50,103 bases of DNA from Promethearchaeota archaeon (GTDB lineage Archaea > Asgardarchaeota > Lokiarchaeia > Sigyniarchaeales > SOKP01). The notes below the pieces were generated by a model. That model saw only the letters and a list, made by a program, of their open reading frames with translations. It did not search any database and was not told where the DNA came from. Both the position numbers and the translations under genes were made by a program. Shown here one piece after another: positions 1-50,103 of this stretch (positions are counted from its first letter, which is position 1; every line of letters starts with the position of its first letter). The stretch spans positions 1 through 50,103 of the forward strand of contig JAFGOA010000105.1 in NCBI GenBank assembly GCA_016926735.1, written 5' to 3'.

Positions 1-909
1 TCATGATAATATTTTTCATTGGAATTATAGGAACTTCTTATATTTCTAAGAAAAGATTAATTTTTAACCCATAATCTAAAATCTTCTAATATTTTTTTTT
101 TAATAGATTAATCTAATTACCCCATTTAAAATTTAATTTTAATAGATAAAATAACTTCTATTTTGTGCTTTTATTTAATGATATTATAAACAGGAAATAT
201 CTCTTTCAATATCCATGATTCTCCAACTCATATATAATTTACTTATTTATTTTTTTGGTAATTTTAATATTAGATCAAACTCATTGTGTTAATATTTTTA
301 ATATAAAATTATCAAAACTAATGATAGAATTGTAACTAAAAATAAAAAAAATAACAAATAATTGAGGGTATTTTTGGTTTTTTCATTTTGATTAAAATTT
401 AAGTATTTCTAATTTTAAATCAACAACAATTTTGACTATATCACTTCTTTTATTGTCGGACGAATGGGATCACTACATTTTAAATGAAAATCGTCTATTT
501 GTCCATTTTTGATGAAAAAATTGCTGTTCTTAATCATTTTTGAACACACTTTTCTTTTCGACAGATTTTAAGGTGATACAGATGAGAATTTTGTCGTTCT
601 TATTTGATAGATCTTAAATTTTCGATTTATTATTTAAATTCTAAAATTCACTCAATTAATTTTAGACTTTTCTATTCTCCTTATATCACTTAGTTTTTCT
701 AAGAATTTAAATTATGATACTTAAAGAATAAAATCCAAATATTTTATAAGGGTATAAGGGGTACTTTTTAAACTTTTTTTGAAAAATTTATTCCTTCTGA
801 GAATTTTGATATTTAAATTATAGATTTGTTTTATTGAGTTGATAATTTCTGAAATGAATATAGAAAAAAAGAAAATCGAAAATTAAAAAATTTAAATAAA
901 ATATTAACA

Positions 910-1074
910 TTACTCTTCAAAGATTATAGAGGATATATAGCCTGCTGTTGGTGTATGATATTGATTAATAAATTGAATCTTGACATTGGAATGATTTGAA
1001 AACCAAGTATTAAGATCTGCATCAATATCCTTCGATTTTTTACTAACGATTATTTCACATCTCATTTTATACAT
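910..1074 (-). CDS. small hypothetical protein, Cse60/DUF2758-like
   Basis: Likely start MYKMRCEII at 1074; the upstream part of the 910..1218 ORF is low-complexity AT sequence. Beta-alpha-beta-beta pattern resembles Cse60-like small proteins. Confidence 0.45.
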   Translation of the reverse strand: MYKMRCEIIVSKKSKDIDADLNTWFSNHSNVKIQFINQYHTPTAGYISSIIFEE

Positions 1075-1440
1075 TGTTTTCTTTTTTTTTAAGTATTGAT
1101 TTATGATAAAGATATAAATTAACCTATGATATTTAAATATGATTTTTATCAAAATATCAGATATTTGTTGGTTAGAATTTATTAAAATAGAGATTATAAA
1201 ATATTCAATAAATTTCATTCCCTAATTCTTGATTATCTTTATGAAATAAAAGAATGAGATCGAATAATAGGTTTAATCAAATTTTATCATAAAAAAACAA
1301 GCTAAATTAGATGTATAACAACCAGATATTATATAATGAAAATTAATTTCTCAGAACTATTTCTTTTATAAATTTCATATTCTATATAATCACAAATCTA
1401 TCGATAATTATGATTTAAAAATAAGTAAAAAAAAAGGATT

Positions 1441-1818
1441 TTATTCTTGATATGGAAAAGATGTTATGATTCCAACATAAAATTGAGCAACAAGTAAAGA
1501 ATCCACAATATTAATCATTCCATCACCATTTACATCCGAATTTTCTAGATGAAATCCCTCAAGATTCCACCCAACATAATATTGGGCAATCATTAATGAG
1601 TCAACGATATTAATAATACCATCATTATTAGCATCACCCAAATTTAATGGTGGAACCCCAACAATTATTTGAAGCGTTTTTTCAGATGTTCCTCCGATAG
1701 AATCTGATACAATCATAGTAAAATTATGAACCCCCGGAGAAAGTTCTGAACGATTCACTAATATTTCTATAGGTATATTAGATATCCAAGCTCCTTCTTG
1801 AAAAAGGTCTCCATCCAC
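1441..1818 (-). pseudogene. C-terminal fragment: Ig-like segment plus type I dockerin domain
   Basis: Duplicated dockerin motifs GDANNDGIINIVDSLMIAQY / SDVNGDGMINIVDSLLVAQF; no signal peptide; overlaps the upstream ORF out of frame. Confidence 0.7.
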
Positions 1819-2684
1819 TTAAATTGAAATGCATCGATACAAAAAGTTACTGGAGTTCCACTTTCTAATAGACTTTTAATCAACTCAATTGTAGAATCTC
1901 CATTATAGGTTATAAAAGTATAGTCTAAAGGTTTATGATAGGGCGCTTCACGCCAAGCTGCTTCATTTCCCCATTTATCAATATTAGAATCATCATAGGG
2001 AAGATTAGAAAATGTACATACACCCCAATCCATTATTAATTCAGCATTATAAAACGGTATTGTTCCAAGATCTTCAGAAACTAATTTATTATAAGCCCAT
2101 GCTGGACTAAGTAAATAATCAAGATTTCCAGAGCTAGCGTCCCAACCATTATCTCTTGCTTCTAAATATCCATAAGCATAATAGGTATTAGCCCATGCTA
2201 CACATGATCCTTGTTTTCTTTGATCTCCTACGATAGGAAAATATATATCTTTTGAAAGATCTATAGAGGATGCATATGAAGTTTTTATTGAATTCCTTTC
2301 TATTACATTTTTAACAATAGTTTTTCCTTTTAATATATCCAAATCCTCTTTTAAAGGGATTCTATAACCAGTGCCATGACCATCAATGATAATAGGTTCA
2401 TGATCTCTTTCCGTTACAGTAGAATTAATTGAATACTTTAGAGACCCCAAATTTTTATCTGTAATTATTTCTGCAATATAATCTTGTCCATTTAAAGTAT
2501 ATATAAATTCATTTGAATTAATTAAATCATCCATATTTTTTTCCTTACCTAAAGGAACAGAAATTTCATTAGGATTAAGTAGGATTGAAAATAAATTAAA
2601 AGATACAATTATTGATATAGAAAAACAAATTAGTAAAAATAATGATCTGAATTTTATTGTAGTTGATTGTTTAATGTTTTTCAC
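1767..2684 (-). pseudogene. papain-family (C1A) cysteine protease, N-terminal part, truncated
   Basis: N-terminal TM/signal; QRKQGSCVAWA carries oxyanion Gln and catalytic Cys; LSPAWAYN motif; ends before any catalytic His/Asn motif. Confidence 0.75.
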
Positions 2685-2840
2685 ACTCTAATTTAATAAA
2701 TATTTATATTTAAAAAAGAGGAGTTATTATAATAATAGATCTGGTACGAAATTGAAATACATTATATTTGGTTTTTTTCTGACATAAAAGAGTAAAAATA
2801 ACTATTATTTGATTTTTCTACTATTTTTGATTAAATAGGT

Positions 2841-3479
2841 TCATTCTAAATTAAACTTATATTTTATTTTATCATAAACCATTAGATCCAAAAAATATAC
2901 AATATTTCTGGATTTTTGTTTTTTTATCAAAAGAGAATAATCTTCTAATTTTTCAATATATTTCTTTAGAGTATTGTAATGCATATTAAGTGCTTCAGCT
3001 AATCTAGTTTTTGAAATACCTTTATTTTCAGCTTTAAGGTAATTAATAATATCAATGCTTTTTCTTATATAATGATGTTTTTCAGCATCTATACTTCTAA
3101 CAAATGAACAATAATAAATTGCATGATTTTCTATCATCTTTTTTCTAATTAATTTAAATTTTCTTAAAATATTTAGATGCCAAACTAGCACTTGATTACA
3201 TATATTTAGGTTTCTTTTTAATTCATTAAAGAAAATACCCGGATAATCTTGTATATATTCATAAATCTCTTTTCTTTTTTCATTATTGAATATATTATCT
3301 CTGCTTAATGTTGAGCGCTCAACTATACAATTTTTCCTGATTAATGTTTTTAGAACAGTCTCAATTCCATTTAAATTAATATTAACGTCCATCAATTTAA
3401 ATCTTGAATGAATTAGAGACAATACCTTTTTCATTCTAAATTGTTTATTCTTATCAAGATATTTTTGAATAATATCCAA
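2841..3479 (-). CDS. tandem winged-helix transcriptional regulator
   Basis: RKEIYEYIQDYPGIFFNELKR...WHLNIL and a second wHTH (KTRLAEALNMHYNTLKKYIEKL). Frame is open upstream to a CTG at 3515. Confidence 0.8.
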   Translation of the reverse strand: MDIIQKYLDKNKQFRMKKVLSLIHSRFKLMDVNINLNGIETVLKTLIRKNCIVERSTLSRDNIFNNEKRKEIYEYIQDYPGIFFNELKRNLNICNQVLVWHLNILRKFKLIRKKMIENHAIYYCSFVRSIDAEKHHYIRKSIDIINYLKAENKGISKTRLAEALNMHYNTLKKYIEKLEDYSLLIKKQKSRNIVYFLDLMVYDKIKYKFNLE

Positions 3480-3540
3480 TATTATTTTTCTATTTTCTAT
3501 TAAATCATTATACAGTTAAGCATCAGCTCGAATTAATTTA

Positions 3541-5382
3541 TTATAAATCCATCATCTTTTCATTTATTTCTCTGATCATTTTACTTCGTTCTTTTGGTTT
3601 TAGAGAAGCTAATTCTCTTAGAAACTCAACTTTTTCATTATAATCCCATCTAAGTTTATCAATATTATCAATAAAACTTTCATTAAAAGCAGTCCAATTT
3701 AATCCTTTCTTATCTATAAGATATTCTATTAAATTTTCTTTTTTACAAAGTTCTAACAATTCATTATGATTGTATGAATCACCAATAGACATATCCTTTA
3801 TTTTGTTCATTTTCCCACTTAAAGAGACTCTGAACCTTCCTTTTTTAAATATAAAATATATTATAATTGTTGTTAGACCACCTAACCCTATTCCTATACC
3901 TATAATTAATAAAAAATCATTTTGAAAAATATTTTTATCTTGAATGAGTAAAATATACATTATCTCTGAATCAATACCCCATATACCATCTGTATTATCA
4001 TCCCAAACAATATGAACATTATCATAATTATCTATGAAAATTTCAGGATAAGCACTAAAGCCATTATTCCAATCAGTCACATCATCAGAAATTATAGTAA
4101 TATTTGAACACCACTCACTCTCTACGTATGAAACATACATTATTTCTGAGTCTACACCCCATATACCATCTGTATGATCCTCCCATACAACATGTATTCT
4201 TCCAAAGCTATCGATAGCAATAGAAGGATCGATGCTAGTGTCGTTATTCCAATATTCTCCATTATATCCATCAGATATGATGGTAGCATTTGACCAAGAT
4301 ATTCCATCTGTAGATGATGCATACATTATTTCTGTGTCTACACCCCATATACCATCTGTATAATCTTCCCACACAACATGAATCTTTCCAGAAGTATCAA
4401 TCTTAATGGAAGGATCTGCGCTAGTGTCGTTATTCCAATATTCACCATTAAAGCCATCAGATATGATGGTAGCATTCGACCAAGAGATTCCATCTGTAGA
4501 TGAAGCATACATAATTTCCGTATCAAATAATCCTCCGCCCCAGAATCCTATTGTATCATCTTCCCATACAACATATATCTTACCAGAACCATCAACTGTG
4601 ATTGAAGGATCATAACTGGATCCATTATTCCAATTAGTTATATCATCAGAAATAACTATGGGATTTGTCCATTCTACCCCATTTATAGAAGAGATATACA
4701 TTATTTCAGGATCTGTTCCCCATATACCATTAGTATAATCTAACCATACAACATGTATCTTTCCAGAAGTATCGAGTGCAATTTTAGGAGAAACACTATT
4801 ATCATTATTCCAATTTGTCTCATTGTCAGAGAGAATAGTAATATTTGACCACCCTATACTCTCTGTATAGGATACATACATTATTTCTGAATCTACACCC
4901 CATATACCATTTGTATAATCCTCCCATACAACATGTATCTTACCAGAAGGATCAACCCCAATGGAAGGAGAAGAACTTGTATCGTTATTCCAATATTCAC
5001 TATTATATCCATCAGAAATCACTGTAACGTTTGACCAACCGAATCCCTTTGTATAAGAACAATACATAATTTCTGTATCAAAGGGAGCTTCTCCCCAAAT
5101 ACCCTCTGTAAAATCTTCCCATACAATGTGTATCTTTCCTGAATTTTCCACCACAATCGAAGGAGTGGTACTAGTATTATTATTCCAATATTTTTCCATA
5201 AAACCATCTGAGACGATAGATATATTCATCATTCTCATACTATTCAGATTTATATTATGTAAATTCATACTGTTATTTTGATCAGATAAATTTAATAAAT
5301 GAAATTGACAGAATGGTATAAGCAACAAAATCATCAGAAATGCTTTTTTAATTATTTTGGATCCCAACATTTTTTGCATCAA
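3541..5382 (-). CDS. membrane-anchored 7-repeat beta-propeller-like surface protein with cytoplasmic C-terminal domain
   Basis: Signal peptide, seven ~62-aa repeats (SI..D.SGKIHVVWED.T.GIWG.D.EIMY), one TM (LLIIGIGIGLGGLTTIIIYFIF-KK), ~100-aa charged tail. Confidence 0.8.
   Translation of the reverse strand: MMQKMLGSKIIKKAFLMILLLIPFCQFHLLNLSDQNNSMNLHNINLNSMRMMNISIVSDGFMEKYWNNNTSTTPSIVVENSGKIHIVWEDFTEGIWGEAPFDTEIMYCSYTKGFGWSNVTVISDGYNSEYWNNDTSSSPSIGVDPSGKIHVVWEDYTNGIWGVDSEIMYVSYTESIGWSNITILSDNETNWNNDNSVSPKIALDTSGKIHVVWLDYTNGIWGTDPEIMYISSINGVEWTNPIVISDDITNWNNGSSYDPSITVDGSGKIYVVWEDDTIGFWGGGLFDTEIMYASSTDGISWSNATIISDGFNGEYWNNDTSADPSIKIDTSGKIHVVWEDYTDGIWGVDTEIMYASSTDGISWSNATIISDGYNGEYWNNDTSIDPSIAIDSFGRIHVVWEDHTDGIWGVDSEIMYVSYVESEWCSNITIISDDVTDWNNGFSAYPEIFIDNYDNVHIVWDDNTDGIWGIDSEIMYILLIQDKNIFQNDFLLIIGIGIGLGGLTTIIIYFIFKKGRFRVSLSGKMNKIKDMSIGDSYNHNELLELCKKENLIEYLIDKKGLNWTAFNESFIDNIDKLRWDYNEKVEFLRELASLKPKERSKMIREINEKMMDL
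4141..4515. repeat. two highly similar 186-bp tandem coding repeats
   Basis: tctacaccccatataccatctgta recurs at 4151 and 4337 (period 186); YASSTDGISWSNATIISDG is identical in both units. Confidence 0.85.
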
Positions 5383-5674
5383 GTATGTAATAATTAGGTT
5401 AATATTATTTTAATTTTTAAATGATCTTTTAATAGATAGCATTATATAAATCTACTAATTTACCTAAAGTTGAAATTATAAATATATTCTTTTTAACAAT
5501 TATTATCGACCATCTTCTAGGTATTAAAATAAAAATTACCTTATATATAGGTCTAGTACAAAACTGAAATATGAACTAAAAGTGATCCATAGGTTGTATG
5601 TAGTTTACCTTATAATCCTATTTATATCATTTAAAATTATTCAGAGTTCTTTTATATATAATTATTTCTATTAT

Positions 5675-6070
5675 TCATTTCCATAACTCTGAATTGTGGG
5701 TGTCTTTAACATTTATCTCTCTGAATTTTAAAAATTCTTCTGATGCATCTTCTTTTGATAGCATTTTTAATCCAAGAGCCTTCTTTAATTCCATATTACC
5801 TTCTCTATCATTTTTAATAAGAAAATTCGAACCGTAAACTTGTCTGAAGATACTGGTTAAAACTTTATCTTTCTTACCTTTTTTATCGAAAATTTTCTTT
5901 AGTTCTAAGTTTAATTTGGAGATACATCCAGGGCATACAGCTTTATCACTGCATTTACTACATACAAATTCCCCACACACTTTACACATAGGAATATGAT
6001 CATTAGATTTTTTAGTCTTTAGACAATATGGACAATTATATGAATAATTTACAACTTTAATCGTTGGCAT
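5675..6070 (-). CDS. zinc-finger protein with four CxxC pairs
   Basis: CPYC, CKVC, CSKC, CPGC in the N-terminal half. Confidence 0.65.
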   Translation of the reverse strand: MPTIKVVNYSYNCPYCLKTKKSNDHIPMCKVCGEFVCSKCSDKAVCPGCISKLNLELKKIFDKKGKKDKVLTSIFRQVYGSNFLIKNDREGNMELKKALGLKMLSKEDASEEFLKFREINVKDTHNSELWK

Positions 6071-6263
6071 AATATTTCTTAAATTATATTATTCAATTAT
6101 AATTATTTATATATTGTATTTAGCTTTAAAAAGATTTAGGGTTCATTTTAGAATTTTAATAATTTACTTCCACCTTTCGATTATGATTTTTTATCATATT
6201 GACAAAACTAAAATAAAATTTGGACTAGATCAGTTTAAATAATCATTCTTTATTATTAATTTT

Positions 6264-6833
6264 ATGTCAAAAAAAATATTAATAGTATATGGCTCTCGTT
6301 GGGGCAGTACGGAAGAAATTTCAAATAAATTAAAACAACAATTGGAAGAAAAAAAATATGAAGTTGATATAATAGATTTAAAATCAAAACAAAAACAAAT
6401 ATCAAATTTTAATGATTATTCAGGAATCCTAATAGGAACTGGTATTTCTATTGGTAAATGGACAAAACACGTTAAGAAATTTGTAACAAAAAATATGAAT
6501 GTAATTAATAATAACAAGAATTTCATAGTAGGAATTTTCTTAAGTTCGGGCTTGGCCTCAGAACAAGAAAAAAGGGATGAGGCTATTGAAAAATTTATAC
6601 TAAATAAATTTGAGAAAATGGGTATAAATTTAGGAGATAATATCATGTATGATGCTTTTGGTGGAGTATACGATCTATCTGAAACAACAAAGTTAAGCGG
6701 ATTAATGCAAAAAATGCTAAAGATGGCAGGTAAAGAAGATCCAGAACATATTGTTGTAGGTGAAAGAAAAGATTTTCGTGATTGGGATCAAATTAATAAT
6801 TTTCTTGAAAAATTTGTTTCTAAAATTCAATAA
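6264..6833 (+). CDS. flavodoxin-domain protein (HemG/Flavodoxin_5-like)
   Basis: ILIVYGSRWGSTEEI FMN loop, AFGG motif, C-terminal DFRDWDQI. Confidence 0.85.
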   Translation: MSKKILIVYGSRWGSTEEISNKLKQQLEEKKYEVDIIDLKSKQKQISNFNDYSGILIGTGISIGKWTKHVKKFVTKNMNVINNNKNFIVGIFLSSGLASEQEKRDEAIEKFILNKFEKMGINLGDNIMYDAFGGVYDLSETTKLSGLMQKMLKMAGKEDPEHIVVGERKDFRDWDQINNFLEKFVSKIQ

Positions 6834-6926
6834 TTCGTAATGTAAAAGAAGATGGTATATTTTAGAGAAAATTTCGAGTAAATTTATGATAAAAGAAAAT
6901 GAAATTGCTATTCTATAATTGAATAA

Positions 6927-7031
6927 TGGGCCTGGCAGGATTCGAACCTGCGACATCGGGTTCTATAGAATATCTCTATAAAAAATCCCAGTCCGAAGCC
7001 GGGTACCCTATCCAGACTAGATTACAAGCCC
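6927..7031 (-). tRNA. tRNA-Arg(TCG) with a 30-nt intron at position 45/46 (intron 6955..6984)
   Basis: Acceptor GGGCTTG/CAGGCCC; anticodon arm CCCGG-CTTCGGA-CTGGG; T arm GCAGG-TTCGAAT-CCTGC; removing the insert restores variable loop ATGTC. Confidence 0.9.
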
Positions 7032-7236
7032 ATGAGTTTAGTTAATAAGTATTTATTATTAAAACAAACTAGGATCTATAATTATAAGATACCTTATCTC
7101 TAAAAAATTTATTGGAAAAAAAGGAATTTTTTGTACTAAACTAATCAAACCTAAAAAGAGATAAAATTTTTATATTTTATTTTATTTCTTATCATACTAT
7201 TGTAATTGAAAAAATCATTTTTACAATAAATACTCT

Positions 7237-7341
7237 GCCCACATAGTGTAGCCCGGTCCAGCATTCGGGACTGTCACTCCTGCGACGCGGGTTCAAAACA
7301 ATATGTATTTTCTACATGTGATGAGAATCCCGCTGTGGGCG
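7237..7341 (+). tRNA. tRNA-Asp(GTC) with a 30-nt intron at position 59/60 (intron 7298..7327)
   Basis: Acceptor GCCCACA/TGTGGGC; anticodon arm CGGGA-CTGTCAC-TCCTG; removing the insert restores T arm GCGGG-TTCAAAT-CCCGC. Confidence 0.92.
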
Positions 7342-7408
7342 TTTTATAAGTAAAATCTTTTTTATTTATCTGTTATTTTAAAATTCTTTAAAAAAAAAAA
7401 AGGATGAT

Positions 7409-8233
7409 TTAATTATTAATTTTAAATCTTTTTTTATACATTATCAAAGTTATTCCTATTGAGAAAATGCCTAATCCTATGAGTATATTCATATCATATC
7501 CAGGTATTCCTCCACTTTGGTTTGGAGTCAACCCAATAGCATTACCTAAAATTATAGAAGCCTCAGTTATCACATCAAAAAAATCAATACCCATAAGAAC
7601 AATATGTCCTTTACCCATTGATTTATGTATAATAACGGGATTTGAGTTATATTCCACAACTGATCTAATTTCATTTGTAACATAACAATTTGAACCATTA
7701 GGTAGAGTAAAATTTCCATTAATACCTATTGTAAGAGGACTATTTTGATTTATATAAGTTGTATCCTCATCTGTGCAATCAACATAATCCATAATTATCA
7801 TTAATTCTGATGAATTATATATGTTATACGTCTCTCCACCATAATCTAATAAAATAACAATTCCACCACTATTTATAAAACTCTTAAGCGTGTTTGACCA
7901 ATTAAGTCCAATTGTCTGACATGTTGAGAAATCAGAGTCTTCTTGTTCGGGAATAAGAAAAATATCTATTCCAGATAATTGCATTGTTAAATTTGTATAA
8001 TCTGTAAGATATTCATAATTACATTCACCCTAAGTCTGGTTAATAGCATCTAATGTATTAGGAAGTTCACGCGACAGATCAGTATATTGGGTATAAACTA
8101 AAATATTTTTAGGAGCTGCTGTTTTAAGCATTTTACCCGAATTAGTAAATAAAGGATTTATTAGAAAACCAATAGACATCAAACATAAAAATATTGAAAT
8201 TATCAGAAATTTGTAATTTTTTTTTTCTTTCAT
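7409..8233 (-). pseudogene. Loki-CTERM surface protein (GATase-like/DUF4350-like domain) interrupted by an in-frame TAG at 8030..8032
   Basis: The two ORFs are in the same frame: ...AINQT-TAG-GECNYEYLTDYTNLT-MQLSG...; signal peptide at start; GGIPGYD + TM + KKRFK at end. Confidence 0.75.
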
Positions 8234-8452
8234 AAAATTTAATCCTCTATTGTAAGAATAAAATTCTTAATAATAATTATAGAGTCTAGATTATTTAAAT
8301 TATTTGAGGTCTAATTTTGTACAATTTTATTTTAAATATAAAAAATAAATTATGGTCTTTTAGGAATCAAGTAATCCAAGAAAAAGAAAAAATAAGTTTT
8401 TATCTTTAACGTATATTATATTTCCTTATTTGTTAAAATTAAAGAAGATTTA

Positions 8453-9691
8453 CTATAGATTGAATTTAATCTTTTTATTGATAAAAAAAAAAATAGTAAG
8501 ACCAAATCCTAAGATCAACACAAAAAGGAGATAAAACATAATGTCAATTTGAATATCAATAAAAAACCCAGAGATTATTGTTGATAAAAGAAAGTTAAAT
8601 CCTATAAAACCCTCAAAATTTGAAGAATATCTTGAAGTGTTATTTTTCAAATTAAGGTTTAAAATCAGTTTTAATGCCATTCCATAAATAAATCCTATAC
8701 AACATCCTATGAAGATTAAAAGAATAATAAATATAATATAATTTGAATTTAAACCCATAAAAAGAAATAAAGCACCTAAAATAGGGATTGATAAAGTATT
8801 ATATTTTTTAAGAGATTTAAGGGAAAGAAAACTTATCAAAGTCATTGATATACATTGTGATATTGATAAGAAGAAATTTGCTAAATAAATTAAATATATT
8901 TGAAAATCCAATAATTCCGATTTTAATGGAAATATTATATTAATAACACCTCGAGTGAAGCAAAAAATTATAATAAGCAAAATAGGATATAGTATAGGGA
9001 AATCCATCATATTAAATTCATGTTGTTCATCATTTTGGATGTTTTCAATATTCAAAATTTGTTTATTATTTTGATGTTTTTGATGAACAATTGATTCACC
9101 TGTATTCATATGATTATTAACTTTACTGGGCTCTCGAAATAATAATATCGAAATAATAACATTAAAAATAATAAAAACTGGAGAAATAACAAATAAAAAG
9201 GATATATCATAGATATTTAGAGAAATTATAGCTCCAAATATAAATCCAAAAACGGCTCCCATATTCCATGCTAGATTGTAGAGGACAGTTAGTTTTTTAT
9301 GATCATGAAAAATATTATCAGAAATACTAGATTGAATATTTGTCCAAAAAAAACCTATAAAAAAACCCTCTATCATTCTCGCTATTAAAAAGAAAAGCGG
9401 ATTCAAACTAATAAAATATGTTAATTGAGCACCTAAAGTACCTCCCATTGCAATAATTATACTAGTTTTTCTTTTCCATCTTTGAGATATTTTATTTAGC
9501 AATCGAGGGGAAAAAATATATGTAATAGTAAAACCGGAAGATATAATGGCTATATATATGGAAGCAATACCTAACCTATCATAATAAATAGGAATGACTA
9601 ATCCAAGGATATTTACATTAGCAAGATAATTAAATGCTAATAAAAAAACTGGCCAAAATCGCCATTTATCGATTCTTTTAATTTTATTCAT
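8453..9691 (-). CDS. MFS transporter
   Basis: About 12 hydrophobic segments in two halves with a central hydrophilic loop; ARMIEG motif. Confidence 0.85.
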   Translation of the reverse strand: MNKIKRIDKWRFWPVFLLAFNYLANVNILGLVIPIYYDRLGIASIYIAIISSGFTITYIFSPRLLNKISQRWKRKTSIIIAMGGTLGAQLTYFISLNPLFFLIARMIEGFFIGFFWTNIQSSISDNIFHDHKKLTVLYNLAWNMGAVFGFIFGAIISLNIYDISFLFVISPVFIIFNVIISILLFREPSKVNNHMNTGESIVHQKHQNNKQILNIENIQNDEQHEFNMMDFPILYPILLIIIFCFTRGVINIIFPLKSELLDFQIYLIYLANFFLSISQCISMTLISFLSLKSLKKYNTLSIPILGALFLFMGLNSNYIIFIILLIFIGCCIGFIYGMALKLILNLNLKNNTSRYSSNFEGFIGFNFLLSTIISGFFIDIQIDIMFYLLFVLILGFGLTIFFFINKKIKFNL

Positions 9692-10178
9692 AAATTTCTA
9701 TTTATTACTTAATTAAATTGATTATTATTTAATCAAAATGTAAGAGAGAAATAAAATCTTCCGTTTTTTTTACAATAAATTATAAATAAAAGAAGAAGAA
9801 GATAGAGTGGAGTTATTTATTCAATATATTATAGTATTATAAATCCAGTTGGAATAGTTGTATTTATATCTATATTATAATAATAAGATTAATACTTATC
9901 AAAGATTTGAAAATTTCTTTTATCAAAATCAAAAAAGATTTATTTATATGAAATTTTTATTTAAAATTAAGAAATATATTAGTGTATTTTGAGAATAAAC
10001 GATAAAAAGGATATATTATACCTATTTTTTAAATTTAATTAATAAATTTTATGATCTTTAATTGATCCTTTAAATACTGATAATTAAAAGGTTTTTATAT
10101 ATTCTTAAACTATTATAAATTACGATCAAGTTACATGATATTGATTGTAAAATATTGCTAAATAGGTAGAAGTTTAAA

Positions 10179-10613
10179 ATGGTCGATGAAGCATTAATTA
10201 ATGAACTAAAAGAAAAATTAGATGCTGGTGCAGCTTCCGCTGAGCCAGAAGATGCTTTAAAATGCTTTGAGTTATACAATCAAATTGCTGAGGAAATGGA
10301 AGATTTGAAGGAAGAACTCGAAGATATGGAAATTTCTGTACAAATTATTTTAACCGACGTTGATAAAAAGTATTGGATTAAAGCTGTAGAAGGTAAACTT
10401 TCTTATGGTGATGGTGAAGTAGATAATCCTTCTTTTACATTCTCTGCGACAAAAGAAATCGGAATAGGAATGTTATTTGGTGAAGTTGATGCTACAAGTG
10501 CTTATATGGCAGGAGATATAACTGTTGAAGGAAATCTTCAAGATGCTATGGCTTTTCAAGAGATTATTGAACTCGCAATGGAAGGGTTCGAAGATATAAT
10601 TGATGAGATGTAA
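10179..10613 (+). CDS. SCP2 sterol/lipid-binding domain protein
   Basis: GEVDATSAYMAGDITVEGNLQDAMAF is the SCP2 C-terminal signature; very acidic. Confidence 0.85.
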   Translation: MVDEALINELKEKLDAGAASAEPEDALKCFELYNQIAEEMEDLKEELEDMEISVQIILTDVDKKYWIKAVEGKLSYGDGEVDNPSFTFSATKEIGIGMLFGEVDATSAYMAGDITVEGNLQDAMAFQEIIELAMEGFEDIIDEM

Positions 10614-10739
10614 GCTTTACTTTATATTTTTTTATTAAGAACGTTACCTTAAAAATTTTTTTTAATCTTTTTTTTGTTTTTTCTTAGTTAATTATTTACA
10701 TGAGAAAAAAGAATTTTCCAAAAGGATAAAAATTAATTA

Positions 10740-11564
10740 TTATAAAATTCCTACCATCAATAATATCATCAAAACACCGGTATAAAAAGCAATCCCGGCT
10801 AATCCTTTTTGGATAAATTGACTCTTTACTTTGTTACTAAGAACAGGGCCTATCTGGGCACCAATTATTCCCCCTATTGCGAATGTAAGAGGCCATATCC
10901 ATGAATAAATATAAGTACCGTATAGAAAATGTGTGATAATTCCAAAAAAGGATGTTGATGCCATAGCAAATTCACTTGTTGCAGCTGCTTTTTTTGCATC
11001 GAGTCCAAGTAATATCATCGATGTTGTATCAGTAGTTCCCCCTCCAAGGCCTACTAAACCTGTTATCATTCCTCCTGAAAATGAGCTAAATGAGGCAAGA
11101 TAAGGATTATTAACTCCTATTTTTGAATTATTTTCTTCTATATTTGTATAACAGGAAATTTGGTTTTGTTTAGCGGTATTTTTTAATTTGATTTCTTTTT
11201 TTTGGAAAAGAATAATGCTTAAAACTATAATAATAAATCCACAAATTCCAGCTAGAACATTTTCTAACAATATTAATGTTAAATAGCCCCCAATTAATAC
11301 TCCAGGAATATCAAAAATATTATAAAGCATTGCAAGCCTAAAATTAACTAAACCCATTTTAATATATCGAATTGAAGCGCTAATTGTAAGACATGTCATA
11401 TAGAATAATGAAATAACAATGGCGGACTCAGGAGGAAAATTAAATATAAAAATACTCGTTGGTATTATTAATATTCCTCCACCTAATCCAACAGAAGAAG
11501 AAACACATCCAATTAAAAATCCGAATACGAATGCAAGTATCAAATATTCTTCTCCTATCGGCAT
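10740..11564 (-). CDS. TauE/SafE (TSUP) sulfite exporter family permease
   Basis: Duplicated GLGGG motifs, AAATS, about 8 TMs. Confidence 0.9.
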   Translation of the reverse strand: MPIGEEYLILAFVFGFLIGCVSSSVGLGGGILIIPTSIFIFNFPPESAIVISLFYMTCLTISASIRYIKMGLVNFRLAMLYNIFDIPGVLIGGYLTLILLENVLAGICGFIIIVLSIILFQKKEIKLKNTAKQNQISCYTNIEENNSKIGVNNPYLASFSSFSGGMITGLVGLGGGTTDTTSMILLGLDAKKAAATSEFAMASTSFFGIITHFLYGTYIYSWIWPLTFAIGGIIGAQIGPVLSNKVKSQFIQKGLAGIAFYTGVLMILLMVGIL

Positions 11565-11713
11565 CTCAATATATGATAAATTTGTATTCTTTTTGAATTT
11601 TGAGTTTATTATTTAAATACTTTTTAAATCCTTAAAATATAAAAAAAAAGATTATAGATATAATCTTAAATCTCTGAAATATATTTTATAATATCAATAT
11701 CTCTTTAGTCTGA

Positions 11714-12253
11714 CTATGTATTTTTTATAAAATTATATGTATCATCAATTTTTTCGAATAATTTGAACAATCCGGAATCAGTTATTTTAGAAATAATTGT
11801 ATCTTCTTTCATATGATGACAATCAAAAGAAAGTATTGATTGATCTTTTAGAACTCTATAAAATTCTTTTAATAATTCATCTTGATTTTTTATCATATGG
11901 AACATATCAAGACATAAAACAACATCAATAGAGTTATTTTCTAATCCTGTATCACAATCAGATGTGATGGTTTTTATATTTGTCAATCCTTCTTTAGAAG
12001 CTTTCTTTTTTATTACTGAACCAGACAGAGGTTGTATATCAACAGAATAAATTTTTCCCAAATCACCAACAACCTTAGCTGCAGCAATAGAATAGGCTCC
12101 AGGACCCGCACCATAATCTAAAACATGATCTCCTAAATTTATTTTGGCCTTTTTTATTTTTTTCATTGGATCTGAGAATTTATCACGCATAGCAAAAAAT
12201 GCCGACATCATTTTAAAAGAAATATTATTCATTGGTTTATTTACTTTACTCAT
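11714..12253 (-). CDS. class I SAM-dependent methyltransferase
   Basis: VLDYGAGPG motif I; SIDVV; EFYRVLK. Confidence 0.9.
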   Translation of the reverse strand: MSKVNKPMNNISFKMMSAFFAMRDKFSDPMKKIKKAKINLGDHVLDYGAGPGAYSIAAAKVVGDLGKIYSVDIQPLSGSVIKKKASKEGLTNIKTITSDCDTGLENNSIDVVLCLDMFHMIKNQDELLKEFYRVLKDQSILSFDCHHMKEDTIISKITDSGLFKLFEKIDDTYNFIKNT

Positions 12254-12277
12254 TATATTTTTACCTCCTTTTTATAA

Positions 12278-12297
12278 ATATAAGTAAGTACTTATAT
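12278..12297. promoter_or_regulatory. palindromic operator copy 1 (likely ArsR site)
   Basis: ATATAAGTA-AG-TACTTATAT just upstream of the methyltransferase RBS. Confidence 0.8.
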
Positions 12298-12309
12298 AAT
12301 CCTATACTT

Positions 12310-12329
12310 ATATAAGTAAATACTTATAT
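12310..12329. promoter_or_regulatory. palindromic operator copy 2
   Basis: ATATAAGTA-AA-TACTTATAT. Confidence 0.8.
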
Positions 12330-12440
12330 ATAAACTATTCGGATTTTTAACAGGATTTAGAGATTTTATTTTCTTATAAGATATATTCAGAGAAAATTTT
12401 TGACTTTTTCGTATAAAAATATATGTTATTTAACATATTT

Positions 12441-12570
12441 GAACTACTCACCCCTAAACAGTACCGAGTATTTTTTTTTGTTTTTAAATAATGAGAGGTT
12501 AAAGATTTAGAAGAGCAAAATTCATCACCCCCCAAAAGGAGGGTGTTTTCTTTTGCTGTAATTGATAAAA
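12441..12570 (+). mobile_element. probable internally deleted IS200/IS605-family remnant (MITE-like)
   Basis: Left-end-like GAACTACTCACCCCTAAA; right-end-like hairpin AGCAAAA-TTCAT-CACCC..AAAA..GGGTG-TTTTC-TTTTGCT followed by GATAAAA; no transposase. Confidence 0.5.
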
Positions 12571-12604
12571 TCTGTTATTATTTTAGAAATAGAAATATAA
12601 TAAA

Positions 12605-12958
12605 TTATTTCATAGTATTTTGATTATTAGGACAATCAGAACATTTACCTTCAAATGAACATCTCATAAATGGTTCTTCTAATGCTTTATTAAGGATCTT
12701 TTTATATGATTCAAACACTTTTTTATTGATAAAGTAAAATTTTTTATTCTGTTCTCGTCTAGCTTTCACAAGATTTACATCTTTTAATATTTTGATATGT
12801 TGAGTAATTGCTGGTTGAGATATTCCAATCTTTTCAGCTAAGTCAATTACTCTACGCTTATCTTCATCATTAAACATTAATAAACTAATTAATTTTAGTC
12901 TTGTTGGATCTGCTAGAGCCTTTAATATTGTAGAGAGATTTTCAAGATGTTCACTCAC
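12605..12958 (-). CDS. ArsR/SmtB family repressor with Cys-rich C-terminus
   Basis: KALADPTRLKLI, ISQPAITQHIKIL; C-terminal CSFEGKCSDCP. Confidence 0.92.
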   Translation of the reverse strand: MSEHLENLSTILKALADPTRLKLISLLMFNDEDKRRVIDLAEKIGISQPAITQHIKILKDVNLVKARREQNKKFYFINKKVFESYKKILNKALEEPFMRCSFEGKCSDCPNNQNTMK

Positions 12959-12980
12959 AAATATATAATAGTTTTTAAGA

Positions 12981-13000
12981 ATATAAGTAATTACTTATAT
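12981..13000. promoter_or_regulatory. palindromic operator copy 3 (ArsR autoregulation)
   Basis: Perfect palindrome ATATAAGTAATTACTTATAT 22 nt upstream of the arsR start. Confidence 0.85.
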
Positions 13001-13110
13001 TTTTATTTATTTATTATATTACAAAAAAGCTATTGGTTTATTGATATACAATTTCAAATATATACACGCTGATTTTAAAAAAAAAGAAAAAAGAAAAAAA
13101 AATTTTAAAA

Positions 13111-14829
13111 TTAGAATGGATTAAGCCAGAAATAGAAGAATGCAATACCTACTAAGAAGCATATCACAGCTAAGATATAAGTTAATGGTTTAACATAATT
13201 TTTAAATCTTTTTCCGTAAGTTGTTTCAATAGTATGCACTTGAAAATAGGGATTAGGACCTCTCCTATACCATCCTATTATTCTCACTTTTTCCCCAATT
13301 AACCTATTTACTCTTGCTAATGCAAAGAATAAATCAACAATTTTTAAACCAAATCTATAATCAATGTAAAGTAATCCTGTTTTATCTTTAAAATAAAGGT
13401 CCTCACTAAGCCAATAACCAGGTACGCCTTTTCCAATGATTTCTCCTTCTATAATTGCAGGAATACCACGAATAGGTGATACTTTTACATTTGTAATTAG
13501 CTGTACTATTGTTCTTGGTTCAAAACCACTTCGATATTTAAATCCTGTTTTTGCAATAAATCCAAAACCAATAATGTAAAATCCAACACCCCAAATGAGA
13601 AATATTTGTGGAATTGATATCGTGTTAAAGAGTGGTAAAGTAAATGCGGTGAAATATGTTACTGCCCATACAATTGTAAATATTAAGAATAATATAAAAA
13701 CAATCAACGGGAGATATTTAAAGAATAGATCTGTTAGAAATTCACCTGCCATAGATTTACCAGCTTGAGCCTCCTTAATCTTTTTAGCTTGTGATAAATC
13801 TATTTCTGGTTTTTTACTATAAATTGGACATTGTTGATTTAATCTCTGAATTCTTTTTGCTGGCAATGGATGTGTACTATATAGTTGATAATATTTAGCC
13901 CAAGGATTGTATAAATCCCAAGCAGCAGCAGCAGCAATTGTTTCATTTGAATAACTTCCAGAGGGAGTGAGTCCTCCAGATGCGAAATACTTTGCCGTGT
14001 TAGGATCAAAAATACCTAATCCTCTTAGTGCTCTAGTCTTTGATCTATTTCTCTCTTCATAGCTAACACCATGATCCGCAACTAAACCATATGCTATTTT
14101 AACTAAGCCCGAGGATAAAGCATTAGGGTTTTGTAAAACTTCTGCTGCGTGTTCATCAGCATAATATTCTCGAATTCTACTTATAAAAAGAGAAATTAGA
14201 TATCCAAAGTAATATGTAATATAAGAAGCTACAGCGACTGCAAAAAGAGCAATAACAAAAGCACCTCTATCTTTACTATCACCACTTCCCCTTCCAGAGT
14301 AAACTGCAGTATAATAAGCCCATCGAGCTATTGTTAAAAGAACGAGAGGAATTGCAAATACAACTGTCATTAAAATAAAATCAGAATGAATAACATGTCC
14401 CAATTCATGAGATAATACTGCTTGTTGTTCCTCTTCATTAAGAAATTCTAAAATACCAGTTGTAAGTACAACTCTAGCATTATTTTTAGTATGACCAAAA
14501 GTAAAAGCATTTGGATTTAAATCATTAACAATGCCAAGACGAGGCATTTTAATCTTATTAACAGATAGCACTTTATCTAATGTTTCAGCTAAATGAGGAT
14601 ATCTTGCTTTATACTCATTATATGATAACCAATCAATTGCATAAAGCCATTGAACCAAGTATGGTGAAATTGCATATTGAATCAACACAATAACAAGAGT
14701 AAATGAAAGCATTATTAGAAGACCAACAATTGAAAAAGGTAAAAACCATATAGAGATAATGAATACTAATGCATAAGTTAAAGCAAAAAGGCTTGTTATC
14801 GCTAAACTAGATGCTATTTTTAGTCCCAT
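13111..14829 (-). CDS. htpX: M48 zinc metalloprotease HtpX with long C-terminal extension
   Basis: PNAFTFG, HELGH, SRIREYYAD, STHP; extra TMs and a beta-rich domain after about aa 350. Confidence 0.88.
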   Translation of the reverse strand: MGLKIASSLAITSLFALTYALVFIISIWFLPFSIVGLLIMLSFTLVIVLIQYAISPYLVQWLYAIDWLSYNEYKARYPHLAETLDKVLSVNKIKMPRLGIVNDLNPNAFTFGHTKNNARVVLTTGILEFLNEEEQQAVLSHELGHVIHSDFILMTVVFAIPLVLLTIARWAYYTAVYSGRGSGDSKDRGAFVIALFAVAVASYITYYFGYLISLFISRIREYYADEHAAEVLQNPNALSSGLVKIAYGLVADHGVSYEERNRSKTRALRGLGIFDPNTAKYFASGGLTPSGSYSNETIAAAAAWDLYNPWAKYYQLYSTHPLPAKRIQRLNQQCPIYSKKPEIDLSQAKKIKEAQAGKSMAGEFLTDLFFKYLPLIVFILFLIFTIVWAVTYFTAFTLPLFNTISIPQIFLIWGVGFYIIGFGFIAKTGFKYRSGFEPRTIVQLITNVKVSPIRGIPAIIEGEIIGKGVPGYWLSEDLYFKDKTGLLYIDYRFGLKIVDLFFALARVNRLIGEKVRIIGWYRRGPNPYFQVHTIETTYGKRFKNYVKPLTYILAVICFLVGIAFFYFWLNPF

Positions 14830-15012
14830 TCAATTCACTTCGTATTTGTTATGAAATTAATTTATATATTAAAAATATTATTTATGTAAATGAATTCTTA
14901 TGTTTTATTAGACTTTTTAGCATTTTAAATCTTATTATTTAAGTTTTTAACTTTTAAATCTATAGCATTAATTTATTATTTCCTAACATTTTTTATTCAT
15001 TAAATCAAATTT

Positions 15013-15882
15013 TTGAGGTTTTTAAAGATTCTTATTTCTCAATTTCATAAGTTATATAAAGTTAATGGAATAAATGATGAAATTAAAAATATATTCCAAA
15101 GACTGATCCATGAATATTATAATAAATTTGGACGGGATTTTCCCTTCAGACGACAAATTAATCCATATTATGTTTTAGTTTCAGAAGTTATGCTACAACA
15201 GACACAAACAAATAGAGTATCTTTAAAATTTTTAGAATTTATTAAGAGATTTCCTGATTTTGAATCATTAGCGATGGCAAACAACAATGATATTTTAGAA
15301 ACATGGCAAGGTTTAGGGTACAATCGTAGAGCGCTTGCATTAAAAAAAATAGCGAATATAATAATACAGGAATATAATGGCGAACTTCCTAATTCAATTG
15401 AGATATTAAAAACATTTCCTCAAATTGGCCATAATACTGCATCATCAATCCTAACTTTTGCTTATAACAAACCTACATTTTTCATTGAAACAAATATAAG
15501 AAGAGTATATATTTATTATTTCTTTCCTGGAAGAACGAATATTGATGATAAAGAGATTCTAGAAATCCTCAAAAAAACTATTGATGCTAAAAATCCTAGA
15601 AAATGGTATTATGCTCTTATGGACTATGGTGTAATGCTAAAGAAAAATCATCCTGATCTTTATAAAAGATCAAAACATTACAAGAAACAGCCTAAGTTTA
15701 AAGGTTCAGATCGAGAAATTCGTGGACACATTTTAAAATTATTAATAAAGAAAAAAGAATTTCCAATTGAAGAAATGATAAGAATAATAGGATTAAGTAA
15801 AATAAGAGTAAAAAAAATTATAGATCAGCTTGAAAAAGAAGAGTTTTTGAAAAAGGTAGAGAATCTTATTAAATTAGTATAA
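15013..15882 (+). CDS. mutY: A/G-specific adenine glycosylase, MutY-like, no Fe-S cluster (start possibly ATT at 15028)
   Basis: VSEVMLQQTQ, WQGLGYNRRA, HhH motif, ALMDYG; no Cys cluster motif. Confidence 0.85.
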   Translation: MRFLKILISQFHKLYKVNGINDEIKNIFQRLIHEYYNKFGRDFPFRRQINPYYVLVSEVMLQQTQTNRVSLKFLEFIKRFPDFESLAMANNNDILETWQGLGYNRRALALKKIANIIIQEYNGELPNSIEILKTFPQIGHNTASSILTFAYNKPTFFIETNIRRVYIYYFFPGRTNIDDKEILEILKKTIDAKNPRKWYYALMDYGVMLKKNHPDLYKRSKHYKKQPKFKGSDREIRGHILKLLIKKKEFPIEEMIRIIGLSKIRVKKIIDQLEKEEFLKKVENLIKLV

Positions 15883-15962
15883 TGAATCTTTTTCCTTCAG
15901 AATAATAACTTCAATATCTATTTTATTTCCATCTATTCTTTAAAATTTTAAAAAAAATAAAA

Positions 15963-16625
15963 TTACTTTTTTATTAATTTTCGTGTAAATGGATTTAGAG
16001 ATTGATCAATAAACTGCTTTCTTAATTGAATTATATAAATAAAATCATAAACAAAACATCCAATTCCCAAAACTAAAACAATTGGACTCTCAAGGATAAT
16101 AGTAAATAAAATAGTAGGGGTAAGGGTACCAATCGTTTTAAAAATAGCAATATATATTGATTGTCCTTCCAAATTTCCTCTTTTTTGTAGCATATCAAGA
16201 AATAATATTGACATTATGAAATTCTGTATAAAAGCAGCATATGCGGCTCCTAAAGTACCTCCAATTTCAATTATGAAAGCATATTGAATAAAAAAGGCAA
16301 AAGTAAATCCTAAAGTAGACCATACATAAAAATCACGTTTATTGGAATTTTGATCAAAATCTTTCTTTCCATATTTGAAATATGTATATATAATGAGAAT
16401 ATCAAAGGTAAGCCATATAACATTTATCATTCTCTGTAATGTTATTGAATAAAAATCTTCAATATTTATTGAATATAATAATTCCCACATAAAATTTAGA
16501 GCTAATGCATAAAATGGCATTCCATATGTTTTATCTTTAAGTCCTCGAATAATTAAAACAAGATATACGATTGTCCAGCAAATTGCACTAATTGCTTGCA
16601 ATATAATTATAATATATTCATCCAT
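15963..16625 (-). CDS. PaxB/Pyr4-like integral membrane (terpene cyclase family) protein
   Basis: About 7 TMs; W...Y...DKTYGMP..AL.LNFMWE; RG...GQS..IA..K.IGT; late Asp in FVYDFIY. Confidence 0.7.
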   Translation of the reverse strand: MDEYIIIILQAISAICWTIVYLVLIIRGLKDKTYGMPFYALALNFMWELLYSINIEDFYSITLQRMINVIWLTFDILIIYTYFKYGKKDFDQNSNKRDFYVWSTLGFTFAFFIQYAFIIEIGGTLGAAYAAFIQNFIMSILFLDMLQKRGNLEGQSIYIAIFKTIGTLTPTILFTIILESPIVLVLGIGCFVYDFIYIIQLRKQFIDQSLNPFTRKLIKK

Positions 16626-16818
16626 TCTTTTATTTCACACATATTTTCTTATCTAATATATATATTAACCGAATAATTTAAAATAAAATATAAATATTTC
16701 CTTTTATTATCTGTGGTAATCTAAATCTCTTATTTAAGAAAAAATTCTTTTTTTAAGGATATTCTTAAATATCAAAAAAAACTCTATGATGATTAGAATA
16801 AAATAAGTTAGTTATAGA

Positions 16819-18090
16819 TTATAAAAATAGCTCTTTTTTTAGTTTAATCAATATTTTTTCTTGTTTTCTCCAATTCCCCAATATTTTTCCTTTAGAATTA
16901 TATTCCATTAGAAAATTTCTTGTTTTTTCGCTAATTTTATTTAATTGAAATCTAAAAAATGGGGTTTGAGGGAGAGGTGTAAATATATGAGCATTTATAA
17001 CAGCTCCAATATCAAATAATTTCTTTATTACATCTAAAGTTTCTTTTAAATCATTTTTTGTTTCATAAGGTAAACCAAAAATAAAATCTACATAAGCTTT
17101 AAATCCCATATCAATAGTAAGTCTAGTTGATTGCAAAATATCATCAACTGAATGACCACGATTACAAATATCTAAGATTTTTTGACTTCCTGATTGAGCT
17201 CCTATGATAATATTATCATTATTTGCATATTTCTCAACTAAACCTAATGTTATCTTATTTACATGTTCTGGCCTAACTTCTGAAGGGAAAGATCCAAAGA
17301 AAATTTTACCTTCTTTTCCAATTATCTTTCTCACATTGGATAATAATTCTTCCAATTTAGAATAATTTATAGTTAATCCATCTTTTGATCCATAAGAAAA
17401 AGCATTTGGAGTTATGAATCGAATATCAATTAAGTTTTCTTTTTTTAAAATTTCAATGTATTTACAAATTGAATCTACAGATCTATGTCGAATATTGTCT
17501 CCCATCATAAAGGAAGTCTGACAAAAATAACATTTATAGGGACATCCACGAGTGATTTCAATAGAACCATATTTTGTATTTTTTAATGGAAATGGAGGAT
17601 ATTTATTGAGATATATATTATATTTTTTTTTATTTATACATAGTAGTTTATCTTTGTTATAATATGCAATACCTTGGATCTTATCAAAAGATTGTTGATT
17701 TTTTATAGATATTAGAAATTCTACAATAGAGAATTCACTTTCGCCTATAAAAACTATATCAAATCTAATTTTGAGAGTTCCTTCGGGATCTCCTGAAGGA
17801 TGCGCTCCACCAGCGATTAAAAATATCTTATTATTATATTTTATTCTTAGTTTTTTGATTATATTTGAAATATTCCAACGCTGAACAGTAAAAAATGAAA
17901 ATCCAATAATAACAAACTCATATTTTTCCAAAATTATTGGTATTCTTTCGAATAATTCTCCTTCATTCTTTAAAAAGATAATTGTAATATTGTTTAATTG
18001 CTCATTTGTCTCTAAAGCTGCAACGATAGCATTTAGACTAAAGATATTTTTCTTATGATAATATACAATAAATACCATTTTTTTTCGCAT
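16819..18090 (-). CDS. B12-binding domain/radical SAM protein (MJ_1487-like)
   Basis: AGGAHPSG; EITRGCPYKCYFCQT; FGSFPSEVRPE. Confidence 0.9.
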   Translation of the reverse strand: MRKKMVFIVYYHKKNIFSLNAIVAALETNEQLNNITIIFLKNEGELFERIPIILEKYEFVIIGFSFFTVQRWNISNIIKKLRIKYNNKIFLIAGGAHPSGDPEGTLKIRFDIVFIGESEFSIVEFLISIKNQQSFDKIQGIAYYNKDKLLCINKKKYNIYLNKYPPFPLKNTKYGSIEITRGCPYKCYFCQTSFMMGDNIRHRSVDSICKYIEILKKENLIDIRFITPNAFSYGSKDGLTINYSKLEELLSNVRKIIGKEGKIFFGSFPSEVRPEHVNKITLGLVEKYANNDNIIIGAQSGSQKILDICNRGHSVDDILQSTRLTIDMGFKAYVDFIFGLPYETKNDLKETLDVIKKLFDIGAVINAHIFTPLPQTPFFRFQLNKISEKTRNFLMEYNSKGKILGNWRKQEKILIKLKKELFL

Positions 18091-18222
18091 AAGCTTAGAG
18101 AATATAATTTTTCATTAGAATTAAGTTAGATATATAAAATAAAATTATAAAATACCTTTTGAATTTAAAGATTAATTATAAATACCAATTTAAATATTAT
18201 TATTGTAACTGTTAATTAACAA

Positions 18223-18447
18223 TTGAGGTTTTATAAAATTCGACAAATAAATGAGCTTCTTGAAAGCGGTATTTATGAGACTTTTAACCCAGATAAAGCA
18301 ATGACCGTTGCTGATCTTCTTAAAGAACTTAACTTAGAAGATAAATATTTTGGTATTTTAGTAAATGGGAAAAAGGCCAGCCCAGATACTAAAATTGGTC
18401 CAACTGATGAGGTTGTTGTTTTACCACACATTGCCGGCGGTATCTAG
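18223..18447 (+). CDS. MoaD/ThiS/SAMP ubiquitin-like protein (start possibly ATT at 18238)
   Basis: TVADLLKEL, ILVNG, DEVVVLPHIAGG-I. Confidence 0.85.
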   Translation: MRFYKIRQINELLESGIYETFNPDKAMTVADLLKELNLEDKYFGILVNGKKASPDTKIGPTDEVVVLPHIAGGI

Positions 18448-18457
18448 GTTAAAAAGA

Positions 18458-18486
18458 TTTTTTTTCTTTTTTTTTATTTTTTTTTT
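18458..18486. terminator. poly-T tract between convergent genes (archaeal terminator-like)
   Basis: Long T runs immediately after the moaD-like stop; similar tracts at 28031, 38033 and 47586. Confidence 0.5.
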
Positions 18487-18520
18487 GTATTTATCTAAAT
18501 TCAATTAGAATATTAATTAA

Positions 18521-19501
18521 TTATTTAACTTCTAATCTTAGCAAATCTTCAGCTAAGACGGAGTTTTGAAAAATTTTTTTTGCTTCTTCCAATAATTCCA
18601 GAGCATCTTTATGATATCGAGAAGATATATGAGTTAATACTAATAATTTCGCATTCATATCTTTTGCATCATTCGCAGCATCTACAGAAGTTGAATGTTT
18701 TTTCTCTTTAGCAATTTCTGATAACTCATTAGAAAAGGTTGCTTCATGTATAATGATATCCGAATCTTTTCCTAATTCAATTAAAGATTTACATGGAGTT
18801 GTATCTCCAGAATAAGTTACTTTTCTTCCAGGATTTCTTGAATCAACTATTCCTTCCTTATAGGGATCGATAACTTTACTATTAAAAGTTATTTTTTCAC
18901 CATTTTGTAATTTTTTCCAGAGATTGCTCTCGGGAATTCCTAATTTTTTTGCTTTTTCAGGATGGAATTTACCATATCGATCATTTTCAATAAAAGAATA
19001 AGCATATGTTTCAATTGAATGATCTACTTTGCAATATTGAATGAAAAATTTGTTCTTTTTAAAAACAACATTTTCTTTTATTGGTATCTGGTTTTTAGGT
19101 CGTTCTGATGCTAATCCTTCATATTCTAAAATTATTTTATTTTCATGGTCAATTTCATAGATTTTTAAGGGATATTTTGCCCATAATCCCAATATTTTAC
19201 TATGCATAACTAAATATATGTTAAGATTCTTTGGTCCAATTATATTTAGAGGAGCAGTACGATCAATCAAATTAAATCGAAATAATAATCCAGGAAGTCC
19301 AATAATATGATCTCCATGAAAATGAGAAATCAATATTGTCAAAGGCTTATTAAATTTTAATTTAGCTTCATTGAATTTCCGCTGAAGATCTTCTCCACAA
19401 TCAAATAATATAATATTTGAATTGTAAGTTAGAGCGACTGAAGAGAGATTTCTATTATTAACAGGTATGGCTGCTGATGAACCTAAAATTATTAATTCCA
19501 T
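18521..19501 (-). CDS. rnz: ribonuclease Z
   Basis: FDCGE, SHFHGDH, flexible arm, YSGDT, HEAT, HST, THISSRY. Confidence 0.95.
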   Translation of the reverse strand: MELIILGSSAAIPVNNRNLSSVALTYNSNIILFDCGEDLQRKFNEAKLKFNKPLTILISHFHGDHIIGLPGLLFRFNLIDRTAPLNIIGPKNLNIYLVMHSKILGLWAKYPLKIYEIDHENKIILEYEGLASERPKNQIPIKENVVFKKNKFFIQYCKVDHSIETYAYSFIENDRYGKFHPEKAKKLGIPESNLWKKLQNGEKITFNSKVIDPYKEGIVDSRNPGRKVTYSGDTTPCKSLIELGKDSDIIIHEATFSNELSEIAKEKKHSTSVDAANDAKDMNAKLLVLTHISSRYHKDALELLEEAKKIFQNSVLAEDLLRLEVK

Positions 19502-19511
19502 GAAAATTAGT

Positions 19512-20774
19512 TTATGATTTTCTTAATTGCATTATTTCTAATCTTTGTTCAGCATTTAATTTTTCGAGATCTTTTATCATAATTTTTAGTTCTTTAAATC
19601 TTAAATCCATATCTGAGCTTAATTTTGGAGGCTCTTCGACTTTCTTTTGTTCCGGTACTGCATCTATATAATTTTTTAATTTCTTAATTTCTTCTTTACT
19701 CTTTGTAGCTTCAATTTTAATCATATCAATTGTTTTTTCTTTTTCCTTTAATATAAGATCTTGAGTTTCAAGCTTGGTTTTGAGATTTTCCAAATCATTT
19801 TCTAATTTTGAACTATTTTGATACTTTTCGAGTTTTGTTTCTAAAGCCCTGATATGATATTTTGACTTATTTAGCTGACGTTGGAGTTCATCCGTTAGAG
19901 AAGATATAATTCCCGTACCAAGATCATTCGCAATTTTTGATTGTGCTTCTTCTAAGTCAGAAATGGTCTTTTTTAAGGTTTTGATACTATCTTCTTTTTG
20001 TTCTAACTTGTTCTGTAATTGAGAATTTTTAGCATTTAATTCAGATATGATATTATCTCTCCCAGATAGATCTGAGTTATTATTATTTTTTTGTTTCTCG
20101 AAATCTTTTAATTTATTCTCAAGTATTTCTACTTGTCTCCTTGTTTTATTTAATTTATCTTGTAACATTTCAGTTAAATCATTTGAAAAAGAGCTCGTAA
20201 CTTTTTTTTTTGACTGAGAAGGAATAGGAATATTATGAGGTTTATTCTTAAGATTTTTTATTTCTATATTTAAATTATCAATGATTTTATTTTTTTCTTT
20301 GAGAGTTTTTTCAAAATCTAAATTTTGAATTTTATTACTTGAAGTACTGTTTTTTAAACTACTTATTTCTGTTTGTTGTTTATTTATTTTTGTTTGTAAT
20401 TCTTTTATTAATGCATGGAGGGGTTCATTATCCACGTCTTTTTGCATAACAGAATATGTATGAGTTTCTCCTTTTTGTATGGTTTCTATCTCTTTTTTAA
20501 GGCTCATATTTTCTTTTCGTAAAAACCCTAGATTATTTTTTAGTACTCTTATTTCCTTTTCTTTTTCTTCAAGGCCTATTTTCAATTGTGTGTTTTGAAA
20601 TTTTTCAGAATCTATTTTACCTTCAGATTCTGCCTCTTTTATAAGAGCTTCTAATTGCAGAATATTATTTTCTAAGTATTCGATTCGATCTAAATGATTA
20701 TTGATTTCTTCTTCTTTTTCTCTTAATTCATTTTCAAGTTTAGATATTTGAATCTTATTAGCATCATTTGACAT
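19512..20774 (-). CDS. long coiled-coil protein with internal repeats
   Basis: Heptad-rich; recurring L..ELQ.KLNK motif (three copies). Confidence 0.75.
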   Translation of the reverse strand: MSNDANKIQISKLENELREKEEEINNHLDRIEYLENNILQLEALIKEAESEGKIDSEKFQNTQLKIGLEEKEKEIRVLKNNLGFLRKENMSLKKEIETIQKGETHTYSVMQKDVDNEPLHALIKELQTKINKQQTEISSLKNSTSSNKIQNLDFEKTLKEKNKIIDNLNIEIKNLKNKPHNIPIPSQSKKKVTSSFSNDLTEMLQDKLNKTRRQVEILENKLKDFEKQKNNNNSDLSGRDNIISELNAKNSQLQNKLEQKEDSIKTLKKTISDLEEAQSKIANDLGTGIISSLTDELQRQLNKSKYHIRALETKLEKYQNSSKLENDLENLKTKLETQDLILKEKEKTIDMIKIEATKSKEEIKKLKNYIDAVPEQKKVEEPPKLSSDMDLRFKELKIMIKDLEKLNAEQRLEIMQLRKS

Positions 20775-20892
20775 GGTATTAAATCATAAAATAGAGAGAT
20801 ATTCATAATAAATGTGAAATATATATAAAAAAAAGCAACTATACTATTAAATAATTTGCTTTAAATTCTTTTTTTTTATTATCTTTTAGGTA

Positions 20893-22827
20893 TTAAAAAA
20901 GTGTAGCAACTCTAAATGATAATTTTTTTATATTTTTAGTCAAAGGGATTATTACAATATAATTTAAAATTATAAATAAAATAAAAATAAATCCTATCAA
21001 TATTAATGGGATATTTATTGAAGGTAAATAAATACGATCTGTAAGAAATAACGAGGTTAAAATCATTCCTCCCGCAAAACTCGTTAAAATAGAAGGAATT
21101 AAAGCAATAATACCTTCAATAAATAAAATTCTTCTTATATTTTTAATTTTTGAGCCTATTGCTCTCATTATAGTAAGGTCTTTTAGTTTTTCTGTCAAGT
21201 CTCCCTTTTGTAAATCAAATAATGAAAACACAAAAACTATAAACACAAATATGATAATTATAAGGTTATATATTCCTAATTTATCTATGAAATTTAAATT
21301 TTCATTAAAAACATTGTTAAGATCTTTACTGATGAAATTACTACCCAAATTGTTTGCTAAAATCAGATCTAATTCTTCCTTTATATCATTATAACAACTA
21401 CTATTTGTTTTTAATAGAAGGAGATTAATTTGATTATCAGAAACATTTAACATATCTCTAAATTTATCAATATCAATATAAGCAGTATGTCCGGAATAGA
21501 AAGAATCAATAACAACACCTTTTATTCCAAATTGTTCACCTAGATTCGGAAAATTCATTTTTTGAATTAATGGAGCATCAAAATAATTATAGGCTAATCC
21601 ATCTGAAATTGTTAGATTAACGTTAGCATCACTTTCATCAAAAAAACTTCCTTCAATCTCAAAATTTTGAATAATATTACTTGAATTTATTCCTATAATA
21701 GGGAAATTTCCTTCTCTATCTTTTCCTATAGTTTGATATCCTCCTACAGGATTTTCTTCACTTGGTGGAATTAAGATCGTTATACTTTTTTCTTTAATAT
21801 CACAAAAACTTATTAATCGTTGATCTATTTTTTCAATTTCTGGGATATTTTCAATATCATTAATTTGAGACCAATTAAAAAGATAATTTTCATCAGTAAA
21901 GTTGATATCATTGGTATCGACTAAAACATTAGGATTTGAATACATTTCATACATTAATGAATAATTACCAACTACATCTTTATGACCAATAACTATGATA
22001 TTTTCATTTTGTGAATGATTAATCCATGTTTTTGAAGTATTATTTAGAACAATAGAACTTAAACTTAAAGTAAAAATTAAGAGGGAAATGATAGAAAATG
22101 TAATAAAATAATGGTATAATCGATTTTTTTTTCTTAAAATATTTGAAATTGCATATTTTAGATTTAATCCAAAGGAAGAAATCCATCTAGGTATTCTCTT
22201 AAGACGATATATCGATTCATAATCTTGTTTAATATCCTCTGAAAAAGTTTTAATGATATTTTTCTTTCCGATTTTTTTTAATTTTAATCCAGATATTATA
22301 TAAACACAAATTAAACAGACAAAAAATAAAACGGGTGTAAAAATTACATCAAAAAAAAGAAAAGTGGAGATATTTAAAAAATCAATAGAAACAACTACAA
22401 TTAAATAGAAAATCATTCCAAAAATATACCCTAAAATATATCCAATAATAAATAAAATGAGTGATTCAACGAGATAAAAACTATATAGCATTTGAGGAAG
22501 TGTTCCTAAAGCTTTCATTATAGAAATATCTTTTTTCTTACTATTTATGAATGAAGAAAATATCAGAGATAATATCACTATTATAAAAATAATAATCATT
22601 ATTAGTATTATCATGTTGAATTGAGAATATATAATATTGATAACACCAGAAAAGAAATATGAGTTTAAGTAATCTCCTGTTTTATCAGTAAAAGAGTTTA
22701 AATTAAATGATATTGAAAAATGAATTAAAAAGGTAGCGAGAGCAATCATTAATGCTATTGTAAAAAGATATGGATATGTTTGTTTTTTTTTTCGATAAAA
22801 ATCTTTTATTGCAAAATCAAGCGACAT
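20893..22827 (-). CDS. ABC transporter permease, FtsX-like (two domains)
   Basis: DISIMKALG and DLTIMRAIG FtsX motifs, large extracellular loop. Confidence 0.9.
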   Translation of the reverse strand: MSLDFAIKDFYRKKKQTYPYLFTIALMIALATFLIHFSISFNLNSFTDKTGDYLNSYFFSGVINIIYSQFNMIILIMIIIFIIVILSLIFSSFINSKKKDISIMKALGTLPQMLYSFYLVESLILFIIGYILGYIFGMIFYLIVVVSIDFLNISTFLFFDVIFTPVLFFVCLICVYIISGLKLKKIGKKNIIKTFSEDIKQDYESIYRLKRIPRWISSFGLNLKYAISNILRKKNRLYHYFITFSIISLLIFTLSLSSIVLNNTSKTWINHSQNENIIVIGHKDVVGNYSLMYEMYSNPNVLVDTNDINFTDENYLFNWSQINDIENIPEIEKIDQRLISFCDIKEKSITILIPPSEENPVGGYQTIGKDREGNFPIIGINSSNIIQNFEIEGSFFDESDANVNLTISDGLAYNYFDAPLIQKMNFPNLGEQFGIKGVVIDSFYSGHTAYIDIDKFRDMLNVSDNQINLLLLKTNSSCYNDIKEELDLILANNLGSNFISKDLNNVFNENLNFIDKLGIYNLIIIIFVFIVFVFSLFDLQKGDLTEKLKDLTIMRAIGSKIKNIRRILFIEGIIALIPSILTSFAGGMILTSLFLTDRIYLPSINIPLILIGFIFILFIILNYIVIIPLTKNIKKLSFRVATLF

Positions 22828-22841
22828 AAGTAGAACACCAT

Positions 22842-23582
22842 TTATTTTATTAAAGTTTCATTTATTATTTTTCCATCCTCGAACGATATGATTTTATCAG
22901 CAAGTTCAATGAGAAAATCATCATGAGTCGCTATAATAATTGTTTTTTTATTTTGTTTTAATTCTTTAAATAAATTCCTAATAAAAGAACTCGTTTCTTT
23001 GTCTAAGTTCGCTGTTGGCTCATCTGCTAATATTAGGGGAGGATCATTTGCTAATGCCCTAGCAATTGCTACTCTTTGTTGCTCTCCAGAAGATAATTGA
23101 AATGGAAAATGCTCTCGTCTATCAGGTAAATTTACTTTTTTTAATAACTCAACTGCTATTCTTCGTTGATCTTCTAATTTTTCTCCAATTAAATTAATTG
23201 GAAACATTACATTTTCTTCAGCAGTTAAAGTACTTATGAGATAATAACTCTGAAAAATAAACCCAGAATTCATTAATCTAAAAATTGCTAAAGATTCATG
23301 ATCCATATCAGATATTTTCACACCATAAGAAAATACTTCTCCCTCAGTAGGTTTATCTAAAGCACCTAAAAGATTAAGTAATGTTGTTTTACCAGCTCCA
23401 GAAGGGCCCTTTATAACAACAAATTCTCCTTCTAATATTTCAAGACTTATATTATCTACTGCTCTAACAATAAAATCTCCAATCTCATAATCTTTAGTTA
23501 AATTGGTTACTTTAATAGCAATTGTTAATTCTTTTTTTTTTGTTGAAATTTGGTTGTTATTTATATTATTTTCAATAGACAT
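22842..23582 (-). CDS. ABC transporter ATP-binding protein (LolD/MacB-type)
   Basis: GPSGAGKT, LSSGEQQR, ILADEPT, ATHD. Confidence 0.95.
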   Translation of the reverse strand: MSIENNINNNQISTKKKELTIAIKVTNLTKDYEIGDFIVRAVDNISLEILEGEFVVIKGPSGAGKTTLLNLLGALDKPTEGEVFSYGVKISDMDHESLAIFRLMNSGFIFQSYYLISTLTAEENVMFPINLIGEKLEDQRRIAVELLKKVNLPDRREHFPFQLSSGEQQRVAIARALANDPPLILADEPTANLDKETSSFIRNLFKELKQNKKTIIIATHDDFLIELADKIISFEDGKIINETLIK

Positions 23583-24140
23583 TTAATTAAAAGAGTGTTT
23601 TTATTAGCATCTAATCTAGTTAGGGGTGTACTCTATTTAAAATTATCATAAAAAAGTAAGAATAATAGATTTTCTTTAAATACATTTTCTTAAAAGACAA
23701 TGCTATTAGATTTATATCTGATTTTTTAATTAATTTTTACAATTAAATTGATTAATAAGAGTATTTTATATATATTTTAAACGAAAATATTGCCTTAATA
23801 GGGATAATCATCTAAAATTATTATGCGTTTAAGAAAATATTTGAATATTAAAAAGATATGAAAAGATATACAAATGAGTAATATTTATATATGTTATATT
23901 TCCTAATATAAATATAGAGAGCTAAGTGTAAAATTCATATTCGTCAAATATCCCTTTATTTCTTAATTATTTGATATCTTTGTGAATATCCGATAGAATT
24001 TATTATTTATAATTTTTCACGATTCTCTCATTCTCTTTCTTTTTTTAAAGAAATATAAAATTGATATATTATTATTCATTATTAAAATAGAATTATTTTA
24101 AATCAAAGTCTTATTCTTAGGGAATATAAGTGATGGGATT

Positions 24141-24779
24141 ATGGAATCTGATAAATTAAAAAAATTAACTGAATATGTTATAGAACTTGAAGTGGATGAT
24201 ATTTATGATTTAGTTTTAAAATATTTAGATGAAGGTGAAGATCCTTTTGAAATATTAAATGCATTATCTCAAGGAATGGATGAGGTAGGTAGATTATATG
24301 AAGAGAAAGAATATTATTTAACAGAATTAGTTTTAGCAGGTGAAGTAATGAAAGAAGCAATGAAAGCATTAAATCCAGCTTTAGCTGCTTCGGATAAATC
24401 AGATGATAAAATAAAAATAATATTAGCTACTGTTAAAGGAGATAACCATGATATTGGTAAAAATATTTTAGGATCACTTCTATTGAGTGCTGGTTTTGAA
24501 ATATATGATCTGGGAATGGATGTTGATGAAAATAAAATTGTAGAAAAAATAAAAGAAACAGGTGCAAAAATAATAGGATTAAGTACACTTCTAACAACCA
24601 CAATAGAAAATATTAAAGACGTACATAATGCATTAGAAAAAGCAGGTTTGAGAGACAAAGTTAAAATCATTGTTGGTGGAGCATCTTTAAATATGGACCT
24701 AGCAAAACAAGTGTGTGCTGATGATTATGGTGCCGATGCGATTGAAGGAGTGAAACAAATTAAAAAATTAATAAAATAA
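24141..24779 (+). CDS. methyltransferase cognate corrinoid protein
   Basis: Cap domain (GMDEVG..YE..EYYL.EL) plus GDNHDIGKN, LSTL, VGGA. Confidence 0.93.
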   Translation: MESDKLKKLTEYVIELEVDDIYDLVLKYLDEGEDPFEILNALSQGMDEVGRLYEEKEYYLTELVLAGEVMKEAMKALNPALAASDKSDDKIKIILATVKGDNHDIGKNILGSLLLSAGFEIYDLGMDVDENKIVEKIKETGAKIIGLSTLLTTTIENIKDVHNALEKAGLRDKVKIIVGGASLNMDLAKQVCADDYGADAIEGVKQIKKLIK

Positions 24780-25371
24780 ATCTTTTAATGATTTCAAGAA
24801 TCAATTAGTTTAAATCAAGGATTTAAATACTGCTTTTTATAATTATTGTTTAAAAAAATATTTTTTTGTAAGAATGTGATGAATTGAGCATAATAATCGA
24901 TAAATCATTATAAAATTATCATTTTAAAGATACATGACCTATTAATCTGATAATCAATACAATATGATTAATTCAAAAATAAAAGGAAGGAGTATTCTTA
25001 AAACGTAAATGTGATATACTTGTTATCAACAAAACATTTATACGGTTTCCTATTGTATAAATACTCAATAGATGATGAATCATTCTTAATTTGATGGAAT
25101 AATTTTTTACGAGATACAACCCAAATATTAGTAAAAACCATTATGCACTCGTAGGAAGCAAACGTTTTTGGATCGCATATAGCTCACTCAATTAATAATT
25201 TATAATTCTTTTTATGTTTGTTATTTCCCTTTCTTCGTAGAGAGAACTAAAATTAACTAAATTATAATAGATGTATTTTTCTGAAAATAAAACAATTTAC
25301 TACTTAGAAATTAGATTAAAAAATTTTTAAAAGAACATTAAAAATTCTTTAGAATCTAGGAGGTTAAAAAA

Positions 25372-25629
25372 TTGTCAGAACACGAAAAAATTAATGAAGA
25401 AGATTTTAAATCTGTATTAGATACAAGGGGATTATATTGTCCAGAACCGTTATTTGAAATTCGAAATTTTTCAGAAGACATTGAAATAGGAAAGTGTTTT
25501 AAGGTTTTTGCTGATGATCCTGCTGCAGAAGAGGATTTTAAAAGGTGGGCAAAAAGGACGGGACAAGAAATCTTAAGATTCGAAAAGAATGGTGAAGATC
25601 TTGTTTTTTATTTTAAAAAAAAAAAATAA
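25372..25629 (+). CDS. tusA: TusA/SirA sulfur carrier
   Basis: LDTRGLYCPEP, ADDP; RBS GGAGGT. Confidence 0.92.
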   Translation: MSEHEKINEEDFKSVLDTRGLYCPEPLFEIRNFSEDIEIGKCFKVFADDPAAEEDFKRWAKRTGQEILRFEKNGEDLVFYFKKKK

Positions 25630-25644
25630 ATTGGTGAGAATAAA

Positions 25645-26004
25645 ATGGATAAAAATTTTATATTGTATGTTCAAACCTCTGATGCTCCAGAAAGACAATA
25701 TTCTCCTTTGGTTTTAGCTCAAACTGCAAAGGCAATGGATATAAAAGCTATAGTTTATTATCTAGGTCAAGGATTAAGGATTCTTAAACCAGGAGAAGCA
25801 GAAAAAATAAAATTAGGTGATTTTCCTAGTGTTAAAGAAATGATTGATAAGACTCTAAAAGCAGGTGTAGAAATATTAGTATGTGAAGCATCAAAAAGAA
25901 TGTTAAATTGGGATAAAGTAGAATTAATTCCAGGTACTAAAATAGTTGGAGCAGCTACATTAAATGATTTAGTACTTGAAGCAGGAGGAACCATGTGGTT
26001 TTAA
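25645..26004 (+). CDS. DsrE/DsrF-like sulfur relay protein
   Basis: AGVEILVCEAS conserved Cys, GAAT. Confidence 0.88.
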   Translation: MDKNFILYVQTSDAPERQYSPLVLAQTAKAMDIKAIVYYLGQGLRILKPGEAEKIKLGDFPSVKEMIDKTLKAGVEILVCEASKRMLNWDKVELIPGTKIVGAATLNDLVLEAGGTMWF

Positions 26005-26036
26005 TTTTTATTTAAATAATAAAAAGGTGTTAAAAA

Positions 26037-27233
26037 ATGAATGAAATATATTTAGATTATCAAGCAGCAAAACCAGTAGACAAACAAGTTTTAGAATATA
26101 TGATGCCATATTTCAGTGAAATTTTTAGTAATCCCGCATCTTTACATAATTCTGGAGATATAGCAACTGAAAAACTTGAAGAATCAAGAAAGAAAATTGC
26201 TCAATTTATAAATGCACCTGAAATTTCCTCAATTATTTTCACTTCAAGTGCTACTGAATCAAATAATTTGGCAATAATAGGGGCAGCTCAAAGATATCAT
26301 AAAAAAGGAAATCATATTATAATTTCGGAGATAGAACATATTTCAATTTTTAATATTTGTAAATATCTGGAAAGAAATGGGTTTCAAATTAGCAAAGTCC
26401 CTGTAGATCAATATGGTATTGTTAAAATTGATAAATTAAAAAGGTTAATACAAGAAAACACAATACTTATTTCTATAGCAACTGCTAGTAATGAGGTAGG
26501 ATCATTACAACCAATAGAACAAATAAGTAAGATTGCTCAAGAGAAGGAGATATTATTTCATACAGATGCAATTGCTAGCGAATCAGTAATTCCTATAGAC
26601 GTTCAAACGATTCCTGTAGATTTTTTATCATTATCATCAAATGATATTTATGGTCCTAAAGGTGTTGCCGCTTTGTATATTAAAAAAGGGATAAGAGTAA
26701 ATCCAATCATATTAGGAGGAGGTCAAGAAAATGGCTTTAGATCGGGTTCACATAATCTCCATGGAATAATAGGATTTGGTAAGGCTGCAGAAATTATGAA
26801 AAAAGAGATTAATCAAGAAGCAAAAAGATTAGAATTTTTAAGAGATAAATTGATTAAAGGTATATTAAATTCTATTCCAAATTCATATTTAAATGGTCAT
26901 CCAACTAATAGATTACCAAATAATGCTCATTTTAGGTTTGATTTCATTGAAGGGGAGTCGTTAATCTTAGGATTGAAAGATCAAGGGATTGCTGCAGCTA
27001 CAGGATCAGCATGCAGTTCTAAAACTCTAGAACCCTCACATACTTTGATTTCTTGTGGATTACTTCATGAAGAAGCTCATGGTAGTTTATTAATATCATT
27101 AGGTAGATACTCAAAAGAAGAAGAAATCGATAAATTATTAGAAGGATTACCAAAAATAATAAAAAGATTAAGACTTCTATCACCATTAACTCCTCAAGAA
27201 TTAATAAAACAGTATAATGAGGTGAATAATTAA
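26037..27233 (+). CDS. iscS: IscS/NifS-like cysteine desulfurase homolog lacking the PLP Schiff-base Lys
   Basis: FTSSATESNN, EH, TGSACSS loop Cys; SSNDIYGPKG instead of SxHKxxGPKG. Confidence 0.93.
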   Translation: MNEIYLDYQAAKPVDKQVLEYMMPYFSEIFSNPASLHNSGDIATEKLEESRKKIAQFINAPEISSIIFTSSATESNNLAIIGAAQRYHKKGNHIIISEIEHISIFNICKYLERNGFQISKVPVDQYGIVKIDKLKRLIQENTILISIATASNEVGSLQPIEQISKIAQEKEILFHTDAIASESVIPIDVQTIPVDFLSLSSNDIYGPKGVAALYIKKGIRVNPIILGGGQENGFRSGSHNLHGIIGFGKAAEIMKKEINQEAKRLEFLRDKLIKGILNSIPNSYLNGHPTNRLPNNAHFRFDFIEGESLILGLKDQGIAAATGSACSSKTLEPSHTLISCGLLHEEAHGSLLISLGRYSKEEEIDKLLEGLPKIIKRLRLLSPLTPQELIKQYNEVNN

Positions 27234-27235
27234 AA

Positions 27236-28030
27236 ATGAAATCAACTCAATATTCAGAAAAAGTTTTAGATCATTTCCGAAATCCTAGGAATGTTGGGGT
27301 AATAGAAAATCCAGATGGATATGGAAAAGTTGGAAATCCCGTCTGTGGTGATCTAATGGAAATTTTCATTAGAGTTGGTAAAAACAAAAATGATGAGGAT
27401 ATTTTAACAGACATTAAATTTAGAACTTTTGGATGTGGTTCAGCTGTAGCAACATCTTCGATGATTACAGAGTTAGCAAAGGGGAAAACAGTAAGTGAAG
27501 CATACAAAATTACAAGGGGCGATGTTGCTGATGAATTAGGTGGACTTCCTCCGATAAAAATGCATTGTTCCAATCTAGCTGCAGATGCCCTTCAAGCAGC
27601 AATTAGAAATTATAGAGAAGGTACAAGACCTGATGTTGAAGTAATAACTTCGTGTCAAATAGAAATTAAAGTGATTTTAGGATTTGATGAACTTCTTGGT
27701 AAAGGTGCATATAAAAGTGTTGATAATATTCAAGAGTTTACTGATAAAAGAGTATTAGTTGTAGACAATGGAGATAATTCAATAGAATTAGCAATAAAAT
27801 TAACTGAGATTACTGGCAGAGTTATTTTAGTTACCTCTGGAAAGTTTTTACCAGGTAAAAAAGAATTGCAGGAAGCTTTAAAAAAATCTGATGTTAAAAT
27901 CCTTTATGAATCAGAATTAATAGAAGTAAAAGGTATAGAAGACGTAGAAAAAGTAATTATCCATGATTTTGATGAAGATAATAATTATGAATTATTCGTT
28001 GATAGCGTAATAAATTTAGACGATAGATAA
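27236..28030 (+). CDS. iscU: IscU/NifU-N scaffold fused to a degenerate thioredoxin-reductase NAD(P)-binding-like domain
   Basis: YSEKVLDHF.NPRN, NPVCGD, FGCGSA, LPPIKMHCS; C-terminal ~125 aa resembles the TrxR middle domain. Confidence 0.9.
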   Translation: MKSTQYSEKVLDHFRNPRNVGVIENPDGYGKVGNPVCGDLMEIFIRVGKNKNDEDILTDIKFRTFGCGSAVATSSMITELAKGKTVSEAYKITRGDVADELGGLPPIKMHCSNLAADALQAAIRNYREGTRPDVEVITSCQIEIKVILGFDELLGKGAYKSVDNIQEFTDKRVLVVDNGDNSIELAIKLTEITGRVILVTSGKFLPGKKELQEALKKSDVKILYESELIEVKGIEDVEKVIIHDFDEDNNYELFVDSVINLDDR

Positions 28031-28178
28031 TTTTTTTTTTCTTTTTGCAAATATTGCTTTTTTTAAAAATTTTGATAAAAAAAAATTTATAATTTATATA
28101 AATCTACCTTTTAAACCTTATAACGTAATAAATATTTAAATATAGGATTTTCACTTTAAAAATTAAATTTCAGAAAAA

Positions 28179-30539
28179 ATGAAAAAAATTATAATTATAG
28201 GTGGTGTAGCAGGAGGAGCTACAGCAGCAGCACGGTTGAGAAGATTAAGAGAAGATTTTGAAATAATTATTTTAGAAAGGGGGCATTTTGTTTCTTTTGC
28301 AAATTGTGGACTCCCATATTATATTGGAAAGGTCATTAAAGACCAATCTCAATTAGAATTAATGACTCCAGAGGAATTTTTTCAAAGGTTTAATATAGAT
28401 GTAAGAATTCAACATGAAGCTATTAAGATTGATAGAGAAAATAAAAATATAACAATTAAAAATAAAATAATTGGTAAAGAGTATGTTTTAGATTATGATT
28501 ATATCATTCTTTCACCAGGAGCAAGTCCAATTATCCCTAATTTTAAAGGATTAGATAGTGTACCAACATTTACATTAAGAACAATCCCAGATTCTGTCAA
28601 AATTAGAAATTATATCAAAGAAAATCAAGTAAAACATGCAACAATTATTGGAGGAGGATATATTGGTCTAGAAATGGCTGAGAATCTGCATAATCATGGT
28701 ATTAAAGTTAAGATCGTAGAAATGCTAGAACAAGTATTAGCTCCAATAGATAGGGAAATGGCTCAATTTATACATCAAGAATTGATTTTAAACGGTATTT
28801 GTTTACAATTAGGAGATGCGGTTGATTTTTTTCAATGTGAAAATCAATGTAATTATGTTATTCCCAGAAGTGGTAATAAGATAAAAACAGATATAATAAT
28901 ATTAGCAATAGGAGTAAAACCTGAAAATAATCTTGCAAAAAATACTGATCTTCAATTAGGTGAGCGTGGTCATATAATTGTAAATCATAATATGCAAACA
29001 TCAGATCCTTCTATATATGCCATTGGTGATGTAGTTCAAGTCAAAAATTTTATTGATAAAAAACCAGTAGCAATTCCTTTAGCCGGTCCTGCAAATAAGC
29101 AGGGAAGAATTGCTGCTGATAACATTGCCGGACGAAAATCAAAATATAAGGGAATTCTTGGAACATCAGTGCTAAAGATATTTGATTTAACTGTAGCATT
29201 TGTGGGATTAAATGAAAAACAAATAAAAAGTACTAATATTCAATACGATAAAGTGTATATTCATCCAAATAATCATGCAGAATATTATCCAAGAGCAATT
29301 CCTATAAGTATAAAATTACTATTTGAAATCCCAAGTGGTAAAATTTTAGGAGCCCAAGCAATTGGAGGTCCTGGAGCAGAAAAAAGAATAGATATCATTT
29401 CAACCGTTATACATTTTGGGGGAACTGTATTTGATTTAGAAGATTTGGAATTATCTTATGCACCACCTTATGGTTCTGCAAAAGATCCTGTTAATATGGT
29501 AGGATATGTAGCATCAAACGTAATTAAAGGAGACCATCCTATATGGCATTGGAATATGGAAGATGTAATTAAATCTTCGGAAAATATAATTCTCGATGTG
29601 AGAACATCTGAGGAATTTCAAGTTGGTACAATTAAAGGAGCAATAAATATTAGTGATTTAGAATTAAGAGATAGATATAAAGAAATTCCACCAAATAAAA
29701 ATATTTATGTATTTTGTGAAGTAGGTTTTAGAGGATATTTAGCTACAAAATTTCTAATGCAAAAAGGGTATAATATAAAAAATCTAACTGGAGGGTATAA
29801 ATTATATAAAACTGCAAGAGCAACTATAGAAGAAATCGCTCAAGAATGTGGTACATCTGAAGAATATATAACCCAAATGATAGAAAATAAATCTTCTATT
29901 AGTGATGATTATGTTATAATAGATGCATCTGGGCTCCCTTGTCCAGGTCCTTTAAATTCTATGATTAGAGCATTAGAAAACTTACCAAATAACAAGAAGT
30001 TAATGATATATGCAACCGATCCTGGATTTAAATCAAGTGTCGAAGCATATGTACAACTAAATAATAAAGTCAAACTTCTTTTTATAGGGAAGGAAGAAGG
30101 AAAAATGGTAGTTAAATTGGAAAAATCCGATTCATCAATCGAAGATGTTAAAAGTCCTATTCAAATTAAAAAGAAAACTCGAAAAGAATTAAGGGAAAAA
30201 AAGGCTGCACCTATATCAGAAATTAGTGTTGATGAGCTTTATAATAGATTAGACACAGAAGATTCTCCAAAAACATTAGTAGATGTACGAACTCCGCAGG
30301 AGTTTTATGCTTCAGGTGGCCATATTAAAGGAAGTCAATTACTTCCATTAGGAGATTTAATTACAAATTTAGATCAATTAGAACGATATAAAAATGATGA
30401 GGTTGTTATTATTTGTCATAGTGGATCACGTTCAATGATGGCGGCTCAACTCTTAGAAAGAACTGGATTCAAGGATATAAGAAATCTAACTGGTGGTATG
30501 TTAAATTGGCATAAAAAAGGATTCCCAACAGAAAAATAA
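28179..30539 (+). CDS. CoA-disulfide/persulfide reductase fused to rhodanese, TusA and a second rhodanese
   Basis: GGVAGG, SFANCGLPY, YAPPY; rhodanese CEVGFR; TusA DASGLPCPGP; rhodanese CHSGSRS. Confidence 0.92.
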   Translation: MKKIIIIGGVAGGATAAARLRRLREDFEIIILERGHFVSFANCGLPYYIGKVIKDQSQLELMTPEEFFQRFNIDVRIQHEAIKIDRENKNITIKNKIIGKEYVLDYDYIILSPGASPIIPNFKGLDSVPTFTLRTIPDSVKIRNYIKENQVKHATIIGGGYIGLEMAENLHNHGIKVKIVEMLEQVLAPIDREMAQFIHQELILNGICLQLGDAVDFFQCENQCNYVIPRSGNKIKTDIIILAIGVKPENNLAKNTDLQLGERGHIIVNHNMQTSDPSIYAIGDVVQVKNFIDKKPVAIPLAGPANKQGRIAADNIAGRKSKYKGILGTSVLKIFDLTVAFVGLNEKQIKSTNIQYDKVYIHPNNHAEYYPRAIPISIKLLFEIPSGKILGAQAIGGPGAEKRIDIISTVIHFGGTVFDLEDLELSYAPPYGSAKDPVNMVGYVASNVIKGDHPIWHWNMEDVIKSSENIILDVRTSEEFQVGTIKGAINISDLELRDRYKEIPPNKNIYVFCEVGFRGYLATKFLMQKGYNIKNLTGGYKLYKTARATIEEIAQECGTSEEYITQMIENKSSISDDYVIIDASGLPCPGPLNSMIRALENLPNNKKLMIYATDPGFKSSVEAYVQLNNKVKLLFIGKEEGKMVVKLEKSDSSIEDVKSPIQIKKKTRKELREKKAAPISEISVDELYNRLDTEDSPKTLVDVRTPQEFYASGGHIKGSQLLPLGDLITNLDQLERYKNDEVVIICHSGSRSMMAAQLLERTGFKDIRNLTGGMLNWHKKGFPTEK

Positions 30540-30639
30540 TATTTATTTTCCAATATTTTAGCTTAAAAGAGTAATTATTAAATATTAATACAACTTGATT
30601 TGAAATAATATGTCAATTAAATATAAAAGATAGAATAAT

Positions 30640-31029
30640 ATGAAACAAAAAGAAATTTATAAATGCAACGTATGTGGTAAAGTGATAGAGATTCTGAATC
30701 CGGGTGCTAAAAAAACCATTTGTTGTGGTCAAGAAATGGAATTACAAGAAGGCCAAACAGCAGATTGGCAAGGGGAAAAACATGTTCCTAAAATTTCAAT
30801 TGATGGAAATACTGTTACTGTAGATATTGGAATTTCAATGGGAACACCACATCCTATGACAAAAGAGCATTGGATTATGTGGATCGAGATTATATGCAAA
30901 AATGATTGTTATAAACGAAAATTCCTAAATCCGGGGGATGAACCAAAAGCAACATTTGTTGTAAAGGACACAGAAGGAATAACTGCTCGAGAATATTGTA
31001 ATCTACATGGATTGTGGATTTCAAGTTAA
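30640..31029 (+). CDS. dfx: desulfoferrodoxin (2Fe superoxide reductase)
   Basis: YKCNVCG...CCGQEM; EKHVP, HPM..EHWI, YCNLHG. Confidence 0.95.
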   Translation: MKQKEIYKCNVCGKVIEILNPGAKKTICCGQEMELQEGQTADWQGEKHVPKISIDGNTVTVDIGISMGTPHPMTKEHWIMWIEIICKNDCYKRKFLNPGDEPKATFVVKDTEGITAREYCNLHGLWISS

Positions 31030-31176
31030 AATTAGTCTTTTTTTATTTTCTTTTATTTTCTTATATTTTAAGATTCAACTAATGAAAATTATTGATATAT
31101 CTTAATGTTGAGACTTGATTAAGATTAATTTAAAATAAAATAAAATCTAGTATTTTATCAAATAAAAAAAAAGGAA

Positions 31177-31476
31177 GTGATTAAAATTACTTTAGGAATG
31201 ATACCTATAGATCTAAAAAAAATTAAAAATACTAATTTAGAAAAACAAATATTAAGAACTGGTATTTTAGCAGAATTAGATGCTATCAATTTATATGAAC
31301 AAATGGCAGATATGACTGAAAATAAGATAATTAAACAACTATTATTAGATATTGCTAAAGAAGAAAAAACTCATGTAGGAGAGTTCCAATATTTGTTATT
31401 AGATATGGATAAACAACAAAAAAATGAATTAAAAGAAGGAGAAGAAGAAGTTAAAGAGTTAATGGAAAAACAATAA
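31177..31476 (+). CDS. small ferritin-like protein (encapsulated-ferritin/rubrerythrin half type)
   Basis: ELDAINLYEQ and EEKTHVGEF diiron motifs. Confidence 0.88.
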   Translation: MIKITLGMIPIDLKKIKNTNLEKQILRTGILAELDAINLYEQMADMTENKIIKQLLLDIAKEEKTHVGEFQYLLLDMDKQQKNELKEGEEEVKELMEKQ

Positions 31477-31508
31477 ATAATTCTAAAATTCGGTTCATAA
31501 AATGTATC

Positions 31509-32057
31509 ATGATGCAAAAAAAAGCGATTATATTAGATCGGGACGGTACATTAAATGAAGATCAAGGATATATACATAAAATCGAGGATTTTAAGTTATT
31601 ACCTGGAGTGATTGAGGGTTTAAATTTAGTAAAAGATAAATTTCTATTTTTTATTATAAGCAATCAATCTGGTATAGGTCGAGGATTTTATACTGTTGAT
31701 GATTTTTGGAAATTTAATAATCATCTAATTTCTAAATTAAAACAAAATAATATAAAAATCGAAAAAACCTATTTTTGTCCTCACAAAATTGAAATTAATT
31801 GTGATTGTAGAAAACCAAAATTAAAATTTATTAAAGATATTGTATCCGAATATAAAATAAATCTTAAAGAATCGTGGGTTATAGGAGATCATCCATCTGA
31901 TGCACAACTTGGAATTAATAGTGGATCTAAATCTATTTATCTTTTAACAGGTCATGGTAAGAGTCATTTAAAGGATCTTAACAAAAAAGAGATAGAACCT
32001 ACTTTTATTGCTAAAGATTTTTTAACAGCGATGAAGTATATCCTTTCAAATTTATAA
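31509..32057 (+). CDS. gmhB: HAD IIIA phosphatase (GmhB/HisB-N-like)
   Basis: LDRDGT, SNQSG, CPH...CDCRKP, IGD..SD. Confidence 0.85.
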   Translation: MMQKKAIILDRDGTLNEDQGYIHKIEDFKLLPGVIEGLNLVKDKFLFFIISNQSGIGRGFYTVDDFWKFNNHLISKLKQNNIKIEKTYFCPHKIEINCDCRKPKLKFIKDIVSEYKINLKESWVIGDHPSDAQLGINSGSKSIYLLTGHGKSHLKDLNKKEIEPTFIAKDFLTAMKYILSNL

Positions 32058-32156
32058 TTCAAAACTCTTTTTTTATTCATATTAATAAGAATTTTATATT
32101 TATACCATCATCACTATTATAATTTAAATTACGGTATATTTGAAGGGTGTTAAAGA

Positions 32157-32615
32157 ATATTTTACAGAAAATTAAATAATGCGGATTTATGGAATAAAAT
32201 AAAGAAGATTAGAAATCTAATTCAAGCATCAAAAGAATTTAAAAAAAGAACTTGTTGGCAATGTGGTAAAGATCTTAATATATATGATTTTCTAAGTGAT
32301 AATTTAGAATATACTGCTGAAGAAATATTTATTATGTGGCAAAATAATATTCTTGAATTTCATTGTTGTGGGTGTTTTAAATCACTAAAAATAAAAGAAA
32401 TTCAGGACATAGAGAGGATAATGAAAACTCAAAGTTGTTCTTATTGTAATCGGGACATTTCTCTTTTTGAATTTAGCAATAAAAATAATTATCTTAAAAT
32501 TCACGAATTAAAAGATATATGGATAGATAAAAGGAGAAATATTTTTTGTAATCCTATCTGTCGTAGAAAATATAATAATGAATTAAAAAATAATTTTATT
32601 TTTTTAAATAAATGA
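32157..32615 (+). CDS. duplicated zinc-ribbon hypothetical protein, probable ATA start
   Basis: Frame is open 60 codons upstream of the ATG at 32334 and encodes CWQCG; two internal repeats CxxC...W....C(x)2-3C; GGTG 7 nt before the ATA. Confidence 0.7.
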   Translation: MFYRKLNNADLWNKIKKIRNLIQASKEFKKRTCWQCGKDLNIYDFLSDNLEYTAEEIFIMWQNNILEFHCCGCFKSLKIKEIQDIERIMKTQSCSYCNRDISLFEFSNKNNYLKIHELKDIWIDKRRNIFCNPICRRKYNNELKNNFIFLNK

Positions 32616-32654
32616 GCTAAAAAATAAAAAAATTCCTTGTATTTTAAAATTTAG

Positions 32655-33896
32655 TTAATAATTTTCATCCTTTTTTTTCGATGGTATATTTTTTACTTGG
32701 GAAGCAAGTTCCCTTCCAAGTTCTTCTCCTTTTTTAAGCTCTTCAGACGTAGGATGTCCTTTAAATGTAAGAGGATTTAATGTATCCCATTTCATTTTTT
32801 CAGATAATGATTCAAAATCTTTTAAAGCACCACCACTCCATCCATAAGAACCAAAGAAAGCTACCTTTTTATACCATAAATGTTTTTTTTGAAATAATTC
32901 CAAATTGTATTTCATAGGGGGAAACATTCCATATTCATAAGTTGGAGCCCCAATTACTAATCCAGCAGATTTGTATGCATCAGAAAGAACAAAAGAAGGA
33001 TCAACATTTGGAACTCTATGCACATAAACAGGGACTTTTTCCATAGCAATACCTTTTAAAACAGCATTTAGCATTATTTCAGTATTTCCATACATACTAC
33101 CCCATACAACACATATCTCAGGTTCTGCAAAATCTTTATTATAATTTGCATATCTTAAATATTTATTAATAACAGCCTTAGGATTACCCCGCCATACTAA
33201 TCCATGTGAAGGAGCAATCATTTTTATATCTACCCCCGATAAGGAGTCAATAGCTTTTAAAACCATAGGAGAAAATGTAGCTACAATGTTTGCATAATAA
33301 CGTAGCATCTCGTCTTCCCAATATTGCTTATTTATATCAGGTGTTTGATCATCAAAAAGACATCCTTTATGAACTCCAAATGACCCAAAAGCATCACTCG
33401 AAAAAAGAATTTTAGAATCTTCTTCATATGTTACCATTGTTTCTGGCCAATGGACATTTGGAATTTCCGTGAATTTTAGTTTTTTTCCCTTACCGAGATC
33501 AAGTTCATCTCCAGTTTTAACAACCTGAATATTATCCTTAATTCCAAAGAATCCCTCAACTAAGGCAGCACCTTTTTGAGTTGTTATAATTTTTACATCT
33601 GGTGCAAGTAATTTTAGCATATAAGTAAACCCCGTGTGATCAGGTTCGAGATGATTTAAAACAATATAATCAATATCTTTAAAACTAATTGAAAGGGACT
33701 CTAAATTATTTATAAGTGTTTGAGCTGCCCCACCCCACTCTCGGACTAATTCTATTAAGGCAATTTTCTCACCTTTAACAACATAAGCATTTAAGGCAAC
33801 TCCCTTTGGAATAGGCCAAATTCCCTCAAATAAATCTTCAGTATGAATATTTGCTCCAATCCAATAAATATCTTTACTTAATTCTATTATTGTTAT
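32655..33896 (-). CDS. fprA: flavodiiron protein FprA (O2/NO reductase), probable ATA start
   Basis: 92 extra in-frame codons upstream of 33620 encode IYWIG, FEGIWPIP.G, NHLEPDH; also HWPE, SDAFG, PSHG, SMYGNT, GSYGWSGG. Confidence 0.93.
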   Translation of the reverse strand: MTIIELSKDIYWIGANIHTEDLFEGIWPIPKGVALNAYVVKGEKIALIELVREWGGAAQTLINNLESLSISFKDIDYIVLNHLEPDHTGFTYMLKLLAPDVKIITTQKGAALVEGFFGIKDNIQVVKTGDELDLGKGKKLKFTEIPNVHWPETMVTYEEDSKILFSSDAFGSFGVHKGCLFDDQTPDINKQYWEDEMLRYYANIVATFSPMVLKAIDSLSGVDIKMIAPSHGLVWRGNPKAVINKYLRYANYNKDFAEPEICVVWGSMYGNTEIMLNAVLKGIAMEKVPVYVHRVPNVDPSFVLSDAYKSAGLVIGAPTYEYGMFPPMKYNLELFQKKHLWYKKVAFFGSYGWSGGALKDFESLSEKMKWDTLNPLTFKGHPTSEELKKGEELGRELASQVKNIPSKKKDENY

Positions 33897-34179
33897 TTTT
33901 AGACACCTTTAGGAAAATTATTACAGTATTTATTCTATTTATTTATTTTAAATTAAATATTTAGTGTATATGAAATATAAACTTCATTTTATTGAAAATT
34001 ATATAGTTTATAGATATTTTATATTATTAACAGGTTATGTTAATATACGAATGTATTTGAAATTTAAATTGTTTGTAATTGATAATGACTTAAATTTAGC
34101 GATTGTATAAAATATTTAAAAGATATTTCTTACTAGAAAAAATTTAAAATAAAAGAAAAAGATTTATGAATAAAATATA

Positions 34180-34317
34180 TTATTCTATTTTTTCAAACAT
34201 GTCCTTTCCTACACCACATACAGGACATAACCAAGAATCAGGTAATTTTTCAAAGGGAGTTCCCTCATCTTCTTCATCATAAATATATCCACATGCAGTG
34301 CATTCCCATTTTGCCAT
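34180..34317 (-). CDS. rubredoxin (45 aa, absent from the ORF track)
   Basis: [45 protein letters not shown]; RBS GAGGT. Confidence 0.95.
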
Positions 34318-34480
34318 ATTTTAAACCTCAATTCTTATTTTTTTTCTATTATTTAATTAGAAAAAGTTTGAGTAATTTTAAAATTATTAAGATTATATTT
34401 TATAAAACCTAATAATACTTATAACATTAATCTTATATTTTTAAAAATTTGGATTTATATTTGATTGTTAAGTTCTTTAT

Positions 34481-35836
34481 TTAATTAAGATTTTTATTTT
34501 TATATTCACTTTTAGAGGCCCCACAAACACATTTCCAATCTTTAGGTAAATCTTTGAAAAGAATTTCTTCTTTTGCTTCGTCGTATATATTTCCACATAT
34601 TTGACAAATCCATTCATATAGGTTGATTGCTTTTCTAAGTTCTTTATCTTCAACTTCCTTTTCGATATTCTTGTTAATATAAGGAATAGCATTTTTTTCT
34701 CCAAAAAGTATTGCACCTTTCAATTTATTATCTTTTAAAATAATTTTTTTATAACAATTACTTTTTTCATCGATATTTTTTAATATTTGCCAACCTGCAC
34801 CGATTAGATCTTTATCTTCAGGATCAAATATTCCAATTGAAGTTAGATCAATTCCTATAATTTTAAGTGTATTTTTAGGAATAGTCCCCTTATATTTTAC
34901 ATTTTTATTACCTAAAATAGAAGAAGCAACGATATTTGCTTGGTCAATACAAGCAGGAATTATTCCCCAAATTTGATTATTATATTCAATGCAATCGCCA
35001 ACAGCATAAATATCTTTTTGATTTGTTTCTAAATATTCATTTACAATAATTCCACGATTTGTATTTAATTCTGCTGATTTTGCTAGATCTATAGTTGGTG
35101 TAATCCCAGCTTGAATTAAAATCATATCTGCTTCAATTTGGCGTCCATCTTTAATTTTTATACCTTTAATAGAATTATTATCATTTAAAAGAATCTCCTC
35201 TGTCGTGGCGTTTAACTCAACTTTAATTCCAAGATTTTCAATTATTTCTCTTAACATTCCACCACAATCTATATCTAACTGCCGAGGTAACAATCTTGGA
35301 AAGAATTCAACAACAGTTGTATTTAAATTATAATCTTTAATTTGTTTTGCTAATTCCAATCCAAGTAATCCTCCTCCAATAATAACTACCTTTTTAATAC
35401 TATTATTTTTGATAAATTCTTGTATTTCTATAGCATTATCAATATTTCGAAGAGTGAAAACGCCATTTCCTAACATTTGATTTGCATTTTTAATAGATGG
35501 GATACTTGGCATACTTCCCGTAGCCAGAACAAGTTTATCATATGGAACTTTCTCTGTTTCACCCTTAATAATTAATTTTTTATTAATATGATCTATTTTT
35601 TCAACCTTTTTATTTAGAAAGGATTTAATATTATTTGATTTATACCAATCATCTTTAAAAATTATAAGATCATTAAAATTAAGCTTTTCATTAATTAATT
35701 CGGGAAGTTTTATCCGAGAATAGTATGGATAATTCTCTTGAGCATATATAATAATTTCTAAGTCTTTATCCAATGCACGTAAGTTCTTTGCAGTAAAGGT
35801 TCCAGCAATTCCATTCCCAATAATAACAATTCTCAT
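34481..35836 (-). CDS. NAD(P)H:rubredoxin oxidoreductase with fused C-terminal rubredoxin
   Basis: Start MRIVIIGNGIAG; GGGLLGLE; YAVGDC; tail WICQICGNIYD...LPKDWKCVCG. Confidence 0.88.
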   Translation of the reverse strand: MRIVIIGNGIAGTFTAKNLRALDKDLEIIIYAQENYPYYSRIKLPELINEKLNFNDLIIFKDDWYKSNNIKSFLNKKVEKIDHINKKLIIKGETEKVPYDKLVLATGSMPSIPSIKNANQMLGNGVFTLRNIDNAIEIQEFIKNNSIKKVVIIGGGLLGLELAKQIKDYNLNTTVVEFFPRLLPRQLDIDCGGMLREIIENLGIKVELNATTEEILLNDNNSIKGIKIKDGRQIEADMILIQAGITPTIDLAKSAELNTNRGIIVNEYLETNQKDIYAVGDCIEYNNQIWGIIPACIDQANIVASSILGNKNVKYKGTIPKNTLKIIGIDLTSIGIFDPEDKDLIGAGWQILKNIDEKSNCYKKIILKDNKLKGAILFGEKNAIPYINKNIEKEVEDKELRKAINLYEWICQICGNIYDEAKEEILFKDLPKDWKCVCGASKSEYKNKNLN

Positions 35837-36006
35837 ATTTCTATTTGGTCTTTTATAATATTTTAAGATTTTGATTATAGAAAAGAAGAGAATATAGATA
35901 AGATATATATAGTTGAAATAGGCCTTCAAATCTAATTATATCATAATTATAAAATAAACATAATTTTTGCTTTTATATTATTTATGGAAGAAAAATATGA
36001 TATTTT

Positions 36007-36016
36007 GAACATGTTC
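36007..36016. promoter_or_regulatory. candidate operator GAACATGTTC
   Basis: Perfect palindrome upstream of cooS; AACATGTTC recurs at 38047. Confidence 0.5.
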
Positions 36017-36127
36017 TGATTAATTAATATATAATCTAAAAGATTCTATTTTCTATAATTTAAAAAAAATATATTTTTTAATTCGAAATAATAAATTAAA
36101 AATTAACAAGGAATAATTGAAATAATC

Positions 36128-38032
36128 ATGGAAAAAGAAAGAATTTCTCATCATAAATCTGTACAAAAGATTTATGAAAGAATTAAAAAAGATAATATGA
36201 ACAATATTTGGGACCGTTATGAAGCACAAGGGATGGGTGGAGATCCTGATAAACGATGTCCATTTTGTTTAAAAGGTGCCAGATGTGATTTATGCTCTAA
36301 TGGTCCCTGTAGAGCAGACTCATCTATCGACAAACGGGGCGTATGTGGGATAACAGCAGATGGTATGGCTATGCGTATGATGCTTCTTAGAAATGTGATG
36401 GGAGCTTCAACATATCATTATCATACTGAAATGACTTTAAAAACCCTTAAGGCTACGATTAATGGAGAAACTCCATTTAAAATTAGTGACCCAGATAAAT
36501 TAAAAACTTTTGCGAATCGCCTTGGAATTAACACAAGTGGAAATGATAAAGAGATAGCACACAGATTATATAATTTTGTTCAAGAGGATTTTAAACGTTC
36601 TATTGATGAAATGAGCATTATAGTAGAATTGTTAGCACCAGAAGAAAGAAAAACGTTATGGAAAAAGCTAGGAATCTTTCCTGGAGGCATATATGGAGAG
36701 ATGATGTTATCTACAAGTTCCTGCTTAACAAATGTTGATGGAGATTATGTAAGTCTTGCTTTAAAGGCAATGCGTCTGGGGATTGCAATGGCATATCAAA
36801 GTCAAATAATAAATGAATATATTCAAGATATTCTATTTAATGTCCCTAAACCTCATAATTTCAGAGTTAATTTGGGAGTATTAGATCCTAACTATATTAA
36901 TATATTACCAAATGGACATGAACCATTCTTAGGTTTTGCGATGGTTCAATTAGCTCGTAAGCCAGAATGGCAGGAGAAAGCAAAATCTGTGGGAGCTAAA
37001 GGACTAAGAATTATCGCAAATATCGAAACCGGACAAGAAATGATCCAAAGATGGGAAATGGATGATGTTTTTTATGGATTTACTGGAAATTGGATCATGC
37101 AAGAAGCTGTATTAGCAAGTGGTTGTATTGATGTATTTGTTTGCGATATGAATTGTTCAATGCCTATAGATCCAAGATATTCAGAGAAATACAAATTTAA
37201 ATTAATTCCTGTTTCAGAATTAGTCTCATTTCAAGGGGTTAAAGAGCGATTGAATTATATCCCTAATAAAGCAGAAGAACAAGCTTCGAAATTATTACAA
37301 ATGGGAATTGATAATTTTAAAGAAAGACATGATAAAATAGAACCTATTATTGGATTAGATATGAATGAGGCAATGGTTGGTTTTTCTACAGAGAGTATAT
37401 TAGAAGCTTTAGGAGGAAAACTAGATCCATTATTAGATGCAATAAAAAAGGGTACTATACGAGGTGTTGCTGGTTTAGTTTCTTGTACAACATTACGAGA
37501 TTTTGGTCAAGATGTACATACAGTGAATATTGCAAAAGAATTAATTAAAAAAGATGTCTTAATACTTTCATTAGGTTGTGGTAATGGTGCTTTACAAGTC
37601 GCGGGATTATGTTCTCCAGAAGCGAAAAATTTAGCTGGACCAGGACTTAAAAATTTATGTGAAACACTTGGTGTTCCTCCTGTTTTAAGTTATGGAACGT
37701 GTACAGATACAGGACGATTGGCAGATTTAATTAATGCAATTTCGAGAGCATTAGGGGACGTTCCAATCCCAGATCTGCCTGTTATTGCAGCTGCTCCAGA
37801 ATATATGGAACAAAAAGCAACTATTGATGCAATTTTTGCTTTAGCATTTGGTCTTTATACATATGTTAATCCAATACCTACAGTTACAGGTGGTTCTGAT
37901 CTGGTTAAATTGCTTACAGTTGATTGTAAGGATATAACTGGAGGTATACTTCATGTGGAAATAGATGCAAAATTAGCTGTTGAAGCGATGTTGGATCATA
38001 TAGAGACTAATAGAAAAAAATTGGGAATTTAA
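36128..38032 (+). CDS. cooS: CooS (Ni-CODH/HCP superfamily), non-canonical CooS-V-like
   Basis: CPFC...CDLCSNGPC...VCG; GHEP, DMNC, SC, GC, GTCTD, EQKA; IET replaces the CCT ligand. Confidence 0.9.
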   Translation: MEKERISHHKSVQKIYERIKKDNMNNIWDRYEAQGMGGDPDKRCPFCLKGARCDLCSNGPCRADSSIDKRGVCGITADGMAMRMMLLRNVMGASTYHYHTEMTLKTLKATINGETPFKISDPDKLKTFANRLGINTSGNDKEIAHRLYNFVQEDFKRSIDEMSIIVELLAPEERKTLWKKLGIFPGGIYGEMMLSTSSCLTNVDGDYVSLALKAMRLGIAMAYQSQIINEYIQDILFNVPKPHNFRVNLGVLDPNYINILPNGHEPFLGFAMVQLARKPEWQEKAKSVGAKGLRIIANIETGQEMIQRWEMDDVFYGFTGNWIMQEAVLASGCIDVFVCDMNCSMPIDPRYSEKYKFKLIPVSELVSFQGVKERLNYIPNKAEEQASKLLQMGIDNFKERHDKIEPIIGLDMNEAMVGFSTESILEALGGKLDPLLDAIKKGTIRGVAGLVSCTTLRDFGQDVHTVNIAKELIKKDVLILSLGCGNGALQVAGLCSPEAKNLAGPGLKNLCETLGVPPVLSYGTCTDTGRLADLINAISRALGDVPIPDLPVIAAAPEYMEQKATIDAIFALAFGLYTYVNPIPTVTGGSDLVKLLTVDCKDITGGILHVEIDAKLAVEAMLDHIETNRKKLGI

Positions 38033-38046
38033 TTTTTTTTTTTTTT

Positions 38047-38055
38047 AACATGTTC
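38047..38055. promoter_or_regulatory. candidate operator AACATGTTC
   Basis: Second copy of the motif found upstream of cooS. Confidence 0.45.
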
Positions 38056-38121
38056 GCAGTTATGAATATAACATAATAAAGATGTTATAAAATTAAGAGT
38101 GTTATATGAGGTTTTATATAA

Positions 38122-38904
38122 ATGAGTATAGCAAATAAAAGTAAAAATATTAAAAGGAAAATAATTGAAATTAATGAGGATCTCTGCACTGGATGTGGAA
38201 ATTGTGTAGTTTCTTGTGCAGAGGGTGCACTGGAAATTATTGATGGAAAAGCTAAGGTAATAAATGATATTTTTTGCGATGGTCTTGGAGCCTGTATAGG
38301 AGAGTGCCCAGAAGGAGCTTTAGAAATAATTGAAAGAGAAGCTCCAGAATTTGATGAAAAAGCAGTAGAAGAGCATCTTGAAAACCAAAATATTATTGAA
38401 AAAAAAACAGATTTATTTGCAAATGAACCGGGAAATATTCCCTGTGGGTGTCCTGGATCTCAAACAATGAGTTTTAATAAATGTAATGATGATCAAGAGC
38501 AGATAACAGAAGGAAATATAAGCTCTCAATTAAGGAATTGGCCAATACAATTACACTTAATAAACCCTACAGCCCCATACTTTGAAAAAGCAGATGTTTT
38601 GATATCCGCAGATTGTGTTGCCTTTTCTTTAGGAGGATTTCACCCAGAATATCTTAAAGCAAAAGTGCTATCAATTGCTTGTCCAAAACTAGATCAAGCA
38701 CAAGAAAGCTATATCAATAAAATAACATCTTTAGTAGATGGTAGTAGTGTAAATACTCTAACTGTTATGACCATGGAAGTACCATGTTGTTCAGGATTAG
38801 TTCACCTTGTGAAAGAGGGTCTATCTCGAGCAAAAAGGAAGGTACCTATCAAATCAATTAAGGTTAGTTTGCAAGGTGAGATATTGCACGAAACTTGGCT
38901 TTAA
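38122..38904 (+). CDS. 2x[4Fe-4S] ferredoxin-domain protein with Cys-rich C-terminal domain
   Basis: CTGCGNCVVSC, CDGLGACIGECP, CGCPG, NWPIQL, ADC, CPKLD, MEVPCC. Confidence 0.88.
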   Translation: MSIANKSKNIKRKIIEINEDLCTGCGNCVVSCAEGALEIIDGKAKVINDIFCDGLGACIGECPEGALEIIEREAPEFDEKAVEEHLENQNIIEKKTDLFANEPGNIPCGCPGSQTMSFNKCNDDQEQITEGNISSQLRNWPIQLHLINPTAPYFEKADVLISADCVAFSLGGFHPEYLKAKVLSIACPKLDQAQESYINKITSLVDGSSVNTLTVMTMEVPCCSGLVHLVKEGLSRAKRKVPIKSIKVSLQGEILHETWL

Positions 38905-39051
38905 TGACCAAATAATTTTTTCAATAATATTAAAATATAAAAAATAATTATTTTATCAACTTATTTTTAAGAAATTACTAAAATCAAGCTTAAAACAAGA
39001 AAAATGATTAAATTTTAGATATAAATTTTATTATCATTTTTATATTATGGG

Positions 39052-39687
39052 TTATAATATTGAAATCGAGGATAATAACAAATCCAAAGAGAATTCGGTA
39101 AATACCTTCTCACTCATTGATATAAATTCTGTAAAAGATTCTCCGGATTGTGAAAGTTGTTGGAAAAATCCAGTTATTAAAAAAATAAGTGTATAGGTGG
39201 TTTTTTTAGGATCGATATTTGGGCGGATAGTTCCATCTTTTTGACCTATTTTAATTAATTCTGATAATTGGTTAAACATAAAAGTATCAAATTTACGGAA
39301 TTCTTTATAACTAATACTCTTTCCTCTATTCCTTTTTACATAACCAATATAAGTCATTAATTTGAAAATTTTTGGATTATTTTTATAAAAATCATAATAG
39401 GCTAAACATACATGATATATTTTATTAAATCCTGTATCACCCTTACTTAATGCTTTTTGACAATAATTATAAAGATTTTTAAATCCTTCTAAAGTAACAG
39501 CAAAATAGATATCTTCTTTACTTGGAAAATATTGATAGAGTGTTCTTTTTGTAAATTCAGACTCCTTAGCAATTTCATTCATGGTAACTTCATTATAATT
39601 TTTTTCTGAAAATAATTTTTCAGCTGCTAGAATCATCTCATTTTTTCTTACTTTTTTTTCTCGTTCTCTTCGTGTTAATTTTGACAT
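39052..39687 (-). CDS. TetR/AcrR family regulator
   Basis: AAEKLF...TMNEIAKESEFTKRTLYQYFPSKEDI. Confidence 0.93.
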   Translation of the reverse strand: MSKLTRREREKKVRKNEMILAAEKLFSEKNYNEVTMNEIAKESEFTKRTLYQYFPSKEDIYFAVTLEGFKNLYNYCQKALSKGDTGFNKIYHVCLAYYDFYKNNPKIFKLMTYIGYVKRNRGKSISYKEFRKFDTFMFNQLSELIKIGQKDGTIRPNIDPKKTTYTLIFLITGFFQQLSQSGESFTEFISMSEKVFTEFSLDLLLSSISIL

Positions 39688-39740
39688 TTTTCCTCATAAA
39701 ATATAATGATAGAAATGTTTATATACTTTGCGTTGCTTTT

Positions 39741-39757
39741 GTATACTATGGGTATAC
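39741..39757. promoter_or_regulatory. candidate TetR operator
   Basis: GTATAC-TATGG-GTATAC between divergent tetR and the flavoprotein gene. Confidence 0.5.
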
Positions 39758-39781
39758 TTAACACAAAAAGGTGAAAAAAAT

Positions 39782-40492
39782 ATGAAAATTGTTGGTATTA
39801 TCAGTAGTCCAAATAAATATGGGAACACAGCAACATTAGTAAGAACTGCTCTAAAAGCAGCTGAAGAAGAAGGATTGAAAACTGAAGAGATTTTCCTTGA
39901 TAAATATAATATAAAATATTGTAGAGGATGTCTTAGTTGTATGTCAACAGGAAAATGTATAATCTCTGATGATGATTTTAAGAAATTATATAATATTATA
40001 TTGAATGCAGATGGAGTAATTTTGGGGGCTCCAAATTATGGATATTCGATGAATGCAATTATGAGAACTTTTTTAGAAAGATTTGGTCTTTTTGAATTCA
40101 TGACCTCTAATTCCTTTGGAGGTAAATATGTTGCTGGGATTGCAACTTCAGGAGGGAAAAAAGGCGTTATTAAAGTTGCAAAATCGACAATAAACATAGC
40201 TAAATCAGCAATGTTTAAAAGAGGATTTGTTTCAGGATATTTGGGTGTAGCAACAAGAGGAGAACATATCAAAAATAATAAGAAATCTTTATATAAAGCA
40301 ATGAAACTGGGATTAAAGATTGCTTTAGATATCAAAGGAAAACAAAAATACAAATATCAAAATATTTCAGGAAGATTCATGAACAAAATACTGATAAAAC
40401 CTATGTTCAAAAAAGTTATATTAAAAAATAAAGAGAGAAATATGAAAGCAATTTATGAAAACTTGAAAGAAAGGGGTTTAATTGAAGCATAA
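39782..40492 (+). CDS. iron-sulfur flavoprotein / NADPH-dependent FMN reductase family
   Basis: MKIVGIISSP..GNT; CRGCLSC....C; RBS AAGGTG before 39782. Confidence 0.88.
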   Translation: MKIVGIISSPNKYGNTATLVRTALKAAEEEGLKTEEIFLDKYNIKYCRGCLSCMSTGKCIISDDDFKKLYNIILNADGVILGAPNYGYSMNAIMRTFLERFGLFEFMTSNSFGGKYVAGIATSGGKKGVIKVAKSTINIAKSAMFKRGFVSGYLGVATRGEHIKNNKKSLYKAMKLGLKIALDIKGKQKYKYQNISGRFMNKILIKPMFKKVILKNKERNMKAIYENLKERGLIEA

Positions 40493-40507
40493 GTTAGGAG
40501 TGAAACC

Positions 40508-41059
40508 ATGATAATAATAAATAATTCTTTTTATCTATCTCAAAAATCGTTAAAATACATGACAATCATTGGTTTTTTGATTTTTCTTGTTGTTACACCA
40601 ATTATGATGTATTTCTATGAAATATCAAATTATCCAGTTAATTTTTTTGAAAGTCAATTATCATTTGATGGAAACATAATAAAAGCTCATTATACTTTAA
40701 TGAATAGAAATGAAATAAATCTCTATAAACTCGCAAATATATTTGATTATTTTTTTTTGATTTCTATGGGCGTTATTCGTTTTTCTGTATGTATAAGAAT
40801 CAAAAGGAGATTCGATAATAACTCCATGTTGAAAAAGATTGGCAATCTTTTTATCATTTTGGGCATTTTAAGCACAATTTTCGATGGTTTAGAAAATATT
40901 TTTATTCTTTTAATGGCTAATGATCCAATAGCTTTTCCTAATTGGTATGCATTGATTCATTCTTGGTTTGCATTTTTAAAATATATATTAATGTTTGGAG
41001 TCATGGTTTGGATACCAATAGGATTGATATTTAGTTCAATATATTTTAAAAATAAATAA
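40508..41059 (+). CDS. 4-TM hypothetical membrane protein
   Basis: Four hydrophobic helices, D..EN motif, RBS GGAGTG. Confidence 0.75.
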   Translation: MIIINNSFYLSQKSLKYMTIIGFLIFLVVTPIMMYFYEISNYPVNFFESQLSFDGNIIKAHYTLMNRNEINLYKLANIFDYFFLISMGVIRFSVCIRIKRRFDNNSMLKKIGNLFIILGILSTIFDGLENIFILLMANDPIAFPNWYALIHSWFAFLKYILMFGVMVWIPIGLIFSSIYFKNK

Positions 41060-41064
41060 TTTTT

Positions 41065-41718
41065 TTAAATATCCAACATAATTTTTTTTTTAATTATTTT
41101 TCTCAACATAACAGATAAAGCAGATTTAGATTTACCAAGTTTATTAGCTAAATTTTCTAAAGAAATTTCACGTGGAATTTCAAAAAAACCTTCATTAATT
41201 GCAGTATTTAGGACTTTTAATTCATCAAAATTTAGTTTATTTTCTTCTTTCTCAAGAGTATAGGGAGAATTACCTATTTTTAATAAGATATACTCCATTT
41301 TTTTTTCTTCAAAAAGATTTAGTAAATTATTAATTCTATCTCTTGTAGAAATTAATCTCCAATATGCATAACCTTCTTTTACATTAATTGGAAAATCAAC
41401 AAGTACACCGCATTTGATTACTGCATATAATAGATATGGATCTTTTGTTTTTACATTAAATTTTATAAAATTTTCATTTTTCTCTATAAGATTAAATTCA
41501 TAAACAGAATCATGATTCTGAATAACTTTAATAATAGAATCTATATCATAATAGATAATATTAATTAGTGCATTGCCAATTGACCTTTCCAAATCATAAG
41601 GAAGAAAATTTATAATTTCCATCCTAATATCTTTAAATTTTTTGAAAATTTCAGAAATCCATATTTTATCTGGAAATTTTATTTTTATTCTTGCAAGAGC
41701 AGGTTTTTTTGTATCCAT
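41065..41718 (-). CDS. Bat/HTH-10 family archaeal transcription regulator
   Basis: C-terminal A...GFFEIPREISLENLA..LG.SKS..S..LR. Confidence 0.88.
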   Translation of the reverse strand: MDTKKPALARIKIKFPDKIWISEIFKKFKDIRMEIINFLPYDLERSIGNALINIIYYDIDSIIKVIQNHDSVYEFNLIEKNENFIKFNVKTKDPYLLYAVIKCGVLVDFPINVKEGYAYWRLISTRDRINNLLNLFEEKKMEYILLKIGNSPYTLEKEENKLNFDELKVLNTAINEGFFEIPREISLENLANKLGKSKSALSVMLRKIIKKKIMLDI

Positions 41719-41794
41719 CTTTTATGTCTAAATTAAAATGATTTTTAATATTTTATTTGTATTAATTATAAAAAAAAAGAGTTTTTGATAAAAT

Positions 41795-42388
41795 TTGTCT
41801 AATGATGATTATTTATTAGGAATTTGTGGAAGTCCACGATCACAAGGTACAGAATATGCAATAAAATATGCTATTAATTATTTAAAAGAGAAATATGATT
41901 ATACATCGGAGTTTTGGACTGTTAAAAATAAAGATATCAAGTTTTGTATTCATTGTGACTACTGTATAAAAGAAAAGAAAGGATGTATTCATAAAGATGA
42001 TATGCAAGAATTATATATAAAATTAGAGCACGCAAAGGTTATCCTTATTGGAACTCCAGTATTTCAAGGGACAATCTCAGGTCAAATAAAAGTTATCATG
42101 GATAGATGCCGTGCAATTGTGGCAAAGAATCCCAAAATTTTTAAAAATAAAATTGGAATAGCATTAGCCGTTGGGGGAGATAGAAATGGAGGACAAGAAA
42201 TTGCTATAAGAACAATCTTAGATTTCTATCAACAAAATCATATGATCTGCGTTTCTGGAGGTGCTTTTGGTGCTAATTTAGGAGCATGTTTATGGAGTAA
42301 TGATGAAGGTAAGAAAGGTATTGAGAGTGATAAAGAGGGATTAAGATCAATAAGGAAAGTACTTAAAAGAATGATAGAATTTGTATAG
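41795..42388 (+). CDS. iron-sulfur flavoprotein (Isf)
   Basis: GSPR, CIHCDYC.....CIHKDD, GGDRNGGQE. Confidence 0.9.
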   Translation: MSNDDYLLGICGSPRSQGTEYAIKYAINYLKEKYDYTSEFWTVKNKDIKFCIHCDYCIKEKKGCIHKDDMQELYIKLEHAKVILIGTPVFQGTISGQIKVIMDRCRAIVAKNPKIFKNKIGIALAVGGDRNGGQEIAIRTILDFYQQNHMICVSGGAFGANLGACLWSNDEGKKGIESDKEGLRSIRKVLKRMIEFV

Positions 42389-42425
42389 AATTAACCAAAA
42401 ATTTAAGATTATATTTTAAAAAAAA

Positions 42426-42722
42426 CTATTTATCTAAAAATAATTCTTTTGCTTTCTTCTCTCTTAATCCAGAGATACCCCAAAGTTCTTTAAAATAATA
42501 TTTTCCTTGATATATTACTACTGGAGTATTAACTACACAACTATCTTTATCACAGAATGTTTTTATAAAATTAACGTCTTGTACTAATTGATGGACAAAT
42601 TCCTCATCCTCAAGATCTTTTTCTATATATTTTACACTATTTTTGTTCATCCATTCTTTTAATTCATGACATCGGTTGCAACCCTTCTTAGTAATTACTA
42701 TCGGAACTTTCATTTCAGTCAT
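42426..42722 (-). CDS. glutaredoxin-like protein
   Basis: TKKGCNRC active site, TP cis-Pro, extra CDKDSC. Confidence 0.8.
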   Translation of the reverse strand: MTEMKVPIVITKKGCNRCHELKEWMNKNSVKYIEKDLEDEEFVHQLVQDVNFIKTFCDKDSCVVNTPVVIYQGKYYFKELWGISGLREKKAKELFLDK

Positions 42723-42906
42723 AATACATGTTTATTGTAAAAAGCTTAAAAATCTGTCTTTTTGTAATTATAAAATAAAAAAATATGTAAATATAAATTT
42801 AAATTGATATAAAAATGAATAAATAAATTATAAAGAATAGATATAATTAATTTATTAATCTTACAATTACAAAAAAGATATATTTCAAAAAAAAAGGATT
42901 TTACAT

Positions 42907-43233
42907 ATGGATAAAAAGGAGATTCCAGATTTTATTGAGCAATTCACCAAACATGTCGAAGGAAAGAATGATAAAAAAAATATTTTAGCATTTACATTAT
43001 CTACTTGCCAGTGGTGTAAAAAATGTAAGAGATATTTGGATGATAAAAACATTAAATATAGATACATAGATGTTGATCAAATAAGTTCTGAGAATAAAGG
43101 TAAAATATTGGAATTCTTAAAAGAAAATTATGATACTCGAATTTCATACCCTTTTATTGTCTGCGATGATAAATTTATCGTAGGATATGATCCAAATAAA
43201 TATGATGAAATGTTTGATGTAGGAGAAAAATAA
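42907..43233 (+). CDS. glutaredoxin/NrdH-like protein
   Basis: LSTCQWCKK, SYP, VGY. Confidence 0.88.
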   Translation: MDKKEIPDFIEQFTKHVEGKNDKKNILAFTLSTCQWCKKCKRYLDDKNIKYRYIDVDQISSENKGKILEFLKENYDTRISYPFIVCDDKFIVGYDPNKYDEMFDVGEK

Positions 43234-43234
43234 T

Positions 43235-43618
43235 ATGAGTTTTAATTTAGATACAAAAGAAGGTATGAAGGATTATTGCAAAAAGATTTGTGAAATAAAT
43301 GGTTGGATATTGCAAAAAGATAAAGAAACCCTAAATGATTTATTGGAGGGGCTTGTTGAGAATAAAAAACGTTATGGATATCAATCTTGTCCTTGTCGGT
43401 TTACAAGTGGGAATAGAAAATTAGATAGGGATTTAATATGTCCATGTGATTATGCCCCACCAGATATAAAAGAATTTGACACATGTTATTGTAATCTATA
43501 TTTAGATCGATATTTTTATAAGAAACACAAAGAAAAATTTATCCAAATAATCGAGAGAAGACCAGTTGAAAAAGAGTCTGCAATTTTGGAATTTCTTAAA
43601 GAAAAAAATAAAAAATAA
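43235..43618 (+). CDS. ferredoxin:thioredoxin(disulfide) reductase catalytic subunit
   Basis: CPCR, CPC, CYC motifs. Confidence 0.92.
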   Translation: MSFNLDTKEGMKDYCKKICEINGWILQKDKETLNDLLEGLVENKKRYGYQSCPCRFTSGNRKLDRDLICPCDYAPPDIKEFDTCYCNLYLDRYFYKKHKEKFIQIIERRPVEKESAILEFLKEKNKK

Positions 43619-43635
43619 AAAAAAAAGAATTTATC

Positions 43636-43794
43636 ATGGTAAATGAAGATATTAGCGATGAAGAATTGGAAGATTTGTTAGATAGAGATTTTAAAGAAAA
43701 TGAATCAAAAAGAGACAAATGTGGTAAACCCATTCCTTTAAATGAAGAGATAGGAATTCAAAGAACCAATATTAAAACAAAAAAAGGAAAATAA
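43636..43794 (+). CDS. 52-aa hypothetical protein (absent from the ORF track)
   Basis: MVNEDISDEELEDLLDRDFKENESKRDKCGKPIPLNEEIGIQRTNIKTKKGK; fills the gap exactly and its stop abuts the next gene's stop. Confidence 0.6.
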   Translation: MVNEDISDEELEDLLDRDFKENESKRDKCGKPIPLNEEIGIQRTNIKTKKGK

Positions 43795-44907
43795 TTAGAG
43801 CTGTTCATAAATTGCCATACATAATTTCTGAAGTTCTTGAAAATTATTTAGATTTGTAGTATTTCCAAGTAATATTAAAGCAAAATTTCTAAAATTCATA
43901 CAAATAGTAGTAGTTTTTTGTCCGCATATTATTGAAATTAACATTATTCTTTTAAATATTTCCTCACTCGATTTTTTAGAAGACGTTATAAAACTTATAG
44001 TTTCAGGTATTAAATTATTATAATTGAAAGAATCATCGATAATTTTCTTATAAAAGATCTTACCTAATAAATCCACCAAAAATAATTGTTGAATATTAGG
44101 AGGGGGTTTAATATTTTTAAATTTATCAATAATTTTTTGTGGCTTTTTTATATATACATTACCAGTTTTTTCATTAAAGTATGGTAAATCCAGAATTTCC
44201 TGGGTTCTTAAAATAAATTGACTTTTATATATTCGTGCTAAAATGATTCTATATCTAATATCAATAAGCAATATCTCATTTTCGACAGTGCTTAATGTTA
44301 ACCAATTGATTTCTTGATTTAATTTGTCTTTATATAATAATTTCGAAGAATTAACTAATAATGGAACTAAAAAACTCATTTTTTCTTTATTGACATATTC
44401 ATTAGCCTTAATATAAAAAATATTTCCTCCCTTAGAATCTATAAATAATAAAGCTTTAAGAAAGTCTCCTTTGTTAAATTCCTTATTTAATTGTTCTAAA
44501 GTATCTAATCCATAGTAATTTAGGATTTGGGTAATATTTTGGTCAAATTTTCTGAATGGAGTTATATTCCCGCTAAATTCCTTATTTAAAGTTCCTTTAA
44601 ACAAAAATATAAATTGATCCATTACTTCATGAACAACAGCATGAAGTAACTCGACAATTTCTTCATTTTTTGTAGTTATAACAAAGGTAAGTTTGTTAAA
44701 TAATTCTTCATATTTTTCAAAAAGGATTAATGTTTCCTTTAATCTTAATGATTTAATATCTTCACCCCTCTCTATAGTAGCAAAACTATTTAGAGCAGTA
44801 AGAAATCCACTAACTAAATCATCATTAAAATCTTTATTGTTTCCTTTTTGATGCCAGCCATAGATTGCTTGACCGGCTTCAGTTATAACTAATAAATCTT
44901 CAATCAT
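43795..44907 (-). CDS. longin-domain protein with two further longin/roadblock-like domains
   Basis: N-terminal LLVITEAGQAIY...DDLVSGFLTALNSFA...IKSL; repeats LLFIDSKGGNIFY and LFLVDLLGKIFY. Confidence 0.7.
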   Translation of the reverse strand: MIEDLLVITEAGQAIYGWHQKGNNKDFNDDLVSGFLTALNSFATIERGEDIKSLRLKETLILFEKYEELFNKLTFVITTKNEEIVELLHAVVHEVMDQFIFLFKGTLNKEFSGNITPFRKFDQNITQILNYYGLDTLEQLNKEFNKGDFLKALLFIDSKGGNIFYIKANEYVNKEKMSFLVPLLVNSSKLLYKDKLNQEINWLTLSTVENEILLIDIRYRIILARIYKSQFILRTQEILDLPYFNEKTGNVYIKKPQKIIDKFKNIKPPPNIQQLFLVDLLGKIFYKKIIDDSFNYNNLIPETISFITSSKKSSEEIFKRIMLISIICGQKTTTICMNFRNFALILLGNTTNLNNFQELQKLCMAIYEQL

Positions 44908-45063
44908 ATTTTTTCTGGTTGATATCTTATATATTAATTAATCAAATCGATTATAAAATCTTTGATTTTAATTTTAAAAAAAAATAATAATTATTCAATT
45001 ATATCTTGTTTATTATTGAAAAATTTAAATCAAATCTCTATTTCTTCTCAATTGGTGTAATTT

Positions 45064-46047
45064 TTGAAAAAAAGGATTAAAAACCGTTTTAATTATCCCA
45101 CAAAGGAAGTTGATCCAAATAATTTTATATCAGATCAAGAAGTTAGAGAATTAGTATCAAATTTAGAAAAGATTGATTTTATACAAAAAGATTTTGAACA
45201 TCTTTACAATTGTGTTCATTGCGGTGAATGCCCTACTGAAGAACAAAGAATTAAGTTAAAACAACAATTTTTGAAACAAGGTCATATTTTTAATGGATGG
45301 AAAGAAATGGTTAAAAATTTCATTGAATTTAGAACCCCATATCCTTCAAATCAAATGCGTATAGAAATCCCAGAAGGAATTTCTAAAACTTCAGAAACCC
45401 TTTTTTTTATGGGATGCTTTTCAACAATACGTATCCCTCGATATACAGAACATGCGCTCATTTATTTATTAGAAAAAGGAATTGATTTTACAATTTTGGA
45501 TAAAGAAATCTGTTGTGGATGGCCTTGGTATGTTTCGGGTTCATTAAAAGAACTTGAAATATGTATAAAAGAAAATATAGAAATATTTGATAGATATAAA
45601 AAAATAATTTGTCTATGTCCTGCTTGCTATCACTTATTCAGGACAATTTATAAGGAAAAATTCAAACATACCATTAATATTGAATATATTTCAGAATATC
45701 TAAAACCCACGAAAGAAAAAAAAAAAGGTTCTGTTGCAATTCAACATTTATGCCAATTGATATTTCGGGGAAAAGAAAAGGTAAATAATTATATTGAAAA
45801 AATTCTAAAGAAGAGTGGATATAATGTTATAGATATTCCTCATTGGTGTTGTGGACATGGATTAGGGCGAATGCATAGAATTGATATTATAGATAAAATT
45901 GGTGAAAAAAGGATAAAAGACTTTGATCATGAAAAAATAGATTATGTTACAACATATTGTGTCAGTTGTTGGTCATGGCTTTATAGATTTAGTAAAAAAT
46001 ATAGAATTAAACCAAAAATACGGGATATATTTGAATTATTATTATAA
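45064..46047 (+). CDS. CCG-domain Fe-S oxidoreductase (HdrD/GlpC-like)
   Basis: CVHCGEC, FFMGC, EICCG, CPAC, HLC, WCCG, CVSC. Confidence 0.85.
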   Translation: MKKRIKNRFNYPTKEVDPNNFISDQEVRELVSNLEKIDFIQKDFEHLYNCVHCGECPTEEQRIKLKQQFLKQGHIFNGWKEMVKNFIEFRTPYPSNQMRIEIPEGISKTSETLFFMGCFSTIRIPRYTEHALIYLLEKGIDFTILDKEICCGWPWYVSGSLKELEICIKENIEIFDRYKKIICLCPACYHLFRTIYKEKFKHTINIEYISEYLKPTKEKKKGSVAIQHLCQLIFRGKEKVNNYIEKILKKSGYNVIDIPHWCCGHGLGRMHRIDIIDKIGEKRIKDFDHEKIDYVTTYCVSCWSWLYRFSKKYRIKPKIRDIFELLL

Positions 46048-46175
46048 TTTTTATCAATATACATAAAAATCTTAATATCTTTAAAAAAAAATTTTTATTT
46101 TTTATTAGGAAAATAAATAATAACGGTTAGAATTTAGAATAAATCAAGAGATATTATATTGGAACTTGAATAACA

Positions 46176-46865
46176 TTGAAAATAGATATAAACGAGAAAA
46201 TAATAAAAAAAGAAATTGCAAATTTAAAAAATAAAAGAACTCTTTTTCTATTTACAGATTTCAATACAAATAAGAATCATGATATAAAAAGATCTATTGA
46301 ATCAGAGAAATTATTGAAGGTATTGAAGAATATTGAAGAATTATCTAATGGAAAACTAACTATTGAAGAATTTTCAATAGTAGAAAATACAGATAAGATT
46401 AAAAAATATGATATTAAAGCTATTCCAACTATTATTTTTCAAACAGAGGATAAATACAAAGAAATCATCAGATTTACTGCTAATTTAGAAGGAAATCAAC
46501 TGATACCCTTTCTTAAAACCATTCAATATTATTCTGGAATAAATCCATTTTATAAAGATCAGATAATCACCAACTTAAAAAATATTGAAGAATCTAACTT
46601 AACTTTATTTATAACTCAGAGTTGTCCGTATTGTCCACAAGTAATTCCAATTGTAAATTCATTTGCAATTATATCTAATGGAAAAATTAGAGTTGAAATA
46701 ATAGATATTGTTGTACATCCCTATATAGCTGAAAAATATAATATTTCTGGAGTTCCTCATTTAATAATTAATAATAAAAAACATCTTTATGGATCATTTT
46801 CACCACAAGATTTATTGGATAAATTAACAATGGGAAAAAGGGATTTTAGTGGTATGTATTCATAA
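46176..46865 (+). CDS. protein disulfide oxidoreductase (two Trx folds), N-terminal site SxxS
   Basis: SIES aligned to the CIEC of the paralog; CPYC in the second fold. Confidence 0.85.
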   Translation: MKIDINEKIIKKEIANLKNKRTLFLFTDFNTNKNHDIKRSIESEKLLKVLKNIEELSNGKLTIEEFSIVENTDKIKKYDIKAIPTIIFQTEDKYKEIIRFTANLEGNQLIPFLKTIQYYSGINPFYKDQIITNLKNIEESNLTLFITQSCPYCPQVIPIVNSFAIISNGKIRVEIIDIVVHPYIAEKYNISGVPHLIINNKKHLYGSFSPQDLLDKLTMGKRDFSGMYS

Positions 46866-46897
46866 TATAATAACAAATAAAAGGTGGTTATATAAAT

Positions 46898-47584
46898 TTG
46901 AGTTCTGAAGAACAATATAAAAAAATAATTCAACAAGAAATGAAAAAACTCAATAAAAAAGTTATTTTAAAGGTATTTACGTCTTTGAAGACAGAGAAAG
47001 ATGGAACTAAAGCAAGGAAGTGCATTGAATGTGAACAAACTATGCAATTATTGAGAATTTATGAAGAAAATTCTAATGGATTATTAAAAATTGATGAAAG
47101 CTCCATTTATGATGACCCTGATTATGCAAAAATGCATGATATACAAAGAGTCCCCACTATCTTATTTATTGATGAAAATGGAAAAGAAATTATTCGATAT
47201 TTAGCTAATCCGATGGGGCAGGAGGTAGGACCTTTCGTAAAAGCGATATTTGCTGTAGGTGGTGGACCAAATTATTATGAAAATATTATTAGTCAAAATC
47301 GTGAAAGAATTCCGCAATCCACAATTAAAGTAATGATAACAATGCAATGTCCATATTGTCCTTCTTTAGTTGAGGTGTCAAATTTATTTGCAATTGCATC
47401 AAAAGGAAAAATTAGAACTGTAATAGTCGACATTCAAGGAAATCCGGATATAGGACAATATTATAATGCAGCAGGAGTTCCATACACGATTATTAATGAA
47501 CGCCCAGCAATACAAGGAATGATTCCTGCTCATGAATTACTACGTGAATTGATGGGGTCTGATATTAATATTCAATATCGTTAG
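46898..47584 (+). CDS. protein disulfide oxidoreductase (PDO/AhpF-NTD-like)
   Basis: CIEC and CPYC; VP motifs. Confidence 0.9.
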   Translation: MSSEEQYKKIIQQEMKKLNKKVILKVFTSLKTEKDGTKARKCIECEQTMQLLRIYEENSNGLLKIDESSIYDDPDYAKMHDIQRVPTILFIDENGKEIIRYLANPMGQEVGPFVKAIFAVGGGPNYYENIISQNRERIPQSTIKVMITMQCPYCPSLVEVSNLFAIASKGKIRTVIVDIQGNPDIGQYYNAAGVPYTIINERPAIQGMIPAHELLRELMGSDINIQYR

Positions 47585-47663
47585 ATTTTTTTTTTTCTAT
47601 TTTTACATTTCAATATTATTCGAACCTAATGCAAAAGATAAAAGATCATAGAAGAAGAATAAT

Positions 47664-48809
47664 TTATTTATCTCTTTGACCTAAAGGAATAATCAAATAA
47701 AATGTTGTTCCCTCTTGTTTTGAAGTTTTAAAATCTACTTCAGCATTGAGAAAAGAGCTTAGAAGTTTCATACTATATGTACCTAAACCTCTATTAAAAC
47801 CTTTTGTAGAAAAAGATCTTTGAAATAATTGAAGTTGTATATCTTTAGAGATAAATCCAGGATTATTAACGTAAAAAATAACATTTTGATTATCAATGTT
47901 AGCTCCAATCGTTATTAACTCATTTTCTGAAGTAGCTTCAATTGCATTTATAACCATATTTTTAATTATTCTTCTCAATAGTGATATATCGGAATTAAAA
48001 GTTATATTTGCGGATTCAATATCAACTTGAATTTTTTTATTGTTAGACTGAATTGGATATTCATAAAGATCAAGAATTTCTTTTAATAATTCTAGTGTAT
48101 TAATTTTTTCATATTTCAATAAGAGTTTATTAACTTCTGCTGCATTTATTATTTGTTGAGATCGAATTTCATCAACTAAATGCTTAATAAAATATTCAAG
48201 TCTTTCAAATATAATTTTTTTTTTGGCAATATTTTCTTTTCTAAGCATTTGAATATTTAAATTTAATCCTGTAATAGTATTGAGTAAATCATGAAAAAAA
48301 ATCCTCTCATAAATTGCTGTTCTTTTTTCATGTTTAATATCTTGAATAGTTACTAAATAAAATTGGTTATTTTCAAATATAAAAGGGGATGACCAAATAC
48401 GAAGATCAAAAGCATTTTTTTTTTTACCAAGAATAAATCGTCCATCTTCTACAGCAGATACTCCATCTTGACTTTTTAAAATAACATTTAGAGCACCGCA
48501 ATAACTGCAGGCTTCTGTGGTTCCACACCCGCCCTCAGTCTCATAAGAATGGATACAATCCATAGCTTCTCCTGGTCTTTTTCCCAAAACTTCAGAAATC
48601 TCGTCTATCTTAGAAAATTCTAACGCAACTTTATTCATATAAATTATCTGTCTATATTGATTGATAATTAAAGTTATTGAAGGTATTTTTTCTAAGAATA
48701 TACTCAAATATTCAATATTTTTAATTAGTTCATTTTGTTTTAAAATATATTCCTTTGAGGCTCTTCCAAGCTCTATAATATTCTTTTCTTCTTTCAAGTT
48801 TTCAGTCAT
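47664..48809 (-). CDS. sensor histidine kinase with Cys-rich PAS-like domain
   Basis: H-box FFHDLLN, N-box NMVINAIEA, FSTKG..RGLG; CIH...GCG...C..C in the sensor. Confidence 0.9.
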   Translation of the reverse strand: MTENLKEEKNIIELGRASKEYILKQNELIKNIEYLSIFLEKIPSITLIINQYRQIIYMNKVALEFSKIDEISEVLGKRPGEAMDCIHSYETEGGCGTTEACSYCGALNVILKSQDGVSAVEDGRFILGKKKNAFDLRIWSSPFIFENNQFYLVTIQDIKHEKRTAIYERIFFHDLLNTITGLNLNIQMLRKENIAKKKIIFERLEYFIKHLVDEIRSQQIINAAEVNKLLLKYEKINTLELLKEILDLYEYPIQSNNKKIQVDIESANITFNSDISLLRRIIKNMVINAIEATSENELITIGANIDNQNVIFYVNNPGFISKDIQLQLFQRSFSTKGFNRGLGTYSMKLLSSFLNAEVDFKTSKQEGTTFYLIIPLGQRDK

Positions 48810-49057
48810 TTTTATAACAAAATTAAATTTTTAAAAGTGAGGATTCTTACTAAATCCCTAAATTCTTTATAATTATAGTCTTTTTTTTTTCTTTTAATGT
48901 TATTGATAATAAAAAATTATGTTCTTGCTGAAAGATAATTGATCAAAATTGGCATGGATTTAATTTGTTTTTTTTTTAATAAGGTTCTTTGTTAGAAATA
49001 TATTTATAAAATAATAAACAAAATTAGATATTAAAAATCACTTAGAATTGTTTTTTT

Positions 49058-49996
49058 ATGTATAATATAGATAATATAGACCCTAAGAAGATCTATGATT
49101 TGATTATCATAGGTACGGGGCCATCTGGTTTAGGATGTGCAATATATGCTGCTCGATTCGCATTAGATATACTTATTATTGGGAATCTATATGGAGGATT
49201 AATAACCACTACTCATATTGTTGAAAATTATCCAGGTATTCCATCTATTAGTGGTCCTGAATTAATGGAAAAATTTCGAGATCATATAAATTCCTTGGAT
49301 ATACCATATATTATTGATGAAATAAGAACAGTTAAAAAAGAAAATAATATCTTTGAATTAAAATCTTTTTTTAATAGTTTTAAAGCAAAAACAATTTGTT
49401 TCGCAATGGGTTCAAATCATAAAAAATTAGAAATTCCCGGAGAAGAGGAATTTGGGGGAAGAGGAGTATCATATTGTGCAACTTGTGATGGTCCCTTTTA
49501 TAAAAATAAGATTGTTGCTGTAATTGGAGGAAGTGATTCAGCTGCAAAAGAAGCATTATATCTCACCCAACATGCAAAAAAAGTTATAATAATCTACAGA
49601 AAAGATGAAATAAGAGCAGAACCAATTAATAAACAACGGGTATTAGAAAATGATAAAATCGAAATTATATACAATACGAACATCAAAGAGATTAAGGGAA
49701 ATGAAAAAGTATCTTCATTAGTACTTGATAATAACAATGAAATAAAATTAGATGCTGTCTTTATTGAAATAGGTGTTTTACCAAATTCAAATCTAGCCAA
49801 AATAATAGGTGTACAGACAAATGAAAAAGGAGAAATAATAATAAATAAAAAATCTGAGACAAATATTCCTGGAGTTTTTGCTGTTGGAGATGTAGCAGAC
49901 TCTCAATTCAAACAAGCAATTACAGGAGTATCTGAAGGCGTTATAGCAGCATATTCTGCTTTTGACTATTTAAAAAAAAAAAAAATAATCTATTAG
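49058..49996 (+). CDS. trxB: thioredoxin-disulfide reductase
   Basis: [30 protein letters not shown], FAVGD. Confidence 0.95.
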   Translation: [312 protein letters not shown]

Positions 49997-50049
49997 ATTA
50001 TCATAACTAATTTTTAACAGTTACTTAAAATCTGGACATCTGCAGACAT

Positions 50050-50103
50050 CCTCTTTTTGGCCTGTAACTGACGGCCGTGACCCCTCCCTATAGAAGAGGT
50101 CAA
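50050..50103 (+). ncRNA. probable 5' end of RNase P RNA (truncated by the window edge)
   Basis: Abrupt GC rise; TGGCCTGTAACTGACGGCC resembles the archaeal P1/P2/P3 entry (GCAGCUGACGGCC); hairpin TGACC...GGTCA. The diagnostic GAGGAAAG is not in the window. Confidence 0.45.

Follow-up and report, generated by a model that had tools for sequence, protein, structure and literature searches.

The stretch of DNA analysed here (hereafter, the window) comprises 50,103 nucleotides of contig JAFGOA010000105.1 from a Promethearchaeota archaeon. It carries a cassette of five genes in the order tusA-dsrE-iscS-iscU-CoADR fusion, all on the + strand with gaps of 15, 32, 2 and 148 nt, in which the iscS product (IscS*) is devoid of the catalytic lysine and the last gene encodes a CoADR-rhodanese-TusA-rhodanese protein (CoADR-Rhd-TusA-Rhd; Table 1). 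This arrangement and its first three gaps had been described in the original prediction and are confirmed by the open reading frames and Pfam matches. Genes for HscAB, Fdx or IscA were not seen beside iscS*-iscU within the window.

Table 1. Coordinates of the cassette, its key residues and its neighbours in the window
Feature	Position	Strand	Description
Corrinoid (B12-binding) protein	24141..24779	+	Context; conserved upstream neighbour
tusA	25372..25629	+	85 aa; TTG start, GGAGG 7 nt upstream; sulfur carrier
TusA Cys23 (CPEP motif)	codon 25438-25440	+	Invariant in 95/95 distinct cassette TusA sequences
dsrE-family gene	25645..26004	+	119 aa; single Cys80 (VCEAS), codon 25882-25884
iscS* (misS-like)	26037..27233	+	398 aa; Lys-less class-V fold protein, Cys loop kept
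Asp203 (GAT codon)	26643..26645	+	Site of the PLP Schiff-base Lys
Cys326 of the GSACSS loop	27012..27014	+	Invariant in alignment A5 (38 sequences)
iscU (whole)	27236-28030	+	Residues 1-264
iscU scaffold domain	27236..27640	+	Residues 1-135; NifU_N 155.9 bits
IscU C-terminal extension	27641..28030	+	Residues 136-264; degenerate TrxR/FNR-type NAD(P)H-domain remnant
CoADR-Rhd-TusA-Rhd	28179..30539	+	786 aa; Cys43, Cys513, Cys588, Cys746
Desulfoferrodoxin (dfx)	30640-31029	+	Context, downstream
EncFtn/rubrerythrin-like gene	31177-31476	+	Context, downstream

Catalytic residues lost from IscS*

IscS* retains the class-V aminotransferase fold (PF00266, Aminotran_5, 255.1 bits over positions 1-371) and a Cys loop reading ATGSACSSK, and Asp203, within the motif SSNDIYGPKG, stands where type I cysteine desulfurases (IscS/NifS) have their Schiff-base Lys. 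The protein scores under the cut-offs of the NifS equivalog TIGR03402 (473.2; cut-off 530.75) and of TIGR02006 (402.5; cut-off 643.2); a Lys-type paralogue from the same genome passes the NifS cut-off at 541.7. In the clade into which IscS* falls (support 0.94-0.987), 6 of the 41 columns with a conservation of at least 93% across 131 Lys-type representatives are replaced, K203D, Q180A and R352L among them. The Schiff-base column holds D at a frequency of 0.84 in this clade and K in 131/131 Lys-type representatives, the latter by definition of that set. IscS* is likewise without the active-site Gln and Arg of type I cysteine desulfurases, which occur at 0.97 and 0.99, respectively, in the Lys-type representatives and presumably equate to E. 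coli Q183 and R354, contacts of PLP O3' and of the substrate carboxylate. H101, D177 and C326 are retained, and the last of these, the flexible-loop cysteine, has a frequency of 1.0 across 127 clade sequences.

The Asp at position 203 is genuine and not a sequencing error, since D or E is found throughout the Asgard orthologues (74 D, 6 E and 0/80 Lys at 80 orthologous loci; in a set of 30 relatives, D in 24 and E in 1 of the 25 orthologues) and two contigs from runs of other studies that span the codon (26415-26954 and 26562-27016) show nothing at 26643-26645 among their listed differences. The closest relative of solved structure is A. fulgidus IscS2 (4eb5_A, E 2.3e-135), in which SSNDIYGPKGV is identical, and entry 4r5f has K where both proteins have Asp. 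The A. fulgidus IscS2-IscU pair (4EB5, 4EB7, 4HVK; D199K variant 4R5F) shares with the window the Asp, the Cys loop and the adjacent partner IscU, and these features support the assignment of IscS* as a putative pseudo-desulfurase akin to A. fulgidus IscS2. The claims made in the original prediction for the GAT codon at 26643, the retained GSACSS Cys and the A. fulgidus-type pseudo-desulfurase thus hold, and the Lys that it allowed might appear in reads at 26643 did not emerge from these contigs. According to the accessible text of PMC8918507, the A. fulgidus protein, which carries this Asp as well, shows no desulfurase activity and was proposed to supply a Cys ligand to the cluster. Methanosarcina acetivorans IscS1, which is uncharacterised, is reported to be without the catalytic Lys as well and possibly to work like the A. 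fulgidus protein; the accessible part of PMC7585200, where this is stated, contains no mention of TusA.

A flavoprotein-derived extension on IscU

The scaffold domain of IscU has the ligands C37, D39, C67, H110 and C111, which are invariant in 41 sequences, and the protein scores 191.1 on TIGR03419, over the cut-off of 187.9. Its C-terminal extension matches 2zbw_A (E 1.3e-7), with the motif GGGDSA aligned to DNGDNS and 'LIHRR' to LVTSG. The match covers the NADPH-domain segment only: the FAD domain, GxGxxG/A and CxxC of TrxR or TrxR-type FNR are missing, a single Cys is present, and TIGR01292 gives 47.9, below its cut-off of 343. The extension was found at 73/73 Asgard loci with enough downstream DNA and aligns to residues 269-373 of P0533, a full-length IscU-flavoprotein fusion (37% identity, E 2e-18); in family f23, 6/6 genomes encode an IscU joined to a complete flavoprotein. 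This fusion and the degenerate remnant are previously unreported. The A. fulgidus IscU chain 4eb5_C, in contrast, has 153 aa, covers profile positions 6-137 only and is without the TrxR-like extension.

Carrier genes linked to Lys-less IscS

Cassette TusA is a member of Pfam TusA (PF01206, 61.5 bits; cut-off 28.6) with the CPxP Cys in place; it does not reach NF001423, the E. coli-type TusA equivalog (40.2, below 78), and among solved structures it is closest to 1pav and E. coli TusA 3lvj_C. The dsrE product matches both DsrE (PF02635, 48.3 bits) and DrsE_2 (PF13686, 49.1 bits), falls short of the DsrE2 equivalog (31.2, below 210) and is closest among solved structures to 3mc3_A (E 1.5e-10), with the Cys aligned. 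Its Cys80 is invariant in 53/53 distinct sequences.

The linkage of tusA is specific to Lys-less IscS and is new here. Although the compared loci are mutually related, so that the counts overstate independence, tusA adjoins Lys-less IscS at 77/77 Asgard loci that offer 800 nt or more of upstream sequence and D-type IscS at 10/13 loci from other Asgard families, the remaining 3/13 (L231, L236, L238) having no adjacent TusA. In a metagenome sample of 80 loci, TusA was present at 7/8 Lys-less IscS genes, members of a separate K-to-Q lineage among them, versus 0/69 of Lys type, and was absent beside one Lys-less (K-to-L) locus, L200; HMM searches of all open reading frames of the metagenome loci returned 7 TusA and 5 DsrE matches, every one at a Lys-less locus and confirmed by Pfam. 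The dsrE gene is facultative, occurring in the cassette at 39/77 Asgard loci. The TusA/DsrE link arose at least twice: TusA together with a DsrE-family gene occurs both in a D/E/S/A/P clade of 19 tips (support 0.94) and in a distinct K-to-Q clade (support 0.93), with the genes arranged differently in each.

These results bear on the possibility that free sulfide is the sulfur source and that TusA and DsrE merely share the operon while serving other targets, reactive-sulfur buffering or scaffold regulation. The relay discussed below is not strictly required, because free sulfide was hypothesised by the A. fulgidus authors (accessible text of PMC8918507) and SMS works with sulfide (as stated in the available part of PMC12192291). 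Consistent with independent carrier functions, a second dsrE-tusA pair lies on contig C14, away from any IscS, and relatives of the CoADR-RHD type are persulfide reductases that clear persulfides (PMC9405070, in the portion accessible). We nevertheless regard this explanation as distinctly unlikely, considering that the TusA link marks Lys-less IscS specifically and has two independent origins, that the carrier cysteines are invariant, and that an intergenic spacing of 15, 32 and 2 nt implies co-translation.

The CoADR fusion and the gene neighbourhood

The 786-aa protein contains Pyr_redox_2, Pyr_redox_dim, two Rhodanese domains and TusA according to Pfam. Residues 2-546 match 3icr_A (E 8e-185), as well as 3nta, 8a56 and 6pfz; it scores 397.5 on NF010037 (above 394) and 528.2 on TIGR03385 (below 578.8). 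Of 48 distinct orthologues, 46-48 retain each of its four cysteines and 48/48 retain C43 and C513, the pair expected of a CoADR-RHD or NADH persulfide reductase. CoADR-RHD, Npsr and CoAPR (3ICR, 3NTA, 8A56, 6PFZ) thus correspond over their full length to residues 1-547, with Cys43 and the rhodanese Cys513 conserved, whereas the TusA and second rhodanese domains (residues 548-786) are extra, a form seen only in the window's Asgard family. The gene lies downstream at 42/55 Asgard loci of one set, and in a phylum sample of 201 genomes its full-length relatives were confined to that family, f1 (30/40). It was found in 0/43 genomes of family f12, although 35/43 of these have the Lys-less module, and therefore the four-domain protein cannot be a general sulfur feeder. 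The co-occurrence anticipated in the original prediction was consequently upheld among Asgard archaea for tusA, in part for dsrE and for CoADR at the 42/55 loci, and failed for CoADR in f12.

The corrinoid protein gene lies upstream on the same strand at 53/73 loci, and dfx follows downstream at 29/55 Asgard loci. Besides dfx and the rubrerythrin/EncFtn-like gene, the downstream neighbours include genes for a flavodiiron protein, rubredoxin, a rubredoxin-reductase fusion and a Prismane-family protein, and relatives have OsmC-like and HdrD-like genes between iscU and CoADR. These neighbours, and the presence of other Fe-S systems in the genome, could indicate that IscS*-IscU, the carriers and CoADR act in Fe-S repair or protected storage under oxygen or reactive-sulfur stress and not in housekeeping assembly. 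We consider such a role very unlikely, as stress genes were not seen around 13 loci of other Asgard families; it would, moreover, be compatible with a relay and not exclusive of it.

Other sulfur and Fe-S genes

Also encoded in this genome are a NifS/IscS of Lys type, a SufS-like protein, CysK, CysE, SmsB and a short IscU. The term cysteine-independent, applied to the system in the original prediction, is therefore unsupported in view of the Lys-type enzyme, the SufS-like protein, CysK and CysE. Lys-type IscS also occurs in 4/5 other genomes checked (G031, G032, G026, G027), and most relatives hold both the D-type and the Lys-type paralogue. Because most of the genomes checked contain Lys-type desulfurases as well, cysteine may remain the origin of the sulfur: a Lys-type NifS/IscS or SufS-like enzyme could make the persulfide and TusA, with or without DsrE, could shuttle it to IscS*-IscU as a second scaffold, much as E. 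coli IscS loads TusA (accessible text of PMC2854127). This route appears unlikely, given that TusA stood beside none of the 69 Lys-type genes of the metagenome sample, that neither Lys-type IscS nor SufS was found in G011 (96% complete), and that G004 and G024 (both 91% complete) gave only a D-type match at E <= 1e-60.

Discussion

We hold it to be about evenly balanced whether the window contains a Lys-less MIS/ISC module of Asgard (Promethearchaeota) type in which persulfide passes from TusA, or DsrE and TusA, to Cys326 of IscS* and then to IscU; judged from gene linkage, a persulfide relay would be the best reading. MIS (minimal ISC; MisS and MisU) has the same two-gene core of IscS-like and IscU-like proteins and is typical of anaerobic archaea (accessible portions of PMC13066941 and PMC12192291). 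As described in the parts of that literature available, MIS has a cysteine desulfurase and no carrier, whereas in the window the desulfurase residues are gone and carrier genes and a reductase-derived domain are added. A tusA or dsrE link is likewise unmentioned in the accessible literature on A. fulgidus IscS2-IscU.

The direction of sulfur flow, the sulfur donor and the electron source would be as follows. First, by analogy with A. fulgidus IscS2, IscS* would be unable to make persulfide from cysteine and would instead be a non-catalytic partner of the scaffold IscU, lending Cys326 to the nascent [2Fe-2S] cluster. Second, sulfane sulfur would arrive as a Cys-persulfide on Cys23 of TusA, with Cys80 of DsrE as an optional upstream carrier, and would be passed to Cys326 and/or the IscU cysteines, where it would be reduced to sulfide. 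Finally, in the window's family, the adjacent CoADR-Rhd-TusA-Rhd protein, whose CoADR-RHD relatives are persulfide reductases, could plausibly load or reduce carrier persulfides at the expense of NAD(P)H, whereas in another family electrons could come from the complete TrxR/FNR-like flavoprotein fused to IscU, a domain that survives in the IscU of the window only as a dead remnant. The f23 fusion fits the need for electrons; in E. coli ISC, electrons reach IscS/IscU from ferredoxin, NADPH and FNR (PMC4547094, accessible text). The use of environmental polysulfide, proposed in the original prediction, is purely conjectural.

The E. coli IscS-TusA-TusBCD relay employs the same three families as the window, namely IscS, TusA and a DsrE-family protein, which we take TusD to be. 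There, persulfide moves between conserved cysteines (3LVJ), and IscS acts as the catalytic source of sulfur that is destined for tRNA; sulfur flows from IscS to TusA, and TusA and IscU compete for sites on IscS (available text of PMC11302665). In the window, where iscS* lies next to iscU and its product is predicted to be catalytically dead, sulfur flow would have to begin elsewhere and would probably run toward IscS*/IscU. Points that count against the relay are the reverse flow in E. coli, the loci without TusA, the presence of dsrE at 39/77 loci and that of CoADR in 0/43 genomes of f12.

A broader generalization seems to us somewhat doubtful: that an IscS which loses its PLP chemistry always becomes the terminal acceptor of a relay running from Rhd/CoADR through DsrE and TusA to the IscS* Cys and IscU, in which a flavoprotein, fused to IscU or encoded next door, gives the two electrons that convert S0 to cluster sulfide, and that such a cysteine-independent system evolved at least twice.

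The route by which sulfur reaches the cluster in A. fulgidus is stated to be open in the accessible text of PMC8918507, as is Fe-S sulfur supply without a working cysteine desulfurase in that of PMC13066941, a question that concerns A. fulgidus IscS and many anaerobic archaea. The presence of TusA, often with a DsrE-family protein, beside Lys-less and not Lys-type IscS in two lineages provides a concrete, testable candidate, and the IscU-flavoprotein fusion and its remnant point to a built-in electron supply. If true, the broader generalization would amount to a distinct mode of Fe-S biogenesis and would explain the sulfur source of A. fulgidus-type IscS-IscU. Since the Lys-less module is widespread in Asgard archaea (84/201 sampled genomes), it bears on the Fe-S machinery of the archaeal relatives of eukaryotes.

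Results

Organization of the window

The five genes that the original prediction had assigned to one system (tusA, dsrE, iscS, iscU and a CoADR-rhodanese-TusA-rhodanese fusion) are all present on the forward strand, the first four at 25372-28030 and the fusion at 28179-30539, with gaps of 15, 32, 2 and 148 nt between the consecutive reading frames. The tusA gene starts with TTG, ahead of which lies GGAGG. In the source assembly (3.88 Mb, 99% complete), the window is contig C144. Upstream of tusA, a stand-alone corrinoid (B12-binding) protein is conserved as a neighbour (53/73 loci), separated from tusA by 592 nt in the window vs ~230 nt in the closest relatives, and a TauE/SafE-family sulfite-exporter-like membrane protein lies 14 kb upstream of the cassette.

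Downstream of the cassette, the window carries an oxygen/reactive-species defence island. The frame of its flavodiiron protein is open for 417 codons and the first ATG/GTG/TTG occurs at codon 97, so the conserved N-terminal part may use another start codon. The sole Rfam match in the window is a tRNA; as it covers 105 nt but the model has 71 positions, it probably contains an intron. Shared operator motifs upstream of tusA, the CoADR gene and dfx were sought, and only low-identity AT-rich repeats were found. Words from the window were nearly absent from two RNA runs belonging to the source study, which is no evidence either way on expression.

Features of the window and of compared loci (L numbers) and the database or neighbourhood on which each is placed
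Feature	Location	Strand	Remarks
TusA	within 25372-28030	+	85 aa; Pfam/NCBIfam
DsrE-family protein	within 25372-28030	+	119 aa; Pfam/NCBIfam
Class-V aminotransferase, IscS/NifS type	26037-27233	+	398 aa; Pfam/NCBIfam
IscU/NifU-type scaffold	within 25372-28030	+	264 aa; Pfam/NCBIfam
CoADR + rhodanese + TusA + rhodanese fusion	28179-30539	+	786 aa; Pfam/NCBIfam
dfx, then EncFtn/rubrerythrin-like gene	from 30640		defence island (30640-40492)
Flavodiiron protein	32655-33908	-	
Rubredoxin	34180-34320	-	
Rubredoxin-reductase-rubredoxin fusion	34481-35929	-	
Prismane-family protein	36128-38032		
Fer4 protein, TetR, FMN reductase	within 30640-40492		defence island
tRNA	6927-7031	-	
TauE/SafE-family protein	10740-11564	-	
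Corrinoid protein	24141-24779	+	
CCG-domain protein	45064-46047		
HdrD-like protein (Fer4 + 2 CCG domains)	L061:8025-9158	-	between iscU and CoADR gene in relatives
OsmC-like gene	L061:9271-9825	+	between iscU and CoADR gene in relatives
IscU-flavoprotein fusion	L230:7903-9249	+	family f23; also L239-L244
Intein-interrupted IscU genes	L236:7177-8760; L130:2066-3616; L135:6174-7832		
Thr-type IscS paralogue	L209 (G027:C1:2026952-2028040)		
Segment with Fe-S/sulfur genes	L001:1034-9465 (9 kb)		window's genome (G000), contig C172
Second dsrE-tusA pair	L245:3976-4668	-	window's genome, contig C14

The window IscS as a pseudo-desulfurase

As predicted, codon 26643-26645 is GAT and places Asp203 at the PLP Schiff-base Lys site. 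The top solved relative of this protein is A. fulgidus IscS2 (4eb5_A, E 2.3e-135), which shares both the Asp and the motif SSNDIYGPKGV; 4r5f is an engineered variant of A. fulgidus IscS2 with Lys at the Asp site. A. fulgidus IscS is described as devoid of desulfurase activity, PMP-bound and a proposed donor of a Cys ligand, and the sulfur route to its cluster is stated to be open (PMC8918507); M. acetivorans IscS1 is likewise reported to lack the Lys (PMC7585200). Against the curated NifS cut-off of 530.75, the window protein scores below (473.2) and a paralogue on contig C172 of the same genome, which reads SAHKLYGPKG, scores above (541.7).

In a search of 1.84 billion proteins, the best 150 representatives include 131 that keep the Lys (Lys-type); in these 131, taken as the reference, 41 columns are at least 93% conserved. 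In 127 relatives with the Lys replaced (Lys-less), 35 of these 41 columns are retained and the changes are N151S, Q180A, K203D, K208R, T238S and R352L; H101, D177 and the loop Cys326 are unchanged throughout. We take Q183 of E. coli IscS to contact the PLP O3' and R354 the substrate carboxylate, and on that reading three catalytic positions appear to have been lost jointly in the Lys-less clade. Since the replacements affect three conserved active-site columns at once, PLP chemistry on cysteine was judged unlikely, and the window IscS is, from its sequence, a pseudo-desulfurase.

The replacement is widely kept. Asp is found in 24 and Glu in one of the 25 orthologues among 30 relatives, and at 74 and six, respectively, of 80 loci taken from one-genome-per-species contigs (the two sets share some genomes); loci of four other Asgard families have Asp in 13/13. 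Two runs of other studies gave contigs that span the codon, and no change there is among the differences listed, beyond which lie 57 lesser ones. A sequencing error or a pseudogene was rejected, as all orthologues keep Asp or Glu and none of the differences listed for the independent contigs falls on the codon. The window's clade is purely Lys-less (D, E, A, S, P; 13 tips, support 0.987) in a tree built from the 150 representatives and local sequences, and it remains so with metagenome sequences added (19 tips, support 0.94). Its Ser-type member is named as Odinarchaeum. Further losses of the Lys (T, S, Q, M/L, G, R) are dispersed elsewhere in the tree. Separately, one genome with a D-type IscS (Asp at this column) also encodes a Thr-type paralogue (FAAPTFYGPKG) that keeps the Cys loop.

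Sulfur-carrier genes beside Lys-less IscS

Sulfur-carrier genes accompany Lys-less IscS, which is the new point of this analysis. The predicted synteny held for tusA, directly upstream of the iscS cassette at all 77 Asgard loci whose upstream DNA extends for 800 nt or more, and for iscU, which follows iscS at 73/73; it held less well for dsrE, present between tusA and iscS at 39/77, and for the four-domain CoADR gene, confined to the window's family. At D-type loci of other Asgard families, tusA is missing next to iscS at 3/13 (L231, L236, L238). These counts overstate independence, because the compared loci are mutually related. The TusA Cys23 is invariant in 95/95 and the DsrE Cys80 in 53/53 distinct cassette sequences.

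As a control, metagenome contigs were scanned with generic IscS patterns, and the count took in the IscS-like ORFs preceded by 400 nt or more. Among eight Lys-less ORFs, TusA lies upstream at five (all D-type) and downstream at two (both Q-type), and the remaining one (L-type) has no TusA beside it; TusA or DsrE was found beside 0/69 Lys-type ORFs. A profile search of every ORF of 80 metagenome loci gave seven TusA and five DsrE-family matches (Pfam-checked), at Lys-less loci only. The two Q-type loci, ordered iscS(Q)-iscU-(zinc ribbon)-DrsE_2-tusA, form a separate clade (support 0.93), and the association with sulfur-carrier genes therefore has two or more origins. A rival reading to be set beside this linkage is that free sulfide is the source and that the carriers are unrelated to the scaffold. 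We found no earlier account of tusA or dsrE beside Lys-less IscS; the MIS paper of Garcia et al. (2022), the primary studies on A. fulgidus (Marinoni 2012, Yamanaka 2013, Pagnier 2015) or supplements may contain data on gene neighbourhoods.

The CoADR fusion as a local partner

Residues 1-547 of the fusion align full-length with CoADR-RHD/persulfide reductases (3icr, E 8e-185; 3nta; 8a56; A. fulgidus 6pfz), a type of enzyme described as reducing persulfides, that of CoA or others, to thiol and H2S (PMC9405070). Each of the fusion's Cys43, Cys513, Cys588 and Cys746 is kept in 46-48 of the 48 orthologues compared. The proposal that this gene is part of the system was borne out locally, since 42/55 Asgard loci have the gene co-oriented and no more than 6 kb downstream, but not as a general rule: in the 201-genome Asgard sample, full-length four-domain relatives are restricted to the window's family (30/40 genomes), and family f12 has Lys-less IscS in 35/43 genomes and the four-domain gene in 0/43. 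The gene is also absent from three genera of the window's own family (g8, g3, g4) that have D-type IscS. In family f10, a shorter CoADR-Rhd occurs in 16/21 genomes, and Lys-less IscS was not found at the threshold used. An obligatory component was thus rejected, and the gene is best read as a local, not general, partner of the Lys-less module.

Between 111 and 3196 nt separate iscU from the CoADR gene, and the longer intervals accommodate a divergent HdrD-like CCG protein along with an OsmC-like gene. The window's genome has its orthologue of the HdrD-like protein on contig C67, and a different CCG-domain protein is in the window. No positive association of dsrE with CoADR presence was found across Asgard loci, the gene being present at 24 and absent at three dsrE-negative loci, and present at 17 and absent at 10 dsrE-positive ones.

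An IscU extension and an IscU-flavoprotein fusion

IscU residues 136-264 share homology with TrxR-type reductases over their NAD(P)H domain (2zbw, E 1.3e-7), as a profile search also indicated. The FAD domain and CxxC are absent and the glycine motif is degenerate (DNGDNS vs GGGDSA in 2zbw), and a functional reductase was rejected on the missing FAD domain and the degenerate motif. The extension is present at 73/73 Asgard loci and 9/13 loci of other families, whereas it is missing from the A. fulgidus IscU chain of known structure (153 aa) and from IscU at three D-type metagenome loci. In family f23, where the order is tusA, iscS (Asp), a 136-aa ORF and iscU, IscU is joined to a complete Pyr_redox_2 (TrxR/FNR-like) flavoprotein of 448 aa with FAD and NAD(P)H motifs intact. 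This full-length fusion occurs in 6/6 f23 genomes and in no other genome of the 201-genome sample, and we found no description of an IscU-flavoprotein (IscU-TrxR) fusion in the literature. Aligned with the f23 fusion, the window extension is 37% identical to its NAD(P)H domain (E 2e-18), and the window IscU retains only this remnant as a flavoprotein relic. Three other IscU genes are interrupted by inteins with a LAGLIDADG homing endonuclease (Intein_splicing, LAGLIDADG_3), one adjoining a D-type and two a Lys-type IscS.

Other Fe-S and sulfur genes of the genome

On C172, the Lys-type NifS/IscS adjoins NadA, and the contig also encodes a SufS-like protein (448.6 bits, under the 475.1 cut-off), a 126-aa IscU, CysK, CysE and a sulfide-dependent thiazole synthase. 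One SufB-family gene and two additional IscU-like genes lie elsewhere in the genome, as does the second dsrE-tusA pair, divergent from a LysR-type regulator and with no IscS nearby. Lys-type IscS was found in 4/5 further genomes checked (two labelled as chromosomes), and none was found in G011 (96% complete). The system had been called cysteine-independent; given Lys-type IscS in its own and other genomes, with SufS-like, CysK and CysE proteins in its own, that description is not established, and a relay fed by cysteine is a rival reading.

Discussion

We infer the direction of sulfur flow, the donor and the reductant from gene linkage and known family functions. By analogy with the A. fulgidus complex, the Lys-less IscS and IscU would form the site of cluster assembly, to which TusA would bring sulfane sulfur with DsrE as an optional carrier upstream of TusA. 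Electrons for the reduction of S0 to S2- would be supplied by a flavoprotein; in f23 this is the one joined to IscU, and in the window's family it may be the CoADR fusion. As ultimate donor, polysulfide or thiosulfate could act through rhodanese domains, or cysteine through the Lys-type paralogue. We regard this TusA(/DsrE)-fed IscS-IscU assembly with flavoprotein electrons as the most likely mechanism, and our confidence in it is evenly balanced. A further rival would give the module a role in repair or storage. Finally, given the defence genes downstream, a role of the module in oxidative or reactive-sulfur stress is possible, and such a role would be compatible with the TusA-fed assembly.
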